This document shows, one piece after another, positions 1-64,000 of a stretch of DNA of 64,000 nt. The stretch is from a virus (Duplodnaviria > Caudoviricetes), in the IMG/VR virus record IMGVR_UViG_3300047576_000027, positions 43,604 through 107,603 of that record. One strand, 5' to 3'. The notes under the pieces were generated by a model. It was not told the origin of the DNA. It saw only the letters and a program-made list of their open reading frames with translations, and did not search any database. The position numbers and the translations under genes were made by a program. Each line of letters begins with the position of its first letter. Within the stretch, counting starts at the first letter, position 1.

Positions 1-726
1 AGCCGCGGCCGGATAAATCTGCTTCGCCAAACCATTGAGTCCCTGTCCAAAAACACGGACAAGAATACATTCACGCTAACCATAGTTTCCGACGAGGGCG
101 CGGATGGCGACTTTCGATGTACCAGATACTTGCAGTCGCTGAACCGCAAGCACGTCTCGATCCTGGAGGTCCAGAATTCCGGTCATGTGCTGGCGCAATT
201 GAAAAACCTCGGGGCTTATTATTCTGAGCAGAGATTCGGGCGCGCGGACTGGTTGTATTTGAGTGACTCGGACGTTTACTTTCTTCCCGGATGGATGGAC
301 CAGTTGACCACTTTAGCCGTCCACAGCGAATGGGACGGATTTAAGTTGTGGGGCGGCCAAGTTCATCCATTTCATCATCCTCAGGAGGGCGGATCATGGT
401 GTCTGGCTCTACGATGCAGGTATGCCGCCGCGCAACAGCTGCACGATCTCACTATGTATGATTATTCCGTCCTCGACGGCCCCTCGTGGCTGATGCGATG
501 GTCAACGTGGGACTCAATTGGCCCGCTATCGCGTACCTGCGCCCTTGGCGCCTGCCAGTCCGAAGACGCCGAATGGTGTTCGCGGCTTGTTGCTTCCGGC
601 GGCCGCATCGGCGTAATTCAGCCTCATGTAGTGATTCACACCGGCCTAGCTAATTCAAATGGCGATCCCGCCCCCGGCTTTGCCGAACGTCGCGCGCTGA
701 TACCCCCCGGAGTACTTGCAGAATGA
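1..726 (+). CDS. Glycosyltransferase family 2 (5' truncated by window)
   Basis: Frame is open from base 1 (SRGRINLLRQTIESL...TIVSD); DxD motif in YLSDSDVYF, ED motif (QSEDAEW), C-terminal VIHTG. Confidence 0.8.
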   Translation, partial: SRGRINLLRQTIESLSKNTDKNTFTLTIVSDEGADGDFRCTRYLQSLNRKHVSILEVQNSGHVLAQLKNLGAYYSEQRFGRADWLYLSDSDVYFLPGWMDQLTTLAVHSEWDGFKLWGGQVHPFHHPQEGGSWCLALRCRYAAAQQLHDLTMYDYSVLDGPSWLMRWSTWDSIGPLSRTCALGACQSEDAEWCSRLVASGGRIGVIQPHVVIHTGLANSNGDPAPGFAERRALIPPGVLAE

Positions 727-1277
727 CCTTTGGCTCCGTAATGCAGTTCACCCGAAAAATATCCAGTCCGACCGCATTTGAAGACGAGGAATGCATGGCA
801 TACTACCATCTGCTGTGTTCGCTGGCGAGCGGGTCATCGATTCTGGAAATCGGACTTCAGTTCGGGCGATCATCGTCCATCGCATTGCAGGTTGCGGCGC
901 ATAACGACCTGGAGTACTACGGGGTGGACCCGTTTACCGATCCGCCGGAAGCGAAAGATGCGTGGGTCGCAATGGCTGGGTCTGTCAGCGACTGGCGATC
1001 CGTGTCGTATACGAAATCTGCCGATGTGAATCCTAACTGGTGGCCCCAGTCCATCGGTCTCGCCCTGATCGACGGTGATCATTCCGCAACTGGCGTGCGA
1101 ACAGACTGCAATCTCGTTATGCCGCGCATCACACCTCGCGGGTACATATGCTTCCACGACTACGGCCGGGATTCGCTACCGGATGTTTTCGCAACCGTGA
1201 ATGAGATGATGATCGGGACGCCGTTCTGGCACGTCGCTACGGTCGGAACTTTGGGGATTTGGCAGAGGAATGCTTAG
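723..1277 (+). CDS. Class I SAM-dependent methyltransferase (Methyltransf_24-like)
   Basis: ILEIGLQFGRSS, GVDPF, LIDGDHS and FHDY motifs; ATGA overlap with upstream gene. Confidence 0.85.
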   Translation: MTFGSVMQFTRKISSPTAFEDEECMAYYHLLCSLASGSSILEIGLQFGRSSSIALQVAAHNDLEYYGVDPFTDPPEAKDAWVAMAGSVSDWRSVSYTKSADVNPNWWPQSIGLALIDGDHSATGVRTDCNLVMPRITPRGYICFHDYGRDSLPDVFATVNEMMIGTPFWHVATVGTLGIWQRNA

Positions 1278-1896
1278 ACTGAATTGCGGATCCGGGCAAA
1301 GACGCTTCGGGTTTCCGCGTCTTCGCGTAACGGAAGAACACCCGTGCGAACTTTGCAGAGAAACAAAAGCGTGGCATCGCGAGCCGGTGAGTCGGCCAGC
1401 TTTCCCCCATCGCTACGTCCCCGGTGGCCCCAATGCCTGGGTGAACGTTGACATCAACCCGCGATGGAAGCCGGATATCGTGGCAGACTGCGCGTCCATG
1501 CCGATGTTCGCGGACGGAAGTGCGGAATTGATTGTGGCGCATCATCAGGCAGAGCATATGCCCCTGGACGGGTCAAAGACATTTTTTACTGAATGCCACC
1601 GGATACTCGCACCGGATGCGTCACTCCTGATTTTCGTTCCCGATCTAACGGCACTCGTAAAGGCATGGTCTGAGAGCCGCATCAGCGACTACATTTTCTG
1701 CGTTAATCTTCACGGTGCATTTATGGGTGCTGATGCTGACATTCATAAATGGTCATTCACCGCCAGGACGCTCAAAGAACATCTGTTGAAGTCTGCCCCG
1801 TGGTCAGAGGTTAAGCCTTTCGACTGGCGGAAGATTCCGGGGGCAGACATCGCGGGTCCGGATTTTTGGATTCTGGCTATCGAAGCGGTGAAGTGA
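1270..1896 (+). CDS. SAM-dependent methyltransferase (Methyltransf_11-like) with Cys/His insert
   Basis: LNCGSG, WVNVDI, HQAEH, ECHRILAP and VPD motifs. Confidence 0.8.
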   Translation: MLRLNCGSGQRRFGFPRLRVTEEHPCELCRETKAWHREPVSRPAFPHRYVPGGPNAWVNVDINPRWKPDIVADCASMPMFADGSAELIVAHHQAEHMPLDGSKTFFTECHRILAPDASLLIFVPDLTALVKAWSESRISDYIFCVNLHGAFMGADADIHKWSFTARTLKEHLLKSAPWSEVKPFDWRKIPGADIAGPDFWILAIEAVK

Positions 1897-1964
1897 TCAC
1901 AGCCGGAAACGGTGTGGCTCAAGGATGTGGATTCGCAAGCGGTTGATTGCCGACCTGGGGAGTA

Positions 1965-2201
1965 TCACTCGCACTGAATGGTGTTCTGGTTGAACTTCTT
2001 CTTTTCACACGCCTTCGCACCATCTTCGTAGGCTTTGTTCAATTCAGCCGCCGCGGAGTCATACTGGGCTTTGGCGATAAAGTAGTTGCGCTGCGCAATG
2101 GCGATGGACGTTCGTATCTTATCCGGAATCACCGGCAACGCTTCTTTGGTTTCCTGAGCGAACAAAAGAGAACCGAGGAAAAGAAGGCAGAGTATGCGCA
2201 T
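1965..2201 (-). CDS. Small secreted coiled-coil protein (possible fibre accessory/chaperone)
   Basis: Signal peptide MRILCLLFLGSLLFA|Q; Cys pair in mature part; downstream of fibre gene. Confidence 0.65.
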   Translation of the reverse strand: MRILCLLFLGSLLFAQETKEALPVIPDKIRTSIAIAQRNYFIAKAQYDSAAAELNKAYEDGAKACEKKKFNQNTIQCE

Positions 2202-2596
2202 TATTTCATTACCAGCCCAGCGGCTTTCCGCGTCGACGTCGCTACGAGATCCTCAACCGTGAAAGATGTATTCGTGACCGGGCCACCGAGGTTAACCAGC
2301 ACGCCCGTGTAGCCTTCCGGGTTATCCAGCCTGCCCGTCACTCCGGAAATGGTTCTGACGGTTCCGTCCGCAAGCGTGCCGGTTACAGAATACGCATATC
2401 CAAGGACGGCCGAATTCTGCGTTCCGATCAGGAGAATATATTGCTCATTGCCGGGGACGAAGCCGTTGCAAAGTCCTTGGGGGGGCACTGCTGACTCACA
2501 CAGTTGCCACGGACCAGCGGCTATAAGGACCATATCGGAATTTTGGGAGATCGCGGGACTTGCAGCGATAAAAAGAAGGGAGACAATGGTTTTCAT
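2201..2596 (-). CDS. Small secreted beta-rich protein
   Basis: Signal peptide MKTIVSLLFIAASPAIS|Q; one Cys pair. Confidence 0.65.
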   Translation of the reverse strand: MKTIVSLLFIAASPAISQNSDMVLIAAGPWQLCESAVPPQGLCNGFVPGNEQYILLIGTQNSAVLGYAYSVTGTLADGTVRTISGVTGRLDNPEGYTGVLVNLGGPVTNTSFTVEDLVATSTRKAAGLVMK

Positions 2597-2649
2597 GAAT
2601 TAAAACCTATTCTTTTTCGCGATGCATGTCAAGGGTAATCTGAGTCTTT

Positions 2650-4893
2650 TTACGGGCAAATATTAACCACGCTGGAGTTGTTTATCAGGGAACCGGTGGG
2701 TAACCCCGAGCAAGACGTGGGGAGCGATCCCATCTGAACTTTCCCGACTGTATGCAATGCGTTCCCCGTACTTGTGTTCTGCCCGTATACCGCATCGCCC
2801 GTACTGGAAGAGAGTCCGCTCAGGCCGTTGCCAGTACCAGTCTGGACCACAGCAAACCCCGATCCTGCCGTTGCGAGCGTAACCGCGATGCCTGCATTGG
2901 CCGAGAGCGCAATACCAGATCCGGATTGCTGGATGTTGATTCCCTCCGTGGAATTATTGACCGTCACGGTTTCAAGTCCCGTTATTTGAGTTGCGCCCGT
3001 TATGTTGGTGGCCCCCGCAACAAGACTGCCATTTATCGTTACGCCAGACTGGAACGTCGCCCCGCCAGCGCTGTTAAGGTTGGCCGTACCGCTGGGACCA
3101 AACGTGAGCGGGCCGCCGACCAGATTTGCAGATTCGGTATACAGGTTATTGAAATAGTGGGATGCGTCCCCCAAGGTTGTGTTGGCCGTCACTGGAGTGA
3201 TCTCGCTGGCACCGCTGCCGGTCAGGGTAATATTCGGCCCAAACGTCGGACTATCCAACGGCCCGACATTTTGCAGATGGGTTCCGGAAAGCGTTCCTGA
3301 TACAGATAATGCCGCCAGCGATGTGGCCCCAGGGGTAACGGTGAGACTCGTGAACGTTGGCGTGTTGCCGCCAGTGACAACACACGCCCATGCGGTCCCG
3401 TTAAATACGCGCAGGCACGACAGCGAATCATCCCAGTACAACATGCCCTGCACCAGTCCCTCGCCCCAACTCAGAGGGTTTGTGACGTAGGCAATCGTAG
3501 ATGTGATATTCCCGCAACACCAGCCGACGAACGCCCCGCTGATGTGGTTGCTGACAGGGGCGACCGTCAATGGAACGGTGAGACTGCCGATGGTGTAAGA
3601 TCCGGCTACGGTAACACTTTCCGGAGAACTGTCCTCAAACGTTATCTGTACGCCGGGGGCAAGGCCGCCAGCGTTATTAACCAGCATGGACGTACTCACG
3701 CCCCCGGTGAGCGCGCCGGTAATTTTCGCACTTGCGGGAGGTCCCGCTGAATGCCCGACGTCTACGTGACCACCGAGGTAAGCATCGGCACCAATAGTTC
3801 CCGTCGTCGTTATGGTGCCAGCCGGATAAAGAACACCGCCGACGTAACTGTTCGATGTGATCCCGCCATAGTTGGTGATGGCATCGTAGTATTTGCTGTC
3901 GGTCGCGTACCCCCCGCGAAAGAAGGCATAGCCGTTTGAATTGAATCCGTAAATGGACTCTACAGGGAGAGGCTTCGTGCATCCGGATTGCCCCTCATCC
4001 TGCCAGGTAAGTCCGCCATCGCTCGTTGTTCCGCCAGAATCGTTAAACGTCGGGATGGCAGCCCCGGAGAGTCCTGTTCCGGTCGCCTGCTGTATGTGGC
4101 CGGCCGGGTCAACAATTTGAAACTGGATCGGATAAATAGTCGATGCGGCCCAGTTCGGAGACATCACGGGAGACGTACCGGACCATAGCACGGTGTCAGT
4201 CGGGCCAAAAGTCCCGATTGGCTGAGTCACAATGTTGTGCCCGAGCGTGTCATAACAAATATCAGCGGGCAGAGCCGGATTCGGATTATACAGCGTGGGT
4301 GGAATCACCAGCACGTCTTCAAACGACGGAGTTGTCGGATCGAACGCGGTCAGTGCTCCCCATGTAATCGGACTCGGTATGCCGCCTCCACTGGCTTTCA
4401 CGTCGTACGGCCCGTTATCGGGATAGAAATACCAATAGCCTGTGGGACTGGCCGTGAATGGGTTCGTCAGGATGGTTCCGTTATTATCAGAAAAGATCGC
4501 CGCTGGGGCGTTCACTGGCATGGAGTAGGAAACGTCCGTCTGGACGCCCGCGCTGGCGGTGATATTGAGCGTCGTGGGCGACGTGACGGAAGATATAGTG
4601 TAGGGTGTTCCGGAGATTGTGATCTGAAGATTGGACCATTCTCCGCTGGTGTTGAATGTGCCGCTGCTGGTTAAGGTAACGGTCGTGCCAGATGTCGAGA
4701 CCGTGCCGGTTAAGCCGCCAGCGTAAAACACCGAGAGACTGCAAGAGGGGTAGCTCTGCTGCACCTTTGTCACCGACTGCACTCCGGACGTCACCACCAC
4801 CTGGCCACCCTGTGTACAGTAGCCTGAAACGCGGGCACGGGCGAAAAGAGACGGGGCGAGAATCAAAAACAGCAAGGCTACGCGCTTCAGCAT
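2650..4893 (-). CDS. Tail fibre/spike-like protein with Sec signal peptide
   Basis: G/T/S-rich mosaic fibre segments (TNPFTASPTGYWYFY, DGGLTWQ, TTLGDASHYFNNLY); N-terminal MLKRVALLFLILAPSLFA. Confidence 0.75.
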   Translation of the reverse strand: MLKRVALLFLILAPSLFARARVSGYCTQGGQVVVTSGVQSVTKVQQSYPSCSLSVFYAGGLTGTVSTSGTTVTLTSSGTFNTSGEWSNLQITISGTPYTISSVTSPTTLNITASAGVQTDVSYSMPVNAPAAIFSDNNGTILTNPFTASPTGYWYFYPDNGPYDVKASGGGIPSPITWGALTAFDPTTPSFEDVLVIPPTLYNPNPALPADICYDTLGHNIVTQPIGTFGPTDTVLWSGTSPVMSPNWAASTIYPIQFQIVDPAGHIQQATGTGLSGAAIPTFNDSGGTTSDGGLTWQDEGQSGCTKPLPVESIYGFNSNGYAFFRGGYATDSKYYDAITNYGGITSNSYVGGVLYPAGTITTTGTIGADAYLGGHVDVGHSAGPPASAKITGALTGGVSTSMLVNNAGGLAPGVQITFEDSSPESVTVAGSYTIGSLTVPLTVAPVSNHISGAFVGWCCGNITSTIAYVTNPLSWGEGLVQGMLYWDDSLSCLRVFNGTAWACVVTGGNTPTFTSLTVTPGATSLAALSVSGTLSGTHLQNVGPLDSPTFGPNITLTGSGASEITPVTANTTLGDASHYFNNLYTESANLVGGPLTFGPSGTANLNSAGGATFQSGVTINGSLVAGATNITGATQITGLETVTVNNSTEGINIQQSGSGIALSANAGIAVTLATAGSGFAVVQTGTGNGLSGLSSSTGDAVYGQNTSTGNALHTVGKVQMGSLPTSCSGLPTGSLINNSSVVNICP

Positions 4894-5077
4894 ACTTGCA
4901 TTTTATGATACGCGCGGGTATGCTCAGAAAAGCACATGGATTCTAAACTTGTAAAACCACTAAAGAGACCCCCGCGAAAGATCATCGATCTGATCGCCAT
5001 GAAGGTTTCCGAATGGGCCGGGACGGCTGATGGCGATGTAACGGATACCGAGTTTCGGGATGACGGGGTGACTCCTG

Positions 5078-5791
5078 ATGCCTGAATCCGTGCCGGTCGT
5101 AATCGTCACTCGGAACAACCTGCATCTCACAAAACGCACGCTGAAATCCGTGCTGGAGCAGGACGTCCCGGTGGAAGTCCTCGTCGTAGAGAATGACTCC
5201 AGCGACGGAACTGCGCAGTACCTGGCGACCAAGCATATTACCGTCATCCACACCCAGGAGCAGTGGGCGTTGGCGAAGTGCTGGAATGTGGCGTTGCAGT
5301 GTTTGTGGAAGGCGGGGTGGAAACGGGCACTGGTTCTAAACAACGACTGCGAAGTCGCCCCCTGTACCGCAAGAGTTCTCTCGGCAATGAACTGGCCGTT
5401 TGTAACCTGCGTCAGCGTTAATTCGGAGGAGCAATTCAACCGCGAACCGGAAATTGATTTAGACAGACTTAGGGCTACTGCGCGACCCCATCCGGATTAC
5501 AGTTGCTGGATGATCCGCAAAGAGGTCACAGACAAAAACATCTGGTTTAACGAGGAATGCTTTCCCGGATATTGTGAGGATTCATACCATCATAAATCTC
5601 TTCACGATACTGGAATAACGGCCCGATGCATTGATTTGGCGTTCCTGCACCACGGAGCATCCACACTCAAACACGCCACCCCCCGCGAAGCCCGTATCAT
5701 CCGCGAGGGTGCCGACCGGAACCGGCAGAGGTTTAAGGCAAAATACGGATGCTTGCCCGGTACGCCTGCCTATGAGGCGCTATTCGCGTGA
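5078..5791 (+). CDS. Glycosyltransferase family 2
   Basis: VVIVTRN, VVENDSSDGT, LNND, YCED and HHGAST motifs. Confidence 0.9.
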   Translation: MPESVPVVIVTRNNLHLTKRTLKSVLEQDVPVEVLVVENDSSDGTAQYLATKHITVIHTQEQWALAKCWNVALQCLWKAGWKRALVLNNDCEVAPCTARVLSAMNWPFVTCVSVNSEEQFNREPEIDLDRLRATARPHPDYSCWMIRKEVTDKNIWFNEECFPGYCEDSYHHKSLHDTGITARCIDLAFLHHGASTLKHATPREARIIREGADRNRQRFKAKYGCLPGTPAYEALFA

Positions 5792-6070
5792 TAAGCCTGA
5801 TTCTGAACGTCCTTGCCATCTCACCCGAACTGCTGTGGCGAGACTACAGATTTATCGGCTGCTTCCGTGATGCCTTCTGGTTTCACGCTTTCAGGAACGC
5901 ATCGGCGGATCTGCGGCTATACGAGACTTTGAATATTAGTGGGATTGACAAGAGGGGAGAAATATACGCTGACACCATTTGTTCGCTTTCCGGCTCCGAG
6001 TTTCACCGTTCTTCCACCGCTCAAGCATCGGGTGTATCCTTCGGTTGTCGTTCCGAGGGAGAAAAGGCCG

Positions 6071-6727
6071 ATGACGGCAGCTATCGGATTCAAATACCGG
6101 GATGGTATCGTGCTATGCGCTGACACGCTGTTGAGTGGCTCCATCGTCAGTCGGCACGCCAGTAAGATCGGCGGGTTCCGTTTCTCAGACGGCGTAGTTG
6201 TGTTTGCCATCGCGGGGCATACCGATATGGCGGAAGCCGCCATTCAGCAATGTGAGGAGCCATTGTGCGATTACAGGGGAACTCCACGAAAAAGAGCGAA
6301 GATAGCACAACACATACGAGAGACCCTGAAGCATGAATATGAGGATTTCATTATTAAAAACAATTACGAGGGCACCGCGAGGGACTACGCGATAATTGCG
6401 GCGATCTACTCTGAAGTTGACGGCATCGGGCTATACGCTACACACGGCCCCCAGATGAAGCGTTCCAGGGGATGTGAATTTATCGGGTCAGGAGAAACCC
6501 ATGCAATGCTCGCTATGGAGCGATTCGGCGGATACGATGGGGCAAAGAACTCAAACCTCGCACGAGCTTCATTGATAGCCACATATGCGTTGGGAAGCGC
6601 GAAGCGATATCAGCAGGATGCCGTAGGCGGAAAATCCGTCATAATTCATCTTGAATCCTCGGGGATGGTAAGTACTGCCCACGGATGCAACGATTCATTG
6701 ATCGAGAAGTACGCATGTGCGCGGTAA
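6071..6727 (+). CDS. Proteasome-beta/Anbu-like Ntn hydrolase (may have upstream extension to 5939)
   Basis: M-T-AAIGFKYRDGIVLCADT (Thr1), SKI, FAIAG, FIGSG and AVGG motifs. Confidence 0.75.
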   Translation: MTAAIGFKYRDGIVLCADTLLSGSIVSRHASKIGGFRFSDGVVVFAIAGHTDMAEAAIQQCEEPLCDYRGTPRKRAKIAQHIRETLKHEYEDFIIKNNYEGTARDYAIIAAIYSEVDGIGLYATHGPQMKRSRGCEFIGSGETHAMLAMERFGGYDGAKNSNLARASLIATYALGSAKRYQQDAVGGKSVIIHLESSGMVSTAHGCNDSLIEKYACAR

Positions 6728-6978
6728 CCAGGGAACTGCTAGTGCCGGTCGGGGAGCTTCGCTATATCCGCGTGGGATGCCAGCACTGCAATACAAAGGT
6801 GACAGTGGATCTTCACGAGGTCAGCAGTTTTGCTGTAGGCGTAACTGAGAGATGTCCTGGCTGTAAAAAGAATTATGATTTAAGTATTCCATCGGCAATT
6901 GGAATGTTTCGGGACGCCTGCAAGACTTCAGCCGGGGTTCTCCAGTTGATGGATTTCATGGTTTCACCACCAGAGTAA
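6715..6978 (+). CDS. Zinc-ribbon protein
   Basis: CQHC...CPGC; overlaps end of hydrolase gene. Confidence 0.6.
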   Translation: MCAVTRELLVPVGELRYIRVGCQHCNTKVTVDLHEVSSFAVGVTERCPGCKKNYDLSIPSAIGMFRDACKTSAGVLQLMDFMVSPPE

Positions 6979-7017
6979 ATACTTATTTTGCCGCCAGCCA
7001 CTCGTTGATAAACTTTG

Positions 7018-7299
7018 CTACTGACCCACTACCCGAGACTCTAACTCTCCCCTCACCGGCAACCTCCGCCGCGAATCCAGAAAATCGTACAACTGCTTGA
7101 TCTGGCCGGCGTTTAACTGGCTGAACGAGCCGACTCCAAATACAGACTTCGCTGCCATACTCAACTGCGAATGCCCCGACTTTCCGGCTGGTGATCCTGG
7201 TAGCGCAAGTTCTTGAGCGCGGGCATGGATCATGCGGTTAAGTTCAAATTTGTCGGCTGGCTTGAGGGGGGGCATGGGACTACCTGTCCAGTCTATCAA
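7018..7299 (-). CDS. Small hypothetical protein (antirepressor C-terminal-like)
   Basis: AKSVFGVGSFSQL resembles ORF6C-type segment. Confidence 0.45.
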   Translation of the reverse strand: MIDWTGSPMPPLKPADKFELNRMIHARAQELALPGSPAGKSGHSQLSMAAKSVFGVGSFSQLNAGQIKQLYDFLDSRRRLPVRGELESRVVGQ

Positions 7300-7567
7300 T
7301 TATCGCCTGGACTTCGGCAGCTTTCAGTTGGGAAAACCATTCCGGCATGGGAATTTCCTGCGCCCCGATCCCCGGTAACCATCTCTCTCCTTCCTTGATG
7401 AATACCACGCAGGGGCATGACGGCTCCCCGCATTCGTGATAATCAAATTGGTGCATTCCGAACGCATGCCCACATGCATCACAAAACTCTAAAAACGTTT
7501 CCGCACATATGGGGGTACTTAAGGGTGGAAGAGATTCATCGTAGGCGGTGTTTAGGTACTGCGTCAC
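7280..7567 (-). CDS. Small Cys/His zinc-finger protein
   Basis: CDACGH...H...C...CPCVVF. Confidence 0.55.
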   Translation of the reverse strand: MTQYLNTAYDESLPPLSTPICAETFLEFCDACGHAFGMHQFDYHECGEPSCPCVVFIKEGERWLPGIGAQEIPMPEWFSQLKAAEVQAIIDRLDR

Positions 7568-7737
7568 GGTATGCTCCGTATCGGTTGATCTTTAATCAGG
7601 TCGCAAGCGGACTTGTCTCCAGTACGGCAGGCTAAAATGACAGCGCACTTCGCAATACTACAGATCGCCATAACAAATGCAAATAAAGCCATTGCAACGA
7701 TGATTGGTGCGTTGTATTTCAGTTCCTTTTTTGTCAT
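7564..7737 (-). CDS. Small membrane protein (57 aa, not in ORF track)
   Basis: MTKKELKYNAPIIVAMALFAFVMAICSIAK...; GTGA overlap with next gene. Confidence 0.55.
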   Translation of the reverse strand: MTKKELKYNAPIIVAMALFAFVMAICSIAKCAVILACRTGDKSACDLIKDQPIRSIP

Positions 7738-7751
7738 TCAATCTTCTCGTA

Positions 7752-9695
7752 TTATTTCTGTACTGGCCTGATGTTTCCACTTTTTTGTCGCGCAGCGATC
7801 TTGTCTTTTAGCATCGTCAAGCTTCCCTTTTCTCCTGGCTGAAGGCGCGGATTGTCAATCAAGCCAGCATATTTTTTTGGTACGGGATTACCCTTAGCCT
7901 TTCCGTACGCACGAGCGTCTTCAAGAAGTTGATCCAGTTCATCACCGCCTTTATCGCTCATTTTTTGTATGTCATCAGCGGTAAGGTGAGGTTTTTTCTC
8001 TGCCAGATACTGATCGAGATTATTAACTTTATTTAGCGCATCGCGATTCACTACACTGCCAGTACCGTGTTCAAGATCGGCGAGTTTGCCGGTAGATTCG
8101 GGGATGCCCGCTGGTGAATTGATCGGGATGGCCTGAATGGTAACGGGTGATCCGGGGGCCGCCGCAGCTTTATAGGGAGTTATCGGGACGATGCCTTTGC
8201 CAGTGGCCGGTGCGCCATCTGGGATGGCCACGTGAAAATCAGTCGCTCCAGCCTGTTTCGCCGCTGCCAGCCTCCGTGATCCGCTGGTGAGGTTAACGTT
8301 TCCGGTCTTGGGGTCATAGTGTCCGAATGACGCCGGGGCTTCACTGCCGGACTTCAACATATCGGCATAACGGGAAATATCCGCCGCTTTGGATGCATCG
8401 CCTGAGATGTCCTCATGCCCCACGACTTTGGAGAGCGGGACGCGGTAGACCGGGATGCCGGGTCCGACGCCACCTCCAACACCTTCGAGTGCATCCCGCG
8501 CATCCGTTTGCCTGATGAGGTTGAATGGCGGTGCCGCAGAAGGCGTTACGGGTTGCTTGCCCGCTTTAACCGGAGTCTTGGGAGTCAGCCAGTCCGGCAA
8601 CGTGACTTTAGTAAGATCCTCAGGCGAGGGGACGGTGACCGGCCTGGCCGGGTTGACTCCCTCGGGCAGAGAGATTGGGTTGATCGGTGTTGGCGACGGC
8701 GTTACGGGATTGAATCCAGGCGGGAGACCGACGCCGAAAGAGCCACTCGGGGTACTCGAAGTCTTCACGGACGGCAACGAGAGTCCCGGATATCGCTCTG
8801 CCTGTAATCGCGCCGCGAACTGATCGGGAGATTCTCCCGCGAATGCGCGGGGCGATGTAGATTCCGGCAGGGATGTGAGATTCGCCGACATTGGGGATGT
8901 GGGCGGTGGCGCGCTGTACTGATTAACGTCTGGCCTTGCTGTAGACGCTGAATACCCGGAATAATCGGGAGTCTGCCGGTTCAGGAAATCCTGGTGGAAG
9001 TCGTAGTCCCTGATGGCCTTTTTTACTTCTCCGCTGGTGGCTTTTGCGCCTTTCGCGATACCCTCACCTAACTGCTTCACTCCTTCGTAAACCGGCCTTC
9101 CTAATGCCACCGCAGCGGGCAGTTTCATTTCATGGGGAAGGACATAATCCAGTGCTGCCCCGCCAACTAATTTGCCGCTTCCGATGGCAACATCTCTGCC
9201 TCCAGCCTTGATTCCACTTCCTATCGCTGACGGGATTGAGCCAGCAACCGCACCGGCTTTTGTACCCGGAAGCGCACCGATGCCCTCTCCCAATCCATAC
9301 ATCGCGCCCAGATTTACAGCATCCCCCAGTCCCTCACCGATATCGCCGCGCGTGAATGGTTCAGGCTTGACCTTGCCGTTCATGACATCCACCTGATGCT
9401 GTGCCACTGCCATGCTTTGATCGGAAAACGGGGATTCAAAAGCCGAAGAAACCATCCCTGGCCAGTTCATCGGATTCAGCGGGGAGTTTGTGGTAACGGT
9501 TTTCTTGAAGGTGTCCCAGATGCCAGGAGAGGAAGTGATCGGCGGCGGGTTCGCCGTGACATCCGCAAAATCGTCATACTGCCCTGGAAACTTTGCCTTG
9601 ATTGCCCGTCCCAGCGTTGCCGGGTCCATATCGTCGTATGCGCCGGGACGCTGTTGTTTCTTCGCGTTTCCCAAGTCAACGACGGTCTGTGGCAT
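7752..9695 (-). CDS. Internal virion/ejection protein with ParB/Srx-like domain
   Basis: YDDMDPATLGRAIKAKFPGQY N-terminus typical of podophage ejection proteins; SGSRRLAAAK ParB-like motif. Confidence 0.65.
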   Translation of the reverse strand: MPQTVVDLGNAKKQQRPGAYDDMDPATLGRAIKAKFPGQYDDFADVTANPPPITSSPGIWDTFKKTVTTNSPLNPMNWPGMVSSAFESPFSDQSMAVAQHQVDVMNGKVKPEPFTRGDIGEGLGDAVNLGAMYGLGEGIGALPGTKAGAVAGSIPSAIGSGIKAGGRDVAIGSGKLVGGAALDYVLPHEMKLPAAVALGRPVYEGVKQLGEGIAKGAKATSGEVKKAIRDYDFHQDFLNRQTPDYSGYSASTARPDVNQYSAPPPTSPMSANLTSLPESTSPRAFAGESPDQFAARLQAERYPGLSLPSVKTSSTPSGSFGVGLPPGFNPVTPSPTPINPISLPEGVNPARPVTVPSPEDLTKVTLPDWLTPKTPVKAGKQPVTPSAAPPFNLIRQTDARDALEGVGGGVGPGIPVYRVPLSKVVGHEDISGDASKAADISRYADMLKSGSEAPASFGHYDPKTGNVNLTSGSRRLAAAKQAGATDFHVAIPDGAPATGKGIVPITPYKAAAAPGSPVTIQAIPINSPAGIPESTGKLADLEHGTGSVVNRDALNKVNNLDQYLAEKKPHLTADDIQKMSDKGGDELDQLLEDARAYGKAKGNPVPKKYAGLIDNPRLQPGEKGSLTMLKDKIAARQKSGNIRPVQK

Positions 9696-9699
9696 GGCT

Positions 9700-11778
9700 T
9701 TATTTTACAAACTGACGCAATCCGTCCGGATCGGCCTTGGTTCCGGGGAGTGTCTGAATTCCCCCGTTCGCCTGTTTCGTCAACCCCTGATCCAGTTTTG
9801 AATACCCCTCCATCCATTTCGTAGCTTCGCCCAGTTTCGCCCGAAGTGTCTGCGGGTCTTTTGCGTCAAGGGCTTTCTCCCAGTGTTCAACCATCGTTGG
9901 CGACGAGCCGCCGCGCAGTCCGCCATGGGCCATTGAGACAGCGGTAGACAGGAATCCAAGTTCAGAGGACAGTTTTGCAAATACCTGAGTCTTTGTCGGG
10001 TCTTTCCCGAGTTTATTCGTAAGGAAATCGTTCCAGCGGGTTGCCACAACACCGAGATCGCCATCCTTGTCAGCTTTGTCAATAATGCCGTTGATGTCCT
10101 TCATATGATCGAGGATCAGACGTGCGTTGTTCGCGCGATCGCGCATCGAGGTTGTAATATTGGCGGGGTCGAGGCCAAGTTGCGCCATGCGGGTTTCGAT
10201 CTGATATTTATCGCGTGCGTTCGTGGCTGATTTCGCTAAAGTCGTATCGCCATTTGCAATCTGCTTGACAATGCTATCCAGTCGGCTGGACGAATCAAAT
10301 GGGGCAATCGTACTTGACGGTAATGCGCCAGTCGCGGGGTGAAGTGCGGGAGTTCCGGGCGCAGCGGGAATTGGCGTCTCCCCTGCTTTAGCCGGGACAC
10401 CTGGAGCAGCGAGTGGAACAGGTCTGGTAAGAGTAGAAGATTTATTCACTCCCTCGGGAGACGTGACACTGGTATGTTCTGTCTCGTGGCCCATCATGGA
10501 CGGATTGATTCCCGGCGCCGTCACGGGTGTCCCGTGCCCGAACGGATTGAACAGGATTTCATGCCCGTCGCCATCTATCCCGCCATTCGCCATTCGGGTT
10601 AGTGTCGAAACTGGCATCGCCGGTGCTCCGCCAGCGGTCAGATCACCGGGAAGTCGCGCCACGTTTGTAAGACCGTTCGGGCCAGCGACGGTTTGAACGG
10701 GTCCAATAGACGGGGAGTAGTACAACAGTCCGCTAATAAGGTCGCGATGCTCCCGAACGTACGGAAATTTTTTCGCGTCAATCGTCTGCCCATGAATATC
10801 TACGCGATCCGCGTCGGACAACGATGATGCCGGGATATCTCCAGGAGTATTGACCGGGCGCAACATTGAACCGACCTGAATTGGTTGTAGTCCGCCTGCT
10901 TCAGCTTCGTATTGCGCCTTGACAATCGAAGGAAGAGAATCCCAGTACGGACTTTTCTTCATTTGCGCTATTTGATATTGCTTATAGGCCAGCGTCGTCT
11001 GTTGTGTCTCCTGCGCCTGCCGAAGAGCTTCCTGATGGGACAATCTCTGCTGCATGACTTGCAACAGGGCCGGGCGGTTTGCCGGTGCGGCCCATCGGGG
11101 ATCACTCATCGTCTCCCGCACAATCTGGGCTGGATCTTCGGGAACGGGAAGGTTAGGGATAGTCGCTACGGTTGGTGTCGTCGGCTGTACGCTCGGCAAC
11201 AACGGTGCCGCCGCTGTCCCGCCGCCCCTCAACCCGTTCTGAATCGCGGCGATAGCGGGAGACGCCGTGACGGGTGGCGCTGGTTCTTTGATACCACCTT
11301 CCACATTCGTAACGGGATTCCCGGCTGGTTGCGCTGCAACTGGGGGTGCTGGCGGCTGTTCTGCCGCTATTGCGGGTAACCCGATCATGCTGGTGAATCC
11401 GGTCGGGTTAATACTGCCCTGATCGGGAGGCGGTGGCACGGGTTGCCCCGGCGTCACGCCCGGAGCGGCACCCGGTTGCGGCGGGGGTGTCTGTGGCGGG
11501 GGGCCGATAACGCTGTGAAGCGCCTGTTCGTCTTGGATTCTCTTCTGAACGGTAGACTGGAAATCTGCCGCGATCTTTCCTATCGGCTTACCTGCGATCA
11601 AATCGGACTGGTGCCTCAGGAGTGCCGTGCGGGTCTGTGGATCGGTTTCGGTCTGCGCCGCCTGCCCGATCATATCCGCGAAATGGTCACGCCGCGCTTC
11701 CAGTTGTGCGCGTACCTGCGCGCCATACTGTTGCGCCGCCTGCCCCATGCCGCCGATCAGATTTGCGAAGCCTGCCAT
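9700..11778 (-). CDS. Internal virion/ejection (DNA transfer) protein
   Basis: Pro/Gln-rich N-half, helical C-terminus; position after GNAT and small ejection gene. Confidence 0.65.
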   Translation of the reverse strand: MAGFANLIGGMGQAAQQYGAQVRAQLEARRDHFADMIGQAAQTETDPQTRTALLRHQSDLIAGKPIGKIAADFQSTVQKRIQDEQALHSVIGPPPQTPPPQPGAAPGVTPGQPVPPPPDQGSINPTGFTSMIGLPAIAAEQPPAPPVAAQPAGNPVTNVEGGIKEPAPPVTASPAIAAIQNGLRGGGTAAAPLLPSVQPTTPTVATIPNLPVPEDPAQIVRETMSDPRWAAPANRPALLQVMQQRLSHQEALRQAQETQQTTLAYKQYQIAQMKKSPYWDSLPSIVKAQYEAEAGGLQPIQVGSMLRPVNTPGDIPASSLSDADRVDIHGQTIDAKKFPYVREHRDLISGLLYYSPSIGPVQTVAGPNGLTNVARLPGDLTAGGAPAMPVSTLTRMANGGIDGDGHEILFNPFGHGTPVTAPGINPSMMGHETEHTSVTSPEGVNKSSTLTRPVPLAAPGVPAKAGETPIPAAPGTPALHPATGALPSSTIAPFDSSSRLDSIVKQIANGDTTLAKSATNARDKYQIETRMAQLGLDPANITTSMRDRANNARLILDHMKDINGIIDKADKDGDLGVVATRWNDFLTNKLGKDPTKTQVFAKLSSELGFLSTAVSMAHGGLRGGSSPTMVEHWEKALDAKDPQTLRAKLGEATKWMEGYSKLDQGLTKQANGGIQTLPGTKADPDGLRQFVK

Positions 11779-11981
11779 TAGGTATCCCTATCCCAGTCAA
11801 AGTTGACAGGAGATTTTACGGCAATTTCCAGGTATGGAGTACCATCTTTCAGCTTGCACAGAATCAGGCAGTTTGGATCACTCACGAAGGCTCCCTGTGT
11901 GGTCGCCTCAGTGACAATGATACTCACTTGAATATCCGAATCATATTCACCGAGAGACTGGATTAACTGTGAAATCTTCAT
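11778..11981 (-). CDS. Small hypothetical protein
   Basis: MKISQLIQSLGEYDSDIQV, a common small phage protein start. Confidence 0.55.
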   Translation of the reverse strand: MKISQLIQSLGEYDSDIQVSIIVTEATTQGAFVSDPNCLILCKLKDGTPYLEIAVKSPVNFDWDRDT

Positions 11982-12022
11982 AGGCTGCTGCCCCTCCGGA
12001 ACTCTTGAATATCTGGCATTTT

Positions 12023-12670
12023 TTATGTTCCACCCAGAGCCATCTGCGGATTAGATGGCGATGGGCTAAAGAGACCCGCAAGGGACCCCAGCGCACTCGT
12101 TCCGCCAGTCAGTGGAGCAGTCAATAACCCGAACAGCCCGCTACCGAGTCCCGCATAAGTTTGCAGCATCTGCTGTTGCTGTTGCGCCAATGCCTGACTC
12201 AAACTGGCGTTCGTTGATGACCCGGTATTGAGCGCCGAATTCCCCACATTGAACAAGTTCGTCCCGACACCTTCTTGCGCAATTCCGATCTGCGGCAGCG
12301 TTGTCGCGGCGGTCGTACGTGCAGAATTGAAAAGATTCTGAACCCCCGCAGCAGGCGAAAGTTGGGCATTGAACAGACTTGCCGACCTGCCGCCGCCACG
12401 AGGCTGTAATGCCGATGCGGACTGAATTGCATTCTGATCAGTTGCGCGGGTCTGGTTGATAGAGGGCGCAAGTAACGCAGCAGTGTTGGCGGAATTGCCG
12501 CCTAAGACGGTGCTTAGAAAGTTGGTCCCCTGGGTGACATTTCCCTGTCCGGCATTCAGGAGATTCGTTCCGGCAGCGTTGGCGGCGTTGGAGTTGGAGA
12601 TCGCCTCGCCGGTAATGGCATTGGCCTGATTGTTACTGTTCTTTTGCGCCTGGCTCGGTCCAAAGCTCAC
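12023..12670 (-). CDS. Small DNA-transfer/ejection protein (P22 gp7-like position)
   Basis: Ala/Gly/Gln/Asn-rich with hydrophobic Gly-rich C-terminus. Confidence 0.65.
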   Translation of the reverse strand: MSFGPSQAQKNSNNQANAITGEAISNSNAANAAGTNLLNAGQGNVTQGTNFLSTVLGGNSANTAALLAPSINQTRATDQNAIQSASALQPRGGGRSASLFNAQLSPAAGVQNLFNSARTTAATTLPQIGIAQEGVGTNLFNVGNSALNTGSSTNASLSQALAQQQQQMLQTYAGLGSGLFGLLTAPLTGGTSALGSLAGLFSPSPSNPQMALGGT

Positions 12671-13167
12671 TGAATCCCCCCTTCGGCAACCATATCATCC
12701 AACACGGAAGGCTCAAGCACGGAAGGTTCCACTGGCAGCAATTCCACGGGCGGTAACTGTCTCGGCCCAATCTGCTTCGACATTACGCACCACGGCTCCG
12801 CCACCATCCCCCGAGACTCCGCGAGTGCCGCCATACGTCCCGGCTTCACAAAAGCATACGTCCAGACCGGCCCGCACTTGGCGTACAGAATCTCTTCCAT
12901 CCGGCGCATCAGCCGCCCGAATAGATGTGAATAGCCTTTCTCGATTTTCGTTGGCTCAACGTGCAGTTTCAGTTGCGCGAAACAGTATCCGACGATCTTC
13001 CCGTCCAGGATCACGCCGAAAGCGGTTGCCGTTTTTAAGTCCGGCAGATTCGCCCCTTCAGCCCGGAAGTCCGGCTCCAGCGTCTGGATTTCTTCGGGAG
13101 TCAGTTCGCGGATTTCCGGTTCATCCGTGGGCAGCACTGGTTTCGGGATTTTGATCGGCTCGATCAT
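12667..13167 (-). CDS. GNAT-like protein of tail/ejection module
   Basis: DGKIVGY...HVEP...LAESRGM; conserved position before ejection genes. Confidence 0.55.
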   Translation of the reverse strand: MIEPIKIPKPVLPTDEPEIRELTPEEIQTLEPDFRAEGANLPDLKTATAFGVILDGKIVGYCFAQLKLHVEPTKIEKGYSHLFGRLMRRMEEILYAKCGPVWTYAFVKPGRMAALAESRGMVAEPWCVMSKQIGPRQLPPVELLPVEPSVLEPSVLDDMVAEGGIQ

Positions 13168-13261
13168 GAGAGTGTCTTGGTGCTAATTATAGCGTTTTTA
13201 CTATCAACCTCCACGTCAGCCTCCGAGGTGGATACCACCGGCTCTCAGTCGGCGAGTCGCT

Positions 13262-14197
13262 TTACTGCCTGAAAAACGCCCGCCTGATGAGGTTTGGCGG
13301 CAACGCCCCCGTGGAACTGCCAGAAACACTTGCACTCCCGCTCAGTGTCACCGGGTGCGTATGTGGCTCTGCGGGTACGGTCGCGCCAGTACCCGACATG
13401 ACCGTTTGAGTCCCGCTGTCATTGCCGGTACTCCCGCTGACCAGTGCGCTTCCGGATGCCGTCACCGTGCCGTTCGTCGCGGCATTCAACCCGCTGTTTG
13501 CAGCTCCGTATTCAAGAAACACCCCGGTAGGCGATACTCCGGAAATGTTCGGCAGCATGACGCTCCCGATAGTGCCGTCCGATTTCAGGTAATTGTGCGC
13601 TGCGCCATCGTAAAGCGCCCATCCAGTGCCGGGATCTACCTCAAACGGGACCGGACCCATCCCGCTACCGGATTCTCCCGGTCCCCATTGCCATCCCGAT
13701 CCGGTCCATCGCAGGACATGCAAATAATCGGTAACGCTCACCAGGAGTCCCGCGTGGACCGCAGAAAGTGATCCTGCGAGAGCGGTGAGTTGGGACTGGG
13801 TACGGTACAGGGTTCCGTCCATGTATGCCCACGAGAACGTGGCTCCCGCCGTGTAACGGAAAAGCACTCCGGAGTCGCCAGTGGTCGGCGCAAACTCAAT
13901 TACAAGTCCATCCTGAGCATAAGGTGCTCCCGTTGTGGGATTGTTGTTCGGAACGGTCGCGAGGGCTGGAACGAATGCGTACTGGGGGCCTGATGCCGTC
14001 CCGCTTGCGCCCTCTATCGAGTCGGCAGTGATGTTTTGGACTATGGTGGTTGTGGTAGTGGTCGAGGTGGCCGCCGCCGCCGCGGCGAGAGCGTTATTAG
14101 CTGCGCTGATGGCGGCATTTGTCCTGTCGTACAGGTCTGAGATATTCGCCTGATAAGGGCCTCCGGGAATGGTCAGTCTGGCGGGAGGGAGGGGCAT
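13262..14197 (-). CDS. Tail needle / collar-type short fibre
   Basis: PGTGWALYDG...LPNISG...HTH collar-like motifs. Confidence 0.6.
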   Translation of the reverse strand: MPLPPARLTIPGGPYQANISDLYDRTNAAISAANNALAAAAAATSTTTTTTIVQNITADSIEGASGTASGPQYAFVPALATVPNNNPTTGAPYAQDGLVIEFAPTTGDSGVLFRYTAGATFSWAYMDGTLYRTQSQLTALAGSLSAVHAGLLVSVTDYLHVLRWTGSGWQWGPGESGSGMGPVPFEVDPGTGWALYDGAAHNYLKSDGTIGSVMLPNISGVSPTGVFLEYGAANSGLNAATNGTVTASGSALVSGSTGNDSGTQTVMSGTGATVPAEPHTHPVTLSGSASVSGSSTGALPPNLIRRAFFRQ

Positions 14198-14205
14198 GGC
14201 GGTGG

Positions 14206-17200
14206 TTAGGTCTTAAAAACTGCAAGTGAAATATAACTATCTTCCACCCATTGTTTTGTCTCTATCGTGAAGTCATCAGTAAACAGGGCGAAGTTCACAC
14301 CGCCACCGTCCAGCATGTACGCTGCGGACAGAAATTTAATTGCCTGTGGGAGCATTTGTTCCTGGATCATGAACTGGCCGCCAGTTGAGGGTATAGTAAC
14401 CACGAAAGACACTCCGTTTTGCTGCTGAATGGTGAAGGTAACAGGAGCGGTACTTATAAGTCCAGCGTATAATCTTTTGTGTGTTTTCCATCCCGGAAAG
14501 GCTAATGAAATGAACTGCGTCAGTACTCTTGTACTCAGAAAAGGCTGAATGTAAAAAGCAGGCTCAACGGCATATATACGTGGTCCGTCAGGACCGCCGC
14601 TCCAACTGAGTTTGATGGATATATTCCGGTACAAAGCCAGTTCTCCCGGCACCGAGGAAATATTCACGATATTTTGCTGTCGCGCCGCGACGGAAGTGAC
14701 GTTGACAACAGGCGAGTTAATTGAATTGTTGTTATAAAACTGAGCAGTCGCGATAACTCCCGCCTGATCTGAATCCACTATCCAGTCAGTAGGTAACTTT
14801 TGTGTTCTTTCATCCCCCCCATCCAAAGAAGGAATCTGCAACAAAGAATTTATCGTCGCCCCATTGTCCGTATCGCCGCCGACCTGGTACAGATTCCCCA
14901 ATGTCCGCGATAACTGGATAATCTGCATATTATTCGGTGAGTTTACCAGCCCCTCAACCAGATACTCGTACGACATCGGATCGTTGAATGAATGCGGAAA
15001 CCATCGTTTCTTCGGGATCTCGAAGCGGAACGTGACCTGATTGCCCTCGGTGTCCAGATACAAAAAACTAATCTCGTTATCAAGACACGACAACCGCATA
15101 AACGAAGTCTGCGTCATGTCCACCGGATAGAGGCCGTTCGTCACCGCTGCGGGTTGTCCTTCGTGAGGAAACAGCGGGTAAAGTTTTGGATCGGTGACAT
15201 TTTCCCCCGCCCTGATCGGTCCAGCGATAAATCCCGTCGCGCCCGATGGCATACGCCCCATCTGGCCCCCGGCAGATTCCCCATTTGCACCAGAACCCGG
15301 AAGGCGACGGGAGCCGGACGAATTGGTACGGCGACTGACCCTCCAGCGCCTGGATAAAAGAATAGCGGACGAGAAAGGTGTTTAGTCGTGATCCGGCAAA
15401 CACCAAACCGTTCCATACTTCGCCGGTCACCAGCGGTTCACTGGGTCCGGAAAGTTCGATGGTATTCTGGTCGCTCACACCATCGAGATTGGCGGTATTT
15501 GTGAAATAGAGCGTCCCCGCATTTACCAGGTCTCCCAACCCGAATGCCACAGGGGCAAAGGGGCCTTCCAGTGGCCCGAATACAATCGGCAACGGCTGGT
15601 TGGCGAGCGTAGGCGACTCGATGGAATAAGCGGCATTTGTCAGTACGCCAGCGTCTGACTGGATCTCAAGGTACGCGGGTGAATGCGGTTGCCCGCGTGT
15701 CAAATAAGCTACACCATTCAGCAGTATGATGGAATTCTGCAATAGATTGACATTGAACGTCGTACCGCTCACCCAGATGACCGAAGTGCCCACCACGTTC
15801 ACCACGCCCGTCCATGCCAGTCCGAGAGTCGGCCACGGCTGAAGTTGGGTCAGATCGGGCGATGGGTTGGTGGCTATGGTTTCATCGGCCAGCCCGTCCG
15901 TGAACGAGTTCGGACTGGCGTTGTTGTTCTGCACCGACCCGACATAAACGAATTCGGTGAGTGTTCCGCCCTCGCGGTAGATGTCCGAATAATCGACTCC
16001 GCCTGCTGTGGTTGTTGCCGGGGTGGCTACTATCGACTCCCGAAGCGGATCAAGCGAATATCGGGTTGTCGGCCCCGGAACTGAGAGTGCCCCGGTTGAG
16101 GAATCGCGGAAAACTGAATCGTAGAAGTACCCCGATGGCGCATTCGGCTGGATTACCGGCCCGTACGTACCGAAGAAATACCACCAGTCAAATCCCCAGT
16201 TGCAGACCCCCGTGGAGACGATTGTTATCCCGACCGCCTGAACGGCGGAAAAATCAAGGGCCAGATTGCCTCCGTTTTGAATCCCCTGCGAGATCGGAAT
16301 GACGATTTCGCCCCAGACCCCGGCACTGTTCTGTCCAAATGAACCGAGATCCTTCTGCGTTAGATTCCATTGCCAGAAGTTGCCCGTGAACGGTGTTCCG
16401 CCCGTTGCTGTCGCGGGGTCAATATCAATCAACAGCGTAAGCGTAGCGACGGTGAGAGGAGTTTCAAGAAACAGCGAGATATGCAGGTAATCGTTCGCGG
16501 GGTCGATGGTCCGGCCGTTTGCGTTCAGGCAATTGACCGGCGACCCGAACTTGATCCGGGCCGTGCCCGTCCCCGCCGCCGATCCCGAGTATGCGATGAA
16601 ATTGAACAGCGATGTTATGGTTTCCGTGGTGGCGTGTGCCAGTGCCGTGTAACAGTACCAGGAAAGCAACCCCGTCACGACTGATCCGGCACCGGCGGCG
16701 AAGGTGTGGACTGTTGAGCATCGCACCGAATAGGCGGTGCCGTCCGGTGAAAGAACGACGGAGAGAACGCGAATCACGTCTGTATGTGTTCCGTCTGCAA
16801 TCTGAATAAGGGAGTTCCTGTCCAGACCGCCCGGCAAGCCGTTCAGCACCAGAGAACACAACCCGGTCGATCCTGAGTCGTACTGGATAGCCTGCACATA
16901 GGAGGTCGCGATGGGGGTGTGAATCTCGCGAATCGTAACCGTTTCCTGGTTCCCGCCGCCTGAGTTGAGGACGATATTCATCCTCGCCCCGGTCCAGTTT
17001 GTTACGCCCGCAGACGGATTGATACATGCCCATCCCGCCGTACCTGAGTTGTAAAGGATATTCGCGATGGTGAATGCCCCGCCGTTGGTACGATCCTCGC
17101 CACCAGTGATACTCACGAAAGGGAGGGAAACGGTCCAGCCTACCGCCGAATTACCAGTCTCGACGGCGACGGATGCCGGGATGCCGAAATCGATGTTCGG

Positions 17201-17662
17201 GGCAGCATTCGGCGGGGTTACCCCGATTGCCCTCAGCGTCCCGTCCGCGCGGACTTTTACCTGCTTGTCCTGGTCGTAAACATACATCCACGATTCGGGT
17301 GAATTGTTGGGACGAAACGGGATCAGAGATAAAGGATTACCGGAGTAGCCAGAATCGATCTCGGCCAGAGCGGTTTCCTGGCCCTCCCACAGTTGAGTGC
17401 CGTTGCCGACAATGTAGGTGTAACCGGATGATACAAGGGATTCGTCCGGGTCGTTCAGTCGGCGGATTGAGTGCAGGAGTTTCGGGCCTCCGACGCCGGC
17501 TCCGAAAACCGAATAACCTGGCCGACCGTCGATTCGGCCTTCAGAGATGACTCTTGTGTTGAAAAGGTAGGGGAATGAACCTGGCGGCATCCGGTCTACC
17601 GGATGCACGAGGTCTATGCCGGAACAATCCATCCGGACCGGCAGTCTTTGAACTTCGGGCAA
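14206..17662 (-). CDS. Tail nozzle / tubular protein B-like, broken by +1 frameshift near 15207 (ORFs 15080-17662 and 14206-15261)
   Basis: HPVDRMPPGSFPYLFN start; beta-propeller-like repeats; AIGRDGIYRWTDQG continues as GENVTDPKLYPLF in the +1 frame. Confidence 0.7.
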
Positions 17663-17695
17663 ATTTCAGTTTAGCGGATTGTCCGTCAGCAGTTT

Positions 17696-17845
17696 TTACC
17701 CAACCCTCTTCATCATCCGCTCCAACTCCATCACCTGAATATCCTGGCTCTCCATCAGCGTCAGATGCAGGAACAGATTCGCGTCCTGGTCGCGTTCGGC
17801 CAGTTCTTTGAACTTCATGAGCGTGATCCACCATGTAGCGGTCAC
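17696..17845 (-). CDS. Small hypothetical protein (49 aa, not in ORF track)
   Basis: GTG start overlapping upstream TGA; MTATWWITLMKFKELAERD... Confidence 0.45.
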   Translation of the reverse strand: MTATWWITLMKFKELAERDQDANLFLHLTLMESQDIQVMELERMMKRVG

Positions 17846-18015
17846 TTCACCCTCCACTTATGGGAACGACGGGGACTGATGACTGTCAATCGCCCACAAG
17901 AGACGCATGTGACACAGTAGTTTTCAGGGGGCCATACCCAGACGTGCGTGTACCCACAATGACAGCATCGGAGCATTCCGTAGGCCCACTTCTCATCGTG
18001 GTGACGATGGGTCAC
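17842..18015 (-). CDS. Small zinc-ribbon protein
   Basis: CCHCG...CVSCG; GTGA coupling. Confidence 0.5.
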   Translation of the reverse strand: MTHRHHDEKWAYGMLRCCHCGYTHVWVWPPENYCVTCVSCGRLTVISPRRSHKWRVK

Positions 18016-19346
18016 TTCACCCCCGCCATCGGCCTGATATCCGGTCGCATCCCTTCTTCGCGCTGCCACTGGCCGAAAAGCGGTTCAAAGTATTTTATCT
18101 TCGCGGCGTTTACGCCCTTCCGCGTCGAAACGGCACGCATGAAGTTATCGTACAGTTCCATCGTGGCCTTGAGTTCCGTACCGCCGCACTTAACGAGCAG
18201 ATAATTACAGCAATAATCGATAACGTCCTGAAGGTTTTCTTCCCCGATCTGAAGGTATTGATTTGCAGTCGGCAACGGTGCCGGGGTCACCACGTCGGCA
18301 CCAATGGAATAGGGTTGATCGACCGCGCCAGGGTTAATGACAGCGAAGTCGTAGAGGATACCAGCCATCTGCGGAATCCCGATCTGGTTGCGCCAAAACG
18401 GGCACCCGGCATCGATGGCGGCCAGAGAATCGATCAGCAACGGATTTCCGTTACAGGTGAGCCGAATGATGGAACGGGCATCGCGGGCGAAAGCTACCGC
18501 CTGCTTGTAGCGCTGGGATGCATATTGGGCACGGAGGGGATCTACGATCTGATTCCCGCCGGTCAGAATTTCCTCCATCGCCGCATATTTGATGGCGTAA
18601 CACCATTCGTCCGGCACACCGATCAATGATGCGGGATTGGTAATATCAATCAGCAACGAATCGACCGTCACCGCTTCCAGTGTCCCGGCATTGAGCGGCG
18701 GGGGATACATCTGCAATACGAGCGGTGCAAGTTCGGCTTCCGAGTACGCCAGCGGCGCGCCGGGATCGACTTCCCATGCCTCGCTGGAATGGTCGAACAT
18801 CCATACGTCGTCGCGCCATAGATTCGACCATGCGCCGCCCGAATCCTGCCACGAGACACGGTGAACGAATACCGATGACTGGTCGAAACTCACGAGGCCG
18901 TTGGGTGGGGATACCGGTTCAAAATCGAAATGGACAGCGTTCGGGAAGTGTACGTCCAGGATGAATCTGTTCCGGGCACGCTGGATCGCTCCAGGGATTG
19001 CAGATATCGGGACTTGCCCCGATGCATTCGCACCCGAGATGCCACTCGCCGGTTCGAGAAGGTGGTATTGAATCTCAGTTGTGAGTTGAGAGAGCGTCGT
19101 GGTCCGCGAGCGCAGAAGCGGGAGTTTTTGGCTCAGGTCGTAGAATGGACTGCGATCAGTCGGGCGAGCGTTAAAGGACCCTCTTTGACGCCAGAAACTT
19201 GTGAGCGAACCAAAGACGCGGAGAGCCTCGTAGATTGCGTATGTGATTTCCGGTACAGTCCAAAAAACGGCGCTAGAATCATCGAGTAAAGAGGATATCT
19301 GCGATATCAACTGCGTCAGCGTGATCTGACTGTAGCCGCTCGGCAC
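18012..19346 (-). CDS. Head-tail adaptor / tail tubular protein A-like
   Basis: TLTQLISQISSLLDD...WTVPEITYAIYEA; LQMYPPP; VPDEWCYAIKYAA. Confidence 0.7.
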   Translation of the reverse strand: MPSGYSQITLTQLISQISSLLDDSSAVFWTVPEITYAIYEALRVFGSLTSFWRQRGSFNARPTDRSPFYDLSQKLPLLRSRTTTLSQLTTEIQYHLLEPASGISGANASGQVPISAIPGAIQRARNRFILDVHFPNAVHFDFEPVSPPNGLVSFDQSSVFVHRVSWQDSGGAWSNLWRDDVWMFDHSSEAWEVDPGAPLAYSEAELAPLVLQMYPPPLNAGTLEAVTVDSLLIDITNPASLIGVPDEWCYAIKYAAMEEILTGGNQIVDPLRAQYASQRYKQAVAFARDARSIIRLTCNGNPLLIDSLAAIDAGCPFWRNQIGIPQMAGILYDFAVINPGAVDQPYSIGADVVTPAPLPTANQYLQIGEENLQDVIDYCCNYLLVKCGGTELKATMELYDNFMRAVSTRKGVNAAKIKYFEPLFGQWQREEGMRPDIRPMAGVK

Positions 19347-19447
19347 TATGGACTTAGGTTACCGCAGTTTACAGGAGCCCATCCCCATCACCTCAAGAGC
19401 CATCCGGAGATTGTCCAGTGCTTCACAGGTGACTCCGGGCATCGTCA

Positions 19448-19636
19448 CTACTTCTTCGTATACCCGTTCTTCGGAGCAGGGGAATCCATCGTCGCTCCCG
19501 GCTTCTCCTGGGCGCGACCCAGTTTTGAACTGTCGGGGTAAACCTTCACCGGCATCTCGCGGTCGCCGGCGGATGCGCTGGTGTTCGGAACGGGTGAATC
19601 CATTGAATTGCTTTTTCCGGGGGCTGTTTCGGTCAT
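19448..19636 (-). CDS. Small protein with MDSP repeat
   Basis: RBS AGGAG; SMDSPVP / TMDSPAP. Confidence 0.5.
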   Translation of the reverse strand: MTETAPGKSNSMDSPVPNTSASAGDREMPVKVYPDSSKLGRAQEKPGATMDSPAPKNGYTKK

Positions 19637-19670
19637 ATTGAGTTCTCCTGTTTTAGAGTTTAGCGCAATG

Positions 19671-21491
19671 TCAATTACAGAACCACCCTGTATAGCCGTA
19701 AACATAAGTGCAATCCACGCTGCCCAATGCAGGTACGGTGGCATTGAGAACCGTCAACGGAGAAAAGGTCGTATTGATAAACGTGATCCTCCTTTGATCC
19801 CAGCCGCGCGCTATAGAGGTTAAAGCCGTGCTGCCCGTAAGTCCGATAACTGCCGGATCGAGTGGGCCGGGGTCGAACGATGCGGCACTGGCCATAGTGG
19901 GAACGGTTGGTGCTCCGACATTATTTGCATAGACCCTATACGGGGTGGTTGACGAGTCCGTGAGGGGGCCGTTCGCATTTCCGCTGAGTTGGTTGCCGGT
20001 AACCGACCAGTTTGACACTCCAGAACCAATCGCAATACCGTAAGACTGAGTCGTTCCAACGTCGTAATAAGAACCGTTGAACTGACCACCGGTTATGTTC
20101 AAGCTCGTGACATTCCCTGCTGCGTACAGGCCATCGTACACGCCAATGCTGGCTATGCTGTTGCCAAGCGACCAAGCCCCGTTAATGGTGATGTTTGTAC
20201 CTCCCAGGATGTCAAACCCGTGGTGGCCGTTTATCACCGACTTATAGTCGGTAAATTTTATCTGCGAAATCGTCCCCGTGCTGCCAATGTAAACCCCGTC
20301 CTGCGTGGCGCAAGCCGACGCTGAATTCGCGAATATCCAATCGTTAACTATCCCCCCTGGCGGCGGGTTGATTACAAGCCCCTGCCCCGGATTGCAGTCC
20401 AGATAGACATTTATCCAGTTGCCAAATCTGGCAGTCTGGCCGCTCGGCGGGTCAATGAGAGCATCCTTGCCGCACCCGGTCACGTAGGTATTAGTGATAT
20501 CTTCCGCAGCGTCGCCAAGGATGTGGATGCCAATGCTCGTCAGGCCGACGTCCGTACAGGCGATCTGAATGTTATTGAGGAATGTGTTGCCGCCGTTGTC
20601 TGCATTAAACGTGATTCCGTCCCCGTTGTTGTACAGGATCACGATATTGTCCCAGGTGCCACGCTGGGTGATCTCCCCCGTTTGGTAAATCCCGTTGTTG
20701 ACGTAGTCAATGTTTATGTTTTTGAGGTTCAACTGAGCTTGATTATTGATATAAATTCCCGTGTTCGTATTAGATGTGGCAGGTCCGATAATTCTGAGAT
20801 TCTGAAGGCAGTTGCCCTGTCCGACGCCGCCTGGAGAATGGGGGCCGTCCTCGAATATGATATTGCCGGTGGAAGGACCGAGCCAATTCAGGACTACTGC
20901 GGGGAACGTTGAAACGCCCGACACGCACACGCCTTGTCCAATAATGGATATCTGACCGTATATATTCCATGTTCCTGCCTGGACTAAAACGTTACCGCCA
21001 GATGGTATTGTCGTCGCTGCCTCTTGAATTCCTGCGGATGCGCTTTGGACAGTCCATTGCCCGCTGTGACTGTTGGCGCAGGTCATGATAATGGTCCCTG
21101 AAGGTGCGCCAGACACGGCCGTTCCGCCCGTGACAAGACAAGATTCCGGAGTGCCAGTTCCACCGGAAGCATACATGTAGTAATTAACGTTTGTTCCGTT
21201 GACGCCGGGAGGGACTGGCCTTAGAGTGATGGAGTTTGAGCCCGGGTTGAGAGTCCCGCCTGGAGCCTGCGCCGCGAAATTAAAGTTGCTCGCGATAACG
21301 CTTCCCTGCCCGGCGATTACCTGGCTGTAGAGATTCGCGAAATTGGTATTGATCGTGGCCCTGGAGTCGCTCACCAGCTCCGTTCCCTGTATGACCGTGG
21401 GCGGCGGGGGAGTCTGCGAAAATGCAGGCCACGCTAAAATAAGGGTTGCCGCTATGGATGCTGTAAGTCTGGTCAAGGCGTCAGTCTTCAT
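19671..21491 (-). CDS. Beta-helix tailspike with Sec signal peptide
   Basis: Likely start MKTDALTRLTASIAATLILAWPAFS|Q; INTNFANLY docking motif; pectin-lyase-like repeats. Confidence 0.8.
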   Translation of the reverse strand: MKTDALTRLTASIAATLILAWPAFSQTPPPPTVIQGTELVSDSRATINTNFANLYSQVIAGQGSVIASNFNFAAQAPGGTLNPGSNSITLRPVPPGVNGTNVNYYMYASGGTGTPESCLVTGGTAVSGAPSGTIIMTCANSHSGQWTVQSASAGIQEAATTIPSGGNVLVQAGTWNIYGQISIIGQGVCVSGVSTFPAVVLNWLGPSTGNIIFEDGPHSPGGVGQGNCLQNLRIIGPATSNTNTGIYINNQAQLNLKNINIDYVNNGIYQTGEITQRGTWDNIVILYNNGDGITFNADNGGNTFLNNIQIACTDVGLTSIGIHILGDAAEDITNTYVTGCGKDALIDPPSGQTARFGNWINVYLDCNPGQGLVINPPPGGIVNDWIFANSASACATQDGVYIGSTGTISQIKFTDYKSVINGHHGFDILGGTNITINGAWSLGNSIASIGVYDGLYAAGNVTSLNITGGQFNGSYYDVGTTQSYGIAIGSGVSNWSVTGNQLSGNANGPLTDSSTTPYRVYANNVGAPTVPTMASAASFDPGPLDPAVIGLTGSTALTSIARGWDQRRITFINTTFSPLTVLNATVPALGSVDCTYVYGYTGWFCN

Positions 21492-21505
21492 CTCTTGTTT
21501 TCGCC

Positions 21506-23590
21506 TTAAAAGGTGGTAAGTGCCGACCGTTTCCAGGTGTTCGTCGCCGTGCAGACGTAAAAATACGAGGTGTCCCAAACCGCCGTTCCCGTTATGCACG
21601 TGCTGGAGCTGCTGGGAGGGGTTGCAAGAGGTTGATTAAAAACCCCGGTAATAGTCAGGTTTCCGGCACTGTCCACGATCAAAGGCGAAACCAACCCCGA
21701 TCCTGTCTCGAACACCGCGTTCAGTTTTCCACCTATCGGCCCCAACCACCACACCCCGCTGGCAGTCGTGCTACCTCCTATGGAGAAGATCAAGTTTGAT
21801 ATATTCCCTGAGGCCGAACGGTCAACCAGCAGGCTTGATGCCGATTGTCCGGAACCGAAAATAGAAGACGGGCCAGTTGTCGTGACGAGCGGAGCCTGCA
21901 ACGATACGCTTGCATTTACTGTTTGCGGGTATTGCACACCATCGCACTCGTAAACGCCGTTTAAAACTGACGTCCCAATACCGGACGGAAACACGCATCC
22001 CCACCCGACTCCGCTGTTGGCTCTCACCTGGTTCCAGTCGTTATTTGTGACCGAGATAAATGTCCCTGCCCCGCTTCCCTTGTCATCGGTCCTGTTCCCA
22101 ATTATTGTGGCGCGCGCGCTCTGCACGTTTATGGTCGGGTGAGTATAACTCGTGTTGCCCTGCCTGAAAAAGTGCCCGTCATTAACGATAAGACTTCCGC
22201 CCCCGGAGGTTGAGTCGCTGATGCTTGATATGTCGGCAGCCAGAGTCCACATCCAGGCATTAGTTATCTGTAAGTCCATCTCTCCATCCCCCGACAGCAA
22301 AACCAGAGGGCTGGAACCGGCAGTGCCGCCAGGATAGAAGAAGAAGTTTGTCGCCTTGACGTTCGTTGGTTGCCCCGGACAGCTTGAATTGGATACGTTC
22401 AGAACGGGAATGGAACCCAAGCTCCCCTGTGAAAAGCTGGTATTTGTGAACTCGTAGAATCCGCAGGTGATGTTTATATCGCCGTTGGTGTCAACCGTGG
22501 TGTTTACGAAGTGTGCGGGGAATGCCCACCCGCCAGATCCGACTACCGAATTGTATCCGCCGACCGAGTGAATCGAATAGGTGAAGTAATCAGTAACATG
22601 CAGGTCGTCTGCGCGCCCTATGTAAAGACCGTATATGTTGTTGGACAAATTTGTGAACGCGCTCAGTTGATTTGCTGTCATTTGATTCGCGACGGTTCCG
22701 TAAGGCCAAAATCGGACTTTGTCCAGATAAGTAGAGTCTGCTGCTCCGTCGATCTGAATCCCCTTGTCAAACATCGATGCCTGTAGATTTGTAATGGATG
22801 AGCCGCCCGCCTCAGCCCTCATGTCAACAACGTCCCATGCCAAAAAGACGCTTACATTGGTAATCGAAAATCTGGATACACCCTGAAAATAGAATGTTGG
22901 TGGCCAGTGGGTATAAAGGGAAATATTCGTCGAATCCGGTTGCGCATAAGTTACATTGAAATCGTGTACAACACAGCCGAATCCGGCAAAAGGAGCACCG
23001 ATAAACAGACCTTGCACGGTCAGGGGAAAATCAGCAGCAACCGTCAACGTCGTCGTCCAGATACCTTGCCCTCCAATGTTTTGATTTAGAGGGCAGTAAA
23101 CCGGCCCGTGTATGGTCACCGGAGCGGTGATCTGCACGCTGGTATTGCCCGCGGCGATGGCTTCAGGGAGTCCTCCCGCAACAGACCGGACTGACCATGC
23201 TCCGCTATGTGAATTGGCCGCAATGAACGTTATCGTCCCGACAGATGCCCCCGAGATGCACGACCCGCCAGTTATCATATCGGACTCGGCATTCCCCGAC
23301 CCGCCATAAAAATATAGCCAGTGGTCCGTGTCGTTTCCATTGACGCCCTGGGGACACGGAGACAGTGTGACTATGTTGAAGCCGGGGGAAATGGTGCCGC
23401 CCGGCATCTGCGGCGTAAAATTGTAGTTCTGGGCGGCTACAATCGGGAGACTGAGGAACTGATTCTCCAGGTATGCGAAATTATTGTTAATAATCGTGGG
23501 GCCGTTGCTGATGAGGTCGTTGGGCTGAATAACCGTTATCTGACCTGCCGCCACAGATGAAAACAACAATGCCAGAACAATCTTTTCCAT
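21506..23590 (-). CDS. Beta-helix tailspike with Sec signal peptide
   Basis: RBS AGGAGA; MEKIVLALLFSSVAAG|Q; INNNFAYLE docking motif; C-terminal WDTSYFYVCTATNTWKR. Confidence 0.8.
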   Translation of the reverse strand: MEKIVLALLFSSVAAGQITVIQPNDLISNGPTIINNNFAYLENQFLSLPIVAAQNYNFTPQMPGGTISPGFNIVTLSPCPQGVNGNDTDHWLYFYGGSGNAESDMITGGSCISGASVGTITFIAANSHSGAWSVRSVAGGLPEAIAAGNTSVQITAPVTIHGPVYCPLNQNIGGQGIWTTTLTVAADFPLTVQGLFIGAPFAGFGCVVHDFNVTYAQPDSTNISLYTHWPPTFYFQGVSRFSITNVSVFLAWDVVDMRAEAGGSSITNLQASMFDKGIQIDGAADSTYLDKVRFWPYGTVANQMTANQLSAFTNLSNNIYGLYIGRADDLHVTDYFTYSIHSVGGYNSVVGSGGWAFPAHFVNTTVDTNGDINITCGFYEFTNTSFSQGSLGSIPVLNVSNSSCPGQPTNVKATNFFFYPGGTAGSSPLVLLSGDGEMDLQITNAWMWTLAADISSISDSTSGGGSLIVNDGHFFRQGNTSYTHPTINVQSARATIIGNRTDDKGSGAGTFISVTNNDWNQVRANSGVGWGCVFPSGIGTSVLNGVYECDGVQYPQTVNASVSLQAPLVTTTGPSSIFGSGQSASSLLVDRSASGNISNLIFSIGGSTTASGVWWLGPIGGKLNAVFETGSGLVSPLIVDSAGNLTITGVFNQPLATPPSSSSTCITGTAVWDTSYFYVCTATNTWKRSALTTF

Positions 23591-23604
23591 TATTTTCACT
23601 TCTC

Positions 23605-26172
23605 CTAAAATGACAAAAACGGTGCGTGCGTTGCCTGCCAGTGCCCGTCGTTCCACGGCCCCGCGAACGGCCAGTCTTCGTATGTAAGCCTTGTGATTCC
23701 AATATTTTCGTCGTTAACTTCCAGATCCACTATCAGATTCTCATACCGCTCCCGATGATAATTAGCCAGTTGCAGGCTGAAGTACGGATTGGGGTGATCC
23801 ATATCCGCGCCGGGGTACGTCGCACATTTCTCAAGTGCCATCTCCAGAATTATTTCTCCGCGATTCGCAATGGGTGGGGGGAGAATAGGATTCTGCGCGG
23901 TCAGGTCGGTTTCCTTGACAAAGTAGATGAACGGGTACAGGTAACCATTAAAAGATGGCGCAGGCCACAGTTCATACCGCGCTACCCCGCTCGTGAGAAT
24001 TGATTCGGCGTTGATAGTGAACACGTCGCCGGCCACGTAAATGAGCGGACTCCCCCATGTATTGTTGTCGTCTTCCCACGGGATCGGCAGTTCCTGCCAG
24101 GTCGGCCCTGTTCCGCTGGGCCAGTAAACCTGTACGCCATCCGCGAGATCCTGCGGGGTTGTGGATGTGACAACCGGCAGGGAGAATACCAGTTGTCCGG
24201 CCCGCATCCACTGGAATGTGGCTACCCCGGCAGGGCCGCCGGTTACCACCTGGATGATGTAGACGGCACTGTCCGGGTATGTATATCCGAGTGTAGTTAC
24301 AGAAACAGGTGCCGGGTCTGTGGGAGATGTTACGGAGTTTACCGGGCCGATGATGCCGCCAAGATTGTTCGTAAAATCGTAGAATGCGATAGCGTACGTC
24401 TGCCCCTGGTTGGTCCGTTGCGGGTCGAGCATCGCCAGTTCATATTCCGTCGCCTGAGTCCACAACCTGTATCCGTCTTTGATGGATACGGCTACCTCAA
24501 AATAGCCGAAGTCGGCGGGGACCGGATAATACACCTGCAAAATCTGATAAGCGACAACTGAGACATCCTCGCCCGCCCACGGCTGATCGATGAGAATTTG
24601 GTTGGCTGAAAGCCATCCGGTAATCGTGTAGTAGGGGAAAAGCAAACCGCCGGCCCGTATCTGAGATCCGATCATGGATGGGGTCCATTCCGTCCCCGTG
24701 CCGGTGATAAGGTTCGGATTCCCGTTCGCCACATTCGTTGATACCCATCCGGCAGAGTAAAGCGTCGGCGGGGCGAATGTTCCGGACTTTCTCCGCCAGG
24801 ACCAGTCCTTGCGTGCCTGAAGAGCGTGCCATGAATCGTTGATCATTTGCTCGGCAAGCTGGATGCCGATAGCGGGACAACGGTCGAGAAGCCTGTTTGA
24901 GAGAGTATTGAAATCGTCTCCGCCAGTCGATCCCGAGATGAGTGCCGGACGCGGTCGTATAGTCCACGGCGCGGGGGCCATCGGGTAATTTTCGTAATTC
25001 CGGTTGGATACGGACACCTCTTCGTCAGCGGTTGCAAGCTCAGCAATGAATTTGTCTGCCCGTGTCTCGTGCAGGCTGGCAAGTTCCAGGTTGAAATAAA
25101 CGTTCGGATGCTCGCTGTCCTGCCCCGGAAACCGTGCGCAGGCAGCAAGCGCCATCTCCAGAATCACATCCCCGCGATTAGCGACAAATGGCGGCAGCGT
25201 CGGATTTTCCGCGTTGATATCGTATTCTTTTGCGATGTAAATATAGGGGTAAACGGAACCGGCGCCCGTGGGTGTCGGAGATGGCCATAATTCATATCGA
25301 GGCGCACTCTGTGTTACCTGTGATTTACAATTGATAATGAACGAATCCCCGGCCACGTATGTACCGGCCGGCCAGTAAACCTGCACGCCATCACTCAGGT
25401 CCTGCACGCTCCCCGAAGTGATCTGTATCGGCTGAAAGGACTGCTGTCCTGCGCGAAGCCACTGGAATGTGGCCGTTCCCACTGTGCCGCCGGACACGAC
25501 CTGAACGACGTACGATGCGTCTGCCGGATAACTGTAACCGAATGTTGTAGTACTTATGGGTGCCGGACCGGTGGGCGACGTGACCGGGATTACGGGACCG
25601 ATAACACCGCTGTAGTTGACGGTAAAGTCGCGGAATGCTGTAGCAAAAGCCGTTCCCTGGTTGGTCCGCTGCGGGTCGAGGACTGCCAGTTCGTTCTGAG
25701 TTACCGAAGTCCAGAGCCTCTGGTTGTTCTGAGTCGAAACAACGACATGGAAATAGTTGAAATCCGCCGGAACGGAATAGTAAGTCCGCAGTATTTGGTA
25801 CTGCTGCGATAAGACGTCGGGGCCAGCCCACGGCTGGTCGATCAGTATCTGGCCGGGGGAAAGATACTGCGAGATCGTGTAGAACGGATAAAGGGGACCG
25901 CCGATCCGGATTTGCAATCCGACCATTTGGGGAGTCCAGTTGCCCGTTCCGCTGATGAGATTGGGATAGCCAAGTGCGGCGGCTGTGGATGCCGCCCCGA
26001 CACTGTACACAACTGGCGGCGAAAACGTGCCCGATCTCCGCCTGAAACTCCACTCCCTGCGCGCCTGGAACTGGTGCCACGCATCATTAACCAACTGGCC
26101 CGCGAGAACAATCCCCACCGCCGGGCAGCGATTCTGGAGTCGATTGGTGAGCGTGGTGAAATTATCGGCCAT
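23605..26172 (-). CDS. Tandemly duplicated head-tail adaptor/ring protein
   Basis: Two ~420-aa homologous halves (FTTLTNRLQNRCP / FNTLSNRLLDRCP ... RYELWP). Confidence 0.75.
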   Translation of the reverse strand: MADNFTTLTNRLQNRCPAVGIVLAGQLVNDAWHQFQARREWSFRRRSGTFSPPVVYSVGAASTAAALGYPNLISGTGNWTPQMVGLQIRIGGPLYPFYTISQYLSPGQILIDQPWAGPDVLSQQYQILRTYYSVPADFNYFHVVVSTQNNQRLWTSVTQNELAVLDPQRTNQGTAFATAFRDFTVNYSGVIGPVIPVTSPTGPAPISTTTFGYSYPADASYVVQVVSGGTVGTATFQWLRAGQQSFQPIQITSGSVQDLSDGVQVYWPAGTYVAGDSFIINCKSQVTQSAPRYELWPSPTPTGAGSVYPYIYIAKEYDINAENPTLPPFVANRGDVILEMALAACARFPGQDSEHPNVYFNLELASLHETRADKFIAELATADEEVSVSNRNYENYPMAPAPWTIRPRPALISGSTGGDDFNTLSNRLLDRCPAIGIQLAEQMINDSWHALQARKDWSWRRKSGTFAPPTLYSAGWVSTNVANGNPNLITGTGTEWTPSMIGSQIRAGGLLFPYYTITGWLSANQILIDQPWAGEDVSVVAYQILQVYYPVPADFGYFEVAVSIKDGYRLWTQATEYELAMLDPQRTNQGQTYAIAFYDFTNNLGGIIGPVNSVTSPTDPAPVSVTTLGYTYPDSAVYIIQVVTGGPAGVATFQWMRAGQLVFSLPVVTSTTPQDLADGVQVYWPSGTGPTWQELPIPWEDDNNTWGSPLIYVAGDVFTINAESILTSGVARYELWPAPSFNGYLYPFIYFVKETDLTAQNPILPPPIANRGEIILEMALEKCATYPGADMDHPNPYFSLQLANYHRERYENLIVDLEVNDENIGITRLTYEDWPFAGPWNDGHWQATHAPFLSF

Positions 26173-26238
26173 TCAACATCACAAATAAAAATAGCCACCG
26201 CCCCGAAGACGATGGCCCGATGATTCAAGTGTCAAAAG

Positions 26239-26559
26239 TCAGCCTTTCTTCATGGACCGTTCTTTTTTCTTCATTCCCGCACTTTCGTGCTTACGGCCAG
26301 CTTCCTTGTGCATCCCAACCGCCTCATCCAGCCGCGCCTTGAACTGATGACCGAGCGTTTTTCTGAGATGACCGACAGCACTGGACATCGAAGTATGGAC
26401 GGCAGACTCCCGCTTGTGCATCCCATAAGGGTCGCCCTTATTGCCCTTTTCGAGCCGCTCCGTGTGACTGATTAAGCCACCCACGGCCGGTTCAAACCGG
26501 ATGTCGGATACTTTGCTCTCCATGTGTTTTTGGCTCAGGTCTTCGGGCATTAGGATCAA
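26239..26559 (-). CDS. Small Lys/His-rich protein
   Basis: Basic composition; in head operon. Confidence 0.6.
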   Translation of the reverse strand: MILMPEDLSQKHMESKVSDIRFEPAVGGLISHTERLEKGNKGDPYGMHKRESAVHTSMSSAVGHLRKTLGHQFKARLDEAVGMHKEAGRKHESAGMKKKERSMKKG

Positions 26560-26750
26560 TCCTTTTTGTGAGACGCTTTTCGGTAGACTTCCGCGAGTCT
26601 CGCCCGCTTGCCAAGTTTACCTGGTGCTTTTGCGTCTTTCTGGAGAGTCTTCAATGGAATCGTGCGCCCAGCCTTAATGTGAAGTTCTTTGCGCAAAGCT
26701 CCTTTTTTGGGATGAACATCCTGCATCCAATGCTCTTTTTCCTCAGCCAT
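26556..26750 (-). CDS. Small basic virion protein
   Basis: W..VHPKKGALRKEL...KAPGKLGKRARLA, a recurrent phage head-region motif. Confidence 0.7.
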   Translation of the reverse strand: MAEEKEHWMQDVHPKKGALRKELHIKAGRTIPLKTLQKDAKAPGKLGKRARLAEVYRKASHKKD

Positions 26751-26928
26751 TCACCCCTCCGCTCCCCGTTCCCATCACCGCTTCCAGCCGGTCAATATCC
26801 TCCCGGTTGGTCACTACTTTACTCAGTCCCTCCGCGAATTGAAGTTCAAGAGCATCCGGCCTGGTAACGATCCGGTTTACGTTTTCCAGGTTGAAGCGGT
26901 CCCCGTTGGCAAATTTGAAGATTAGCAA
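26743..26928 (-). CDS. Small hypothetical protein
   Basis: RBS GGAGG, TTG start. Confidence 0.5.
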   Translation of the reverse strand: MLIFKFANGDRFNLENVNRIVTRPDALELQFAEGLSKVVTNREDIDRLEAVMGTGSGGVNG

Positions 26929-26960
26929 TGGATCACCCCCTCCGGGGTATAGTTACCCCT

Positions 26961-27206
26961 TTAGCCAACGCGCGAGAAAACCGCTACTGAGGCCGCCCAG
27001 GCTCCCGCCGTTACGAAAGTAATGGTACTGCCGGATATGGTGACCCCCACGGCAATCGCAGTGGTAGGGCTGGCATTCACCCACCGGATATCCGCCTGAG
27101 GACAGGCGAACGTATCGCCATTATTTCCCGCGAGCGTGTAAACCTTGAGAATGCAGTCCCCAATGTCGCTGCGCTGCGTCACTGCTGTTGCTGTAAGAGC
27201 GGCCAT
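26961..27206 (-). CDS. Small capsid-associated protein
   Basis: Beta-rich 81 aa downstream of capsid; RBS GGGAGA. Confidence 0.6.
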   Translation of the reverse strand: MAALTATAVTQRSDIGDCILKVYTLAGNNGDTFACPQADIRWVNASPTTAIAVGVTISGSTITFVTAGAWAASVAVFSRVG

Positions 27207-27247
27207 CTGTTCTCCCTGTAATCGCTCAATCTTTAATCACTGAATCG

Positions 27248-27883
27248 TTAGTCGCTGAATCCGATGTTGATATCGGCAGTGCCGACTGTGATCCCGCCGG
27301 ATGTGCTCGTGGTCGCCGTAGTCCAGACTCCGAGAGCCTGAGTAGGCGCTGCGGTGCCTACCGCGCTGCTGATCGCATTGGCACTGTTGGCTGCTGTGTT
27401 GGCGCTGGCGAATCCGCCCTGAGTGATTGACCCGGACGCGGCCAGAGTAGCGTTCTGTTTCTGGAGAATAAGATCCGTTACGTAAAGCTGTGGATTGCCA
27501 TCCGACCCGTTGACGCCCGGGGTGGTGGTAACCGCTACCTGGAACACACCCGCAACGCGGTTGGGCGCGGCGGTGGGGCCGAGGTCGCAGAACCGGGGAT
27601 CGTTGGTGACGAGGGCCGTGAGGGTATTACTGCCCCCGCCCGCTGATCCGGGCTGGCCCTGAACTTTCCAGTACGCAAGCTGACCAGGCGCGACTGCTCC
27701 GACTGGCGTGGCTGATGTGGCTCCGGAGTCGAGCTGGACCCGAAGGTACTTGCCGCCAACGTTTTGGTCGGTGAAGGAACAACCGATTTCGCCGGGACTA
27801 TAAATAGGAGTCGGCGTGTTGGTTTTGTCGGGCGTCCCATTGTACATATAGGGGTTCGCAATCGTCGGATAAACTTGAGCCAT
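27248..27883 (-). CDS. Capsid decoration/cement protein
   Basis: Immediately after MCP; KYLRVQLDSG...VAGVF motif. Confidence 0.65.
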   Translation of the reverse strand: MAQVYPTIANPYMYNGTPDKTNTPTPIYSPGEIGCSFTDQNVGGKYLRVQLDSGATSATPVGAVAPGQLAYWKVQGQPGSAGGGSNTLTALVTNDPRFCDLGPTAAPNRVAGVFQVAVTTTPGVNGSDGNPQLYVTDLILQKQNATLAASGSITQGGFASANTAANSANAISSAVGTAAPTQALGVWTTATTSTSGGITVGTADINIGFSD

Positions 27884-28002
27884 AATGACTTAACTCCGTT
27901 TTTCGGTTGAATTCTGTATTGCAAAAAATTGTTCTGCGTGATTCGATTTTACTCTCCGAAAGCAGGCTCTCGGGGTCAAGATTGTTGAAAACAAACGACT
28001 TA

Positions 28003-29202
28003 TCACCCCTGGCAGTTAAAGCCGTACGTTACGTATCCCGGCAAAAAACTAAAATTGTGCGCCAGCAACACTTTCCCCACCAGCTTCGTGTTCCCCGCCG
28101 ACGGAATAAATCCGTCATCATCCAACGACCCGTCAAACGGCTTGGATTTGCTGGTCCGGTACTTGATCATCGGCTTGCGGATGTTCTCCACCCAGATGGT
28201 TTCGCCGAAGATGTTGCCGCCGGTCCCTACGCCGCCCGACCCGTTGCCCCACATCGCGGACGGTGCCGGGTAGGAGGTAGCATTTGAACCGGTCGCGTAA
28301 TTGATCATGCGGGTCGCGGTGCGGTCGTTGGTGCCGTTGGTGTTCGGAGTCGTTGCCGGGTTGGTTGACGCCACGCCGTTGGCGGGGTTCATCAGGTACG
28401 ATCCGGGCGCGTAACGCGAAGCATAGATTACAGCCGCGTTGTATTCGAGTCCCCTGAATCCGCCCTTGGCTGTCGTGACGTTCTGAAATCGCTGCTGGGT
28501 CTGGAAGTTGTTGCGGATGAAACTGTAAGCGATGGCGGTCGTGGTGATAACGTTCGGTTCGTACTTGCCGGAACCGAAGTTGACCGCCTGGTACATCTGA
28601 TCGAGAATCGGCAGCGTGATCGTGCCTCCCGCGAAGTTGTACGGTTTGGGAGCCAGCATACGGCCGCCGTAGAGGGATCGGGTCAGGGTTCCGTAAACCG
28701 GATAGGTATTGCCGTCCCATCCGATGTTGATACCGTCCGAGGATGCTTCCAGCAGACCATTCGGGAACTTTGAAAATGCCGCCGACTGGCCCTGAAGATA
28801 GCGCTGAATCGCAGTCTGCGCGCCCAACTGGACGAAGGCCGCGTCCACGCGCTCCGTCACGAGGTTGACGATTGCGAGCGCATCGCCCGCTACGTTGAAC
28901 ACGCGGATGGCTTCCTTGTTGAAGGGAATCATCGCCACGTTGAACTTGGGCAGGAACTGGAGCGCCTGCTCGATCTGCCGCTGGTCAGCCGGCAAGTCCT
29001 GGCCCATTGAGTAAGGACCGCCATCCTGCACGTCGTACTCGATGTTGTCATTCCAGTTCAGGCCACCCATTATTTGTTCATGGCACTCGTCGCCAATCAG
29101 GGACATCGTGGGATCGTGCTGGAAGACCATATCGCGAAGTTGCGGATTCTGGTCGATGTATCGCCGTGTGGTTACGGCGAGCATCCCTGCGGTATCTGGC
29201 AT
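28003..29202 (-). CDS. Major capsid protein (HK97 fold)
   Basis: 399 aa after scaffold; LAVTTRRYI, PNVITTT, QTQQRF, GFRGLEYN motifs; RBS GGAGG. Confidence 0.85.
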   Translation of the reverse strand: MPDTAGMLAVTTRRYIDQNPQLRDMVFQHDPTMSLIGDECHEQIMGGLNWNDNIEYDVQDGGPYSMGQDLPADQRQIEQALQFLPKFNVAMIPFNKEAIRVFNVAGDALAIVNLVTERVDAAFVQLGAQTAIQRYLQGQSAAFSKFPNGLLEASSDGINIGWDGNTYPVYGTLTRSLYGGRMLAPKPYNFAGGTITLPILDQMYQAVNFGSGKYEPNVITTTAIAYSFIRNNFQTQQRFQNVTTAKGGFRGLEYNAAVIYASRYAPGSYLMNPANGVASTNPATTPNTNGTNDRTATRMINYATGSNATSYPAPSAMWGNGSGGVGTGGNIFGETIWVENIRKPMIKYRTSKSKPFDGSLDDDGFIPSAGNTKLVGKVLLAHNFSFLPGYVTYGFNCQG

Positions 29203-29236
29203 AAATTAGTTCCTCCGAAATTCCTTAGTACCGGTA

Positions 29237-30121
29237 TTAGTTCGTCAACTCTGCCGATTGAACGTCCATCGCCAGGCTTCGTAGCAGGGCACTGCGATCA
29301 AACCCTTCCGCACCCTTGTGAACAGAGAGAGCGCTGGGCGTTGCATCTGCCCCTCCGTTGATCAGGCGGGATGAGTTCTGCTGCTTGCGCTCCTCGTCCC
29401 ACCTGGCCCGCTCTGCCGCCACGGCTGCCTTGATTTCATTGGCACGGGCTTCCTGCTGAAACTTCTCGCGCTCCGGCTTATCCCACTCGTCGTAGGCGGC
29501 TTCCAGGTTTCCGTTCGTTTTTTCGGTCGCGAGTTTCGTTACGGCATCGAAGTCCAGCGGGGTTTTCCGCTGGGCAGAGATGTGCTTGAGCACAATCTTT
29601 CCGGCGCCCGTTACGAGTTCGCCCCACTTTGGGGCATATCCTTCGGCGATCCGTTTGTCCACAAGTCGCTGGATATCTGCCTCAGCGACGGCTGGCGAAG
29701 TTCCCGCCTTAATCCGCGCATCAACCAGCGACTGGACCTGCGCTTCGGTTAGCGTTCCCGATCCCGTGCTCACTGGCGGTGTCACGGCTGGCAACTCCCC
29801 TGCGGCGGCTTTGGTAAATGCGTCTGCCCCCCATTTGTCGTTAAAAGCCTTGATCGCCTTGTCATTGGCAACGATGGCCGCGACGTTCTTTTCATACCAT
29901 TCGCGAGTCTGTCGCGCACCGACCTTCCCTGCCGCCTGGTCGCCTTCCAGTTCAGCCTGAAGTGCCTGGCGCTCATTCATGATGCGGTCAAACTCAGACT
30001 GTTGCTTCAACCCGGCAGCTTTCGCTTTCACCGCATCACGCTGCACAGCTTTTGTGACGACGGCTTTTTCCGCGTCGTCCAATCCGTCTGTCAGCCATCC
30101 CAAAAATTCGTTTACGTCCAT
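29237..30121 (-). CDS. Capsid scaffolding protein
   Basis: Helical, charged; LEAAYDEW; directly upstream of MCP. Confidence 0.7.
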   Translation of the reverse strand: MDVNEFLGWLTDGLDDAEKAVVTKAVQRDAVKAKAAGLKQQSEFDRIMNERQALQAELEGDQAAGKVGARQTREWYEKNVAAIVANDKAIKAFNDKWGADAFTKAAAGELPAVTPPVSTGSGTLTEAQVQSLVDARIKAGTSPAVAEADIQRLVDKRIAEGYAPKWGELVTGAGKIVLKHISAQRKTPLDFDAVTKLATEKTNGNLEAAYDEWDKPEREKFQQEARANEIKAAVAAERARWDEERKQQNSSRLINGGADATPSALSVHKGAEGFDRSALLRSLAMDVQSAELTN

Positions 30122-30127
30122 AGATTT

Positions 30128-30526
30128 TTACTGTGCTCCTGGTACTGGGGGTGTTCCGCCCTGAGGTATTCCTGAAGGCGCTGCGCCTTGTGGCGTTGCG
30201 CCTCCTGGTATTGCCTGAATTCCCGATGACTGACCGGTCGGTTGCAACGCCTGTTGCGCCGCCATCGGCAAGAGTGAAGTTGCCAGCGCGATAATTTGCG
30301 CGCACGGCTGTTCTGACCCCGGCACGGCCCCGGACTGCACGATTTGCTTGCACGCCGCCACGATGGAATCAACCGCCTGCTTGGTCGGCCCTACCGCCGA
30401 AATCAGTGCGGCCATGGCGGACTGCTGATTCGTCCCTCCGGGCGCGCCACCGGTTCCCGCCGCCGACTGAAGGTCCGGCAATGGCGGAAGCGGAGCGGCA
30501 TTCGGAGATTGGGTAGACGGACTCAC
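30128..30526 (-). CDS. Pro/Gln/Ala-rich head-region protein
   Basis: Composition and position. Confidence 0.6.
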   Translation of the reverse strand: MSPSTQSPNAAPLPPLPDLQSAAGTGGAPGGTNQQSAMAALISAVGPTKQAVDSIVAACKQIVQSGAVPGSEQPCAQIIALATSLLPMAAQQALQPTGQSSGIQAIPGGATPQGAAPSGIPQGGTPPVPGAQ

Positions 30527-30675
30527 TTACAGGCTGGCCCTTCCAGGCGCGCACCGGGCGCACCCTTGCTTTTCGCCAGAGTCGCGGAGCCCATAGTTTT
30601 CTTCATGCCCCCGCTGCTGTTGCGCTTGCCCATCGCTCCGTCGCTCTTTTTGCCCATCTTTTCGGCGTTCTTCAT
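30523..30675 (-). CDS. Small Lys/Met/Gly-rich peptide (50 aa, not in ORF track)
   Basis: MKNAEKMGKKSDGAMGKRNSSGGMKKTMGS...; GTGA overlap. Confidence 0.6.
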   Translation of the reverse strand: MKNAEKMGKKSDGAMGKRNSSGGMKKTMGSATLAKSKGAPGARLEGPACK

Positions 30676-30684
30676 TGGGATCGC

Positions 30685-30804
30685 CTACTTTTTCATCGAT
30701 TCGTGTTTTTCGGTCTTCTTCGCCATTTTGGACTCGTGCTTCTTGCCCATATGGCCCTCGGCCTTTTTGCCGAAAGTTTTCTTTTCCTCGTGCTCTTTTT
30801 TCAT
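30685..30804 (-). CDS. Small Lys/Glu/His-rich peptide (39 aa, not in ORF track)
   Basis: RBS AGGAG; MKKEHEEKKTFGKKAEGHMGKKHESKMAKKTEKHESMKK. Confidence 0.6.
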   Translation of the reverse strand: MKKEHEEKKTFGKKAEGHMGKKHESKMAKKTEKHESMKK

Positions 30805-30866
30805 TTACGCGACTCCTGAAATTTAGATGAGCGCCGAGGCGCTGGAATACTGACCGTTAAAGCGCA

Positions 30867-31091
30867 TCATGCGAGCGCGCCTTTTCCCCGCAAACGGGCG
30901 AGAGATTCGGATTTGGTTGTAGCCCCGGACTTGCTCAACTTCCCGGCGTTGGTTCCGGCGAACTTTTGGGGTTTGCCCATTGCGCCGACTTTGGCGAACG
31001 GCGAACGACTCATTCCCAGCGCGGAGGCTTTGCCGCCGATGCCGGGTTCGTTGTCGTTGTTGCCCGCTGTGATAGCGCCGTTATATGCCAC
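30867..31091 (-). CDS. Small basic Gly/Lys-rich protein
   Basis: First gene of head cassette. Confidence 0.55.
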   Translation of the reverse strand: MAYNGAITAGNNDNEPGIGGKASALGMSRSPFAKVGAMGKPQKFAGTNAGKLSKSGATTKSESLARLRGKGALA

Positions 31092-31197
31092 TAAACGTCA
31101 TGATGAATGCAAAGGGGTTAGCAATGGAAATGAGGCATGTCCCTGAATTTCCCCAGACTTCGGTAGAGATTCCGCATTGTGCTAACATTTGGGAAAG

Positions 31198-31365
31198 GTG
31201 CCTGAAAATAAAAGCACAGTCTACATGTCTCCAAAGGAAGTCGCTGGACTCTACGGGGTCTGCACGAAGACCGTACTCCGCTGGATCAGGGACAAAAAAA
31301 TCCACACCGTTCAGATCACGGACGGCGGTCGGCGATTTATTCAGGAGAAGGATTTACCCAAGTGA
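31198..31365 (+). CDS. Excisionase/MerR-like HTH protein (55 aa, not in ORF track)
   Basis: YMSPKEVAGLYGVCTKTVLRWIRDKKI...GGRRFI. Confidence 0.8.
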   Translation: MPENKSTVYMSPKEVAGLYGVCTKTVLRWIRDKKIHTVQITDGGRRFIQEKDLPK

Positions 31366-31388
31366 CGGGACGAATAATCGAGGCTTAA

Positions 31389-31553
31389 ATGATCGGCACA
31401 AACACAATCACGTTCAACATGGAACAGGCCAAAGACATCCTGGAAAAACACATCAAGGACGAGATCCTGCGCGACGGGGATTTCTCCGTAACGAAAGTGG
31501 ATTACGACTACACCAAGTCGGCGTTCACAATTACGATGGAACCGAAGGGGTAA
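31389..31553 (+). CDS. Small hypothetical protein (54 aa)
   Basis: RBS GAGG; MIGTNTITFNMEQAKDILEKH. Confidence 0.55.
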   Translation: MIGTNTITFNMEQAKDILEKHIKDEILRDGDFSVTKVDYDYTKSAFTITMEPKG

Positions 31554-31560
31554 GAGCCGA

Positions 31561-31917
31561 TTGACCGACTCCGATCTTGCGGGACTCGCCGACAAGTGGC
31601 AGAAGATCCTTTGGCTTCGCGATTGGGAAGTAAAGGTCCGGTTCGCACGGCACTTTGATTTGCCGGATGGCAAGGATGCGCATGTCACCTTCAGCAGGCC
31701 ACACCGTACCGCCAGCATCAGGATTCTTGACTCTCAGGACTACGATCCGGGATGGACGAATTTCCCGGAAGATCCGGAAGCATCGCTTGTACATGAACTG
31801 CTCCACCTCCACTTCGCCGTCTTCGATGAAGACTTCGGGTCAGAGATGATTAAACGTGAAGAGGTCGTGGTGAATGCGCTTGAGAAGGCTTTCGTTCGGC
31901 TGGCACGCGGCCAGTGA
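31561..31917 (+). CDS. Zinc metallopeptidase-like protein
   Basis: LVHELLHLH (HExxH) plus downstream EE. Confidence 0.75.
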   Translation: MTDSDLAGLADKWQKILWLRDWEVKVRFARHFDLPDGKDAHVTFSRPHRTASIRILDSQDYDPGWTNFPEDPEASLVHELLHLHFAVFDEDFGSEMIKREEVVVNALEKAFVRLARGQ

Positions 31918-32044
31918 CCGTGAGTTTCCTTCTGACATGCCTTAACCGGAACTCCTCTGGCTCCGCGCCATCACACTTCAGGCACACCGGGATGTTATTT
32001 ACGTGCAAACGGGTTCCTTCGCCGCAGTTGTAGCAATCGGACAT
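31850..32044 (-). CDS. Small zinc-finger protein
   Basis: CYNCG...CLKC. Confidence 0.45.
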   Translation of the reverse strand: MSDCYNCGEGTRLHVNNIPVCLKCDGAEPEEFRLRHVRRKLTVTGRVPAERKPSQAHSPRPLHV

Positions 32045-32195
32045 TCAGGGAGTTTACCGCTTGAGCGGTGGTTGTGTCTGGTCAATTTTGATCAGTAGTG
32101 CGCGAATGGGCCGTGGAAGATTATCGCGATTTAATTGATTCCACGATAGTCTCAAAGCAGCGCCGATACAACTTCAGCCCTCACAATAACACAAA

Positions 32196-34211
32196 TCATC
32201 CCGATGATGTTATGGTAGGTCCGTTGCTATTTTGGCCCATTGCGGGAGGTGCCTGATCCGTCGCCTTGCGGCCCTGAGCATTAGCTATCATGCCGATCCC
32301 CAGTTGCTGCTGAAGTGCAAGTCTGCCTAACTCATCAGGCGGAACGGTTATGCCAGCAGGAACAAAAGCTGCCAGTTTCCCCATTTTTTCCCACAAAGTA
32401 AAAACCGAGCAAAATCCCATTTTCGACATCATAAAATACTTCATCAACTCCTCCTGGTTCGCCGAATTCAGCAAACTTGAAGGATCAAACTGGCAAGTGA
32501 ACGACTGTAGCATCACCTTGCAGCGCTCATAAGCAGGACGAGGATTCTCCAGGCCAAGAGCATTCTCATCCCCTGCGATATCCCCTGGTTCTCCGTCTGG
32601 CACATCGTCCGGAATCTGAGTCCCATAATCGAAATCGAAATCTTCCCTGGTCGCCGCCGAAGGACCTAGCATCGCCACGCGCTTCGCGAGCGTCCCGAAT
32701 TCCATCATGCCGTACAACTGAAATTCGGCGAGGGACTTATAGCAACCCTCGAGTGCTCTGGACCGCAGGCGAACTCCCGGCGTCATGGTCTTAAACAGCG
32801 TGTCAATAGTATCGTCGGAAGGCATCTGCCCGAGAGACGCCAGCGATGAAGGATCGACCGTGCCGGCCGTACGCATCATCATTTGGATCGACCACTCTAT
32901 CGACTGCATGATCATCGCATCCAGCGGCGGCGGGTGAATAATATTCAATCCCTTCCCCGACGCCATATTAGTCCGGATCTTCATCCCCGCCGCGCGGGTA
33001 TCTGCCTTCTGAACCTCGGCCTTTGATACGTTGCGGTCAGCCACAATCCCCGGTTGCGCGACCTGTTCGCAATGGTCGTCCACCACGCGGAGTTTTTTGT
33101 TGACCGATTCTTCCAGCGGGATACAGTCCCACAGCGGAGCTTTGCCGAACCAGGCTTTCGGCCACGGGTTGAGGGTAAACTTGATGAGCGGGAACTTCGC
33201 GTGCCAGTATGGGCACGGGCCATCATGCAACAGCGTATTGCCGCCCCAGACGATCATGCGATTAAACGGATAGAGCGGCGCGTCTGGCTTTACCTCATAG
33301 GACCATTGCGTCTGGCCCTGCCATTGCTTTTTCTTCGGTCCCGGAATGCCGGTTATCGGATCAGATTCGCCAGGGACTTCTACCTCTTCCCACGGCCCCA
33401 TGCGCACGGTTTGCGAAGTTTTATTGACGCGCGGGTCTTTCAGATACAGGGTATTGACGAAAACAGTGGGGGTGGCCGGGATGCCCTGATCAGTGCCGGT
33501 TTTCTTGGCGAGCGGGCCTCCGCGTTCGCCAGGACCTTCAATCAAACGGGTTAGCCATCCGAAAAAGCCTAAACCCCTGCCGCCAACGTCCGGCTTGACG
33601 TCTTTGTTGAACTCTTCCTTCACCCAGTCCGGAGTGCGGGCACGCCGGACGATAACGCCTTTGCAGTCCTGAAACGTGTGGTAGGAGATGGGATCGACCG
33701 GATAGACGTTTCGGGGGTCTTCCGCCTCGACCATGAAATCGTTCAGTCGGCGGGAGAAATAGTGATGGAGAACGCCGGTTCCCGCAAAGGTCCAGTAGCG
33801 GATGACGTCGCCGATGCGGAGGTCGATCTGGTTATCAATGTACCATCGCTCTGCCTCTTTATTGCTATTCTCAGCTTGTTTTTGATATTTGGGGTTTAGT
33901 GTGGTGTAGTTCCAGAAGTACCTCGTGTCTGTCAGCATTGCGGTCAGATCTTCCGCGATTTTCGCGATAAGATTCACGCGCGTCTGAGAGAGTTTGCGCC
34001 CGCCGCTGGGTGAGTAGGATGCGGTGGACTGGTTCTCGAATGCGAATATGGCCCGTTCAGCGATGGCGATTTTGTCGAAACCTACCGCGGTCTCGATGAA
34101 CTCCTTGCCGCGAACCAGCATCAGGTCGCACCACTTGACGATATCGCCCTCGCGGGTGTCCGGTTTTACTTCTTCATAGTTCAGAGCTGGCAGGTCGAAG
34201 AAATCAGGCAC
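32196..34211 (-). CDS. Portal protein
   Basis: 671 aa; DPRNVYP, CPYWHAKFP, WFG...LEESVNK (P22/T7-like portal). Confidence 0.85.
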   Translation of the reverse strand: MPDFFDLPALNYEEVKPDTREGDIVKWCDLMLVRGKEFIETAVGFDKIAIAERAIFAFENQSTASYSPSGGRKLSQTRVNLIAKIAEDLTAMLTDTRYFWNYTTLNPKYQKQAENSNKEAERWYIDNQIDLRIGDVIRYWTFAGTGVLHHYFSRRLNDFMVEAEDPRNVYPVDPISYHTFQDCKGVIVRRARTPDWVKEEFNKDVKPDVGGRGLGFFGWLTRLIEGPGERGGPLAKKTGTDQGIPATPTVFVNTLYLKDPRVNKTSQTVRMGPWEEVEVPGESDPITGIPGPKKKQWQGQTQWSYEVKPDAPLYPFNRMIVWGGNTLLHDGPCPYWHAKFPLIKFTLNPWPKAWFGKAPLWDCIPLEESVNKKLRVVDDHCEQVAQPGIVADRNVSKAEVQKADTRAAGMKIRTNMASGKGLNIIHPPPLDAMIMQSIEWSIQMMMRTAGTVDPSSLASLGQMPSDDTIDTLFKTMTPGVRLRSRALEGCYKSLAEFQLYGMMEFGTLAKRVAMLGPSAATREDFDFDYGTQIPDDVPDGEPGDIAGDENALGLENPRPAYERCKVMLQSFTCQFDPSSLLNSANQEELMKYFMMSKMGFCSVFTLWEKMGKLAAFVPAGITVPPDELGRLALQQQLGIGMIANAQGRKATDQAPPAMGQNSNGPTITSSG

Positions 34212-34273
34212 TTAACGAACAGTATAGTGCCTGCGAGAACGCGGACTGTTCGGGAGTCGCCCCGCAATTGTAT

Positions 34274-34747
34274 TCATTCACTGTCAGCACCATCGGAGAG
34301 CGGCCTCTCCATAGTCCACGGCCCCGACTGAATCGCGGCGCGGACCTCGTTCACCAGCGAATCAATAACCTCTTTCGGCGCGTGCGGGCGCATCGGCGGG
34401 GCTTCGGTTACAGGTTCGTTCCCGGAAGCGTAATTCGATGCTTCGTGTACCGATCCCGTCTCCCGCTCGTATTGCGTCATGGACATGATCTCGCGGCGCT
34501 CAAATCCCTGGCGGGAATAGACCTCGGGCATCTGCTGGTCGGCCCGCGGCGGAGTTCGGCGTTCGCCGGTGATGGGGTTGACATACACAACGGCACGCTC
34601 TGCCGAATGAATTTGCGCATGTCGCTCCACCCGATCCCGCGTGCAACACGGACAGACACGCACGGCCCCTTCGTTTCTGGTGCCGTTCGGGCAGCGCCAT
34701 GAAACGAGGGTTCTGCGACCTGTGGTTATTTTGGCGAGGTCAGGCAT
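34274..34747 (-). CDS. Hypothetical protein upstream of portal (Cys-containing)
   Basis: Position; VYVNPITGE. Confidence 0.55.
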   Translation of the reverse strand: MPDLAKITTGRRTLVSWRCPNGTRNEGAVRVCPCCTRDRVERHAQIHSAERAVVYVNPITGERRTPPRADQQMPEVYSRQGFERREIMSMTQYERETGSVHEASNYASGNEPVTEAPPMRPHAPKEVIDSLVNEVRAAIQSGPWTMERPLSDGADSE

Positions 34748-34753
34748 GGCTGG

Positions 34754-35065
34754 CTACCATCTGTATTGGCCTTTGAGTATCAACGAGCTGATTTCTACGG
34801 TCGTAAACACTTGCGGAGTATGGGCGATGGCCCATGCGAGTCCCTGAACCGGAACGTAAAAATTAGCAATTGCCTCGTCCCAGTCCCACGGCACTTCTGG
34901 CTTCTCTCCGAGAAGCGCAGCGCGACAAAGCATGTCTTCTGCCTTGTAACGATCACCTCCGTAGAACTCAATCATTTTTCGGCGGCTCAGATAATCTGGT
35001 TCGGGTGCTGTTTTTTGGGCGATTGGGGGCGTAACTCCTCCGCTACCCTTGTTGCGGAACCACAT
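34754..35065 (-). CDS. Hypothetical protein
   Basis: RBS AGGAG. Confidence 0.5.
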   Translation of the reverse strand: MWFRNKGSGGVTPPIAQKTAPEPDYLSRRKMIEFYGGDRYKAEDMLCRAALLGEKPEVPWDWDEAIANFYVPVQGLAWAIAHTPQVFTTVEISSLILKGQYRW

Positions 35066-35160
35066 GATCCTGCTCCTTCTGAATTGCGACCGTCTGTTTC
35101 ATGATCCCCATCGAATGGACATCGCAGGATCTCCCCGCGCATCATGGACGTGTCGCAAAA

Positions 35161-35418
35161 TTATGTAATCCTCTGCCTCTCAAAATGCCGCAACCCGCGC
35201 GTGTCCCAAAGGAACGCGGCCATGTCCCGGCCGACCCGTTCCAGGTCGAACCGCTTCGCTGCGTCGGGAGCGATGCTGAACATGACGGTGAGTGAGCCAT
35301 CGGATTCGAGATTCACGATGCATGGCTGGCGCTGGGGTGGTGGCTGGATTGCCGTTGGCTGAATCGGCACTGGCGGGATCGCCACTGGCGGGGAAAGTTT
35401 TTGGGCGGTTGGATGCAT
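35161..35418 (-). CDS. Hypothetical protein
   Basis: Operon continuity. Confidence 0.5.
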   Translation of the reverse strand: MHPTAQKLSPPVAIPPVPIQPTAIQPPPQRQPCIVNLESDGSLTVMFSIAPDAAKRFDLERVGRDMAAFLWDTRGLRHFERQRIT

Positions 35419-35423
35419 AAGTT

Positions 35424-35678
35424 CTATGGCCTGATTATACTATCTGGCAGCGCGGCCGGTGGTTGCGGTGCCACCGTAGTAGTAGCCTGCGTCGTAGTGG
35501 TTGTTCCAGGCGGCGGCGAAGCCGGTTGCCGGTTTCCCGAGATGGCCCCGGCGATTCCCACTGCCCCGGCCACCAGTTCCCCGATGGTTCCGCCATCCTT
35601 GTTCCCATGCAGTTCCAGAATCACGACTACGGCCAGTACCATTGCGAGGGCGATGATCTGGCCTGCGTGTTCCTTCAT
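35424..35678 (-). CDS. Two-TM membrane protein, holin-like
   Basis: Two hydrophobic segments plus Thr/Pro tail. Confidence 0.5.
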   Translation of the reverse strand: MKEHAGQIIALAMVLAVVVILELHGNKDGGTIGELVAGAVGIAGAISGNRQPASPPPGTTTTTQATTTVAPQPPAALPDSIIRP

Positions 35679-35802
35679 GAGAGAAGGATATCAGAATCTT
35701 AATTTACTATTTTGACAATGACCGCAACTGTAAGGAACCCGGTATCGCGCAACTCAGTGATTTGTCCGAAGAGTGCGTCGTCGTTTCCAAGCGCCAGATC
35801 CA

Positions 35803-36220
35803 ATGCCTTCCCTAGTTAAGATCGAGACACCAGAAGGACATGGCACTGGCTTCTTGTGTCTTTACAACGAGGCCCACGATGTTTGCGGAATCGCCACGGC
35901 GAGACACGTAGTGGAGCACGCGGATGAATGGCAGCAGCCGGTGCGGATAACAAAGCCACAATCAAGCCTGACTCATTTCGCGAAAGAGAGCGATAGGGTT
36001 ATTTTCCTGGACGATGAAACAGATTCAGCGGTGATTCTTTTTTTTGGCGGCATCCACGAGAAGCTTCAGTTTCCAGAGATTCTCGTACCACTCCTCCCGC
36101 CCGAAAAGAACATCCCGATTGGAGTTGAGGTTGGCTGGTTGGGATTCCCCGGAATCGACCCTGGTACACTGTGTTTTTTCTCGGGAAACATTAGCGCGCG
36201 AAAGCGCTCGTCCTACCTCC
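35803..36220 (+). pseudogene. Truncated trypsin-like serine protease fragment
   Basis: GTGF, TARHV (His), DSAVI (Asp), GWLGFP present; GxSGGP catalytic Ser segment absent. Confidence 0.7.
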
Positions 36221-36711
36221 ATCTGCCGAGTTTCGGCGTGATACCTGTACTCGCAGTCCCTAAGTGCTTTCTTAATCTCGGGAAACTTCCGGCTGACATC
36301 CTCCGTGCTGTCCTTCAGACCTTCACCATGAAGCAGCGCAAGTGCCCTGATGTATCGGTCGGCTGTTGGCCCGACCTTGGCTTTGTCATTTTCCCACTTG
36401 GAAACCGTAGTCGAGTCCACTGCCATATGGCCGGAAAACTCCGCTGCCGTCATTTTCAGATACTTACGGAGATAGCGAACCTCCGCTCCACTCAGATTCC
36501 ATGGCTTTTCGACTACAGCAAGCGCTATGCAGCGCATCAGATCGGCCATATCCGGAATGATCGGATCTTTGTTGCCACACTTTCGGCACTTGATTAGTTC
36601 AACGCCAATCAAGAGTACGTTCAGTCCGCTTTCAGTAAACTGGTACTCGCCTCGCGCCACTGTAGCGGGCGCGCCGCAATTGCTGCATTCCCACTCCTTC
36701 GGCTGTTTCAT
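36025..36711 (-). CDS. MqsA/YgiT-type zinc finger-HTH antitoxin (orphan)
   Basis: CSNCG...CRKCG; LSGAEVRYLRKYLKMTAAEFS...TVSKWEN. Confidence 0.85.
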   Translation of the reverse strand: MKQPKEWECSNCGAPATVARGEYQFTESGLNVLLIGVELIKCRKCGNKDPIIPDMADLMRCIALAVVEKPWNLSGAEVRYLRKYLKMTAAEFSGHMAVDSTTVSKWENDKAKVGPTADRYIRALALLHGEGLKDSTEDVSRKFPEIKKALRDCEYRYHAETRQMEVGRALSRANVSREKTQCTRVDSGESQPANLNSNRDVLFGREEWYENLWKLKLLVDAAKKKNHR

Positions 36712-36835
36712 ATCGATAATTTAGCCTCTTCGTCCTGTCCTGTAGTCAAGTGCATAATTCACGCAAATTGTCCAGCGAAACTCGTCATTGTACCTTGTAC
36801 CGCACTTTTCACAGGTCACTGTCATGGCATCTCCC

Positions 36836-37768
36836 TTACCAGTCATCCGTGGCATGTTTCCGCCATTCCGAGAAGGATTCGTATTCGCCTTCAAAAACGG
36901 GGGAGCGGCGCTGGTAGTCGATGTCGCCAACGGGAGTTTCGGACAACTCCTGCCTCTCAGACTCTAAATTGTAGGTCCACTTGTGGGCCGCCCACAGCGC
37001 GAGATTTGATGCCATAAACCGGTCATCGTGCGAACCCCGGCTTCCAACTGCCCTCGCTTTACGGACGTCCACTTCTGCGCTTGCGTACTCTTCGCGGAGC
37101 CATTTGGACCGGATGACAACGTTCTCTTGCATCAGGTGACGCCGTGACCGATACCAGAGAATTTTCAGGCTCTCAAAATTAGAACGCCATCCAAGTGCCT
37201 GCGTTTCCTCTGCGACGTCTGCGATATGTTCCCAGTGCCAGAGATTAGCGTATCCAAGCCGGATCAATTCCTGAGTGGTCAGCATCCCGCACCCAGGGTA
37301 TCCTTCCCATATCAACTCACACTGGTCTTCGTCATCGCTGCGAAATATATTCCCCAAAATAAAGGCAATTCTCGCGATCTCAATTGCGTCACACGGAGCC
37401 GCAAATTCTGCAACCTGCACATCGAGGTAGCGTACCCTCTGGCGTTTCGTATGTGGATCGATGTCCGGCACCTTTTGTCCGTTTTCCTCTTTCCAGCAAA
37501 GCCGGGTCATGGCGCTCACGTCGTAGATGATGATCGCGCCGTTGTCTTTTTTCTTGTCGTCCGATGCGCGGGTTGCGCGGGACCAGCCGGTGATGCCCTC
37601 GCTCGAATCCAGACCCATGATGTACTTGTGACCCTTTTGGGGCGGTTCAAACATCAACAAAATGCCGCGCGGGTCACGTTTTACTTCTTCCCATGATTCT
37701 TCGGTGAAGTCTTCAATTCCGGAACCGGTCGGGAGATAGAGGCGCGGGGGGAATGATGGCTGGGTCAC
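36836..37768 (-). CDS. Terminase large subunit, nuclease domain (separate ORF)
   Basis: YIMGLDSSEG, QVAEF, HDDRFMA RNase-H acidic motifs. Confidence 0.85.
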   Translation of the reverse strand: MTQPSFPPRLYLPTGSGIEDFTEESWEEVKRDPRGILLMFEPPQKGHKYIMGLDSSEGITGWSRATRASDDKKKDNGAIIIYDVSAMTRLCWKEENGQKVPDIDPHTKRQRVRYLDVQVAEFAAPCDAIEIARIAFILGNIFRSDDEDQCELIWEGYPGCGMLTTQELIRLGYANLWHWEHIADVAEETQALGWRSNFESLKILWYRSRRHLMQENVVIRSKWLREEYASAEVDVRKARAVGSRGSHDDRFMASNLALWAAHKWTYNLESERQELSETPVGDIDYQRRSPVFEGEYESFSEWRKHATDDW

Positions 37769-39018
37769 GCCACCACCTCTACGCTATAAAGGTGTGGATC
37801 ACGCTCATCAAGTTCCATCTTTTCAAGCAGTTCTGTCGGCAAGGCACCCTGACCCCACAATGAAAACGATTGCTCCGGCGAAGCTGGATAGGTTGCAAGA
37901 AATTTTCCCAATTCGCCCCGGCGCGCAAATATCTCCCGCTCAGTCTCCCACCACGCAAGCTGCTCAATCGTCGCGCGGATGGTGACTCCGTTATTCCATT
38001 CGGCAGACGTTCGCTCGATCAGTTCGGCGTGCTCCAGTGTGTGCTTTGATGGTGTCCAGTTTGGCGGTGGCACTCTTCGGTATTTCCTGGAGTTAAAAAA
38101 CCAGGGAATAAAGACATAGACCCAGGATTCCCAGCCCGCTTCTTTGTTCCGGCATGATTCGCTGACTTCCCGCCAGTAGCCGGTTGGCCCCGCTGAGGTT
38201 CCCTCCTGGATGTGCAGCGTTGACCGCGCCTTCGGGATCGTTGGCATTAGGGAGAAATTGATATCGTAATCCGCGTTGTAGTAAAGTGGCACCTCAGTCA
38301 AATGCGAAACATCCTGAGTGGTCCCGACGCCCATCCCGCTTTTCTGGTTAGCCATCTGGTAAACCAGCCGTGAATCGAGCGGAAACTTAAAGCCAATTTC
38401 AGTAGCCTTCACGTCCGGGTAGACTTCCGGCATCAGCCACCACGGAAGGTTGTTAATGGCCTTCTTGTCGCGGTCGTAAAGTTCGTCCGCGCCAGCGGGG
38501 TTGAGCGCTCCCGCAAAAGCTCTCGTTCCCTTCCAGAAGAGCATTCGGTGGATTGTCAGCATCCGGCAGATGGCCGTGTAGTACTGTTGCCGTGTCTTGT
38601 GGGCGATTACGCGAATCCCTTCGGTGAATCCGTATTTGGCATACTCCGCATAGACTTCCTCTTCGCGCTTGCCAATGGCACTAATGAGCCGCTCCTGCGA
38701 CTCCTGAAACCGAACGGGGCCAAGTGTCTCTTCGCCAGTCGTAGTGCCAGTATCGATCCCTATGGAATGATAACGCTGCGCATAGTAGGAAAAATCTGCC
38801 TTGCAAATCAAACGCTCTGACTGAATAAAAGCCTGTTCCTTGTCATCGGGAAGTCGCGTCAGTTGCCCCGGAGGCAGAGCCTGCCCGCGATCATCAAACC
38901 GGAGCTTCTCCAGCTTCGCGGCTTTCTCCAGTGAACGGTCGCGCGACAGACGCTCGTAAACAAGACCAGCGCGTTTGGCCTGATGGAGGCGGGATTCCGT
39001 GATGGAGGAAGAGTACAA
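37765..39018 (-). CDS. Terminase large subunit, ATPase domain (separate ORF; TTG start likely)
   Basis: HKTRQQYYT Walker A-like, SHLTEV Walker B, EGTS coupling motif, FIPWF, YPASPEQSF. Confidence 0.85.
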   Translation of the reverse strand: MYSSSITESRLHQAKRAGLVYERLSRDRSLEKAAKLEKLRFDDRGQALPPGQLTRLPDDKEQAFIQSERLICKADFSYYAQRYHSIGIDTGTTTGEETLGPVRFQESQERLISAIGKREEEVYAEYAKYGFTEGIRVIAHKTRQQYYTAICRMLTIHRMLFWKGTRAFAGALNPAGADELYDRDKKAINNLPWWLMPEVYPDVKATEIGFKFPLDSRLVYQMANQKSGMGVGTTQDVSHLTEVPLYYNADYDINFSLMPTIPKARSTLHIQEGTSAGPTGYWREVSESCRNKEAGWESWVYVFIPWFFNSRKYRRVPPPNWTPSKHTLEHAELIERTSAEWNNGVTIRATIEQLAWWETEREIFARRGELGKFLATYPASPEQSFSLWGQGALPTELLEKMELDERDPHLYSVEVVA

Positions 39019-39043
39019 AAAGACAACCTGATCTGGGCTACGG

Positions 39044-39358
39044 TCAGTTGACAGCAGTCGTGGGCGCAATCGGCGGATCTGGCACGGCTACCACCGCCTT
39101 GTGCGGCACTCGTTCCCGAAACAAACCAGACGCCATGTTCGCGGCCCAGTGCTGAAAGTCCGGATTACCAGCGAGTTCCGTTGGCCGCGCCGGGATCGCC
39201 GCGCCGTTGTTCTTATGCTCGGTCCAAAGTTTCGACACAATAGCGCAGACCGTCGTGTGATCGGGACCGCCAGGGCCGCAGATTTGCTTGCAGGACGGAC
39301 AGGGCTGGCCGGGAACTGGCTTGTAGCCGGCGATGTGCTCGTAATCAACAATGTTCAT
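39044..39358 (-). CDS. Zinc-finger protein
   Basis: CPSC...H...C; ATGA coupling. Confidence 0.55.
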   Translation of the reverse strand: MNIVDYEHIAGYKPVPGQPCPSCKQICGPGGPDHTTVCAIVSKLWTEHKNNGAAIPARPTELAGNPDFQHWAANMASGLFRERVPHKAVVAVPDPPIAPTTAVN

Positions 39359-39696
39359 ATGTTCTCCACTATACAGAATTCGGAGTCGGCACCGGCAGGC
39401 AAAGGAACGGCGCATGAAGTTACCCATGGCAATGGCGCGCGGCTGAACCCGGATGGGCCGGGCCATGGATAAAACCATGCGGGGACCATAACTGGATCGG
39501 GGTTTATGTTTGACCAGTGGAGAACCACCGCACTGGCTGGGCTGAAAATATAATAGTACTCAATAACAGTCACAGGGGCCACGTCCGGCACCGGCAGGCT
39601 CCCCACGTCTGCGATGGCTATCGCCTTTGCGGGCGTCACCCTCGCCACCAGCGGCGCAAGCAGCACGCTGAAGAATCCTCGTCTTGTTAGTTTCAT
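39355..39696 (-). CDS. Small protein with twin-arginine (Tat-like) signal
   Basis: MKLTRRGFFSVLLAPLVA...AKA. Confidence 0.6.
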   Translation of the reverse strand: MKLTRRGFFSVLLAPLVARVTPAKAIAIADVGSLPVPDVAPVTVIEYYYIFSPASAVVLHWSNINPDPVMVPAWFYPWPGPSGFSRAPLPWVTSCAVPLPAGADSEFCIVENI

Positions 39697-39754
39697 ATGC
39701 CCCCTTCACCGATTGTCTTCTCATGTTATCCCATGGCCATCAAACCGGGAAAGA

Positions 39755-39946
39755 TCAAGGCTTTTTCAGTTCCTCTATCCTCGCGCCGATGATTGCGGTC
39801 AGCGTCCACATTTCATCGAAGGTTTCACGGTCAGGCTCTTTGCCTCCGCCCGCGATCCGGCTAACTGAGCGGGCGGCACTGTAGAGTGCCTTAATACGGC
39901 GCAGTTTGGGCGCGAGTTGGACCTTTGTTTTTTTGGATTGGCTCAT
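39755..39946 (-). CDS. Hypothetical protein
   Basis: RBS GAGGAG. Confidence 0.5.
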   Translation of the reverse strand: MSQSKKTKVQLAPKLRRIKALYSAARSVSRIAGGGKEPDRETFDEMWTLTAIIGARIEELKKP

Positions 39947-39965
39947 ACATCTCCTCGTTTAAGTT

Positions 39966-40421
39966 TCATTGGCGGGGATGCCTTTCACACGGGCTAAAAA
40001 CAGCCCGGGTCACGGGATCTCCTTCTTCATCCACTTCCCCGGTTTCCTCGTAGTCGATAATTCCACACGAGCAAGTCCGGTACGATTCAAACTTATCTAC
40101 AGCCAGTTGCGCCTGGCGTTCGATTCCGCCGCTTTCACGGAATGATTGAATCGTCAGTGGAATTGAAACAACGAAATACTGGCCATCTGACCGAAGCCCG
40201 GTTATAGAGGCGATAATGCGGCCATCGGCCGTACGCTGGAAGTCATGCGAATTGACATCCAGCCACGATCTTGAATCGTCACACTTTAGTGGCGAGGTAT
40301 CACCCTTGCTCCAAAATCGCCGCATGGTGACCGCACTCGGTTCATATCTGATTCGGGGGACATTCCGAAAAATGACGATGTTTGCGTACCTCAATTCAGC
40401 ATCTGTAAGTTCTTCGGTCAT
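39966..40421 (-). CDS. Hypothetical protein
   Basis: MTEELTD start coupled to upstream stop. Confidence 0.55.
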   Translation of the reverse strand: MTEELTDAELRYANIVIFRNVPRIRYEPSAVTMRRFWSKGDTSPLKCDDSRSWLDVNSHDFQRTADGRIIASITGLRSDGQYFVVSIPLTIQSFRESGGIERQAQLAVDKFESYRTCSCGIIDYEETGEVDEEGDPVTRAVFSPCERHPRQ

Positions 40422-40654
40422 CCCGGAACCTCCCACCAATGAGCCCCCACCGGCTTCTCGTGATACCCCATCGCCATCAGATCGATGCATCCGGAACGAA
40501 TCTTCCGGATCGACCCTGCGTCATCGGGGGACTCTCGTGCCACCATCAGCAACAGTCTCATCCCCGCATGGTATGCCTGATCGCCGTATGCCTCAAGCAG
40601 CCCATCGGCACTGTGCCAGGGATGTACCGGCGTCTCTCTTGTGTCTGACATCAA
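40418..40654 (-). CDS. Hypothetical protein
   Basis: Overlapping start/stop chain. Confidence 0.5.
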   Translation of the reverse strand: MMSDTRETPVHPWHSADGLLEAYGDQAYHAGMRLLLMVARESPDDAGSIRKIRSGCIDLMAMGYHEKPVGAHWWEVPG

Positions 40655-41001
40655 TCCTCCCCCTCATCAATGGCATCCCGCTCCAGCGCGGCAACCATTC
40701 GCTCCCTCAAACTCAATTTCTCTTCATCCCCTACCCCGTACGTAATTTCAGTATCGTGCCGCGATGGCTGTTCGGTGATAATGAAAACGGGTGCGGGTTC
40801 GCCGGTTTTCGGGTTCAGCCTTTCGGTCAGTTCCAGTTCCTTCAGGTCGTTCATGCGGCGCATCTCGCGGGATATCGTGGCGAACGGGGTGGCGAAGTCA
40901 AGGAAAAAGTTTTTGATACCGGAGCGACGACTGTATATCAGGAACGCCAGCGAAAGGGCGGCCATTACCACGATGGCTATTGTGATGGTTTTGTCCGTCA
41001 T
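40651..41001 (-). CDS. N-terminal TM protein
   Basis: TITIAIVVMAALSLAFLIY anchor. Confidence 0.55.
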   Translation of the reverse strand: MTDKTITIAIVVMAALSLAFLIYSRRSGIKNFFLDFATPFATISREMRRMNDLKELELTERLNPKTGEPAPVFIITEQPSRHDTEITYGVGDEEKLSLRERMVAALERDAIDEGED

Positions 41002-41201
41002 CACTCCACACCCCGTTTTGTCGGATTCCACCGGCACCCCGGACTGTCACAGGCATACCCCTCACAGTCCTCCATGAGTCCGGTTCGGAGGTCGCGGCGC
41101 TGCCATTTTTTGACCACACAAAGAGAACCGCATTCGCAGCGAAAGGCGGTTGTGGCCTGTTTTGACGAGAACCACTTCATGAGCCGGTCGCGGATCGTCA
41201 C
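41001..41201 (-). CDS. Small Cys-rich protein
   Basis: CECG...CDSPGC. Confidence 0.5.
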   Translation of the reverse strand: MTIRDRLMKWFSSKQATTAFRCECGSLCVVKKWQRRDLRTGLMEDCEGYACDSPGCRWNPTKRGVE

Positions 41202-41467
41202 AGCTCTATCGCCTCGAAGATACCGTTTCTGGATCGTCCGCTCTCATCACCAGCCAGTTGTTCGCGAAACCAGACCGCGAGTCCATATGGACCTCTGGCC
41301 TCCATTTCACGATTAAGATCCGCGATACTTATCTTTACCTTGCGGCCCTGGAATTTGCCGACCACGTGATGACCGCTCTTTGAGAAACGCAGGCCGTTGT
41401 AGGTCGGATCTTCTTCAGTGCGAGCGATGTAGTTGAGTGAGCAGATGAGTGGGTTTTGGATCTTCAT
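41198..41467 (-). CDS. Hypothetical protein
   Basis: Operon continuity. Confidence 0.5.
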   Translation of the reverse strand: MKIQNPLICSLNYIARTEEDPTYNGLRFSKSGHHVVGKFQGRKVKISIADLNREMEARGPYGLAVWFREQLAGDESGRSRNGIFEAIEL

Positions 41468-41592
41468 TTAGTTTCTTACCCTAGAGATTTCAATCACGTC
41501 AGCCTGCGCGTAGTTCTCAGATGTAACGTCAGCGATCCGCACAGCCACGAACGGAGGATACCTTCGCCGTCCGTATTCGTCAGACGCTTGCT

Positions 41593-42156
41593 TCATAACT
41601 CAATCACCCTCCCGTCCGTAATACAAAGCCTCGACCTTACACTCGCGGTCAGTTCACGTACCCGGTCGAGAGTTGCCTTGCCGTATTCGCCGCCCGTCGC
41701 ATCGCACAGTTCCCGAAGGAACTCCGGTGCGGGGTCAGGACCGACATAGAAGACATCAACCTTTAACCCTGCCGCCGCCCTGATCGCGGCGCTCTCGCTG
41801 TCCGGTTCCCCATCGGTAATCAAAACGACGTGCTGTACTCCTCCATCCTTCACCTTCAGAAACGCCTGTGCCATGTTAGTTCCGCCGTGCGTATCGGGCA
41901 CCGGATCACCGGGGGCCATCTCACTGCAATCGGACGCGAACTCGAAACGGCGCACATCGCGGAACTCTGCGGCCAATACCCTGAGTTGCTGAATCTTCGT
42001 TTTCCCCGCGCCAATCCATTCGTTCATCGATCCGGAAAGATCGAGCAGGAGGGCTGAGGTTCCAGGCAACGTACTGCCCGTTCCGTATTTTGCCGCCAGG
42101 GCGGACCTGAGTCGCGATCCCAGACTGACACTGCCTCTCGTCGTTATCTCACCCAT
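41593..42156 (-). CDS. vWA domain protein
   Basis: MIDAS DLSGS, GGTNM, ITDG. Confidence 0.9.
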   Translation of the reverse strand: MGEITTRGSVSLGSRLRSALAAKYGTGSTLPGTSALLLDLSGSMNEWIGAGKTKIQQLRVLAAEFRDVRRFEFASDCSEMAPGDPVPDTHGGTNMAQAFLKVKDGGVQHVVLITDGEPDSESAAIRAAAGLKVDVFYVGPDPAPEFLRELCDATGGEYGKATLDRVRELTASVRSRLCITDGRVIEL

Positions 42157-42652
42157 TCCTTAATAACTCCCCCACTTCCGAGAGCACCTGATCGAGTTTC
42201 CCCTTGGCCTCGCGGACTTCCCTGAATTTGTCGGCAGAACCGCCAAGGTCCGGATGATTCTTTTTCGCCAGTACGCGGTAACCCTCGGTGACGATGCGTT
42301 CCAGCAGCGGCATGGATTCGAGGTCCAGATCGCTCAATGAATCGACCCCGCCGTTCTGCATGGCAAGCCATTCCATGTACCCGCGCCGGAACTTCTCGTG
42401 CTCTGCTGCTTTATCCCATCCGATTACGGCCATCTCGGCTTTCTCCCAGGCGCGGATGACGAGCCATGTATTGGCGGTCGATACGCGCAACGCTTTTAAT
42501 GCTGTCTCTGCCTGCTCCCACTGGTAAATCTCCAGATTGGCTTTTCCCCAAAACTTCGGCGGGGGCGGGGTAACCGGGCCGCTGGGCGCGTTTACGGCGT
42601 AGGCTTTTGCTTCTTCCTGTCCAGTCTCGTAATTCCAGGCCACTGGAGTCAT
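42149..42652 (-). CDS. C-terminal DnaJ J-domain protein
   Basis: GYRVLAKKNHPDLGGSADKF. Confidence 0.85.
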   Translation of the reverse strand: MTPVAWNYETGQEEAKAYAVNAPSGPVTPPPPKFWGKANLEIYQWEQAETALKALRVSTANTWLVIRAWEKAEMAVIGWDKAAEHEKFRRGYMEWLAMQNGGVDSLSDLDLESMPLLERIVTEGYRVLAKKNHPDLGGSADKFREVREAKGKLDQVLSEVGELLRNG

Positions 42653-42708
42653 TCTATCGCTGGCCGTATCGTTTTACAAGTTTTAAATTACGCGATACTA
42701 TAAATTCC

Positions 42709-43230
42709 ATGCCCCAACTGGTCGGCATCTGCCAGAAGTGCCGCAGTCTGATGCCGCTGACCCGGCACCATATCATTCCGAAGTCGAAGGGTGGAACGTG
42801 GGATACCGATAACATTGCGCTGGTCTGCCGTCCGTGCCACGACGAACTGGATGCGGCAGCCGGGGTCGGGAAGTTACCGGCATTACCGGCAGAGCATCAT
42901 CGGGCAAGGAAGAGAGCGGCCGAGAAGCGCCGACGGACACGGCAACGGATGCTAAAGCGCGGCGGGTGTATCGATTGCGGCGGATCCATCGCGAAAAAAC
43001 TAAAACCGTCAGTTCGGTGCCAGAAATGCCAGTGGCAACACGACGATAAACTCTGGGCAGATGCGCGGGAGAGTTTGCGGGCGAGTAAGGCGGGGCTTAT
43101 CCCTGAGCATGGCAAGTGCTCGCGTTGCTCGGATGTGAGCAGAAAGATCACTGGCGGGCTGTGCCGGAACTGTGCGGCGAAAACTCAGGATACCGCCAAA
43201 GTAATCGACGAATTTTTCAGACAGGCGTGA
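42709..43230 (+). CDS. HNH endonuclease with additional zinc fingers
   Basis: CQKC...HHIIPKSKGG...N...CRPCH. Confidence 0.85.
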   Translation: MPQLVGICQKCRSLMPLTRHHIIPKSKGGTWDTDNIALVCRPCHDELDAAAGVGKLPALPAEHHRARKRAAEKRRRTRQRMLKRGGCIDCGGSIAKKLKPSVRCQKCQWQHDDKLWADARESLRASKAGLIPEHGKCSRCSDVSRKITGGLCRNCAAKTQDTAKVIDEFFRQA

Positions 43231-43244
43231 GGGGACTCACGGCT

Positions 43245-44027
43245 TCACTGCACACTACCACTGCCATCATCATCTTCCGGCTCCACATCCACATCAATCG
43301 TCATAACCCCGAGCGCCCCCGAAACTGCCGATCCATGCCCCGCGCCGCCAAAGTTCTGAACGATCTGGACACCGGACTTTCCCTTCGTAATCAGACCCGC
43401 GATTTCAAGCACCCGGTCCCTGCTGTGCTCATCGCCAGGTTTCCGCACGCTCATCACACCATGGCATCCAGGGCAGGTGCGGCAGTAGAGAATTTCCTCG
43501 TGCTCCTCCGTCTCGCCGGTCTCGGCATTCTTTCGCTTCACTACTGTGGTGGCCAGTATCCGATACCCCGCTGTCTCCATCGGCAACCCGGCAGGCGCAC
43601 TAACCCACCCCAGTCCGTCACACCGCTCACAAAATTCATCCCTCGTCATGGCATCGCCTGCCATGTCCCTGACTATCCCTGCTGCGCGCCTTTGGGCATG
43701 AGCGATAGCGATCTGGCTTGATGCCCGCTGGAACCAGTTGCCAAACTCCAGAAGATCGATATCGCACTGCTTGGCAACTGTCTGTAACCGCAATACCCGG
43801 CCCGGCGTGCTGATTAGTTCCAAAAACCTGCGAAACCTCGGGTCCTGGTCACGCGCCAGCGCCTGCTGGACAGCAACGTCCGTTTCAACCCCAATCTCTT
43901 CGAGGTATGCGCCGTAGACCTCATCCTCCTTGCCTTTACCGGATGCGGGGACCAGGCCACGGAGGCCATCTTTTTCTTTTAGGGTTTTTGGGGGTTTGCG
44001 GTCGGGCATGGGCTTGTGGTCGGCCAT
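43245..44027 (-). CDS. Putative terminase small subunit with CxxCxGxG zinc finger
   Basis: HTH-like segment, CERCDGLG...CPGCHG, VLEIAGL...VQIVQNF...IDV C-terminus. Confidence 0.5.
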   Translation of the reverse strand: MADHKPMPDRKPPKTLKEKDGLRGLVPASGKGKEDEVYGAYLEEIGVETDVAVQQALARDQDPRFRRFLELISTPGRVLRLQTVAKQCDIDLLEFGNWFQRASSQIAIAHAQRRAAGIVRDMAGDAMTRDEFCERCDGLGWVSAPAGLPMETAGYRILATTVVKRKNAETGETEEHEEILYCRTCPGCHGVMSVRKPGDEHSRDRVLEIAGLITKGKSGVQIVQNFGGAGHGSAVSGALGVMTIDVDVEPEDDDGSGSVQ

Positions 44028-44304
44028 GGTCTCAAGTTACCCCATTCGATCTTTTCCAGACAACCATTGCAGTCAGGGCAAACCATAAGTTCCCCGTTCG
44101 AAAGATATAACTTATGGCCGCAGTTTCTGCAAATGCAATTTTCGGAACTGGCCACTCCCTGAGTTGGCGAAGGCGAATGACTCGCTTGCCAGGCTGCGTG
44201 CCGCTGTGGATACTCTCGATGCCACCGGGCTGTCACAGATTCCAACTCTGCCAGCCACGCTTTCAAGAACTCACTTGTAATTCGGCTTGGTCTGTCTTCC
44301 ACGC

Positions 44305-44604
44305 TCATTTATCCTCATAGCGGCATGATGCAAAAAGTCGGAAAATTCCACAAGGATCACTGTAGTCGTCCTCTACGTCCTCGATAACATCACACTCAAC
44401 ACAATTCTCCGCCAGCACGTGAAGCCGAAAGCGTACGCCGCACCCGTCACAGTACCATGCGGCTTTTGTTCCTTCCGTTAGGTGATCTACTCTGAAATCG
44501 TCTTTTTTGCAGGCGGGGCAACGGATGTAACGCCCTGGTTTGGTGAAGGACTCCTGCATCCGAGCGTCTCCCGTTACCGACTCGATTAATTGGCGGCCCG
44601 TCAT
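44305..44604 (-). CDS. Zinc-ribbon protein
   Basis: CPAC...CDGCG. Confidence 0.5.
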   Translation of the reverse strand: MTGRQLIESVTGDARMQESFTKPGRYIRCPACKKDDFRVDHLTEGTKAAWYCDGCGVRFRLHVLAENCVECDVIEDVEDDYSDPCGIFRLFASCRYEDK

Positions 44605-44852
44605 GGTTCTATTATTACAAGTTTAAAGCTATTTTTTGATTTTAAATTTTGTAAAATTTTGTAAACTGTGTCGGTACGGCGCCGGTTTTGCCGGATGCCC
44701 GGGTACCCACCTTGAACAATGACGCGCATTTATTGATAATCCGGGACAATCAATCGGTCGCGCCGGTGGCCAGCCGGCGAGAGCGCAGAGCGGAAAGGAA
44801 TAGCTCGGGATGGTCAGCCGGGTGAGCCAGGATGGTCCAGCCGGAGAGTGAA

Positions 44853-44911
44853 TCGTCTCACAAACGTATTAATTTCTTTCTCGTCTCTCAAAGGGGCGAT
44901 TGTGGTATTAT
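44853..44911 (+). promoter_or_regulatory. res-like direct repeats and extended -10 for leaderless resolvase mRNA
   Basis: TCGTCTCACAAACG / TCGTCTCTCAAAGG; TGnTATTAT 6 nt before ATG. Confidence 0.5.
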
Positions 44912-44917
44912 TAAGTC

Positions 44918-45589
44918 ATGAGAATAGCTATCTACGCGAGGGTTTCAACCCTCGACAAGTGCCCCAGGTGCCGGAAGTTGGGTGAGCGCATGGGCGGGAC
45001 TAAACTATGGTGCTCATCTTGTAAGGTCGAGTTCCAGGGGAAAGGCCAGGACACCGTGAACCAACTTGCGCAACTACGCGAGTATGCCCGGATGCAGGCC
45101 TGGGAAATCACAACTGAGTTCATCGACCGCAAGGGCGCCAAGAACGGAGATCGCGATCAGTTCAGGCTCATGTTCGAAGCCGCTGAACGGAAAGAGTTTG
45201 ACGTTGTGCTGGTCTGGGCACTCGACCGATTCACCCGCGAGGGAATTGAGGGAACATTCAACTACATCGCGAGACTGCTATCAGTAGGATGTCAGTTCTA
45301 CTCGATGACGGAGGAACACTTCCGAACTACCGGACCCGCCGGTTCGCTCATGATCGCGATTGCGGCCTGGATTGCGCAGCAGGAGCGCATCCGTATTAGC
45401 GAGCGCACAAAAGCGGGACTCGCCATAGCTCGTAGTCAAGGCCGCATCGGCGGCCGGAAGCCGATTGAAAAGGATACGGCGCGCATTCTCGAGCTTCGGG
45501 CGGGCGGCTTATCTCTCAGTGAGATAGCCGCGCAGGTCAGCGTGTCCCGTGCGACCGTGGCGCGGGTGTGTACTGGCGCGGGGAAATAA
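44918..45589 (+). CDS. Small serine recombinase (resolvase/invertase) with zinc-ribbon insert
   Basis: YARVST, Q, LDRFTR, ERIRISERTKAGL, GGR, C-terminal HTH. Confidence 0.95.
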   Translation: MRIAIYARVSTLDKCPRCRKLGERMGGTKLWCSSCKVEFQGKGQDTVNQLAQLREYARMQAWEITTEFIDRKGAKNGDRDQFRLMFEAAERKEFDVVLVWALDRFTREGIEGTFNYIARLLSVGCQFYSMTEEHFRTTGPAGSLMIAIAAWIAQQERIRISERTKAGLAIARSQGRIGGRKPIEKDTARILELRAGGLSLSEIAAQVSVSRATVARVCTGAGK

Positions 45590-45650
45590 TTATCAACAAC
45601 GCTTGTAATTGATGATAAATGGGAGTAGAGTGTTAGATACGAGGTGACTT

Positions 45651-45914
45651 ATGACGACAAAAGACCTAAGCTTTCAACGCTCGCAGTGGATCAACAGCAG
45701 CTTGGGAAATCCCCAAACTCACCATCAGGATCTAGCCGTTTATCGCGGCCGCGCCGTCCCTTACGATCCGGCCAGGCCTTGGAGCGAGTATGCACTGGAC
45801 CAAGCCGAGTGGCGCATCTCGGTCGGTTGTGGCACCGATGCTGCCTTGAACGCGGACCGTCTCGCGCTGGCGGCACAGCGGCAACCCCGCTCCGGATGCG
45901 AACAGGGAGAATGA
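45651..45914 (+). CDS. Hypothetical protein
   Basis: RBS GAGGTG; upstream TTGTAA/TAGAGT promoter. Confidence 0.55.
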   Translation: MTTKDLSFQRSQWINSSLGNPQTHHQDLAVYRGRAVPYDPARPWSEYALDQAEWRISVGCGTDAALNADRLALAAQRQPRSGCEQGE

Positions 45915-45919
45915 GGTAA

Positions 45920-46177
45920 ATGCGCCTAACCGCCATTCTCGAATATCCCGACTCACTCACCCGCGAGCAGTTGGGCGCGCGGCTAAGTAAGTGCGGACTG
46001 ACTATCATCAAGGTTACTTTCTCCACGCGGGGACGGCGCCCGCCACCAGCAAGCGTGGTCAGCGAAGCTCGGGAACTTTATGCTTCCGGCGTTCGGCAGG
46101 TGGAGATTGCACGCAGGTTGTGCGTTAGTCAGAGTTCGGTTTCGGGTTGGGTGAACGCGCGGGACGCGCGCTCTTAG
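45920..46177 (+). CDS. Small beta-alpha-beta + HTH protein (paralog 1)
   Basis: ELYASGVRQVEIARRLCVSQSSVSGWV. Confidence 0.75.
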   Translation: MRLTAILEYPDSLTREQLGARLSKCGLTIIKVTFSTRGRRPPPASVVSEARELYASGVRQVEIARRLCVSQSSVSGWVNARDARS

Positions 46178-46614
46178 GCTCAACCCGCGTCGATCCGATC
46201 ATCAGAAACCCATCGTGCGTTCGCGTGGCTTTACGTCCCTGCCGGGCGAACCATTCCTCAACGACTCGATATTCCCATAGCGGCAAGCGCAATGTAGTTG
46301 GTCGCGTTCGTAGGATAAACTTAACAATTTCAAGAGCTTCACGCGGTCTGCTTGGCATGAATCGCACCCATCGTGCGCCAATCCTCGCGTGTTGCGTTCA
46401 GATGATCGCGTGATTCTCTCTCACGCGGAAGAACCACGCGGCCGCAACGGGAACATGTTTTGGCTTCTCTTCCAGCGCGGCGATTCGCGTTCCATGCGCG
46501 ACAAGTGGGACAGCGCCAGTCGCTGCCACGCAAGGTTGTCATGATTCAATGATAGATCACATAAATATTCACAAGTGTGCATATTTATTCATTGACAATT
46601 CTTTCTAATCCCTC

Positions 46615-46688
46615 TTGACATCGCAACCGGCGCTAGCCTAAACTCTCCCCAGAAGCCGCTAACCCCCACCGAGGGTAGCGGCTTTTCC
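46615..46688 (+). terminator. Sigma70-like promoter followed directly by intrinsic terminator (short RNA)
   Basis: TTGACA-18-TAAACT; AAGCCGCTA...TAGCGGCTT plus U tract. Confidence 0.55.
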
Positions 46689-46702
46689 CGTTTCTGCCCT
46701 CC

Positions 46703-47056
46703 CTGCACCAGATATCTGGAGTTACTGCACCAGATTCCGCCAAAAATCCAAATCTGGTGAAGTCCTTTGTTTTCAATAAGATAACCTAGAAAATAAACCA
46801 GTTCACCAGTTTCACCCGACGCGGCCGCTCATCTCTATATAGTCTATATACTCTCACATGTATAAGTAAGTACAGTTTGTATTGAGAAGGTATGGCTACA
46901 TTAGAGATTAGTCTATAAATACTTAAAGTGGAGTAATATCTAGGTTACAAGATAGATCCTAAAGGACTTATCGTTGCACCAGAATTCACGCTGCACAGGA
47001 TTGGCGGTCGGAAATCCCGTGCAGTGAATATTGAGTCACGTAGAATCAACAACTTA
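46703..47056. repeat. Iteron array around AT-rich core, putative replication origin
   Basis: CTGCACCAGAT x2, inverted ATCTGGTGAAG, GTTCACCAGT, TTGCACCAGA, CTGCACAGGAT/ATCCCGTGCAG; IHF consensus at 47044-47056. Confidence 0.6.
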
Positions 47057-47142
47057 CGTAGCTTCCGTGTGGAGTCCCAGTACGCGGTGATAGATATTAC
47101 AGTGTTGACAAGTGCATATGGATATGGATTAGACTGTCAAGT

Positions 47143-47274
47143 ATGAATACATCTCACTTGGATGCCCTCGAATTGAGAATTGTTGCTGCGGTGGTGTTGA
47201 TTTTGTTGCTGCTGGCGGGCGGTCTTTTCCTCGTATTGAGCGACAACGGCTGGATTGCGGAGATAGGAATATGA
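47143..47274 (+). CDS. Small single-TM protein (43 aa, not in ORF track)
   Basis: IVAAVVLILLLLAGGLFLVL; ATGA coupling to next gene. Confidence 0.55.
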   Translation: MNTSHLDALELRIVAAVVLILLLLAGGLFLVLSDNGWIAEIGI

Positions 47275-47522
47275 GACTAACGCCAGATCAAATCCTCACG
47301 GCAGCCGAATGGCTTGATGTAAACGAGGGGGAAGACGGTGAAGCAACGGCCTGCCATGCGGTTGCAGCTTGGCTGACAGCATTGGCTGTCAAACGCAAAA
47401 CGGATAGTGCTGTCCGGAGCATCGCGCGGCAGACAGGCAGGTCGCTACGTGAGTCGCGGGTAGCACTGAAGAGAGGACTGGAGAGAGGACTGGAGAGATC
47501 GAGTCAGCCATGCCACGACTAA
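47271..47522 (+). CDS. Hypothetical protein
   Basis: Coupled operon. Confidence 0.55.
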   Translation: MRLTPDQILTAAEWLDVNEGEDGEATACHAVAAWLTALAVKRKTDSAVRSIARQTGRSLRESRVALKRGLERGLERSSQPCHD

Positions 47523-47806
47523 CCGTCGTAGTCGAATTCCCTATTGCCGTCGATCACACCCAGTTAACCGCGCACTTGGCCAGGATCGGCATGAAAGTAC
47601 TGGAGATCAGGGAGAACGCGCGCCGTAAAACCGACAAGTGGGTCATTTTGAAAGTGCTGGAGATGGCCCACAAAGGCGTGAAACAGAAGGACATTGCCAG
47701 ACGGCTGAATGTGAGCACGGCGTCGGTGTCGAAGTGGGTTAACGAGGATTTGAAGCGTGCCGGCGCGCGTGCTGCACACGTTAGCGAGGATTTAAGGAGG
47801 AAGTAA
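47510..47806 (+). CDS. Small beta-alpha-beta + HTH protein (paralog 2)
   Basis: GVKQKDIARRLNVSTASVSKWV. Confidence 0.75.
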   Translation: MPRLTVVVEFPIAVDHTQLTAHLARIGMKVLEIRENARRKTDKWVILKVLEMAHKGVKQKDIARRLNVSTASVSKWVNEDLKRAGARAAHVSEDLRRK

Positions 47807-48084
47807 TGCTACTGAACATCATCATCGAATGCGATAAGCGACCGGACACGGATACGCTGATATCCCACGTCGAGAAGTTGGGAGTGAAGGTCAAAGCAAT
47901 CACGCCGAGCTTGCTGACGGTTGACCACAGGCGCACGGCACCGGCTGTTATCGATAAGGCTGTTGAGATGTACGAATCCGGCTTGGGTTGCAGCGACATC
48001 GCACACAGCATGGGGATCAGTCTTTCCAGGGTCCAGAACTACGTCCGAAAAAATCTCGGTCGGTATGAGGCGATTCTCCGCTAA
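47806..48084 (+). CDS. Small beta-alpha-beta + HTH protein (paralog 3)
   Basis: EMYESGLGCSDIAHSMGISLSRVQNYV. Confidence 0.75.
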   Translation: MLLNIIIECDKRPDTDTLISHVEKLGVKVKAITPSLLTVDHRRTAPAVIDKAVEMYESGLGCSDIAHSMGISLSRVQNYVRKNLGRYEAILR

Positions 48085-48293
48085 TGGCCCGCCCACGAAA
48101 AGACGCCGCACACGTCCGCCAAGTCCGTCAGGCCGCCGCGCATAAGCGCTGGGACAGACTCAGTGCGCCGGAGAGGCAGGCAGCGCTACGGCCTGCTATT
48201 GCGGCAAGCCCGCTGACTAAGCCAGGGAGTCGCCGGCCGGTCGGTGGATTGTCTGTCAGTGATAATTTTACAAACGTTGACAAATCTTGGTAG
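48084..48293 (+). CDS. Small basic DNA-binding-like protein
   Basis: MARPRK...RWDRLSAPER. Confidence 0.5.
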   Translation: MARPRKDAAHVRQVRQAAAHKRWDRLSAPERQAALRPAIAASPLTKPGSRRPVGGLSVSDNFTNVDKSW

Positions 48294-48312
48294 CGGTGAA
48301 GAAAAATAGTTG

Positions 48313-48342
48313 TTGACACGTGCATTTAGCACGTGATATCCT
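48313..48342 (+). promoter_or_regulatory. Early promoter with palindromic operator
   Basis: TTGACA; CACGTGC-ATTTA-GCACGTG. Confidence 0.6.
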
Positions 48343-48387
48343 TTTCTCATAAGCAGGCTGGTGACGGCCTGAAGAAGGAGAAAAGAG

Positions 48388-48858
48388 ATGCAACCGATCT
48401 GGGAATACGTGGCCAATCTTGGCGACATCGACGTAGCAAAATACGGCGGATTCATTGTCTACCGGGATACCACGGGAGTATATCCTCCCGAAGTGGAAAT
48501 CTATGAACCATCCGAAGATGAGAATGGCGGCATGATGTATCGCTTTTCTCTCAATCCTCCACGATTCAAGACTTTGAACGCTGGCCAATGGGATTCAAGC
48601 AATCCGAAGAATATGCACTGGCACCGTGAATGGTTCGCACAGAAGGATAAGCTGGAATCGGCCGCCAGCACTTCCGGTATCACTCCGATGGAGTTATTGC
48701 GGGACTTGCACAGTAAAGATCCTGTTCGCCGGGCGCTTGGATATCAGGCACTCATCGCAAATTTCGGACCCTTTGAGTTTGACCAATACCCGGTTAAACT
48801 CACGGAGTCCGAAGCTCAGGAGCGTTACCAGGTCGGTTATTTACAGGCGGTGCGGTAA
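48388..48858 (+). CDS. Early hypothetical protein
   Basis: RBS AAGGAG. Confidence 0.65.
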   Translation: MQPIWEYVANLGDIDVAKYGGFIVYRDTTGVYPPEVEIYEPSEDENGGMMYRFSLNPPRFKTLNAGQWDSSNPKNMHWHREWFAQKDKLESAASTSGITPMELLRDLHSKDPVRRALGYQALIANFGPFEFDQYPVKLTESEAQERYQVGYLQAVR

Positions 48859-49064
48859 TGCAGACTTCCCACAAAGGCATCCAGCCATTCAGCACAGCGC
48901 GCGAAGCGCTGACCTTCATGGCCTCAGCGGACGGATACCTTACCGTCCTGCACGGCAACTACGAATGCACCGTGCCGATGTCCGGCTACCCGCAACAGGC
49001 GCAAGAGGCTCTGGACCGTATCAACGATCCTTGGCCCGCCGACTGCGTTCAGTCGATTCGCTGA
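48858..49064 (+). CDS. Early hypothetical protein
   Basis: TAATG coupling. Confidence 0.55.
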   Translation: MQTSHKGIQPFSTAREALTFMASADGYLTVLHGNYECTVPMSGYPQQAQEALDRINDPWPADCVQSIR

Positions 49065-49096
49065 CTCATTTACGAAAAGCAGAGGAGAAAACTAAC

Positions 49097-49460
49097 ATGG
49101 AAATCTACACACCCGGCATTAAAGAAATCGCATATGAATGCGCCGGCTTCGCTCAGGACAATTTCGACCGTGAGGATTCCGAGGGGTGGCAATTACGCCC
49201 TGACGCCTGAAGCTATCTGGCAGGAATGGCACGCTAAGGACGCCGTGGAGCCTCCTGCGATGCCGTGGCAATTCCCCGCTGAATACTATTATCAGTGCGA
49301 GCGTATCGGCGGGGCGGACTTCGCGGATGATATCAGGCGGTTGTCGGGTTCGTCAGTAGACGATGTCGATCCGCGCGATGAGATGGAAGCCGCTTTTGAC
49401 CGCGCTGCGGAATTGCAGTGTCCCGCATTCGTGCCGGATGTGCGCGGAGAGGAAGTATAA
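49097..49460 (+). pseudogene. Acidic early protein with apparent +1 frameshift at ~49183
   Basis: RBS GAGGAG + MEIYTPG...DSEG continues as GGNYALTPEAIW in the +1 frame. Confidence 0.55.
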
Positions 49461-49464
49461 GCCC

Positions 49465-49656
49465 GTGAACAACCCACAACCCACCATTGATCGCGCCCTC
49501 GCCGAAGCATTGCTGGTCGAAGCCCGCGAAGCTCAGACCGCGTACTGGGACGTTCTGGGCAGGCTCGAAGAAGCTCTCGGCGGAATCGCCGTCGACCAGA
49601 ACGCAGACCTCGAAGACGCCGATATCGAATCCCTTCTCGACGGAGATCCGGTATAG
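49465..49656 (+). CDS. Small acidic protein
   Basis: GTG start; D/E-rich C-terminus. Confidence 0.55.
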   Translation: MNNPQPTIDRALAEALLVEAREAQTAYWDVLGRLEEALGGIAVDQNADLEDADIESLLDGDPV

Positions 49657-49668
49657 GGGAGAAGCAGA

Positions 49669-49869
49669 ATGAAATCACTCACGCTGAATGAACTGACCGA
49701 ACTCCAAGCCGTTGTGACCGGCGATTACTCGTATATCTCGCAGGGGCACAACAAAACCGTCATATACATCGCACACTGGCCCAGCAACCGGCACGTAACG
49801 CTCCGCCATTGCGACAACTACACCAATACCCGGATGGCGTGGCTGGACCAGCGGCCGTACGCTGCATAG
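49669..49869 (+). CDS. Hypothetical protein
   Basis: RBS GGGAGA. Confidence 0.55.
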   Translation: MKSLTLNELTELQAVVTGDYSYISQGHNKTVIYIAHWPSNRHVTLRHCDNYTNTRMAWLDQRPYAA

Positions 49870-49970
49870 TCCGGACTTCCGGACGTGCCTGCACGGTAAT
49901 GCGTGCGGGCTCGCCCGAGATAGTTGGGACGGGACGATAAAGCCCGAATCCATCGGGCAGGAGAAAAAAA

Positions 49971-51428
49971 GTGAATACCAAGAATCCCGGCGCGCAACTC
50001 ATCGAGCGCGCGCAAAAAACAGGAAGTTCTGCCGCCACGGCAAAAGGCGCATTCCGCGCACTGGTCGCCAAACTCAAGATTATGCCTGACGTTTTCGCGA
50101 TGGCGAAACGGGAGAAAAGGACGACGACGCGCGCGGCCTGGTATGCCGCGCAGCATAAACGCCGCGCCGATGCTCGCTATGAGCCGATGGCCGCAAAACA
50201 GGCCAAGTCCCTGCGACTGCCCACGCGGGACATGCTCGCATCGTGCAAGCGACTGCCAGCCGGCTTGACCGCTGCCGAGCGCGCATCCATCCAACCGATG
50301 CGCGAAGCGGTAACTGCCTGGCGAGCCAGACCGCTCTACGTTCGCGCTTATTTTTCCACTCCGAATGGCGTACCGGACAAAGAGCGGAAATTGGCCGAGG
50401 TGCACAAAGGCTACATGGGAGAGTCCCCCATTTGCGCCCGGTATGCGGAATACAATTACGCTTGGGGTGCGCTGCGCGTCCACTCGCCCGGTAAATGCGT
50501 GCTCCCGTCCAGCGTCGGAATGCGGGAGACTGGCAGTAATCGGGACTGGACCAAGCGCAGCACCCTGGACCGCAAGGCAAACTATTTCCTCGCTTACCCG
50601 CGCGTGGAAGATCGCGAAACGAAGGGCGCGTGGACTGGCTACCTCGTGGTTCCAACCGCATACCGGCAGCCGAATAAAGAGCTCGTCATCAAGCGCAGTA
50701 AGCACCATATCTGCATACCGGGTATGATGCGCGCCGATGTCCCCATCACGAAGGGCGACGGCAGGCGCGTCTGGCCCGCACATATTCAGCGCCGGATTCT
50801 CTCGATCATCGCGCCTGCCCCTATCTCGTTTTCCGCCGTGCGGACGGGCGGTGCGAAAAAGGCAGCCATATCCGGCGCTCTCCTCGCCGATCACGCAGTG
50901 TCTGGTATGTGGCTGACCAGCGATGCTTACACTGCTCGCGAGGTTCGCGAGTGGCTCAAGACCGAGCTGAATCGCGCACTGGCGCATCCCGCGCGCCTCT
51001 CAAGCGATCTGTATGTACTTCCGTCCGTTGATGCGGATATGGTTACACGCCACGACGCCACGGGAGCACAAACCGGCGTGGCCGTTCGCCGGGACTATGG
51101 CTGGGAGCACGGGGTAGACCGTGCCGAGTGCGACCGGGAAACCGCGCGGAAAACTGAGATCGCCGCGCAGCGGGCGCGTGAAGCAAGAGCGACGGCTAAA
51201 CAGCAGCGCCGTGAGCGGTTGTTTGCGCGACTGGCAACTATACCGGTCCGCGCAGAAATGGTTCGGGCTGAGGGCGCGTGTATGGCTGGTATCGAGTCCT
51301 GGTGCCGGGCGCACGGCAAAAGCGTGGGAGAGACAGTGCCTCTCCGCACGCTCGCGAGCGACAACCAGGCACGGGCGTACGCGCTGCGGATTGCCCATCG
51401 AATCCTTGCCTCGCAGGTGAACGCATGA
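49971..51428 (+). CDS. Large Arg/Ala-rich hypothetical protein
   Basis: RBS AGGAG; C-terminal GACMAGIESWC motif. Confidence 0.65.
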   Translation: MNTKNPGAQLIERAQKTGSSAATAKGAFRALVAKLKIMPDVFAMAKREKRTTTRAAWYAAQHKRRADARYEPMAAKQAKSLRLPTRDMLASCKRLPAGLTAAERASIQPMREAVTAWRARPLYVRAYFSTPNGVPDKERKLAEVHKGYMGESPICARYAEYNYAWGALRVHSPGKCVLPSSVGMRETGSNRDWTKRSTLDRKANYFLAYPRVEDRETKGAWTGYLVVPTAYRQPNKELVIKRSKHHICIPGMMRADVPITKGDGRRVWPAHIQRRILSIIAPAPISFSAVRTGGAKKAAISGALLADHAVSGMWLTSDAYTAREVREWLKTELNRALAHPARLSSDLYVLPSVDADMVTRHDATGAQTGVAVRRDYGWEHGVDRAECDRETARKTEIAAQRAREARATAKQQRRERLFARLATIPVRAEMVRAEGACMAGIESWCRAHGKSVGETVPLRTLASDNQARAYALRIAHRILASQVNA

Positions 51429-51640
51429 GCCATGACCGTGCCGGATGGCGAGAGAGGAAACGGGATGGCGCAAAGTCATCCCGTCCGCGCGGCGGGCAGC
51501 CGGGCGCGAGGAATGTCGGGAAGATCCGGGACTTGATTGGCCAGACGTTCGGGCAGCTCACCGTGACAGTGTTCGCGGGGCGCGAACCTGAACACGGCCA
51601 TAACCTCGACGCCAGGGCGTTATCCGACTCTGCGTGCTGA
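51425..51640 (+). pseudogene. Remnant of HNH/AP2-type homing endonuclease
   Basis: RDLIGQTFGQLTV N-terminal motif without nuclease domain. Confidence 0.45.
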
Positions 51641-51691
51641 ATTATAGAGAGCGCGGCAACCCCGCGCCCTGAAAGGAGGGTGACTGATGAG

Positions 51692-51782
51692 AAAGTAAGC
51701 GGAGAGCGCGCCTGCCTTGAGGAGTCGGGCGCGTAACGCACCACTCGAAAAGAGTGCCGGATCTCAAGCTCCGGATGCGTTT
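51692..51782 (+). ncRNA. Twister-like self-cleaving ribozyme (P5-type permutation)
   Basis: GCG-GAGAG-P1(CGCGCCTG/CGGGCGCG)-TAA-CGC-P3(CACTC/GAGTG)-P4(CCGGA/TCCGG) with loop TCTCAAGC. Confidence 0.7.
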
Positions 51783-51797
51783 AAGGGGAAAAAGACA

Positions 51798-52007
51798 ATG
51801 CCAAAGTTTAACGTAAAAATAGACCGTTCGCGCGTCACCGAATCGTCAGTTGAGATTGAAGTCTCTGCAAAAGACGAATGTGCCGCGCAGGAGAAAGCCG
51901 AGAAGATGGTAGAGAAAGCTATCGTGAAGGGTGATTGCGATTCTGAGTTTGACTGGGAAGAGACGAACACAGATGACAGCTATGAATATGAGGTGACTAA
52001 GTTATGA
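51798..52007 (+). CDS. Small acidic protein (DpnD/PcfM-like)
   Basis: MPKFNVKI...IEVSAKDECAAQEKA. Confidence 0.6.
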   Translation: MPKFNVKIDRSRVTESSVEIEVSAKDECAAQEKAEKMVEKAIVKGDCDSEFDWEETNTDDSYEYEVTKL

Positions 52008-52240
52008 AAACAGTCCACTTCATTAACCATGATCACCCGGCCGCTAAAGCCGCCCAAATCACATCAGACGCCATGCGGCGCGCCTACGCCGAAGCCCGCG
52101 CGAAACAAACCAGGCGCGAGACTCAGGCCGCTCGCCGGAAAGCACTCTCCGCGCTGGCCAAAATCGAGAGCGTTCACGCTTACGTTTCTGCCACGCTGGC
52201 GACTACGCCCGATGCGTGGTATACGCGGGAGGTGAGGTAA
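52004..52240 (+). CDS. Hypothetical protein
   Basis: ATGA coupling. Confidence 0.55.
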   Translation: MKTVHFINHDHPAAKAAQITSDAMRRAYAEARAKQTRRETQAARRKALSALAKIESVHAYVSATLATTPDAWYTREVR

Positions 52241-52461
52241 TGAGCATGTGGACAGACGCATTGACGGATGAGCGCGTGGCCGAAGCAAAAACCGTCTATC
52301 AGGCACTGGAGCGGATCGGCTGGAATGGCTTGTCACGGAACGACCGCAATATTCTTCAGGTGCTCGGATACCTCACGCTGGAACGGGACGATATCTCGCT
52401 CGAACGTCTGTGTGAGGCTGATATCGGTGAGTTGCACGCGGATGATGAGGGGGATGACTAA
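52240..52461 (+). CDS. Hypothetical protein
   Basis: RBS GAGGTGAGG. Confidence 0.55.
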   Translation: MSMWTDALTDERVAEAKTVYQALERIGWNGLSRNDRNILQVLGYLTLERDDISLERLCEADIGELHADDEGDD

Positions 52462-53009
52462 TGGGAGTCTCCTGCCGAATCACGATGCCGAACAACGTCC
52501 GCATCAGAGACGTCGCGAATGCAATTGGAATCCTCGCGGGACTGAAGCCGGTTGAAACGCCGATTAACGGCGGTTTCTTCTTCGATGTCCCTGGTGTCGA
52601 AGTAAAAGCCTGTGGAGATTTTCTTGCCGATTGCGCGCACATCAATCTCAAGGCCCCGGCGGGCGAGAAGCTGATCGACGGATCGGCCGCTCACTCCACG
52701 ATGTACCATTTCGAGTTCGACGTTCCTGCGCCTGATCCCGATATCCATGAGCAGTCACGAGGCATGATCCCGCCGTCTACGCCGTTCTGGTGTGCGGTAG
52801 GGTTGCGCCTGGTGAAACTGTTCGGCGGCTCATTTTGCGCGACGGATACGGGCTATCACGAAGAAACTCAATGGTCGAGTGCCGCTCACTGGCTCAACGG
52901 CGCATCAAATGGTGCGGCTTGGGGCCAGCAGCAACGCCGGATATTCGAGCTTGGCCCGGTGACAAAGGCGGAGATTGAGGCCGCGCGCGGGATGGCGGCG
53001 TATAAATGA
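52461..53009 (+). CDS. Hypothetical protein
   Basis: TAATG coupling; 182 aa. Confidence 0.6.
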   Translation: MGVSCRITMPNNVRIRDVANAIGILAGLKPVETPINGGFFFDVPGVEVKACGDFLADCAHINLKAPAGEKLIDGSAAHSTMYHFEFDVPAPDPDIHEQSRGMIPPSTPFWCAVGLRLVKLFGGSFCATDTGYHEETQWSSAAHWLNGASNGAAWGQQQRRIFELGPVTKAEIEAARGMAAYK

Positions 53010-53161
53010 CTATCAGGATTGAGCGGAACAAAAGTATCATGATGTGGCGGTATACAGCCACACTCAAGGATGGCTCGCAGCACAATGCGAATTCCATTTC
53101 TGGCCTGCTGAAGAAGATCAGGATGGAACTGGAGAAAGCAGATGAGGAAGGAAAATTATGA
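53006..53161 (+). CDS. Small hypothetical protein (51 aa)
   Basis: ATGA coupling at both ends. Confidence 0.5.
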   Translation: MTIRIERNKSIMMWRYTATLKDGSQHNANSISGLLKKIRMELEKADEEGKL

Positions 53162-53554
53162 CTTACCGTTTTGAATATCAACCGAATGAGGAATTCGTAA
53201 CGATTCACTTGTCCGTGCGTGGTATCGGAAAAGTACGTGGGGAGCACTGACCGCGAGATTCCGGAGGACGCAAAGCTCCTGTTTGGAATCGTATCGAAAG
53301 CCGATGGCGTGTGTGAAGTAACCTTCAATCAGTACGAAATAAGGCTGAAAAGAGGGCGCGTATTCACCAGGGAATTTGTCCTGAAAGGTGTTATGGGTAT
53401 GCTGGCCGCGTACTACAACGACGAGACTCCCGAGCAGTTGCCGGACATCAGAAGCGATATCGAATACCGGAAGTGCCCGGAGTGTGCTCGCGTGCAGGAA
53501 GAGATGTGGCGAGGCATCGCGACCGATATGCCTCACTTATGGGCTGACGAGTGA
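53158..53554 (+). pseudogene. NifU-N-like small protein with apparent frameshift at ~53218
   Basis: MTYRFEYQPNEEFVTIHLSV joins VSEKYVG...GVCEVTFNQYEIRLKRGRVF in the +1 frame. Confidence 0.45.
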
Positions 53555-53763
53555 CCATCACCCGCTCTCAGGCCGAAACTCTGTTGGCCGCTCTCGCTGT
53601 GGCTCAGGAACGGGAGAAGTCCCTCGCGGAATCACTGAGTCACAGCACGTATGACCCGGAGGATATCAGACAATGCGGTCTGGCACGTGAGCGCACGCGC
53701 AGATATGAGACGCTGGCGCGGGTTATTGAGGGGAATTTGAGAAGGAGAGAAACGAGGATATGA
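53551..53763 (+). CDS. Hypothetical protein
   Basis: GTGA coupling. Confidence 0.5.
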   Translation: MTITRSQAETLLAALAVAQEREKSLAESLSHSTYDPEDIRQCGLARERTRRYETLARVIEGNLRRRETRI

Positions 53764-53782
53764 TGCGGGATCTCTCACTCGC

Positions 53783-56239
53783 TTACCCCCCAAACCTCAA
53801 AAAATAACGCCAAGGCCGATCTCCGTCAATTGGCACCTGAGCACGGCTCCAGCCGGAAACCTTCTTCATGACGCGGCCGACGCGGTTGCCGGCCGCGTCC
53901 CGCTGCGCCTGATACAGGGGCGGCAAATGATCGATGATTTCCTCTTTGGAAACAAAGTAGCCGTACCGGTTCCCCAAGTGCTCAGGTGTCTTGCTCGATA
54001 GTGCCTTTTGGAGCGCACCCCGCACCATCCCGTCCCAGGTATCCTCGGGCACCCGCGCGGCCTGCTCGATCTTCGCCGTTACGATCAGATCCGCATCTTC
54101 TTCGTGGTCGAAGTACCACCGCTGCCCCGCGCGGTATTTGTGAAGAGCCTCGGCCATCAGTTTGTCCCGGTCGGCACGCAAGCCATCCAGATCGAACTGC
54201 CCGCGGCAGGTAATAGGCCACCAGCGCCGATCCTCTTCAAGCGCCCAATCGTCGCCATTGACGGTCGCCATGAAAACGCACTGCCGCAGTTTTTTCTCGT
54301 GCCGGTGTCCCCACGTCGGCCGGAACTTTTCGAAGTCGCGCGTGACCCAGGACTTCACGCTGCGCATCTCGGATTTTCCCAGCACGTCCAACTCGTCCAT
54401 CAGGATTCCCCACACGCCGGCATGCAGTAACGCCTGATTGTCCTTTGTCGTGACGTCGCCGAGAATCACGGCGTAATACTCGCCAAAGACGATTTCCGCT
54501 ATCGTGGACTTTCCGATGCCTTTCAATCCCTCCAGAACCAGAACGTGATGCACTTTACACCCCGGCTGAAAGATGCGGGCGATTGCGGATATCCACCAGC
54601 GCTCGCCAATGGCGGCGATAAACGCTTGTAGCCGGGCGGCCTCATCTGAATCGTCCGACTCGGCCGGACCGGCTCCGCAATAACGAGGCAACCATCCCGG
54701 AAGCCGCTCTACCCCATCCCACGCAGCGAGGGAGTTGAGGTAATCTTTGACCGGGTGGAAGGAATGCGCCTTCGCCCAGCAATCGACGGACCGGCGAACG
54801 GTATCAATCGACCATTTATAATCGCCGGTAGTTTTTTCCAGCCACGATTGCACGAGCGTATCGTGGTGATCCTTGACGGGTTCGCCCGCTTTCAAATCTA
54901 CCGGCGACGGCAGGTCCGCAGTAACCAAAGGCTCCCCCGAGAATTCGTTCCAGGCGAGCTTCCCCCGCCAGTCGGGATGGTTTTCGAAATAGAGCAAGGC
55001 GTTCGTCACGCACGGGGCGGGAGGGCCGAATCCGTCTTTGGCGGGTTTCAGGATCAGCTCGGACTGCCAGCCGTCTTGGGTGGGGGCTGACGTTCGGAGT
55101 TTCGCTACCTCCGTCTTGAGTTCCAGGTTCCACCTGGACGGCACGAAATCCCGTTTGTAGACCGCTCTGAGGCGTTCACGGGCTTCGGCCTGGATAATAT
55201 CCCCGGCAGCGGCGAGGGCCGTGATGTAGGGCGCGGGGACGTCGAGAACGGCATAAATTTTCGCGCTGTCCTTAGCGGCGATCACTTCTTCGAGAAGCCG
55301 ACGGGCTTTTTGGAGGGAGGATTCCAGAGGGGGCTCGGGGTCTGGAGCGGCCAGCACGGGCGCGCTGACAGCATGGCCGTTAACCTGTTGGCGGCGGGGT
55401 TGATACGACGGCTCCCGCGCCGGTTCGCTGTATGCGGACCTGAGACTCGCTTCGGCCTCGGCTTGGGTATATAACTGCCGCTCGCCGCGAGGATTGACGG
55501 ACGGCACACGCGACTGGAAATTGAGAAGATACCGCCTTGCTTCCGATTCTGGTATCTTGTTGTCCCGCAACTGGATAGCCAGCCAAAAACCCGCGTTGTT
55601 GCGGCCATTCGAAAGCGGACGGCCCAGTGCGTCCCCTACCAGACGATCACCGATATTGACGGAAGGATTGACCGGCAGCGGGGCGGGTGAAACAGTGGCG
55701 GGCGCAATTGCTTCTTCCAGTTTTGACTTTGCCCGCAGGAACTTGCCCAACTGGTCCGGTAGCTGGTCGAAAGGGTAGGGCTCCAAGTCCCGAAGTATGC
55801 GGTAATCGCCGCCCGCATTGGACCCGAGCAGGACGATGTAACCGCCGTCTCCGCGAACGTCTACGCCAGGCCACGGCCAGGTATTTTTCCCCGATTTCGC
55901 GTTCATGGTCGGAACGCGCCAGCCCGGATGGGTAAAATAGACGTGGTATCCCCCGCCCGCGCTACGGACGTGCGGATCGAGTCCCCACTCTTTCAGCCAC
56001 CTCGCGCCTTCTTCGCCATCGAAGTCCACGCCAATAACGCCCGATACGGCGCCGGTAACCAATCCCCACCGGTCGGGGTTCAGTACGCGGTCCCAGTCCT
56101 GTAATTGTGACTCAGAAGGCGGGGCGGTCTGGTATGGTTTCCATGTGTTCAGGCATGGCCCCTTACTGTCTCCCCGGCTGGGAATCATGGACCAGCCGCG
56201 ATGCAGGAACGTGATGGCCGCTTCGGTTAGGGGGGACAA
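53783..56239 (-). CDS. Bifunctional primase-polymerase (Prim-Pol) fused to VapE/VirE helicase
   Basis: GVDFD, GGYHVYF, DVRGDGGYIV; GRNNAGF; LEGLKGIGKST Walker A, LMDELD, MATVN, DRRWWP. Confidence 0.92.
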   Translation of the reverse strand: MSPLTEAAITFLHRGWSMIPSRGDSKGPCLNTWKPYQTAPPSESQLQDWDRVLNPDRWGLVTGAVSGVIGVDFDGEEGARWLKEWGLDPHVRSAGGGYHVYFTHPGWRVPTMNAKSGKNTWPWPGVDVRGDGGYIVLLGSNAGGDYRILRDLEPYPFDQLPDQLGKFLRAKSKLEEAIAPATVSPAPLPVNPSVNIGDRLVGDALGRPLSNGRNNAGFWLAIQLRDNKIPESEARRYLLNFQSRVPSVNPRGERQLYTQAEAEASLRSAYSEPAREPSYQPRRQQVNGHAVSAPVLAAPDPEPPLESSLQKARRLLEEVIAAKDSAKIYAVLDVPAPYITALAAAGDIIQAEARERLRAVYKRDFVPSRWNLELKTEVAKLRTSAPTQDGWQSELILKPAKDGFGPPAPCVTNALLYFENHPDWRGKLAWNEFSGEPLVTADLPSPVDLKAGEPVKDHHDTLVQSWLEKTTGDYKWSIDTVRRSVDCWAKAHSFHPVKDYLNSLAAWDGVERLPGWLPRYCGAGPAESDDSDEAARLQAFIAAIGERWWISAIARIFQPGCKVHHVLVLEGLKGIGKSTIAEIVFGEYYAVILGDVTTKDNQALLHAGVWGILMDELDVLGKSEMRSVKSWVTRDFEKFRPTWGHRHEKKLRQCVFMATVNGDDWALEEDRRWWPITCRGQFDLDGLRADRDKLMAEALHKYRAGQRWYFDHEEDADLIVTAKIEQAARVPEDTWDGMVRGALQKALSSKTPEHLGNRYGYFVSKEEIIDHLPPLYQAQRDAAGNRVGRVMKKVSGWSRAQVPIDGDRPWRYFLRFGG

Positions 56240-56242
56240 GGA

Positions 56243-56602
56243 TCAGGCATTCCGGGAACGAGGTTGCATGTTCAGCCACTCGATGAATGAATAACCCGTG
56301 TCGGCCTTCAAAAATGCCCGATACTGCTTTTGTGACCGCGTGAGTTTTGGCGGCTGTGGGCTTTCAGCCAGCATCGCGGATTTGCCTGCGTCCGTCACGG
56401 AGCAGTTGTAGTATGGAAAACCATCGGTGCGCCCGTCCGCGTCACTGTTGTTCCAGGTACGCATATAACCTAACGCGACCAACTCGCGGCAAACCCCTTC
56501 GTCGCGATCTCCGGCGCAAAAGTGGTTTCGACAAATCCTGCCTTGGCCGAATTTGTCAACGCCGAGGGAATGCTGGAGAATCTGTAATTGGTCGGGGGTC
56601 AC
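56243..56602 (-). CDS. Conserved small phage protein
   Basis: LQHSLG...RNHFCAG...LTRSQKQYRAFL...SFIEWL. Confidence 0.65.
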   Translation of the reverse strand: MTPDQLQILQHSLGVDKFGQGRICRNHFCAGDRDEGVCRELVALGYMRTWNNSDADGRTDGFPYYNCSVTDAGKSAMLAESPQPPKLTRSQKQYRAFLKADTGYSFIEWLNMQPRSRNA

Positions 56603-56609
56603 ATGTCAC

Positions 56610-56679
56610 CTTCCGTCACCCAAAAATCAAGAGGACCAGGCAGACGGGGTGACGGCCATCTGCCTGTTTTGGTGTCCTC
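56610..56679 (-). promoter_or_regulatory. Hairpin/pseudoknot in leader of primase operon
   Basis: Stem CAGGCAGA/TCTGCCTG; loop CCGTCACCC complementary to GGGTGACGG abutting the RBS. Confidence 0.55.
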
Positions 56680-56766
56680 AAATCAGCGGATCAGGCTTGA
56701 TGTATCATATACTGCAACAGTTACCGACATTAGCGCAAGTGGTATTAAATTCAGGAGGACCGAACC

Positions 56767-56988
56767 CTGATAACGGATAAAGACGGCGCAACCCTCGTCG
56801 GATGCCACATCAAAATCCGAGATGAAAAGTACCAAAGCACTCCGTACCCGACTGAGCATATCTGGATCACGATGGAACTTGAAATGTATCTTCAACTCGT
56901 TAAAAACACGAAGTCTATTGAACAGCTGGAACGGGAAATGTATCTGGCCTACACCAGCGGTCTGGTGGGGAGGGCGGCGGCTACTTAG
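56767..56988 (+). CDS. Putative ribbon-helix-helix regulator with CTG start (not in ORF track)
   Basis: AGGAGG 8 nt upstream of CTG; HIWITMELEMYLQLVK...SIEQLEREMY. Confidence 0.5.
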   Translation: MITDKDGATLVGCHIKIRDEKYQSTPYPTEHIWITMELEMYLQLVKNTKSIEQLEREMYLAYTSGLVGRAAAT

Positions 56989-57169
56989 GTATTGAACACT
57001 CATGTTACACTAGAAAGCTGGGGCCTGGAGTCGGGTTCGAACCGATTGTCCACGCACGGGGCCGGTCCGTTACGCCGCCTGAGAAAGTTTGGCGGATCGG
57101 CCACCCGCTTTTTTGTGTTAATCTGTAACTGCGAACCAACCTTGATTGCGGCGGTGAGGGGGTCCTGAA

Positions 57170-57397
57170 CTACTGAACACTCGTCCTCCTCAACCTCCCC
57201 GGTTGCCTTTTTCCCTTGCCATTCTTTCTTTTTTTCTTTCCCTTCTTCTGTTCGGACTCAATTCTTTTCCTCTCCTGCGAATCAATCCAGGCTCGAAGCT
57301 CCGCCGCGTCACAAACCGGGTGCGTGAAATTTCCCCGCCCGTCGCTGGCAAGGATCTTACGTCTGAGCCAGGCTTCATACTTTTCAGCGGGCATCGG
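57170..57397 (-). CDS. Small basic protein
   Basis: MPAEKYEAWLRRK...; Lys-rich tail. Confidence 0.45.
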   Translation of the reverse strand, partial: PMPAEKYEAWLRRKILASDGRGNFTHPVCDAAELRAWIDSQERKRIESEQKKGKKKRKNGKGKRQPGRLRRTSVQ

Positions 57398-57561
57398 TTT
57401 CCGCCAGCAGGTAGCCGATGTACGCCGTATCAGCCGGAACTCTCCATTGTTTCGCATCAGGGCCGTAGTAAGAACCGCATGAGGGACACCAGCGGCCGTC
57501 TTTATTGAAACCCCGGCGCTGGATGATTTCGCTTTGGGTGTGGGGGCAGGTCATGAGTGGC

Positions 57562-58392
57562 TCAACCATCGATAGCACACCCGCATGCGACACCCTCATC
57601 AGCAAAGTCAATTTTCGAGAACTGTTTGGCCTCATGCCGTTCCCGAAGCGTCTTGAGCGTTAGCGGCTTGGTCGCGCCTCCGCGTCTATCGCGCAGAATA
57701 GAAACATCCTTATTGACGAACGCGCGAAACTCCTGTTCCTTATTTTCGTGATAATTGAAGGTTTCCGGGCGTTTTGTCAGAAGTTGGATGAAATGTCTCT
57801 GTCCGGCCTTAACGCAGAACCCCCCGCAGTTGTCGTGGGAGAATCCATCCTCATAGCTATCCGAAGGTTCCAGTCCGCGCGTCCGGGCCGCCGCCAGCAT
57901 GTCAGCCTTGGAGAAGTGGGGAGATGCCATCGCTGGGGCCTCAGTGTGCCATCCGCGTGCCCGCATTCTCGCACGGAAGCGGACGTATCGCCCCCGCTCC
58001 CCGTTACTCAACCCACAACACCGTACTGTGTTGTGGGTTGAGTAGTGCTCCTTGGTGTACTTGTCCAGAAAGTCTCGCTTGAGTTCCTGTGAACACATAT
58101 CCACCATCGAATTGCCCATCATGCGGTGGTCATAAAAGACCTGCCACGGCGTGCGCCCTTCGGCGATTCTCGTTACCGGAATTCCAAGATCATCACTGGC
58201 ATCAGACAGAAACCGATACAAATCGCTGTGCTCCATGAGCGTATCCGCGAAAAGGAGCGTGACGTTTTCTCTCCCGCGCCGATCCACGAGCCGCCGCGCC
58301 GCGAACCACGAGCACAATCCACCACTGAACGACATCACATAATGAATTTTCCCAGTTAGGCGCGGGAGCGGCGGGCGAATAGCTATGGTCAT
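57562..58392 (-). CDS. PAPS-reductase-like adenine nucleotide alpha-hydrolase
   Basis: SFSGG PP-loop, FADT, CSQELK, HDNCGGFCVKAG. Confidence 0.85.
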   Translation of the reverse strand: MTIAIRPPLPRLTGKIHYVMSFSGGLCSWFAARRLVDRRGRENVTLLFADTLMEHSDLYRFLSDASDDLGIPVTRIAEGRTPWQVFYDHRMMGNSMVDMCSQELKRDFLDKYTKEHYSTHNTVRCCGLSNGERGRYVRFRARMRARGWHTEAPAMASPHFSKADMLAAARTRGLEPSDSYEDGFSHDNCGGFCVKAGQRHFIQLLTKRPETFNYHENKEQEFRAFVNKDVSILRDRRGGATKPLTLKTLRERHEAKQFSKIDFADEGVACGCAIDG

Positions 58393-58607
58393 ATTCCCTC
58401 CGTTCCCACTCTGTACCGGGCCTCAAAAATGGGACGCCCCACCCAATCCTTCATTACTTTCCACGCACCGAAGGGACCGCGATAGTAAGCACCGCCGCGC
58501 GACTTTCAGACGGTCGCTGAGACGCGGGTCCAGCCGCAGTCTTCCAGTTCCTGAATCATTCGCTCAATTGTGACTGGCTTTAATCCGTCCTGTCCGTTAA
58601 TCCTCAT
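58389..58607 (-). pseudogene. Small protein interrupted by in-frame TGA at 58506-58508
   Basis: GWTRVSATV*KSRGGAYYRGPFGAWKVM; overlaps neighbours at both ends. Confidence 0.55.
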
Positions 58608-58854
58608 CCAACTCCTCCAGCGACGGCTTCCGGGCGGATTTCGCGAACGTCACGGAAGCAGCCACAAGTGAAGAATCTCCCTTGCTGCAATCCTCCCGGA
58701 GGACTGAACCGGGAATCCCCGCTTCTTCGCATAACCTGAGTACGTGCTTCCACGCCGCATACGTTAGTTGTGGTGAGGCATTGCCCGAATCGTGGCGCTT
58801 TATTTCCGCTGCCGCCACCATCTGGCAGTTCTGTAAAGCTCGCTTTTCTGTCAT
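58597..58854 (-). CDS. Hypothetical protein
   Basis: Operon continuity. Confidence 0.55.
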   Translation of the reverse strand: MTEKRALQNCQMVAAAEIKRHDSGNASPQLTYAAWKHVLRLCEEAGIPGSVLREDCSKGDSSLVAASVTFAKSARKPSLEELDED

Positions 58855-58857
58855 GCC

Positions 58858-59433
58858 TCAACGTCCCTTCCCCCGCCACCCGACCGCGATAAGTCCCAAC
58901 CCCAACAGCACCAAACTCCCCGGCTCCGGTACTGTTTGTATCACCCCGAACGCATCGACGGCGAACCAGCCGCCCCACAGTTGCTCCACGGTGACGCTGA
59001 CGATGTTGCTGCCGATGCCCAGATCGCTTGTGATGTCCAACGAGTCCGGAGTCAAGCAATTCGGCAGTTCCGCCGCACAATTCGTGGCCGCCGAACTCGA
59101 AAGATCGTTCGCTATTACGAAGCCATTTACGGCGACGATAGCCGCGTCATCCGCTCCGACGGTTAGGATTCCGGACAGCGGAGCCGAACCGAGTGAGAAC
59201 TCAAACGAGAATATTGCCTCGTATCCGTCCGGGATCTGCGGATTGGTTGAATCGGGTTGCGTGCTTTCCCAAACCGATGCGCCAACGGGCACGAAGTACG
59301 CCGATGGAATTGCGGTCGGGTAGTTAATCCCGTCAACGTTGTTTGTCTGGTCGCTGCCGGGGACTGTCCCGAATGTGACCGTATCGGCAAAGAGGGTGCT
59401 TCCGGCTAATGCAAGCATCAGTATCGTTTTCAT
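58858..59433 (-). CDS. PEP-CTERM sorting-domain protein
   Basis: Signal peptide MKTILMLALAGSTLFA|D; C-terminal VPEPGSLVLLGLGLIAVGWRGKGR. Confidence 0.92.
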   Translation of the reverse strand: MKTILMLALAGSTLFADTVTFGTVPGSDQTNNVDGINYPTAIPSAYFVPVGASVWESTQPDSTNPQIPDGYEAIFSFEFSLGSAPLSGILTVGADDAAIVAVNGFVIANDLSSSAATNCAAELPNCLTPDSLDITSDLGIGSNIVSVTVEQLWGGWFAVDAFGVIQTVPEPGSLVLLGLGLIAVGWRGKGR

Positions 59434-59657
59434 TTTTTCCTTATTCCATGCGGCTTCTTAAAAGTCTGGCTTGGGAGCCCTCTGCCTCATCCTGTAATCC
59501 CGCTCCTGTGCCCTGCGGCATTCACGCGCGGGGCAGAAGTGCTGTTTCGGCGAACGCTTCGTGAACTCCTGCCCACAATTCCTGCAAACTTCACTGCCGC
59601 AGTCTTTCGTCTGGGTGGGCATTCCAGGTGCGTAGCGGTAGGGGCGGAGGAGGTACA

Positions 59658-61556
59658 TCAGAACTCGTCCACCATCTTGATCCGCGCGCCAATCCAGCGC
59701 AATGGCGGGATGCATATGCTGTTGCCGAGAGCGCGATACCGCGCTGAATCAGAGGCTCGCTTGCCCTTATACAGGATGTCCGTGTAGGAATCCTGGAAAC
59801 CAAAGCATCTCTCGACCTCGATGGGGGTGAGGCGGCGGACGCCCATCGCAGAGTTCATGATCTTCCCGGAGTTACGCCCAGTGGCATTTGAGTTAGTACT
59901 GAGGGCCGGCGCCGTGTTACCGGTCAGAACGTCACCATCCTGGTTCTGCGTGAATGCGAAAGCGGGTTCTTCCTCTGGTATCTCCTGGCCGCTGTCAGGC
60001 TGGAAAGCGACAGAGGGTTGATTGCCACCGCCCTTTTCCATGGAGCGAATAGTCGGCATCACATCATCTTGAGCATCCTGACCGCTGTCATTGCCGTAAA
60101 ATCCCATAGCAATCATCGGCGGTCCACTTTGATGAATTGAATGCGACGGACTACCCGGCTTCGGTTGTGACCTGTTCGTCTTGCTGGTGATCTGGGCGGG
60201 GTCAAACGCGATTGGTTCAGCCACAAATGTAGCCTCTTGCGAACCCCCGCCGTTCGGCAAGCGGATTCCCGCCGCTACGTCCGATTGATTCCACCACCCC
60301 TGGCCGGTATTGTTCACGGCGAAAGAATCGGTCACCAAAAAATCCAATTCGTTCTCATTCCCTGCCGCCCGCTCCGTACCCGCGCCCGACGATCCGATAG
60401 AACCCGTGACCTCAGTCGCCACAAAGATAGCCGGCGTCTGCGACGCTTGTATATTGGAACTGCAATCCTTGGTGATGTTATGTCGCACATCACCACCAGA
60501 CTGCCAATCAAATGAACTTACCCGCGTCCCGTCCCCGGAAGCAACTTTCTCACTCACCACAAACGTACACGTCTCCCAGTCCTGCCGCGCGGACTCACCG
60601 GTCGAGATCGTGCGCGCGAGATCAGGCGTATATTCGCACGGCAACACCGGGTCCTGGCCCCTGCTGTCGCCGGTTCTCGAAGCACCCGGACGACCGCCGG
60701 CGCGAAGAGCGTTGATTACTCCCCCGCCGCCTTGAGCGCCTTTTCCAGATCGGGCGGCAGTTGCTTGCCCCGCTTCGTGGCCCTTCGGAGAATTCCAGAG
60801 CAGGCTTTCGCGCTCAAAAAGTACACTTGCAGATAAGAACATAGCGCGTCGTAAGTCTGGTACTTCTTCCGTGCCCGCCGCTGCGCTTCCGTGGCTGGTG
60901 GCTTTCCCGGCTTTCCCCATGACTCCAGAACGCGCGACAACGAAGATCCGCCGCCTGCGCTGGGGCACTGGACCGATTCCGAATTCATCTGCGTGCATCT
61001 TACAGCCTCCGCTGAACTGAGCGTCCAGTGTTCTCCAGGCATACCCATACCCGAGTTCTGAAAGCGCGGATAAGAAGACGCCGAAGTCACTGATTTCGTC
61101 AGCGTCGTATTTGTCTTCGACCACGATTTCCTGCCCGTCTGCGGGTCCGTCACCACTCTCCAGATCGTCTTCCGGTGGAATACAGTCTGGCGCATCGTGA
61201 GAAGCGGAGGAAGTAACCCCAAAGACGTTCTCCCAAGTGACCCACCGGGGGCGCAACCGGCGAACCAACTCAACAAATTCAAGCGCCAGGTTGCCATTCG
61301 GTGAGCGAATTCCCGCGCGGAGTCCGGCGACGGAAAAACTTTGGCATGGAGTTCCCCCGATGAGGATATCAATCCATCCAGCGTCGGCGGCTGTGATTTT
61401 CGTGAAGTCGCCATAATTTATCACTCCCGGATAACGATGCCGGAGTAACTCCGAGCAGAATTCATCAATCTCTGAATAGAAAACCGGCTTGAACCCGAGC
61501 GGTTCCCATGCAACCGTAGCGGCTTCGATGCCGCTGCACACGCTGCCGTAGGTCAC
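59658..61556 (-). CDS. DNA (cytosine-5)-methyltransferase with long variable region
   Basis: SVCSGIEA, GGTPCQSFS, ENV, QRRRRIF, RRLTPIE, ALGNS. Confidence 0.95.
   Translation of the reverse strand: MTYGSVCSGIEAATVAWEPLGFKPVFYSEIDEFCSELLRHRYPGVINYGDFTKITAADAGWIDILIGGTPCQSFSVAGLRAGIRSPNGNLALEFVELVRRLRPRWVTWENVFGVTSSASHDAPDCIPPEDDLESGDGPADGQEIVVEDKYDADEISDFGVFLSALSELGYGYAWRTLDAQFSGGCKMHADEFGIGPVPQRRRRIFVVARSGVMGKAGKATSHGSAAAGTEEVPDLRRAMFLSASVLFERESLLWNSPKGHEAGQATAARSGKGAQGGGGVINALRAGGRPGASRTGDSRGQDPVLPCEYTPDLARTISTGESARQDWETCTFVVSEKVASGDGTRVSSFDWQSGGDVRHNITKDCSSNIQASQTPAIFVATEVTGSIGSSGAGTERAAGNENELDFLVTDSFAVNNTGQGWWNQSDVAAGIRLPNGGGSQEATFVAEPIAFDPAQITSKTNRSQPKPGSPSHSIHQSGPPMIAMGFYGNDSGQDAQDDVMPTIRSMEKGGGNQPSVAFQPDSGQEIPEEEPAFAFTQNQDGDVLTGNTAPALSTNSNATGRNSGKIMNSAMGVRRLTPIEVERCFGFQDSYTDILYKGKRASDSARYRALGNSICIPPLRWIGARIKMVDEF
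60716..61414 (-). CDS. Nested alternative-frame MTase partner (M.EcoHK31I beta-like)
   Basis: 232-aa ORF inside MTase: SSLSRVLE...YFLSAKACSGILRRA...LPPDLEKAL. Confidence 0.7.
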   Translation of the reverse strand: MATSRKSQPPTLDGLISSSGELHAKVFPSPDSAREFAHRMATWRLNLLSWFAGCAPGGSLGRTSLGLLPPLLTMRQTVFHRKTIWRVVTDPQTGRKSWSKTNTTLTKSVTSASSYPRFQNSGMGMPGEHWTLSSAEAVRCTQMNSESVQCPSAGGGSSLSRVLESWGKPGKPPATEAQRRARKKYQTYDALCSYLQVYFLSAKACSGILRRATKRGKQLPPDLEKALKAAGE

Positions 61557-61687
61557 CTCTCCCACCACCACCCGAACAACCCCCAGGCCAAAGCTACCAT
61601 CCCCAGTGCTATCCACGCCCATTTTGTCCCGCATCCGAACGGGCGGGGACCGTGGCGCTGGCCGCATGTCCAGCAGACGGGCTTCAT
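61553..61687 (-). CDS. Small membrane protein
   Basis: MKPVCWTCG...WAWIALGMVALAWGLFGWW. Confidence 0.45.
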   Translation of the reverse strand: MKPVCWTCGQRHGPRPFGCGTKWAWIALGMVALAWGLFGWWWER

Positions 61688-62079
61688 AATTTCCTCTTGG
61701 CCTTCACGCATTCCGCGCAGGGGTGATGAGGATTTTGCCCTATTCCCCATTCTTTACACTTACAGTAGATGACGAAAGAAAACAGGTTCCACAATGCCCT
61801 TATGTGTGGTTTGTCATAAAGTCTGTTAGTGAACCCGCATCCGGGACAGTCCCATTTACCTTCGCCGGTTTTGTAGTAATCACCGCCAGTGCATCCGTAA
61901 GGCTCAACGTACCAGTGAGTCTGAATGTACGGGATTGATCCGATTTCGTGGTTTGCGCCGCAATTGTGGCAGGTAATGAGGGTCTTTTTTAAAAGGCCAT
62001 CACGTAGTGATTCAAGGTGATTCATCCGTTGTTTTGTCCGCTCTATCGCAGCGTTTATGTGCCTTAATTCCGTGGTCAT
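61684..62079 (-). CDS. Coiled-coil plus zinc-finger protein
   Basis: CHNCG...YIQTHWY...CPGCG. Confidence 0.6.
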   Translation of the reverse strand: MTTELRHINAAIERTKQRMNHLESLRDGLLKKTLITCHNCGANHEIGSIPYIQTHWYVEPYGCTGGDYYKTGEGKWDCPGCGFTNRLYDKPHIRALWNLFSFVIYCKCKEWGIGQNPHHPCAECVKAKRKL

Positions 62080-62489
62080 ATCATGCACCCGCATATGCAC
62101 GGCCTCCGCTCCACAGAAAGCCCTTTCCTGAGTAACTCGCGCGAATCCAGCCATCGAACCGCGTCGGGGGTCAGCCGGTAGATCACGGGGCAGGTACACG
62201 GATACGGGTAGTAGCCGCGCGCCTCAACCTCGGCAGACAGCGTAACCGGCAGTACGGCAAGCAGGCCGCTGACAGCGTTGCGGTGCCCGTCGCGATGCCT
62301 TGAGGTAACTGGCGGTCGCCATCCGGGGTGGGGACGTTTGATGGTTATTTGGTCCATGTATACCTCCAATACCTCCTCCATCACCCAATCCGCCAGCCAC
62401 AACCTCAACTCCCTGTCATTCGGGTTCAACCTGAGTGCTTCCGATGCCTGCCGTTGCTGGTCGAGAATTAAATCACGCTGAGATTTCAT
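62076..62489 (-). CDS. Hypothetical protein
   Basis: Operon continuity. Confidence 0.5.
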   Translation of the reverse strand: MKSQRDLILDQQRQASEALRLNPNDRELRLWLADWVMEEVLEVYMDQITIKRPHPGWRPPVTSRHRDGHRNAVSGLLAVLPVTLSAEVEARGYYPYPCTCPVIYRLTPDAVRWLDSRELLRKGLSVERRPCICGCMI

Positions 62490-63495
62490 CCTGCATCTCC
62501 GCTTCTTCTTCCGCGAACAGGGATTGCTGTTCGGATTCCTCGTACCATGGATTGAGTTCGACGTTTTTGACCATTTGCTTAAAATAGCTTGGCTTCAACT
62601 CCCCGCCGATCCCGCGCCGGCCGGTTGCCAGTGCCCCACACACTTCAGTCCCCACACCTGCGAACGGCGTCCAGACATTCTCCCCCGGATTACTTCGTAA
62701 AACACAGCAGCGCTCCACAACGTCCTTCTGAAGCGGGTGAACGTGCTGCTCGTCGTCTTCGTCTTTGCCTTCCTCAAATGGCAGTACGTTGCCCATTCGG
62801 ATATCGTCCCAAATACTCGAAGCGTACTGCCTCCAGATCCAGTGCGAGTAGAGGTTCTGTTTTTGGTCGCCGGTCCAGCCGCGATAACGGAGCCGGTCAG
62901 CGGGCATCTTGGTTTCTCCGGCGTAATGCAATAATCCCGTTGGGTTCTTGACCGGAACATCAGACTTCCCGGCCTTTTGAAACAGCAACAGGTAATCGGC
63001 CCCCGCAATACCGGCGTTGAGGGAATCATCCACGACTGTCCGGTGCGCGAGATCCTTTGTCAACGTCCTGTTGCGAACCCATAGTGGCTCCTTCCATATG
63101 ACATGTCGTCCTTTGTAGCGGAACTCGTGGGATTCATGAAGCCGGATAATATCGCCAGGGAAATCCGTGAGTGAATCGCCGCCGCTGTTTCCCGTGGGCA
63201 CTTCCGCCGCATGAACGCATGAGAACCGGCCTGGAAGTGTGATCCTCTGGATTTGCTCCACAAAGAATTCGTAGTGCTGCATGAACGTTTTATAGTCGTG
63301 GCAGTTGGACAGGTCGCGTTCACTGGAACTGTAAACGTAAAGCCCCGCGCCGCCCGGCCGCTTGGTCCCAAAAGGGGGAGAGTAAATTGAAAGATGCATG
63401 GAATTATCGGGAAACCCCTGCATGATATCAACACTGTCGCCGTTATACAGCGCATAGTTACTGCCGATCTTTTGATCCAGAACCTTTACAGCCAA
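62473..63495 (-). CDS. DNA N4/N6 methyltransferase (beta class)
   Basis: YSPPF, HVHPLQ, PFAGVG, ELKPSYF. Confidence 0.9.
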   Translation of the reverse strand: MAVKVLDQKIGSNYALYNGDSVDIMQGFPDNSMHLSIYSPPFGTKRPGGAGLYVYSSSERDLSNCHDYKTFMQHYEFFVEQIQRITLPGRFSCVHAAEVPTGNSGGDSLTDFPGDIIRLHESHEFRYKGRHVIWKEPLWVRNRTLTKDLAHRTVVDDSLNAGIAGADYLLLFQKAGKSDVPVKNPTGLLHYAGETKMPADRLRYRGWTGDQKQNLYSHWIWRQYASSIWDDIRMGNVLPFEEGKDEDDEQHVHPLQKDVVERCCVLRSNPGENVWTPFAGVGTEVCGALATGRRGIGGELKPSYFKQMVKNVELNPWYEESEQQSLFAEEEAEMQDEISA

Positions 63496-64000
63496 GTTGG
63501 CACCTCCGCCAGCATATTGAACTTCATACTCCGGTCAATCCCGAGGGCTTCGTTCATGCGCTCGATCATCTTTGCAAACATCTGCGCTGCCTGATCAGCC
63601 TTTCGCTTCTGGTTACTCATCACCGCCCGGTCACCCTCAGTCATCACGATATCGATCCGAACGTTACTGGTCTGGCCAAACCGCCATGAGCGGCGCACCT
63701 GCTGGTAGTATTGCTCGAAACTGTTATTAGGGAACGTCACCTGGTGCGCGCAGTGTTGAAAATTCATTCCATAGCAGGCAATCTTGGGCTTGACGATAAG
63801 CCGCTTGAAGTGGCCGTTAATGAAGGCCATAAACTTCTCTTCCTTCGCATCATCTTTATCCCGTCCGCTGACCTGAACTGAATCGGGAATCATTTTGGCG
63901 AGTAAATCCCCCTCGGGATTCAGGTGACACCAGACGATAGAGGACGGGTGTGACTCTACGAGTTCCGCTACTTTTTTGCACCGTTCTTCGATTGACACCC
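63486..64000 (-). CDS. SNF2-like helicase, C-terminal part (truncated by window)
   Basis: IVWC, YGMNFQH, QQVRRSWRFGQ motif VI. Confidence 0.85.
   Translation of the reverse strand, partial: VSIEERCKKVAELVESHPSSIVWCHLNPEGDLLAKMIPDSVQVSGRDKDDAKEEKFMAFINGHFKRLIVKPKIACYGMNFQHCAHQVTFPNNSFEQYYQQVRRSWRFGQTSNVRIDIVMTEGDRAVMSNQKRKADQAAQMFAKMIERMNEALGIDRSMKFNMLAEVPTWL

Follow-up and report, generated by a model that had tools for sequence, protein, structure and literature searches.

Does a tailed phage send part of its host-recognition apparatus through the bacterial export machinery? The question is raised by a fibre gene and two small genes in a 64,000-nt stretch of virus DNA (the window; positions 43,604 to 107,603 of IMG/VR record IMGVR_UViG_3300047576_000027), from a soil phage probably infecting Acidobacteria. 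An earlier note, made from the sequence alone, had described the 747-aa fibre as having a signal peptide and 10 Cys, mostly in pairs, followed by two genes at the usual place of fibre chaperones that also have signal peptides and one mature Cys pair each. It proposed that a whole fibre-plus-chaperone module had moved to the periplasm. We found that these observations are correct, whereas the interpretation is supported only in part. If the fibre is indeed folded outside the cytoplasm, this would not be expected for a tailed phage.

Three genes with predicted signal peptides

The three minus-strand genes encode proteins of 747, 131 and 78 aa, each starting with a basic, hydrophobic, A-x-A signal peptide as judged by sequence. 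A 53-nt gap follows the fibre stop, and the two small ORFs share base 2201 in a TAATG overlap. The fibre begins MLKRVALLFLILAPSLFA followed by RARVSGYC and has exactly 10 Cys, at residues 26, 51, 213, 305, 459, 460, 493, 504, 728 and 746, including the GYC/PSC, LSC/WAC and TSC/ICP pairs named in the note. The 131-aa protein starts MKTIVSLLFIAASPAIS|Q and the 78-aa protein starts MRILCLLFLGSLLFA|Q. Both small ORFs look like real genes rather than chance frames: on a codon-usage log-odds trained on the phage's long genes (long genes 0.17 +/- 0.06) they score 0.21 (131 aa) and 0.22 (78 aa) in their own frame, while four of the other five frames are negative and none exceeds 0.12. There was no sigma-70-like promoter, and terminator-like sites were at chance level.

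Table 1. Features of the locus, in window coordinates.
Coordinates	Strand	Feature	Residues and details
2650-4893	-	Fibre ORF	747 aa
4840-4893	-	Predicted signal peptide of the fibre	1-18; MLKR, hydrophobic core, L-F-A; predicted SPase I site after Ala18
4327-4839	-	Conserved N-terminal domain, predicted transthyretin-like beta-sandwich; presumed virion-attachment module	19-189; Cys26 and Cys51
4516-4716	-	Subdomain inserted in the N-terminal domain	60-126
3379-4311	-	Mosaic middle region	195-505; one copy of a ~57-aa repeat (247-304), module 303-391
3508-3732	-	Beta-domain of the middle region	388-462
3379-3498	-	Neck motif of the middle region	466-505; co-varying Cys493/Cys504
2653-3378	-	C-terminal shaft and tip	506-747
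2653-2820	-	Tip	last 56 residues; PTSCSGLPTG...CP; Cys728/Cys746
2201-2596	-	131-aa predicted exported orphan protein	mature Cys33 and Cys43
2546-2596	-	Its predicted signal peptide	1-17
1965-2201	-	78-aa predicted exported, probably helical protein; candidate partner of the fibre tip	mature Cys65 and Cys77
2157-2201	-	Its predicted signal peptide	1-15
5078-5791	+	Divergent GT2 glycosyltransferase, a conserved neighbour of the fibre gene	Pfam Glycos_transf_2, E 1.6e-11
1-726	+	GT2-like gene, convergent to the fibre cassette	weak match
723-1277	+	Methyltransf_24 gene, convergent
1270-1896	+	Methyltransf_11 gene, convergent

The signal-peptide assignment rests on a heuristic of our own, on a family logo and on conservation. 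The fibre N-terminus has the Sec build of a basic n-region, an uncharged hydrophobic h-region of at least 9 residues and small residues at -1 and -3 (MLKR, then VALLFLILAPSL, then L-F-A), and AlphaFold2 (AF2) models residues 2-17 as a helix ahead of the first strand of the sandwich at residue 22. Conservation of the signal peptide had been named in advance as a test of the idea, and it held: among 110 representative family members that are at most 50% identical, 98 keep the hydrophobic region, and all three of the apparent exceptions that we could check regain it from an in-frame upstream start. The segment varies freely in sequence, but its build is kept, with a family box of (A/V/L)-F-(A/G)|R-x-R. 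A Tat signal was rejected because there is no twin-Arg consensus and the core is strongly hydrophobic. An internal start giving a signal-less isoform was not found in this gene.

One feature does not fit a standard Sec substrate. Arg occupies +1 in 73 and +3 in 72 of 104 members, including this one, and in E. coli basic residues just after a signal peptide slow Sec translocation. The Arg residues also balance the charge of the n-region. It is therefore possible, though we consider it unlikely, that the segment is not a cleaved export signal but tethers the fibre to the inner face of the membrane or acts in assembly, so that the fibre would stay cytoplasmic, join the tail in the usual way and oxidise its Cys pairs only after release. 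This would preserve the standard assembly route, and fibre P0152, which keeps Cys pairs without a recognisable signal peptide, also speaks for it. Against it are the retained three-part build with its A-x-A box, the lack of both the segment and the Cys pair in the cytoplasmic tailspike homologues, and the predicted signal peptides of the two co-translated small proteins. These and the other predicted exported proteins of this phage have ordinary A-x-A|Q sites with no basic residues after them.

A mosaic fibre family in phage tail modules

A search with the fibre gave 1187 hits. About 110 of the top 150 share residues 1-190 while their C-termini differ, and coverage falls to 1-5 hits beyond residue 520. 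Modules 247-304, 303-391 and 466-505, whose boundaries come from HSPs, recur in other architectures. About 100 divergent members keep the signal peptide together with the N-terminal sandwich and its Cys pair; a few relatives carry Beta_helix or pectate-lyase domains, and fibre P0094 carries Gp34_trimer. In the monomer AF2 model, pLDDT is mostly above 90 for the N-terminal domain but below 50 for residues 508-649 and 686-747. Homologues of the C-terminal part are few: P0094 is 50% identical over residues 692-747 and a second fibre, P0152, is 28% identical over 557-747.

The N-terminal domain is homologous to that of known tailspikes. With hhalign, our alignment A7 matched the first ~70-80 residues of the annotated tailspikes of Serratia phage MTx (gp038; 96.9% probability, E 1.4e-10) and Escherichia phage vB_EcoM_ECO1230-10 (gp17; 96.4%, E 1.3e-9), and gp12 of the cultured Acidobacteriota podovirus Tunturi_2 was matched at 98.9%. 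BFVD gave matches of about 167 columns to phage pectate-lyase tailspike-like proteins, and VIA gave Z 6-8 to the Pam1, P22 and Sf6 tailspike N-domains. For residues 388-462, VIA gave Z 10.0 to the phage Chi tail tip and Z 8.3 to the JBD30 baseplate. Other approaches returned little: a sequence search of the fibre against PDB chains gave nothing at E up to 1, Foldseek of the whole model against PDB gave only weak local rows, and tblastn of the window's N-domain against 50,697 isolated phages found nothing. The link to isolates came through the adaptor and then through profile comparison. Two other alignments were too loose to derive search patterns.

Gene context supports a phage fibre or tailspike-type protein rather than a chromosomal adhesin, an alternative that would have counted against the hypothesis. 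Two pattern scans of 185,579 species genomes for the N-domain found none, although these were exact-pattern scans and absence is weak evidence. In three relatives (loci L001, L005 and L006) the order is adaptor, fibre, nozzle, and in Tunturi_2 the gene follows tail protein gp11. The record itself is a 107.6-kb virus genome rated complete by CheckV, with terminase, portal, capsid, adaptor and nozzle genes in the window. Here, however, the fibre gene lies about 2.9 kb beyond the internal-protein genes, on the same strand but separated from them by small ORFs and a plus-strand block, inside a glycosyltransferase/methyltransferase island. The convergent genes at 1-1896 are the near end of this glycan-building island, which continues upstream of the window. 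The same divergent GT2 upstream of the fibre and the same convergent MT11/GT island occur in relatives L002, L004 and L009. The family is different from that of the two INxNF tailspikes at 19671-23656, so this is an independent case of the exported-appendage theme.

The island position leaves room for another reading, that the protein is exported but is not part of the virion. It would then be a free or cell-surface fibre or enzyme released by the infected cell, with the small proteins as its partners, that loosens the host's exopolysaccharide, destroys or masks receptors, or holds cells together, like the mosaic adhesive trimer (MAT) fibres of Bdellovibrio, which have the same build (PMC10769870), or the bacterial tailspike-fold EPS enzyme WceF (PMC7949094). 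The conserved, canonical signal peptide and the roughly 12 signal-peptide proteins of this phage, several of them large, speak for it. We regard it as unlikely, given the adaptor-nozzle position in L001, L005 and L006, the homology to virion tailspikes and the absence of members in the bacterial genomes scanned. Moreover, in Tunturi_2 every large fibre-like candidate (gp12, gp13, gp14 and gp17) has a signal peptide, so that a plaque-forming phage would be left without an obvious receptor-binding protein.

The Cys residues behave as pairs, but they are not proof of periplasmic folding. Cys493 and Cys504 are present together or absent together, and the MTx and ECO1230-10 tailspikes lack both the signal peptide and the Cys26-Cys51 pair. 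However, P0152 shares the neck and tip Cys pairs and has no recognisable signal peptide, and P22 tailspike uses transient disulfides in the cytoplasm (PMC3357383). Cys density was rejected as a marker of compartment, since non-exported proteins of this phage and cytoplasmic tailspikes have as many Cys.

The small proteins behind the fibre

Neither small protein matches a known fibre chaperone family. Pfam, PHROG and NCBIfam gave nothing for any of the three proteins beyond one sub-threshold, unrelated Pfam hit for the 78-aa protein (Methyltransf_33, E 0.01, 15.4 bits against a cut-off of 23). A word-seeded search of 5.8 billion proteins found only self-hits for both small proteins, and neither resembled Tunturi_2 gp15 or gp16 or the other small exported proteins of this genome. 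For the 131-aa protein, AF2 alone was useless (pLDDT 37.8), and the Atlas model is low-confidence (pLDDT 0.51) with generic Ig/FN3-like neighbours.

The one homologue of the 78-aa protein was found only by reading the neighbour of a tip-sharing fibre. P0160 (81 aa, L006:3848-4093; 37% identity, E 5e-14) keeps the signal peptide and Cys pair and lies directly behind P0094, the only other sequence-retrievable fibre with the same last 56 residues. This is the pattern expected of a tip-specific partner, although it rests on one further case. The third tip-sharing fibre, P0152, has 110-, 79- and 73-aa genes downstream. Most relatives have no small exported gene behind the fibre. A 113-aa exported helical protein behind fibre P0014 (locus L011) has the same build, but homology is not significant (hhalign 29.5%), and we treat it as an analogue only. 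Exact-pattern scans for the tip or the 78-aa protein in IMG/VR and JGI metagenomes found nothing, which again is weak evidence.

A small exported protein that co-varies with a receptor-binding tip need not be an assembly helper. The fibre could be as proposed below while the small proteins mask receptors or exclude superinfection, like T5 Llp or Cor, which are small exported proteins encoded next to the receptor-binding gene (llp lies adjacent to the pb5 gene) and matched to its specificity. Alternatively, the 78-aa protein could stay on the tip as part of the adhesin, as T2 gp38 does. Small size, predicted export, a putative disulfide pair and position all fit, and co-evolution with the receptor would also make the protein track the tip. 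We nevertheless consider this doubtful. Llp and Cor are lipoproteins, whereas no L-x-x-C box ends the h-region of the 131-aa protein, the 78-aa protein or P0160, there is no PHROG or Pfam match, and in L006 the gene is wedged between two tail structural genes. Spanin and lipoprotein readings were rejected for the same lack of a lipobox; spanin genes also lie next to holin and endolysin genes, whereas the neighbours here are fibre, methyltransferase or nozzle genes.

A proposed periplasmic route and comparable systems

We favor, with moderate confidence, a model in which the 747-aa gene encodes a receptor-binding tail fibre of a podovirus-like phage, probably of Acidobacteriota, made as a Sec pre-protein with a cleavable signal peptide, an N-domain that docks the fibre on the tail, a mosaic shaft and a rare C-terminal tip. 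In this view the fibre would be exported through Sec and cleaved after F-A, and its Cys pairs (26-51, 493-504, 728-746 and probably 213-305 and 459-460) would be oxidised in the periplasm. It would trimerise there, helped or capped by the co-translated 78-aa protein and perhaps the 131-aa one, and would meet fibre-less particles built in the cytoplasm only when lysis opens the envelope. Our analysis establishes the gene structure, the conservation of the signal peptide and Cys pair, the homology of the N-domain to tailspike N-termini and the tail-module position in relatives, and it points, from a single further case, to a link between the tip and the 78-aa protein. Export and cleavage themselves, disulfide formation, the role of the small proteins, and the presence of the fibre in the virion with the time and place of its attachment are inferred. 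Tailed-phage assembly is otherwise cytoplasmic, and one preprint states this expectation for P22 tailspike (10.64898/2026.09.13.751334).

A broader possibility, which we put forward only tentatively, is that a whole lineage of podoviruses, at least those of Acidobacteriota, routinely sends its receptor-binding fibres and tailspikes through Sec to fold and gain disulfides in the periplasm, in some cases with small tip-specific partners, so that particles become infectious only when lysis mixes the two compartments. Such a two-compartment route is not known to have been described for tailed phages. The surrounding island might add sugars to the fibre before export, as happens with some bacterial adhesins.

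Tailspikes are expected to lack export signals, yet predicted export signals are kept here in nearly all representatives of a family of more than a thousand hits that includes a protein of a cultured phage. If the fibres really mature in the periplasm, the last step of virion assembly is tied to lysis, disulfide-stabilised fibres would be explained as an adaptation to harsh soil conditions, a new class of periplasmic fibre helpers would be defined, and annotation would need correcting, because gene callers often drop the signal peptide. Tunturi_2 and its host are in culture, so the idea is directly testable. It also matters for engineering receptor-binding proteins and depolymerases of soil phages, which may need an oxidising compartment to fold.

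Among known proteins, the MTx and ECO1230-10 tailspikes share the N-terminal beta-sandwich (TVTVY...NPFTA...YD core) and are large modular receptor-binding proteins encoded among tail genes. They start directly with the domain, have Ala where the family has Cys51, lack the Cys26 hairpin, and belong to myoviruses of Enterobacteria. Tunturi_2 gp12 (PP885685; PMC11924767) has the signal peptide and the same N-domain with the Cys pair, and that phage's adaptor and nozzle are homologous to those of the window. However, gp12 has the short form of the domain without the 60-126 insert, is 1190 aa long with a different C-terminus, lies behind gp11 rather than in a glycosyltransferase island and is annotated only as hypothetical; the Tunturi paper does not mention signal peptides or virion proteomics.

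The Bdellovibrio bacteriovorus MAT fibres (PMC10769870) have a signal peptide, a conserved beta-rich N-domain of ~130 aa and a long trimeric, phage-tailspike-like fibre with swappable tips, an architecture that the present family matches, with trimerisation inferred. They show that such fibres can be exported and folded outside the cytoplasm. They are encoded by a bacterium and displayed on its own surface, while the genes here are phage-borne and in tail modules, which argues against membership. Tail fibre assembly proteins and tip adhesins (lambda Tfa, Mu/P2 Tfa, T4 gp38 and gp57A) are likewise small genes directly behind the fibre gene and matched to its tip, a pattern that the 78-aa protein appears to show, in two phages. 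Those proteins are cytoplasmic and have no signal peptide, no sequence or profile similarity to them was found, and the proteins here are predicted to be exported and carry a Cys pair. Finally, Sec-exported and SAR phage endolysins and the T5 Llp and Cor lipoproteins are also phage-encoded users of the host export machinery, but they are lysis or exclusion proteins, not virion appendages.

The cassette and the phage that carries it

The 107,603-bp IMG/VR virus record, of which the window is the last 64 kb, is rated complete by CheckV, and its gene content is that of a tailed phage. In addition to the structural and packaging genes, a primase-helicase and DNA methyltransferases are present. The nozzle is homologous to gp32 of Tunturiibacter phage Tunturi_2. 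When the 1149-aa nozzle of L005, one of the related loci we read, was aligned to the window, the nozzle gene appeared to be split by a frameshift. The cause could be an assembly error, a real break or programmed frameshifting.

Coordinates of features discussed in the text (window positions unless stated otherwise)
Feature	Position	Strand	Remarks
Convergent block of the glycan-building island	1-1896		Downstream of the fibre gene
Fibre cassette	1965-4893	minus	Three ORFs of 747, 131 and 78 aa; 53-nt gap between the first two; the last two overlap in TAATG
Divergent GT2 of the island	5078-5791		Upstream of the fibre gene; flanks the cassette
Proteasome/HslV-like peptidase gene	5939-6727	plus	Pfam Proteasome E 4.6e-5; PHROG 1040; lies between the GT2 gene and the internal-protein genes
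Nozzle	15080-17662
Nozzle region with apparent frameshift	14206-17662		L005 nozzle residues 1-857 align in frame -1 (17662 down to 15119) and residues 818-1149 in frame -2 (15198 down to 14209)
SU10-type adaptor	18012-19346
Two tailspikes next to the adaptor gene	19671-23656		Start with predicted signal peptides
855-aa protein	23605-26172		Two similar halves of ~420 aa
Major head protein	28003-29202
Portal	32196-34211
Large terminase	37765-39069
Further genes with predicted signal peptides, upstream of the window	genome 15677-16324, 19900-20667 and 29825-39411		Include a block of five (129, 922, 576, 477 and 1094 aa)
76-aa ORF behind the fibre of related phage L004	L004:12364-12594		N-terminal membrane-anchor-like segment; overlaps the fibre's stop; unrelated to the window's small proteins

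Each of the three ORFs of the cassette begins with one or two basic residues, an uncharged hydrophobic run and a small-x-small site. The fibre has 10 Cys, at the positions indicated by the earlier note, and each small protein has exactly two Cys in its mature part. A codon-usage score trained on the phage's long genes gave 0.21 to 0.22 for all three ORFs in their own frames. Long genes average 0.17 +/- 0.06, and four of the other five frames were negative, with none above 0.12. By this measure the small ORFs are therefore real genes. The earlier note's observation, a fibre followed by two small proteins that all begin with signal peptides and carry paired Cys, is confirmed. About 12 of roughly 130 genes of this phage start with predicted signal peptides.

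The fibre family and its N-terminal domain

No curated library that we searched names the 747-aa protein. An exhaustive phmmer search of 1.84 billion representatives gave 1187 hits at E up to 0.001. About 110 of the best 150 match residues 1-190 only, and beyond residue 520 only one to five hits remain. The protein is a mosaic of five parts: an N-domain, one copy of a ~57-aa unit that other proteins repeat 10-14 times, a module spanning residues 303-391, a neck motif at 466-505 and a rare C-terminal part.

The N-termini of the ~110 members differ freely in sequence, but nearly all keep the build of a Sec signal peptide. By our own heuristic, 98 of 110 have the hydrophobic region, and the other 12 have only 7-23 residues before the domain. 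In all three cases where the DNA could be read (members P0008, P0014 and P0069, at loci L010, L011 and L012), an in-frame upstream ATG or GTG restores a signal peptide, so those are gene-calling errors. Gene callers often start these genes after the signal peptide. In 9 of 104 members a Met sits exactly at +1 of the predicted mature protein, which could be chance or could allow a second, signal-less isoform; in all three cases checked the longer form with a signal peptide is open. The logo around the junction is (A/V/L)-F-(A/G), followed by R-x-R-x-(S/Q)-G-(Y/W/F)-C, which is a standard A-x-A box followed by a conserved basic start of the mature protein. Cys26 and Cys51 are both present in 100 of 110 members, Cys26 alone is present in 7, and neither is present in 3.

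With a 55-sequence alignment, AF2 modeled residues 1-188 at pLDDT mostly above 90. The predicted structure has a helix at residues 2-17, then a beta-sandwich with an inserted subdomain at 60-126. Residues 380-460 were also well modeled, while the rest was poor. An all-against-all structural search placed residues 19-187 among transthyretin-like and CnaB-type sandwiches, including the Pam1 tail machine (Z 8.0), the P22 tailspike head-binding domain (Z 6.2-6.9) and Sf6 gp14N (Z 6.1), although these are middling scores. Residues 388-462 matched a beta-domain of phage tail tips and baseplates, with Chi at Z 10.0 and JBD30 at Z 8.3. Against predicted viral structures there were several ~167-column matches (probability 1.0) to pectate lyase superfamily proteins of uncultured Caudovirales and to proteins of Loktanella phage pCB2051-A.

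The decisive link came from sequence profiles. The family's short-form N-domain matched residues 15-68 of the annotated tailspike of Serratia phage MTx (hhalign 96.9%, E 1.4e-10) and residues 15-80 of the annotated tail spike of E. coli phage ECO1230-10 (hhalign 96.4%, E 1.3e-9). Those two proteins start directly with the domain, have no signal peptide, and have Ala where the family has Cys51. There is thus a cytoplasmic form without the Cys pair and an export-signal form with it.

Relatives, gene neighbourhoods and the small proteins

Among 50,697 isolated phages, the adaptor matched only Tunturiibacter phages Tunturi_1 and Tunturi_2, which are podoviruses of the acidobacterium Tunturiibacter psychrotolerans (PMC11924767); the host of Tunturi_2 is strain X5P2. 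Tunturi_2 gp12 (1190 aa) starts with a signal peptide followed by this family's N-domain (hhalign 98.9%, E 2e-17). It follows gp11, a "tail protein" of 330 aa that is homologous to the N-terminal part of the window's 855-aa protein, which may be the docking partner of the putatively exported fibres. The next large fibre-like proteins, gp13 (tail fiber), gp14 (pectin lyase) and gp17 (virion structural protein), also begin with signal peptides, as does the small gp16. A plaque-forming podovirus needs a receptor-binding protein, and all of its obvious candidates carry export signals. This is the strongest indirect argument that such proteins do end up on the particle. The paper describing these phages does not mention signal peptides, and a recent preprint states the usual expectation that the P22 tailspike has no signal peptide because it need not cross a membrane (10.64898/2026.09.13.751334).

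We read ten other loci. In L001, L005 and L006 the family member sits between the adaptor and nozzle genes, and in the ENA contig of member P0010 it follows the adaptor and two further genes of 1426 and 164 aa. In the window, L002, L004 and L009 it lies after the two large internal proteins, roughly where T7 has its fibre gene. In these four phages it is always flanked by a divergent GT2 and by a convergent island of Methyltransf_11, GT_PLOD, further methyltransferases (RMNT_CmcI, Methyltransf_21, a B12-radical SAM enzyme in L004), GT2 and GT4 genes. This island could modify the host surface or glycosylate the fibre before its presumed export. The position in a glycan-building island would also suit a secreted enzyme or adhesin, and a free exported protein is a rival reading that we consider unlikely.

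All sources of the homologues are metagenomes, and two pattern scans of 185,579 species genomes found none. The two outcomes that the earlier note set as refuting the exported-appendage idea, namely homologues that are only chromosomal adhesins or signal peptides that are not conserved, were not observed. The earlier note's suggestion that a whole fibre-plus-chaperone module has moved to the periplasm is supported only in part.

Neither small protein had a hit other than itself in a search of 5.8 billion proteins. However, fibre P0094 (at L006) shares the last 56 residues of the window's fibre at 50% identity, including PTSCSGLPTG...CP. The gene directly behind it, before the nozzle gene, encodes an 81-aa protein (P0160) that is 37% identical to the 78-aa protein (E 5e-14), with its own signal peptide, the AIAQRNY...AK.QYD core and the same C-terminal Cys pair. 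The two fibres otherwise share only the N-domain. The small protein therefore appears to track the tip, which is the pattern of tail fibre assembly proteins and tip adhesins. This rests on one extra case (n = 2), and most relatives have no small exported gene at this position. A third tip-sharing fibre (P0152, from sample ERZ1426815) is followed by genes of 110, 79 and 73 aa, known here only by their lengths. Further exact-pattern scans for the tip or the 78-aa protein in IMG/VR and JGI metagenomes found nothing. A 113-aa protein behind fibre P0014 has the same build (signal peptide, helix, C-x11-C), but the homology is not significant. The 131-aa protein remains an orphan with no usable model. 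For the small proteins only, receptor masking or a role as a tip adhesin is a possible but doubtful alternative to a role in fibre assembly.

The neck pair Cys493/Cys504 is present together in five neck-motif copies and absent together in two, and the tip pair is kept in all three tips. Together with the Cys-to-Ala change in the cytoplasmic tailspikes, this fits structural disulfides. However, P0152 has both pairs but no recognisable signal peptide, and raw Cys counts do not separate exported from non-exported proteins here.

A proposed route through the periplasm

In the reading we think most likely, although with only about even confidence, the fibre is exported by Sec and cleaved after Ala18, then oxidised, with disulfides expected at 26-51, 493-504 and 728-746, and trimerised in the periplasm. 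The 78-aa protein, and perhaps the 131-aa protein, would act on its tip, and the fibre would dock by its N-domain on particles released from the cytoplasm at lysis. The gene structure, the conservation of the signal peptide and Cys pair, the homology of the N-domain to tailspike N-termini, the tail-module position in relatives and, from two cases only, the link between tip and 78-aa protein are shown by our analysis. Export, cleavage, disulfide formation, the role of the small proteins and presence in the virion are inferred. In addition, the conserved Arg at +1 and +3 of the predicted mature protein should, by E. coli rules, slow Sec export. An uncleaved tether with cytoplasmic assembly is a further rival, which we regard as the least likely. 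Fibre-less or spike-less particles of several phages can be completed in vitro, so late attachment is physically reasonable.

Our literature searches found no description of such an arrangement. The Bdellovibrio MAT fibres show that phage-like trimeric fibres with the same layout are exported and functional (PMC10769870). A modular tail fibre and a small, tip-matched accessory gene are each already known. What is new is the consistent, predicted export signal on a whole fibre family, the paired gain of an inferred disulfide relative to cytoplasmic homologues, and an accessory protein that is itself predicted to be exported.

What the first reader, a model, noticed from the sequence alone, without database searches (positions are those of the whole stretch)
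19671..23590. Tailspikes with Sec signal peptides and co-varying cysteine pairs: possible extracytoplasmic assembly of virion appendages
Seen: both beta-helix spikes start with cleavable-looking signal peptides (MEKIVLALLFSSVAAG|Q; MKTD...TLILAWPAFS|Q). These are followed closely by TVIQ...IN(N/T)NFAxL, which resembles the N-terminal virion-docking motif of phage fibres. Each has exactly 10 Cys arranged as neighbouring pairs. In the shared N-domain the pair moves as a unit: spike 1 has SPC/GSC where spike 2 has V/A, and spike 2 has ESC/MTC where spike 1 has D/A. Known: tailed phages normally assemble fibres in the reducing cytoplasm without signal peptides. Inference: these spikes are exported, Dsb-oxidised in the periplasm and dock onto particles at lysis, or are displayed/released as host-surface or EPS-degrading proteins.
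Basis: partly seen in the sequence, partly recalled or inferred. Interest (0 to 1): 0.92.

Follow-up and report, generated by a model that had tools for sequence, protein, structure and literature searches.

The report
Phage tailspikes carrying export signals
A soil phage, probably of Acidobacteria, puts bacterial export signals on two tailspike proteins, and across the family the exported versions pair up or lose a cysteine that cytoplasmic versions leave single, so they probably fold in the periplasm and may join the particle only at lysis.

Summary
Observation confirmed, with corrections. Two beta-helix tailspike genes (23590-21506, 21491-19671, minus strand) lie between the two tail-adaptor genes of a 107.6-kb podovirus-type genome, probably of an Acidobacteriota host. 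Both have Sec-type leaders (heuristic call, no SignalP). The family has leader-bearing and leaderless forms in the same gene slot, even in close relatives. In the shared domain one cysteine is unpaired in 87/125 leaderless copies but 1/87 leader-bearing copies, and one Cys pair occurs in 51/87 versus 0/125. This supports real export and oxidative folding (about 0.85; not corrected for phylogeny). The motif behind the leader also starts leaderless tail-fibre-like proteins of other phages. Docking on virions is not shown (about 0.5): the closest relative has a Ro60 gene in this slot, and some leader-bearing homologues are chromosomal. '10 Cys each' means little. Cultured Tunturi 1/2 share the layout, so the idea is testable. 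GenBank lists three leader-bearing Cellulophaga phi18:3 proteins as MS-detected structural proteins. The scan noted this pattern before on other DNA (71 findings).

The parts
21506..23590 (-). Spike 1 gene, 694 aa: leader, fibre motif, beta-sandwich with C79-C111 pair, beta-helix body, C-terminal domain shared with virion tail proteins
   Evidence: (PHROG 17312 tail, res 650-694)
23543..23590 (-). Spike 1 Sec-type leader (16 aa, predicted cleavage before Q17)
   Evidence: sequence; heuristic call, not SignalP
23465..23539 (-). Spike 1 N-terminal fibre motif (res 18-42)
23153..23437 (-). Spike 1 shared beta-sandwich (about res 52-146) with the leader-specific Cys pair 79/111
19671..21491 (-). 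Spike 2 gene, 606 aa: leader, fibre motif, beta-sandwich with C118-C138, right-handed beta-helix, C-terminal domain with C594-C605
   Evidence: (pLDDT 92, pTM 0.89)
21417..21491 (-). Spike 2 Sec-type leader (25 aa, predicted cleavage before Q26)
   Evidence: sequence; heuristic call
21330..21398 (-). Spike 2 N-terminal fibre motif (res 32-54)
21012..21296 (-). Spike 2 shared beta-sandwich (about res 66-160) with Cys pair 118/138
23605..26172 (-). Upstream adaptor-like protein, tandemly duplicated (two ~420-aa units), no leader; candidate docking partner (untested)
18012..19346 (-). Downstream SU10-type tail adaptor, no leader
   Evidence: (PF24175, E 2.8e-6)
14206..17662 (-). Nozzle-like protein in two ORFs, homologous to Tunturi 1 gp31, no leader
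13262..14197 (-). Leaderless, Cys-free short fibre-like protein, the only cytoplasmic receptor-binding candidate found
2650..4893 (-). Third leader-bearing fibre (747 aa, 10 Cys); its N-terminal domain type carries a Cys pair only in leader-bearing family members

Best explanation
The two genes encode tailspike-type beta-helix proteins, probably polysaccharide-binding or -cutting. They are made late, exported by the host Sec system, trimmed to an N-terminal Gln, and folded with disulfides in the periplasm. They keep a fibre-type N-terminal motif and attach to tails (or to another exported fibre) assembled in the cytoplasm once lysis mixes the two compartments. Shown: leaders, fold, gene position, leader-linked cysteine pairing, and leader-bearing and leaderless forms in the same slot in related phages. 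Inferred: actual export (about 0.85), trimer formation, enzymatic activity, and docking on the particle (about 0.5 overall).
For: (1) Cys switch in 212 de-duplicated copies of the shared domain: lone C138 in 1/87 leader-bearing vs 87/125 leaderless; pair 93/125 in 51/87 vs 0/125. It holds within one N-terminal type (0/23 vs 69/90). (2) The same pattern appears in other modules: a second N-terminal domain type has C..C only in leader-bearing members, and spike 1's C-terminal motif has one Cys in cyanophage and Klebsiella virion fibres but a pair here. (3) One-for-one swap in the virion module: L009 (leader) vs L008 (none), capsid 84% identical; L097 vs L059, adaptor 86%; L071 vs L067, adaptor 79%. 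The N-terminal domain is retained in each case. (4) The motif behind the leader follows Met directly in leaderless tail-fibre-like proteins encoded after an adaptor-like gene (L111-113, L118, L122). (5) All beta-helix genes found in this complete genome have leaders, as do the four large spike/fibre genes of the cultured plaque-forming podoviruses Tunturi 1/2 (PMC11924767). (6) Cellulophaga phage phi18:3 gp085-087 have classic leaders ending before Gln and are annotated in GenBank as structural proteins from MS/MS proteomics. (7) No tyrosine integrase found. (8) Own knowledge: P22 tailspikes and T4 fibres attach to finished particles in vitro.
Against: The closest relative (L104; capsid 60%, adaptor 63%) has a Ro60/TROVE gene and no spike in this slot, so the slot also takes accessory genes. 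Leader-bearing homologues have a virion gene within three genes less often (18/31 vs 40/42), and some lie in ordinary chromosomal regions (L006). A leaderless short fibre could serve as the only receptor-binding protein. The fibre motif has no significant match to a solved docking element. The domain tree is unresolved (only 2 supported independent pairs), so Fisher p-values overstate the case. 20/125 leaderless copies also carry the 118/138 pair. The phi18:3 note could reflect co-purification or transfer by homology; the paper was not readable.
Confidence: 0.5

Rival explanations
1. Exported but never part of the virion: the spikes are repurposed tailspikes released into the periplasm and then the surroundings. 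There they cut capsule or EPS to free progeny, or strip the receptor of the infected cell (superinfection exclusion). The N-terminal motif is kept only as a trimerisation neck.
For: The slot holds a moron in the closest relative; about ten leader-bearing proteins of many kinds in this genome; closest folds include secreted epimerases and lyases; chromosomal leader-bearing homologues exist; a leaderless short fibre is present.
Against: Whole ~120-aa N-terminal domains are kept, and gain new Cys pairs, in leader-bearing spikes that replace the single spike of P22-like modules; MS-based structural annotation in phi18:3.
Confidence: 0.33
2. Dual location or inefficient export: part of the protein stays in the cytoplasm (or is clipped there by a phage protease) and assembles in the ordinary way; disulfides form after lysis in air.
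For: Leaderless relatives carry many Cys, including the 118/138 pair in 20/125; Matrishin et al. interpret capsid 'signal peptides' as cleaved by prohead protease (PMC10367356).
Against: No internal start before the motif. Both forms meet air after lysis, yet only leader-bearing forms lose the lone Cys. 72 of 85 leaders have a small residue followed by Gln in the expected region.
Confidence: 0.12
3. Host-surface modification by a lysogen or chronic infection: the proteins are displayed or secreted adhesins or glycan-modifying enzymes that benefit the host.
For: Glycosyltransferase-like and methyltransferase-like genes lie beside the exported-fibre clusters; chromosomal copies exist.
Against: No tyrosine integrase in a genome rated 100% complete; genes are tightly packed in the late virion operon; Tunturi 1/2 form clear plaques and have no annotated integrase.
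Confidence: 0.05

Closest known systems
Beta-helix tailspikes (P22 gp9, HK620, Sf6, CBA120 TSP3, Det7/Dettilon gp208, phi29 gp12, Pam1 7EEA)
   Same: Right-handed beta-helix body (Z 38.0, rmsd 2.6, 371 aligned to phi29 gp12; Z 35.9 to CBA120 TSP3); gene next to tail adaptors; N-terminal neck-like helix.
   Different: Those are made without a leader and fold in the cytoplasm (own knowledge). Here there are a Sec-type leader, leader-linked Cys pairs and a beta-sandwich at the helix cap.
Filamentous phage pIII (own knowledge)
   Same: Receptor-binding virion protein with a Sec leader and periplasmic disulfides.
   Different: pIII is membrane-anchored and added during extrusion of a non-lytic ssDNA phage. 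These spikes look soluble and belong to a lytic tailed phage.
Tunturi 1/2 gp12, gp13, gp14, gp17 (PMC11924767)
   Same: Homologous capsid, portal, adaptors and nozzle; leader-bearing, Cys-rich spike/fibre genes between the same two adaptors.
   Different: The spikes are not sequence homologues of these two. The paper does not mention signal peptides or virion proteomics.
Cellulophaga phage phi18:3 gp085-087 (GenBank KC821620); Porphyromonas Nixviridae Q-rule proteins (PMC10367356)
   Same: Phage proteins with Sec leaders followed by Gln; the phi18:3 ones are annotated as MS-detected structural proteins.
   Different: Bacteroidota hosts and few Cys. Matrishin et al. read theirs as host-envelope modifiers, not tail parts.
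Secreted beta-helix enzymes (AlgE4/AlgE6 epimerases, PL6 lyases, GH87)
   Same: Fold (Foldseek E 1e-8) and extracytoplasmic folding.
   Different: Bacterial, with no fibre motif and no virion gene context.

Membership tests
Beta-helix tailspike | Right-handed parallel beta-helix body | tested here: met
   Spike 2 model pLDDT 92, Foldseek and VIA-align hits. Spike 1 by homology only.
Beta-helix tailspike | Encoded in the tail module next to adaptor/nozzle | tested here: met
   but the slot holds a moron in L104
Beta-helix tailspike | N-terminal virion-attachment element | tested here: inconclusive
   Motif shared with N-termini of leaderless fibre-like proteins; PDB best E 0.07-0.08
Beta-helix tailspike | Homotrimer | not testable with these tools
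   complex predictor unavailable
Beta-helix tailspike | Present on the particle; binds or cleaves host polysaccharide | not testable with these tools
   needs proteomics and enzyme assay
Beta-helix tailspike | Leaderless, cytoplasmic synthesis (true of characterised members; own knowledge) | tested here: not met
   leaders on both genes, no internal start
Sec/SPI substrate | Basic n-region, hydrophobic h-region, small residues at -3/-1 | tested here: met
   heuristic only; 0/343 calls on core virion ORFs; SignalP not available
Dsb-oxidised periplasmic protein | Cysteines paired, lone Cys avoided | tested here: met
   not phylogenetically independent
Dsb-oxidised periplasmic protein | S-S geometry in the structure | not testable with these tools
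Inovirus pIII-type exported receptor-binding protein | C-terminal membrane anchor and extrusion assembly | tested here: not met
   no C-terminal hydrophobic anchor in either spike; portal, capsid and adaptor genes of a tailed phage

The most novel reading that the evidence does not exclude
Tailed phages of Acidobacteriota (and others) use a two-compartment assembly route. Receptor-binding spikes are exported by Sec, oxidatively folded in the periplasm and docked onto cytoplasm-built particles at lysis, and lineages switch between this route and the ordinary one without changing gene slot or adaptor family.
Probability: 0.47. Interest if true: 0.92.

Novelty: new variant of a known kind. Interest (0 to 1): 0.78.

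Why it matters
Tailed-phage particles are assumed to be completed in the cytoplasm before lysis. If exported spikes end up on particles, the last assembly step happens during or after lysis. Host range could then depend on host Sec/Dsb machinery, and free spikes could move between co-infecting phages. Even under the main rival, a tailspike family has switched between cytoplasmic and secreted forms with a visible cysteine signature, which bears on how soil phages deal with the capsule and EPS of Acidobacteria. The question is testable now, because cultured phages (Tunturi 1/2, phi18:3) have the same arrangement.

Tried and rejected
Pfam gave no hit on either spike. Single-protein scans of viral contigs found nothing. 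Whole-protein Cys parity: no difference, so '10 Cys each' was rejected as evidence; Cys density is only modestly higher (1.41% vs 1.16%). Tree-based independence test: unresolved, 19 changes on the best tree, 2 supported pairs, no significance. PDB/Pfam/PHROG searches for the N-terminal elements: nothing significant for the short motif; the second N-terminal type gave only 9VYG tail spike E 0.15; the longer type hits virion tail proteins 8VJH (E 6e-6) and 8RK3. I did not confirm the head-binding-domain match to 7EEQ named in earlier notes. Dual start: none found. Literature searches found no report of exported tailspikes, but the library is incomplete. Genome G005 (locus L018) is unpublished: it contributes up to two of the 87 leader-bearing domain copies, one of nine Acidobacteriota hits and one row. 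No conclusion depends on it.
Full report
Setting. The window is the right 64 kb of a 107.6-kb virus record rated 100% complete. The minus strand reads portal (32196-34211), scaffold-like gene, major capsid (28003-29202), duplicated adaptor-like protein (23605-26172), spike 1, spike 2, SU10-type adaptor (18012-19346), nozzle-like ORFs, short fibre, small acetyltransferase-like gene, and Cys-free ejection-like proteins. The only cultured phages with a capsid match are the Acidobacteriota podoviruses Tunturi 1 and 2, which share portal, adaptors, nozzle and gene order. Nine of 11 prokaryotic genome bins holding the shared spike domain are Acidobacteriota. The host is therefore probably an acidobacterium (inferred).

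The observation. Starts, leaders, ten Cys each and the four reciprocal Cys swaps are as described. Spike 1 has a good ribosome-binding site overlapping the adaptor's stop, and spike 2 starts 15 nt after spike 1. No alternative start lies between leader and fibre motif. A simple leader rule (not SignalP) called 0 of 343 core virion ORFs from related loci but about a third of spikes.

Fold. With a 129-row alignment, spike 2 folds at pLDDT 92 into a poorly defined N-terminal 35 residues, a beta-sandwich, a long right-handed beta-helix and a small C-terminal domain. The best matches are phi29 gp12 (Z 38.0), AlgE4, CBA120 TSP3 and Dettilon gp208. Structural alignments begin just before the beta-sandwich and continue after it, so the shared domain seems to be an insert at the helix cap rather than the anchor (inference).

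The family has two forms. Searches gave 168 proteins: 57 with a leader, 94 without, 17 unclear, plus 91 loci. The same ~120-residue N-terminal domain occurs either right after Met or right after a leader. In P22-like modules the single spike between two adaptors is leaderless in most loci and leader-bearing in several (L040, L061, L071, L076, L084, L097). Close pairs differ in this state: L009/L008 (capsid 84%), L097/L059 (adaptor 86%), L071/L067 (adaptor 79%). The nearest full-length homologue of spike 2 (P0020, 43%) is leaderless and sits between two SU10 adaptors behind a P22 coat gene.

Cysteines follow the leader. This is the strongest new evidence. Among 212 copies of the shared domain (under 85% identity), the position matching spike 2 C138 is a lone Cys in 87 of 125 leaderless copies but in 1 of 87 leader-bearing copies, where it is either paired with C118 or lost. 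The alternative pair (spike 1 C79/C111) is in 51 of 87 leader-bearing and 0 of 125 leaderless copies. The contrast holds within one N-terminal type (0/23 vs 69/90). A second N-terminal domain type, used by the window's third fibre (2650-4893) and Tunturi gp12, has two Cys only in leader-bearing members. Spike 1's C-terminal motif carries one Cys in three virion fibres of cultured phages and a second one here. Both forms meet oxygen after lysis, so avoiding a lone thiol points to folding in an oxidising compartment (inference). Limits: the domain tree is unresolved, so these counts are not independent events. Some proteins contribute two copies, and whole-protein parity shows nothing. The four beta-helix Cys of spike 2 form a rung ladder that is not leader-specific. 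Probable host genomes encode DsbA-like thioredoxins and often glutaminyl cyclase.

The fibre motif. A scan with the three known copies found 17 further viral contigs. In several the motif follows Met directly in proteins with tail-fibre PHROG hits, encoded right after an adaptor-like gene; L122 has three such genes in a row. In others it follows a leader or a membrane segment. It is thus a real, mobile N-terminal module of fibre-like proteins. That it docks is not shown: the best PDB hit is a baseplate wedge gp10 at E 0.07-0.08.

Do they reach the virion? For: one-for-one replacement with the N-terminal domain kept; every beta-helix gene found in this genome has a leader; the four large fibre/spike genes of plaque-forming Tunturi 1/2 have leaders (PMC11924767); phi18:3 gp085-087 have clear leaders and a GenBank note of MS/MS-based structural annotation, although I could not read the source paper. 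Against: the closest relative has a Ro60/TROVE gene in this slot; 13 of 31 leader-bearing loci show no recognised virion gene within three genes, against 2 of 42 leaderless ones; some copies are chromosomal; and a leaderless short fibre exists. I put export at about 0.85 and docking at about 0.5.

Literature and earlier notes. No paper describing exported tailspikes was found. Matrishin et al. (PMC10367356) report Q-rule leaders on Porphyromonas phage genes of unknown function. The scan's own notes hold 71 similar findings in at least 69 genomes. They are not independent support. They supplied the Tunturi, phi18:3 and Matrishin leads, which I checked here. Later checks on two of them priced their bolder claims at about 10 in 100. 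My figure is higher because the claim is limited to spikes and rests on the leader-linked Cys switch and the paired loci.

Verdict. The feature is real: tailspike-type proteins in an exported, probably disulfide-bonded form. The assembly route that would make it a new principle for tailed phages is plausible, unproven and testable in cultured phages.

Noticed in passing
window 23605-26172 (-): The adaptor-like protein is a tandem duplication (two units, 63% and 58% identical to the single unit of L104). Two units coincide with two spikes here, but L104 has one unit and no spike.
   Followed up: partly
window 14206-17662 (-): The nozzle-like protein is in two overlapping ORFs; Tunturi 1 has one 1307-aa gene. 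L104 is also split, with an extra ~830-aa N-terminal part (prealbumin-like domain) on the second piece. Frameshift or true split not resolved.
   Followed up: partly
L104 3698-5068 (-): A Ro60/TROVE gene with upstream non-coding DNA occupies the spike slot in the closest relative; a Y-RNA-like partner was not looked for.
   Followed up: no
window 1965-4893 (-) and genome G000 about 29800-39400 (-): Further clusters of leader-bearing fibre- or enzyme-like genes, most with even Cys counts in the mature part; two appear to start with GTG or TTG.
   Followed up: partly
window 1-1896 and 5078-5791 (+): Glycosyltransferase-like and methyltransferase-like genes beside the exported-fibre clusters (by inspection); they might glycosylate virion parts or host surface.
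   Followed up: no
window 5939-6727 (+): Proteasome-subunit-like protein (PF00227, E 4.6e-5) in a phage genome.
   Followed up: no
window 19448-19744 (-): Small ORF with an N-terminal hydrophobic segment overlapping the end of spike 2; no Pfam hit.
   Followed up: partly
L110, L114-L117, L119, L121 near 2870-3070: In low-GC phage contigs the same fibre motif follows a hydrophobic segment and a spacer ending in Gly-Ala/Ser, a leader style different from Sec/SPI; the gene lies between adaptor-like and nozzle-like genes.
   Followed up: no
L126 32891-38583 (phi18:3 gp085-087): Leader-bearing proteins annotated as MS-detected structural proteins; the C-terminus of gp086 looks by eye like that of spike 1 (comparison call failed on frame).
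   Followed up: partly
P0024, P0040, P0072 and related leaderless spikes: Many leaderless family members carry a conserved 20-25-residue Phe/Gly/Arg-rich or Cys-containing N-terminal extension of unknown role.
   Followed up: no
L099 (Tunturi 3) 7573-23095: The fibre genes of this other Acidobacteriota podovirus have no leaders, so export is not required for infecting Tunturiibacter.
   Followed up: yes

What the first reader, a model, noticed from the sequence alone, without database searches (positions are those of the whole stretch)
51672..51782. Twister ribozyme (P5 permutation) overlapped by a 3-codon minigene
All twister elements are in order: P2' GCG, GAGAG, an 8-bp P1, the U^AA site (51734/51735), P2 CGC, P3, and P4 with loop UCUCAAGC (T1 CUC pairs with GAG). 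The T2 strand reads AC rather than AGC, so it may be a variant, inactive or a sequence error. A strong SD (AAAGGAGG) plus ATG AGA AAG TAA overlaps the 5' P5 strand, so ribosome loading could gate cleavage of the early mRNA.
Basis: partly seen in the sequence, partly recalled or inferred. Interest (0 to 1): 0.7.

Follow-up and report, generated by a model that had tools for sequence, protein, structure and literature searches.

The report
Lone, flawed twister ribozyme in phage
Between two genes of a peat-soil phage sits a single copy of a known self-cutting RNA (a type-P5 twister ribozyme) that is intact except for one unpaired base in a contact that all its natural relatives keep paired, so it is probably a slow or recently disabled copy of an ordinary phage element.

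Summary
At 51699-51774 (+) all twister parts lie in type-P5 order with the U^A site at 51734/51735, and folding predicts P1, P3 and P4 at about 0.99 probability. It is the only such site in the 107-kb phage, and 439 simulated genomes gave one hit at the loosest setting.

No Rfam twister model scores it, even at E<=10. A model I built from 26 Rfam-verified phage type-P5 twisters ranks it first in the window (24.3 bits, E about 7e-4; next hit 11.5 bits). Verified members score 36-70 bits.

Its setting matches that family: a stop codon abuts the 5' edge and the next gene starts 23 nt after P4.

Two features have no counterpart among the natural relatives I collected. T2 reads A13.C31, a G-to-A substitution rather than a deletion. 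An A-U pair sits where G23-C32 is invariant.

An independent peat sample carries the same sequence, so an assembly error is unlikely. No sibling copy and no RNA data were found.

The 'P5 stem' is not a real helix, and the strong ribosome-binding site plus 3-codon minigene is not statistically unusual.

Twisters in phages were already noted many times in this scan (284 notes). Verdict: a twister-derived element, probably impaired. Interest is modest.

The parts
51425..51640 (+). 71-codon ORF. Its ATG overlaps the TGA of the upstream 485-codon ORF (ATGA). Weak resemblance to the N-terminal part of phage HNH endonucleases, so probably a truncated remnant. Context only.
   Evidence: phrog_374, E 0.005. 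A homologous locus in a JGI contig has a full HNH_3 gene at this position.
51647..51668 (+). Upstream hairpin (GCGCGG 51650-55 with CCGCGC 51662-67) headed by GAGAGCGCG, a 9-nt direct repeat of 51702-51710. It looks like a duplicated T1-plus-P1 half and can compete for the P1 3' strand.
   Evidence: Sequence. P1 pair probability drops to 0.16 in the 51600-51860 fold.
51672..51699 (+). SD-like AAAGGAGG (51672-79) and 3-codon ORF ATG AGA AAG TAA (51688-99). The stop codon abuts the ribozyme's 5' edge.
   Evidence: Not statistically unusual. Stop-codon abutment is typical of the family.
51699..51706 (+). P2 3' strand GCG (51699-701), then G45 A46 and the T1 strand GAG (GAGAG 51702-06).
51707..51733 (+). 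P1 hairpin: 8 bp (51707-14 with 51726-33), 11-nt loop.
   Evidence: pair probability 0.99 in the local fold.
51734..51736 (+). U^AA. Predicted scissile bond between U51734 and A51735.
   Evidence: Alignment to the Rfam Twister-P5 consensus and to verified members. Cleavage itself was not tested.
51737..51741 (+). P2 5' strand CGC (51737-39) and T2 strand AC (51740-41). A51740 stands where every natural relative has a base that pairs with L4 position 31.
51742..51756 (+). P3 hairpin CACUC / GAGUG, loop GAAAA. It joins T2 and P4 with no linker, as in the P3-bearing natural members (L045, L164, L077).
51757..51774 (+). P4 (CCGGA / UCCGG) with loop L4 UCUCAAGC (51762-69). The A51761-U51770 pair flanks the loop where relatives have the invariant G-C.
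   Evidence: No other IMG/VR twister has this closing pair.
51785..52007 (+). SD-like GGGGA and the 69-codon downstream gene (ATG 51798). It starts 23 nt after P4.

Best explanation
The element is a descendant of the type-P5 twister ribozymes that phages place between cistrons. In that family the upstream gene's stop codon abuts the P2 3' strand, the RNA folds into P2-T1-P1 / P2-T2-P3 / P4, and self-cleavage after the U of U^AA splits the polycistronic mRNA. The upstream piece ends in the P1 hairpin with a 2',3'-cyclic phosphate. The downstream piece starts with a 5'-OH followed by the P3 and P4 hairpins and the next gene's ribosome-binding site.

In this phage the copy has kept every helix, T1 and all conserved single-stranded bases. 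It carries A instead of G at T2 position 13 (A51740), which leaves an A.C mismatch in the tertiary contact that is most critical for forming the active site. I therefore think it cleaves slowly or not at all at neutral pH. It is either a recently disabled copy or a strongly attenuated one.

Shown: the anatomy, significant similarity to verified family members, the shared context, the T2 defect, and that the defect is not an assembly artefact.

Inferred: homology, the cleavage site, and the loss of activity.
For: Anatomy and pairings.

Uniqueness against chance.

Custom covariance model R1, built from 26 sequences that pass Rfam RF02684: the candidate is the top hit of the window at 24.3 bits, E about 7e-4, and the next hit scores 11.5 bits.

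Near-identical local wording to verified members. L043:7743-7798 reads A-GCG-GAGGG...UAA-CGC-GC. L138 and L164 share the GAGAG / UCUCAAGC version of T1. L045 and L164 share the P3 layout.

Context: in 33 of 38 natural copies an ORF stops within about 10 nt of the start of the P2 3' strand (mostly 1-4 nt before it), and the next gene starts 8-44 nt after P4. The candidate has its stop at -2 and the start at +23.

T2 defect: among 31 distinct descriptor-positive natural twisters both T2 positions always pair (G-C, C-G, A-U or G.U), including covaried cases such as L077 (AC with AAGU) and L107:1527 (AG with CU).

Published biochemistry: every substitution of G13 in the rice twister gave relative activity below 0.2 (Kobori & Yokobayashi 2016, PMC5113685). 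T2 is called the most critical long-range interaction (Gebetsberger & Micura, PMC5408937).

The same sequence occurs in a second peat run.
Against: - No Rfam twister model reports it, even at E<=10.
- Its R1 score lies below every verified type-P5 member (36-70 bits).
- Apart from near-identical copies in two peat runs, no sibling or relative was found in IMG/VR, JGI metagenomes, GTDB genomes or INPHARED phages, so there is no covariation evidence for this lineage.
- Homologues of the downstream gene have no twister upstream.
- Against 'impaired': only one position is defective while about 60 others are intact. The A-U closing pair and the U-A pair in T1 preserve structure, which argues for recent selection.
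- The mutagenesis was done at pH 8 on a twister that lacks P3.
- No cleavage or RNA data exist for this sequence.
Confidence: 0.5

Rival explanations
1. It is a fully functional variant twister. T2 works with one Watson-Crick pair plus an A.C apposition, stabilised by stacking between P2 and the directly adjoining P3. Alternatively a protonated A+.C wobble forms, which has the same shape as the G.U wobble found naturally at this position. Cleavage at 51734/51735 then processes the mRNA ahead of the 69-codon gene, possibly with a stronger pH dependence than usual.
For: All other helices and conserved bases are intact. Two structure-preserving differences from the family majority (U-A in T1, A-U at the L4 closing pair) suggest that selection acted on the fold. 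G13.U31 wobbles occur in verified members L043:7178-7234 and L057:1632-1687, and C31U is tolerated in the rice twister (PMC5113685). The allele is present in two independent peat samples. Divergent but covarying twisters can score as low as 26 bits in R1 (L107:1527). The context is canonical.
Against: None of 31 natural T2 helices has a true mismatch. G13 substitutions were inactive in vitro. No second example of AC with AAGC was found. The A+.C idea is inference only.
Confidence: 0.3
2. It is not a ribozyme at all. It is a chance or convergent set of GC-rich hairpins in a 5' untranslated region (for example mRNA-stabilising hairpins or an RNase processing site) that happens to resemble a twister.
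For: No Rfam hit. It is a singleton with no conservation. The first-stage scan looked at very many windows, so rare look-alikes are expected somewhere. Competing CG-rich pairings exist with the upstream hairpin.
Against: The descriptor hit rate in simulated sequence is about 1 per 94 Mb at the loosest setting, and the candidate is far stronger than that setting requires. R1 gives E about 7e-4. The element has the P3-bearing architecture with zero-length junctions and the family-typical placement between a stop codon and a ribosome-binding site.
Confidence: 0.12
3. The true phage sequence has G at 51740, and the A is an assembly or sequencing error.
For: It is a single-base difference from the family consensus, in a metagenome-assembled genome.
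Against: A contig from a different run and study (X2) covers 51608-51758 with 0 differences and 0 gaps. The depth there is low (2.2).
Confidence: 0.03

Closest known systems
Type-P5 twister ribozyme (Rfam RF02684, clan CL00120; class of Roth et al. 2014 as reviewed in PMC5408937), especially the GC-rich copies arrayed between genes of uncultivated phages (for example IMG/VR loci L043, L138, L164, L045)
   Same: - Same order of elements: P2 3' strand, GA plus T1 strand, closed P1 hairpin, U^AA, P2 5' strand, T2 strand, optional P3, then P4 with loop U-NNN-AA-NN.
- Same 3-bp P2 (CGC/GCG) as L043:7743-7798.
- Same GAG/CUC version of T1 as L138 and L164.
- Same junction-free P3 as L045, L164 and L077.
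- Same placement between a stop codon and the next ribosome-binding site.
   Different: - A13.C31 mismatch in T2, which is always paired in the natural copies examined.
- An A-U pair flanks L4 where G23-C32 is invariant. Equivalently, one extra A-U pair sits on top of the G-C.
- 11-nt P1 loop.
- Scores below Rfam's threshold, and below E<=10.
- It is the only copy in its genome, whereas several of the related phage contigs examined (L043, L039, L047, L071) carry five or more each.
Oryza sativa Osa-1-4 twister (type P1; crystal structure 4OJI; mutational scan in PMC5113685)
   Same: Same catalytic core wording (U^AA; GAGNG; UCNCAAGC) and the same 'UG-CCGG...CCGG-AU' surroundings of P4.
   Different: Permuted (open at P5 rather than at P1). 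Has P3. P2 is 3 bp rather than 4. It carries the G13A-equivalent change, which gave relative activity below 0.2 in Osa-1-4.
Lambda bar-type minigenes (two- or three-codon ORFs that cause peptidyl-tRNA drop-off; from my own knowledge, not checked here)
   Same: A strong SD followed by ATG, two codons and a stop.
   Different: Nothing here shows that the mini-ORF is translated or selected. SD-plus-tiny-ORF combinations are common in this genome.

Membership tests
Twister ribozyme, type P5 (RF02684) | Helices P2, P1 (closed) and P4 in the permuted order, with U^AA between P1 and P2 | tested here: met
   P1 8 bp, P2 3 bp, P4 5 bp. P1, P3 and P4 pair probabilities are about 0.99 in the local fold.
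Twister ribozyme, type P5 (RF02684) | Pseudoknot T1: three Watson-Crick pairs between L4 positions 25-27 and the strand after G45 A46 | tested here: met
   CUC 51763-65 pairs with GAG 51704-06, preceded by GA. The same variant occurs in verified L138 and L164.
Twister ribozyme, type P5 (RF02684) | Pseudoknot T2: two pairs between the dinucleotide after P2 and L4 positions 30-31 | tested here: not met
   A51740.C51769 is a mismatch and only C51741-G51768 pairs. 31 of 31 natural copies pair at both positions.
Twister ribozyme, type P5 (RF02684) | Essentially invariant G-C pair directly flanking the 8-nt L4 core | tested here: not met
   The candidate has A51761-U51770 there, and the G-C lies one step further out. 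All natural rows have G...C. No other IMG/VR example has the A-U form.
Twister ribozyme, type P5 (RF02684) | Other conserved loop bases (U24, A28, A29, G30, C31; G45, A46; A after the scissile bond) | tested here: met
   UCUCAAGC, GAGAG and UAA are read directly and aligned.
Twister ribozyme, type P5 (RF02684) | Score at or above Rfam's gathering threshold (37.6 bits) | tested here: not met
   No match at gathering or at E<=10. Controls from other phages score 39-59 bits.
Twister ribozyme, type P5 (RF02684) | Significant similarity to verified members under an independent covariance model | tested here: met
   R1 gives 24.3 bits, E about 7e-4, the top hit of the window. This is below the 36-70 bits of verified type-P5 members.
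Twister ribozyme, type P5 (RF02684) | Site-specific self-cleavage giving 2',3'-cyclic phosphate and 5'-OH ends | not testable with these tools
   No RNA run is listed for this DNA.
Phage intercistronic twister arrangement | Upstream ORF stop codon at the 5' edge, and the next gene's SD and start within about 10-45 nt after P4 | tested here: met
   The candidate has its stop at -2 and its start at +23. However, the ORF that stops there has only 3 codons.
Hammerhead ribozyme | CUGAUGA and GAAA cores joined by stem II, with stems I and III | tested here: not met
   The words CUGAUGAG (51684-91) and CGAAA (51746-50) are present, but no stem II can form and there is no Rfam hammerhead match at E<=10.

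The most novel reading that the evidence does not exclude
The A.C apposition in T2 is functional. It would form a protonated A+.C wobble, the same shape as the natural G.U at that position. That would make this a naturally pH-tuned or attenuated twister. Its folding would be further timed by ribosomes terminating on the 3-codon ORF that abuts its 5' edge and by the competing upstream half-twister hairpin. Together these would make a natural ribozyme switch controlling the downstream gene.
Probability: 0.08. Interest if true: 0.65.

Novelty: new variant of a known kind. Interest (0 to 1): 0.3.

Why it matters
Twister ribozymes between phage genes are a known kind of element whose biological role is still unsettled (PMC6765202). 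This copy adds little to that question by its presence alone.

Its value is as a natural experiment. It is an otherwise perfect twister with a single mismatch in the T2 tertiary contact and an A-U in place of an 'invariant' G-C. If it cleaves, it widens the accepted sequence space of the class, shows that Rfam's model misses such variants, and may reveal pH-dependent tuning. If it does not cleave, it is a rare snapshot of a ribozyme just after inactivation.

The context survey made along the way is a more general lead for what phage twisters do. Stop codons lie within about 10 nt of the start of the P2 3' strand in 33 of 38 verified phage type-P5 twisters.

Tried and rejected
- **Rfam.** cmscan of the whole window at gathering found nothing. 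cmscan of 451-nt and 106-nt stretches at E<=10 found no twister, hammerhead or other ribozyme.
- **The genome search on the phage's own genome.** RF02684 and RF03160 gave nothing. The same tool with my model R1 also failed to ring on the own genome, although direct cmsearch scores the site at 24.3 bits. Its first-look filter therefore misses this site, and searches are weak negatives.
- **Relatives by DNA.** blastn against INPHARED phages and a 20-mer of P4/L4 in IMG/VR found nothing.
- **Relatives by flanking proteins.** The 485-aa and 69-aa flanking proteins found no relatives in IMG/VR.
- **Homologues of the 69-aa gene.** Five were found. The contigs I could read carry no twister upstream and give no Rfam match.
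- **Pattern scans for siblings.** I searched for the A-U closing pair and/or the GAGAG/UCUCAAGC version of T1 in IMG/VR, JGI metagenomes and GTDB genomes. All matches were chance hits in coding sequence.
- **RNA data.** No RNA holder is listed for this DNA, so nothing can be said about expression or ends.
- **71-aa ORF.** tblastn against phages found no match.
Pair probability is about 0 and duplex energy is -1.2 kcal/mol.
- **Alternative T2 registers.** Shifting the L4 partner to CU, using GCU, or using the GC at the start of P4 gives no arrangement with two pairs in the canonical topology. This was checked by hand.
- **Hammerhead reading of CUGAUGAG...CGAAA.** Rejected, because no stem II can form.
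- **Papers not held.** Roth 2014 and Weinberg 2015 could not be read. The mutational-scan supplement is not held either, so the exact activity of G13A is known only as below 0.2.

Full report
**What is there.** The window is the 3' 64 kb of a 107,603-bp IMG/VR phage record. DNA of this phage is held by peat metagenomes. The finding lies in a 157-nt gap between two + strand genes. Upstream is a 71-codon ORF (51425-51640). It is weakly like the N-terminus of HNH endonucleases, and its ATG overlaps the stop of a 485-codon ORF. Downstream is a 69-codon gene that starts at 51798.

Read directly and checked pair by pair, the gap holds these parts in order:
- GCG (P2 3' strand, 51699-701)
- GAGAG (51702-06)
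- an 8-bp hairpin P1 (51707-14 with 51726-33)
- UAA (51734-36)
- CGC (P2 5' strand)
- AC (T2 strand, 51740-41)
- a 5-bp hairpin P3 (51742-56)
- a 5-bp hairpin P4 (51757-74) with loop UCUCAAGC

The loop's CUC pairs with the GAG of GAGAG (T1). The MFE fold of 51660-51800 reproduces P1, P2, P3 and P4 (z = -3.2). P1, P3 and P4 have pair probabilities of about 0.99 locally.

**Is it more than chance?** I wrote a descriptor for the type-P5 order. It requires GA plus three T1 pairs, P1 of at least 4 bp abutting UAA, P2 of 3-4 nt, at most one T2 mismatch, and P4 of at least 4 bp around N-U-NNN-AA-NN-N'. It finds only this site in the whole genome. In 439 first-order Markov simulations of the genome (94 Mb, counting both strands) it hit once at its loosest setting and never with a perfect P2. 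Within this genome the site is therefore not a chance event. The first stage scanned a very large amount of sequence, so I do not treat this figure alone as proof.

Rfam 15 has no match in the window at gathering thresholds. No twister match appears at E<=10 on 451-nt or 106-nt stretches. Genome-wide searches with RF02684 and RF03160 are also empty, but that pipeline also misses the site with my own model, so these two results are weak.

**Bringing in real relatives.** Two IMG/VR pattern scans left the T2 strand free. One searched GGAGGG...TAA...GTCCCAAGCC and the other its GAGAG/UCUCAAGC counterpart. They recovered GC-rich phage contigs with arrays of twisters. 29 of these pass RF02684 at 39-59 bits. 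The printed Rfam consensus gave the reference anatomy: cGCA-GAGgG-[P1]-UAA-UGCg-GC-Aaga-cCG-G-UCcCAAGC-C-CGg.

Aligned with these, the candidate is plainly of the same make:
- L043:7743-7798 reads A-GCG-GAGGG...UAA-CGC-GC. This shows that a 3-bp P2 is natural and that the candidate's 'AC' is a G-to-A substitution of T2 position 13, not a missing G.
- L138 and L164 use the same GAG/CUC version of T1.
- L045, L164 and L077 have P3 joined to T2 and P4 without linkers, as the candidate does.

I built a covariance model from 26 verified sequences with the candidate left out (R1). With filters off it ranks the candidate first in the window at 24.3 bits, E about 7e-4. The runner-up scores 11.5 bits. 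Verified type-P5 copies score 36-70 bits. The 15-28 bit range holds type-P1 twisters matched in part and divergent copies, such as L107:1527-1584, whose T2 has fully covaried to AG/CU. A low score alone therefore does not mean a dead copy.

**Context.** I examined 38 natural type-P5 copies. In 33 of them an upstream ORF that is mostly long (13 to 377 codons open, typically over 100) ends within about 10 nt of the start of the P2 3' strand, mostly 1-4 nt before it. The next gene starts 8-44 nt after P4, behind a GGAGG-type ribosome-binding site. The candidate has a UAA two bases before that point and the next ATG 23 nt after P4. This fits the published suggestion that bacterial and phage ribozymes process polycistronic mRNAs into pieces of different stability or translatability (PMC6765202). 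The difference here is that the ORF ending at the ribozyme is only ATG AGA AAG TAA, behind AAAGGAGG.

**What is wrong with it.** Two features have no natural counterpart in my sample.

1. *T2 mismatch.* A51740 faces C51769. In all 31 distinct descriptor-positive natural copies both T2 positions pair (G-C, C-G, A-U or G.U). L077 has AC paired with AAGU, which is the compensated form of exactly this change. In the rice twister every substitution of G13 gave relative activity below 0.2, whereas G.U wobbles and swapped Watson-Crick pairs were tolerated (PMC5113685). T2 is described as the most critical long-range contact for forming the active site (PMC5408937).

2. *Closing pair.* The pair flanking the L4 core is A51761-U51770, where G-C is 'essentially invariant' (PMC5408937). 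It is G-C in every natural row. It can be read as G-C to A-U by two transitions, or as one extra pair on top of the G-C. Targeted scans found no other twister with it. The nearest oddity is L107:3391-3448, whose loop is expanded at the same place.

Both the closing pair and T1 preserve pairing, which speaks for selection on the fold in this lineage. Only T2 is broken.

**Error or allele?** A contig from a different peat run and study covers 51608-51758 without a single difference or gap. The A is therefore a real allele, although the depth is low. No diverged sibling exists in IMG/VR, JGI metagenomes, GTDB genomes or INPHARED. Homologues of the downstream gene lack the element. No covariation test is possible for this lineage, and no RNA run holds the sequence.

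**The minigene and P5.** Rfam's type-P5 model has no P5 stem either. The strong SD plus tiny ORF is not unusual in this genome. Only 2 of 7 AAGGAGG sites precede an ORF of 20 codons or more, and 16 of 170 GGAGG sites are followed by a start with an ORF under 20 codons. A ribosome stopping at 51697-99 would cover the P2 and T1 strands, but the same holds for the ordinary upstream genes of the natural copies. The gating idea therefore remains untested speculation. The mini-ORF may equally be what a deletion left of a former upstream gene.

A more concrete competitor for folding lies upstream. GAGAGCGCG (51647-55) repeats 51702-10 and heads a hairpin. That hairpin's CGCGCCC (51663-69) can capture the P1 3' strand, and P1 probability falls to 0.16 in the 51600-51860 fold. 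Co-transcriptional folding should still favour the local hairpins.

**Verdict.** I put about 0.85 on the element being twister-derived. Given the T2 data, my odds are:
- about 0.5 that it is impaired (slow or dead, a recent single-hit inactivation)
- about 0.3 that it is a working variant, perhaps through an A+.C wobble of the same shape as the natural G.U, helped by P3 stacking
- about 0.12 that it is only a look-alike
- about 0.03 that it is a sequence error

Because a defining feature (two T2 pairs) is not met, I file it as a variant of the twister class rather than as a plain member. Twisters in phages are known and were noted many times in this scan (284 notes in at least 202 genomes). 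This same stretch was also flagged from an overlapping window. Interest is therefore modest. It would rise only if the wild-type RNA proves to cleave.

Noticed in passing
Loci L039, L043, L045, L047, L057, L058, L071, L072, L077, L107, L138, L164 (coordinates): I examined 38 type-P5 twisters from uncultivated phages (37 scoring 36-70 bits in R1, 29 of them passing Rfam, plus the divergent L107:3391-3448 at 28 bits). In 33 of them an upstream ORF ends with its stop codon within about 10 nt of the start of the P2 3' strand, mostly 1-4 nt before it. The next gene starts 8-44 nt after P4, often behind GGAGGTTC. This tight packing between stop codon, ribozyme and ribosome-binding site may bear on what phage twisters do.
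   Followed up: partly
L107:1527-1584 (-) and L107:3391-3448 (-): Two divergent twisters lie in one 67-kb phage contig. One has a fully covaried T2 (AG with CU) and an A.A next to the active site, and scores only 26 bits. The other has an expanded L4 (G-AA-UCUCAAGC-A-C). Rfam's model did not report them at gathering.
   Followed up: partly
window 51647-51668: A 9-nt direct repeat of the twister's GAGAGCGCG heads a separate hairpin 55 nt upstream. It looks like a duplicated T1-plus-P1 half of a twister and can compete with P1 in longer transcripts.
   Followed up: partly
window 51425-51640: A 71-codon ORF has an ATGA overlap with the preceding 485-codon gene and a weak match to the N-terminal part of phage HNH endonucleases. 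A homologous locus in a JGI contig has a full 200-aa HNH_3 gene at this position, so this is probably a truncated homing-endonuclease remnant.
   Followed up: partly
L002:2472-2624 (also L003, L004, L005): The 153-nt spacer upstream of a homologue of the 69-codon gene is closed by a 10-bp long-range helix (CUGCCCUUGG with CCAAGGGCAG). It has no Rfam match at E<=1. It is a different structured RNA at the position where this phage has the twister.
   Followed up: no
window 53783-56239 (-): An 818-aa primase-polymerase / VapE-type helicase gene converges on the run of small + strand genes that follows the twister.
   Followed up: no
The genome search on G000 with model R1: The genome-search pipeline returned no match for a site that direct cmsearch scores at 24.3 bits (E about 7e-4). 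Its first-look filter can miss divergent RNA hits, so empty answers from it should be treated as weak.
   Followed up: yes
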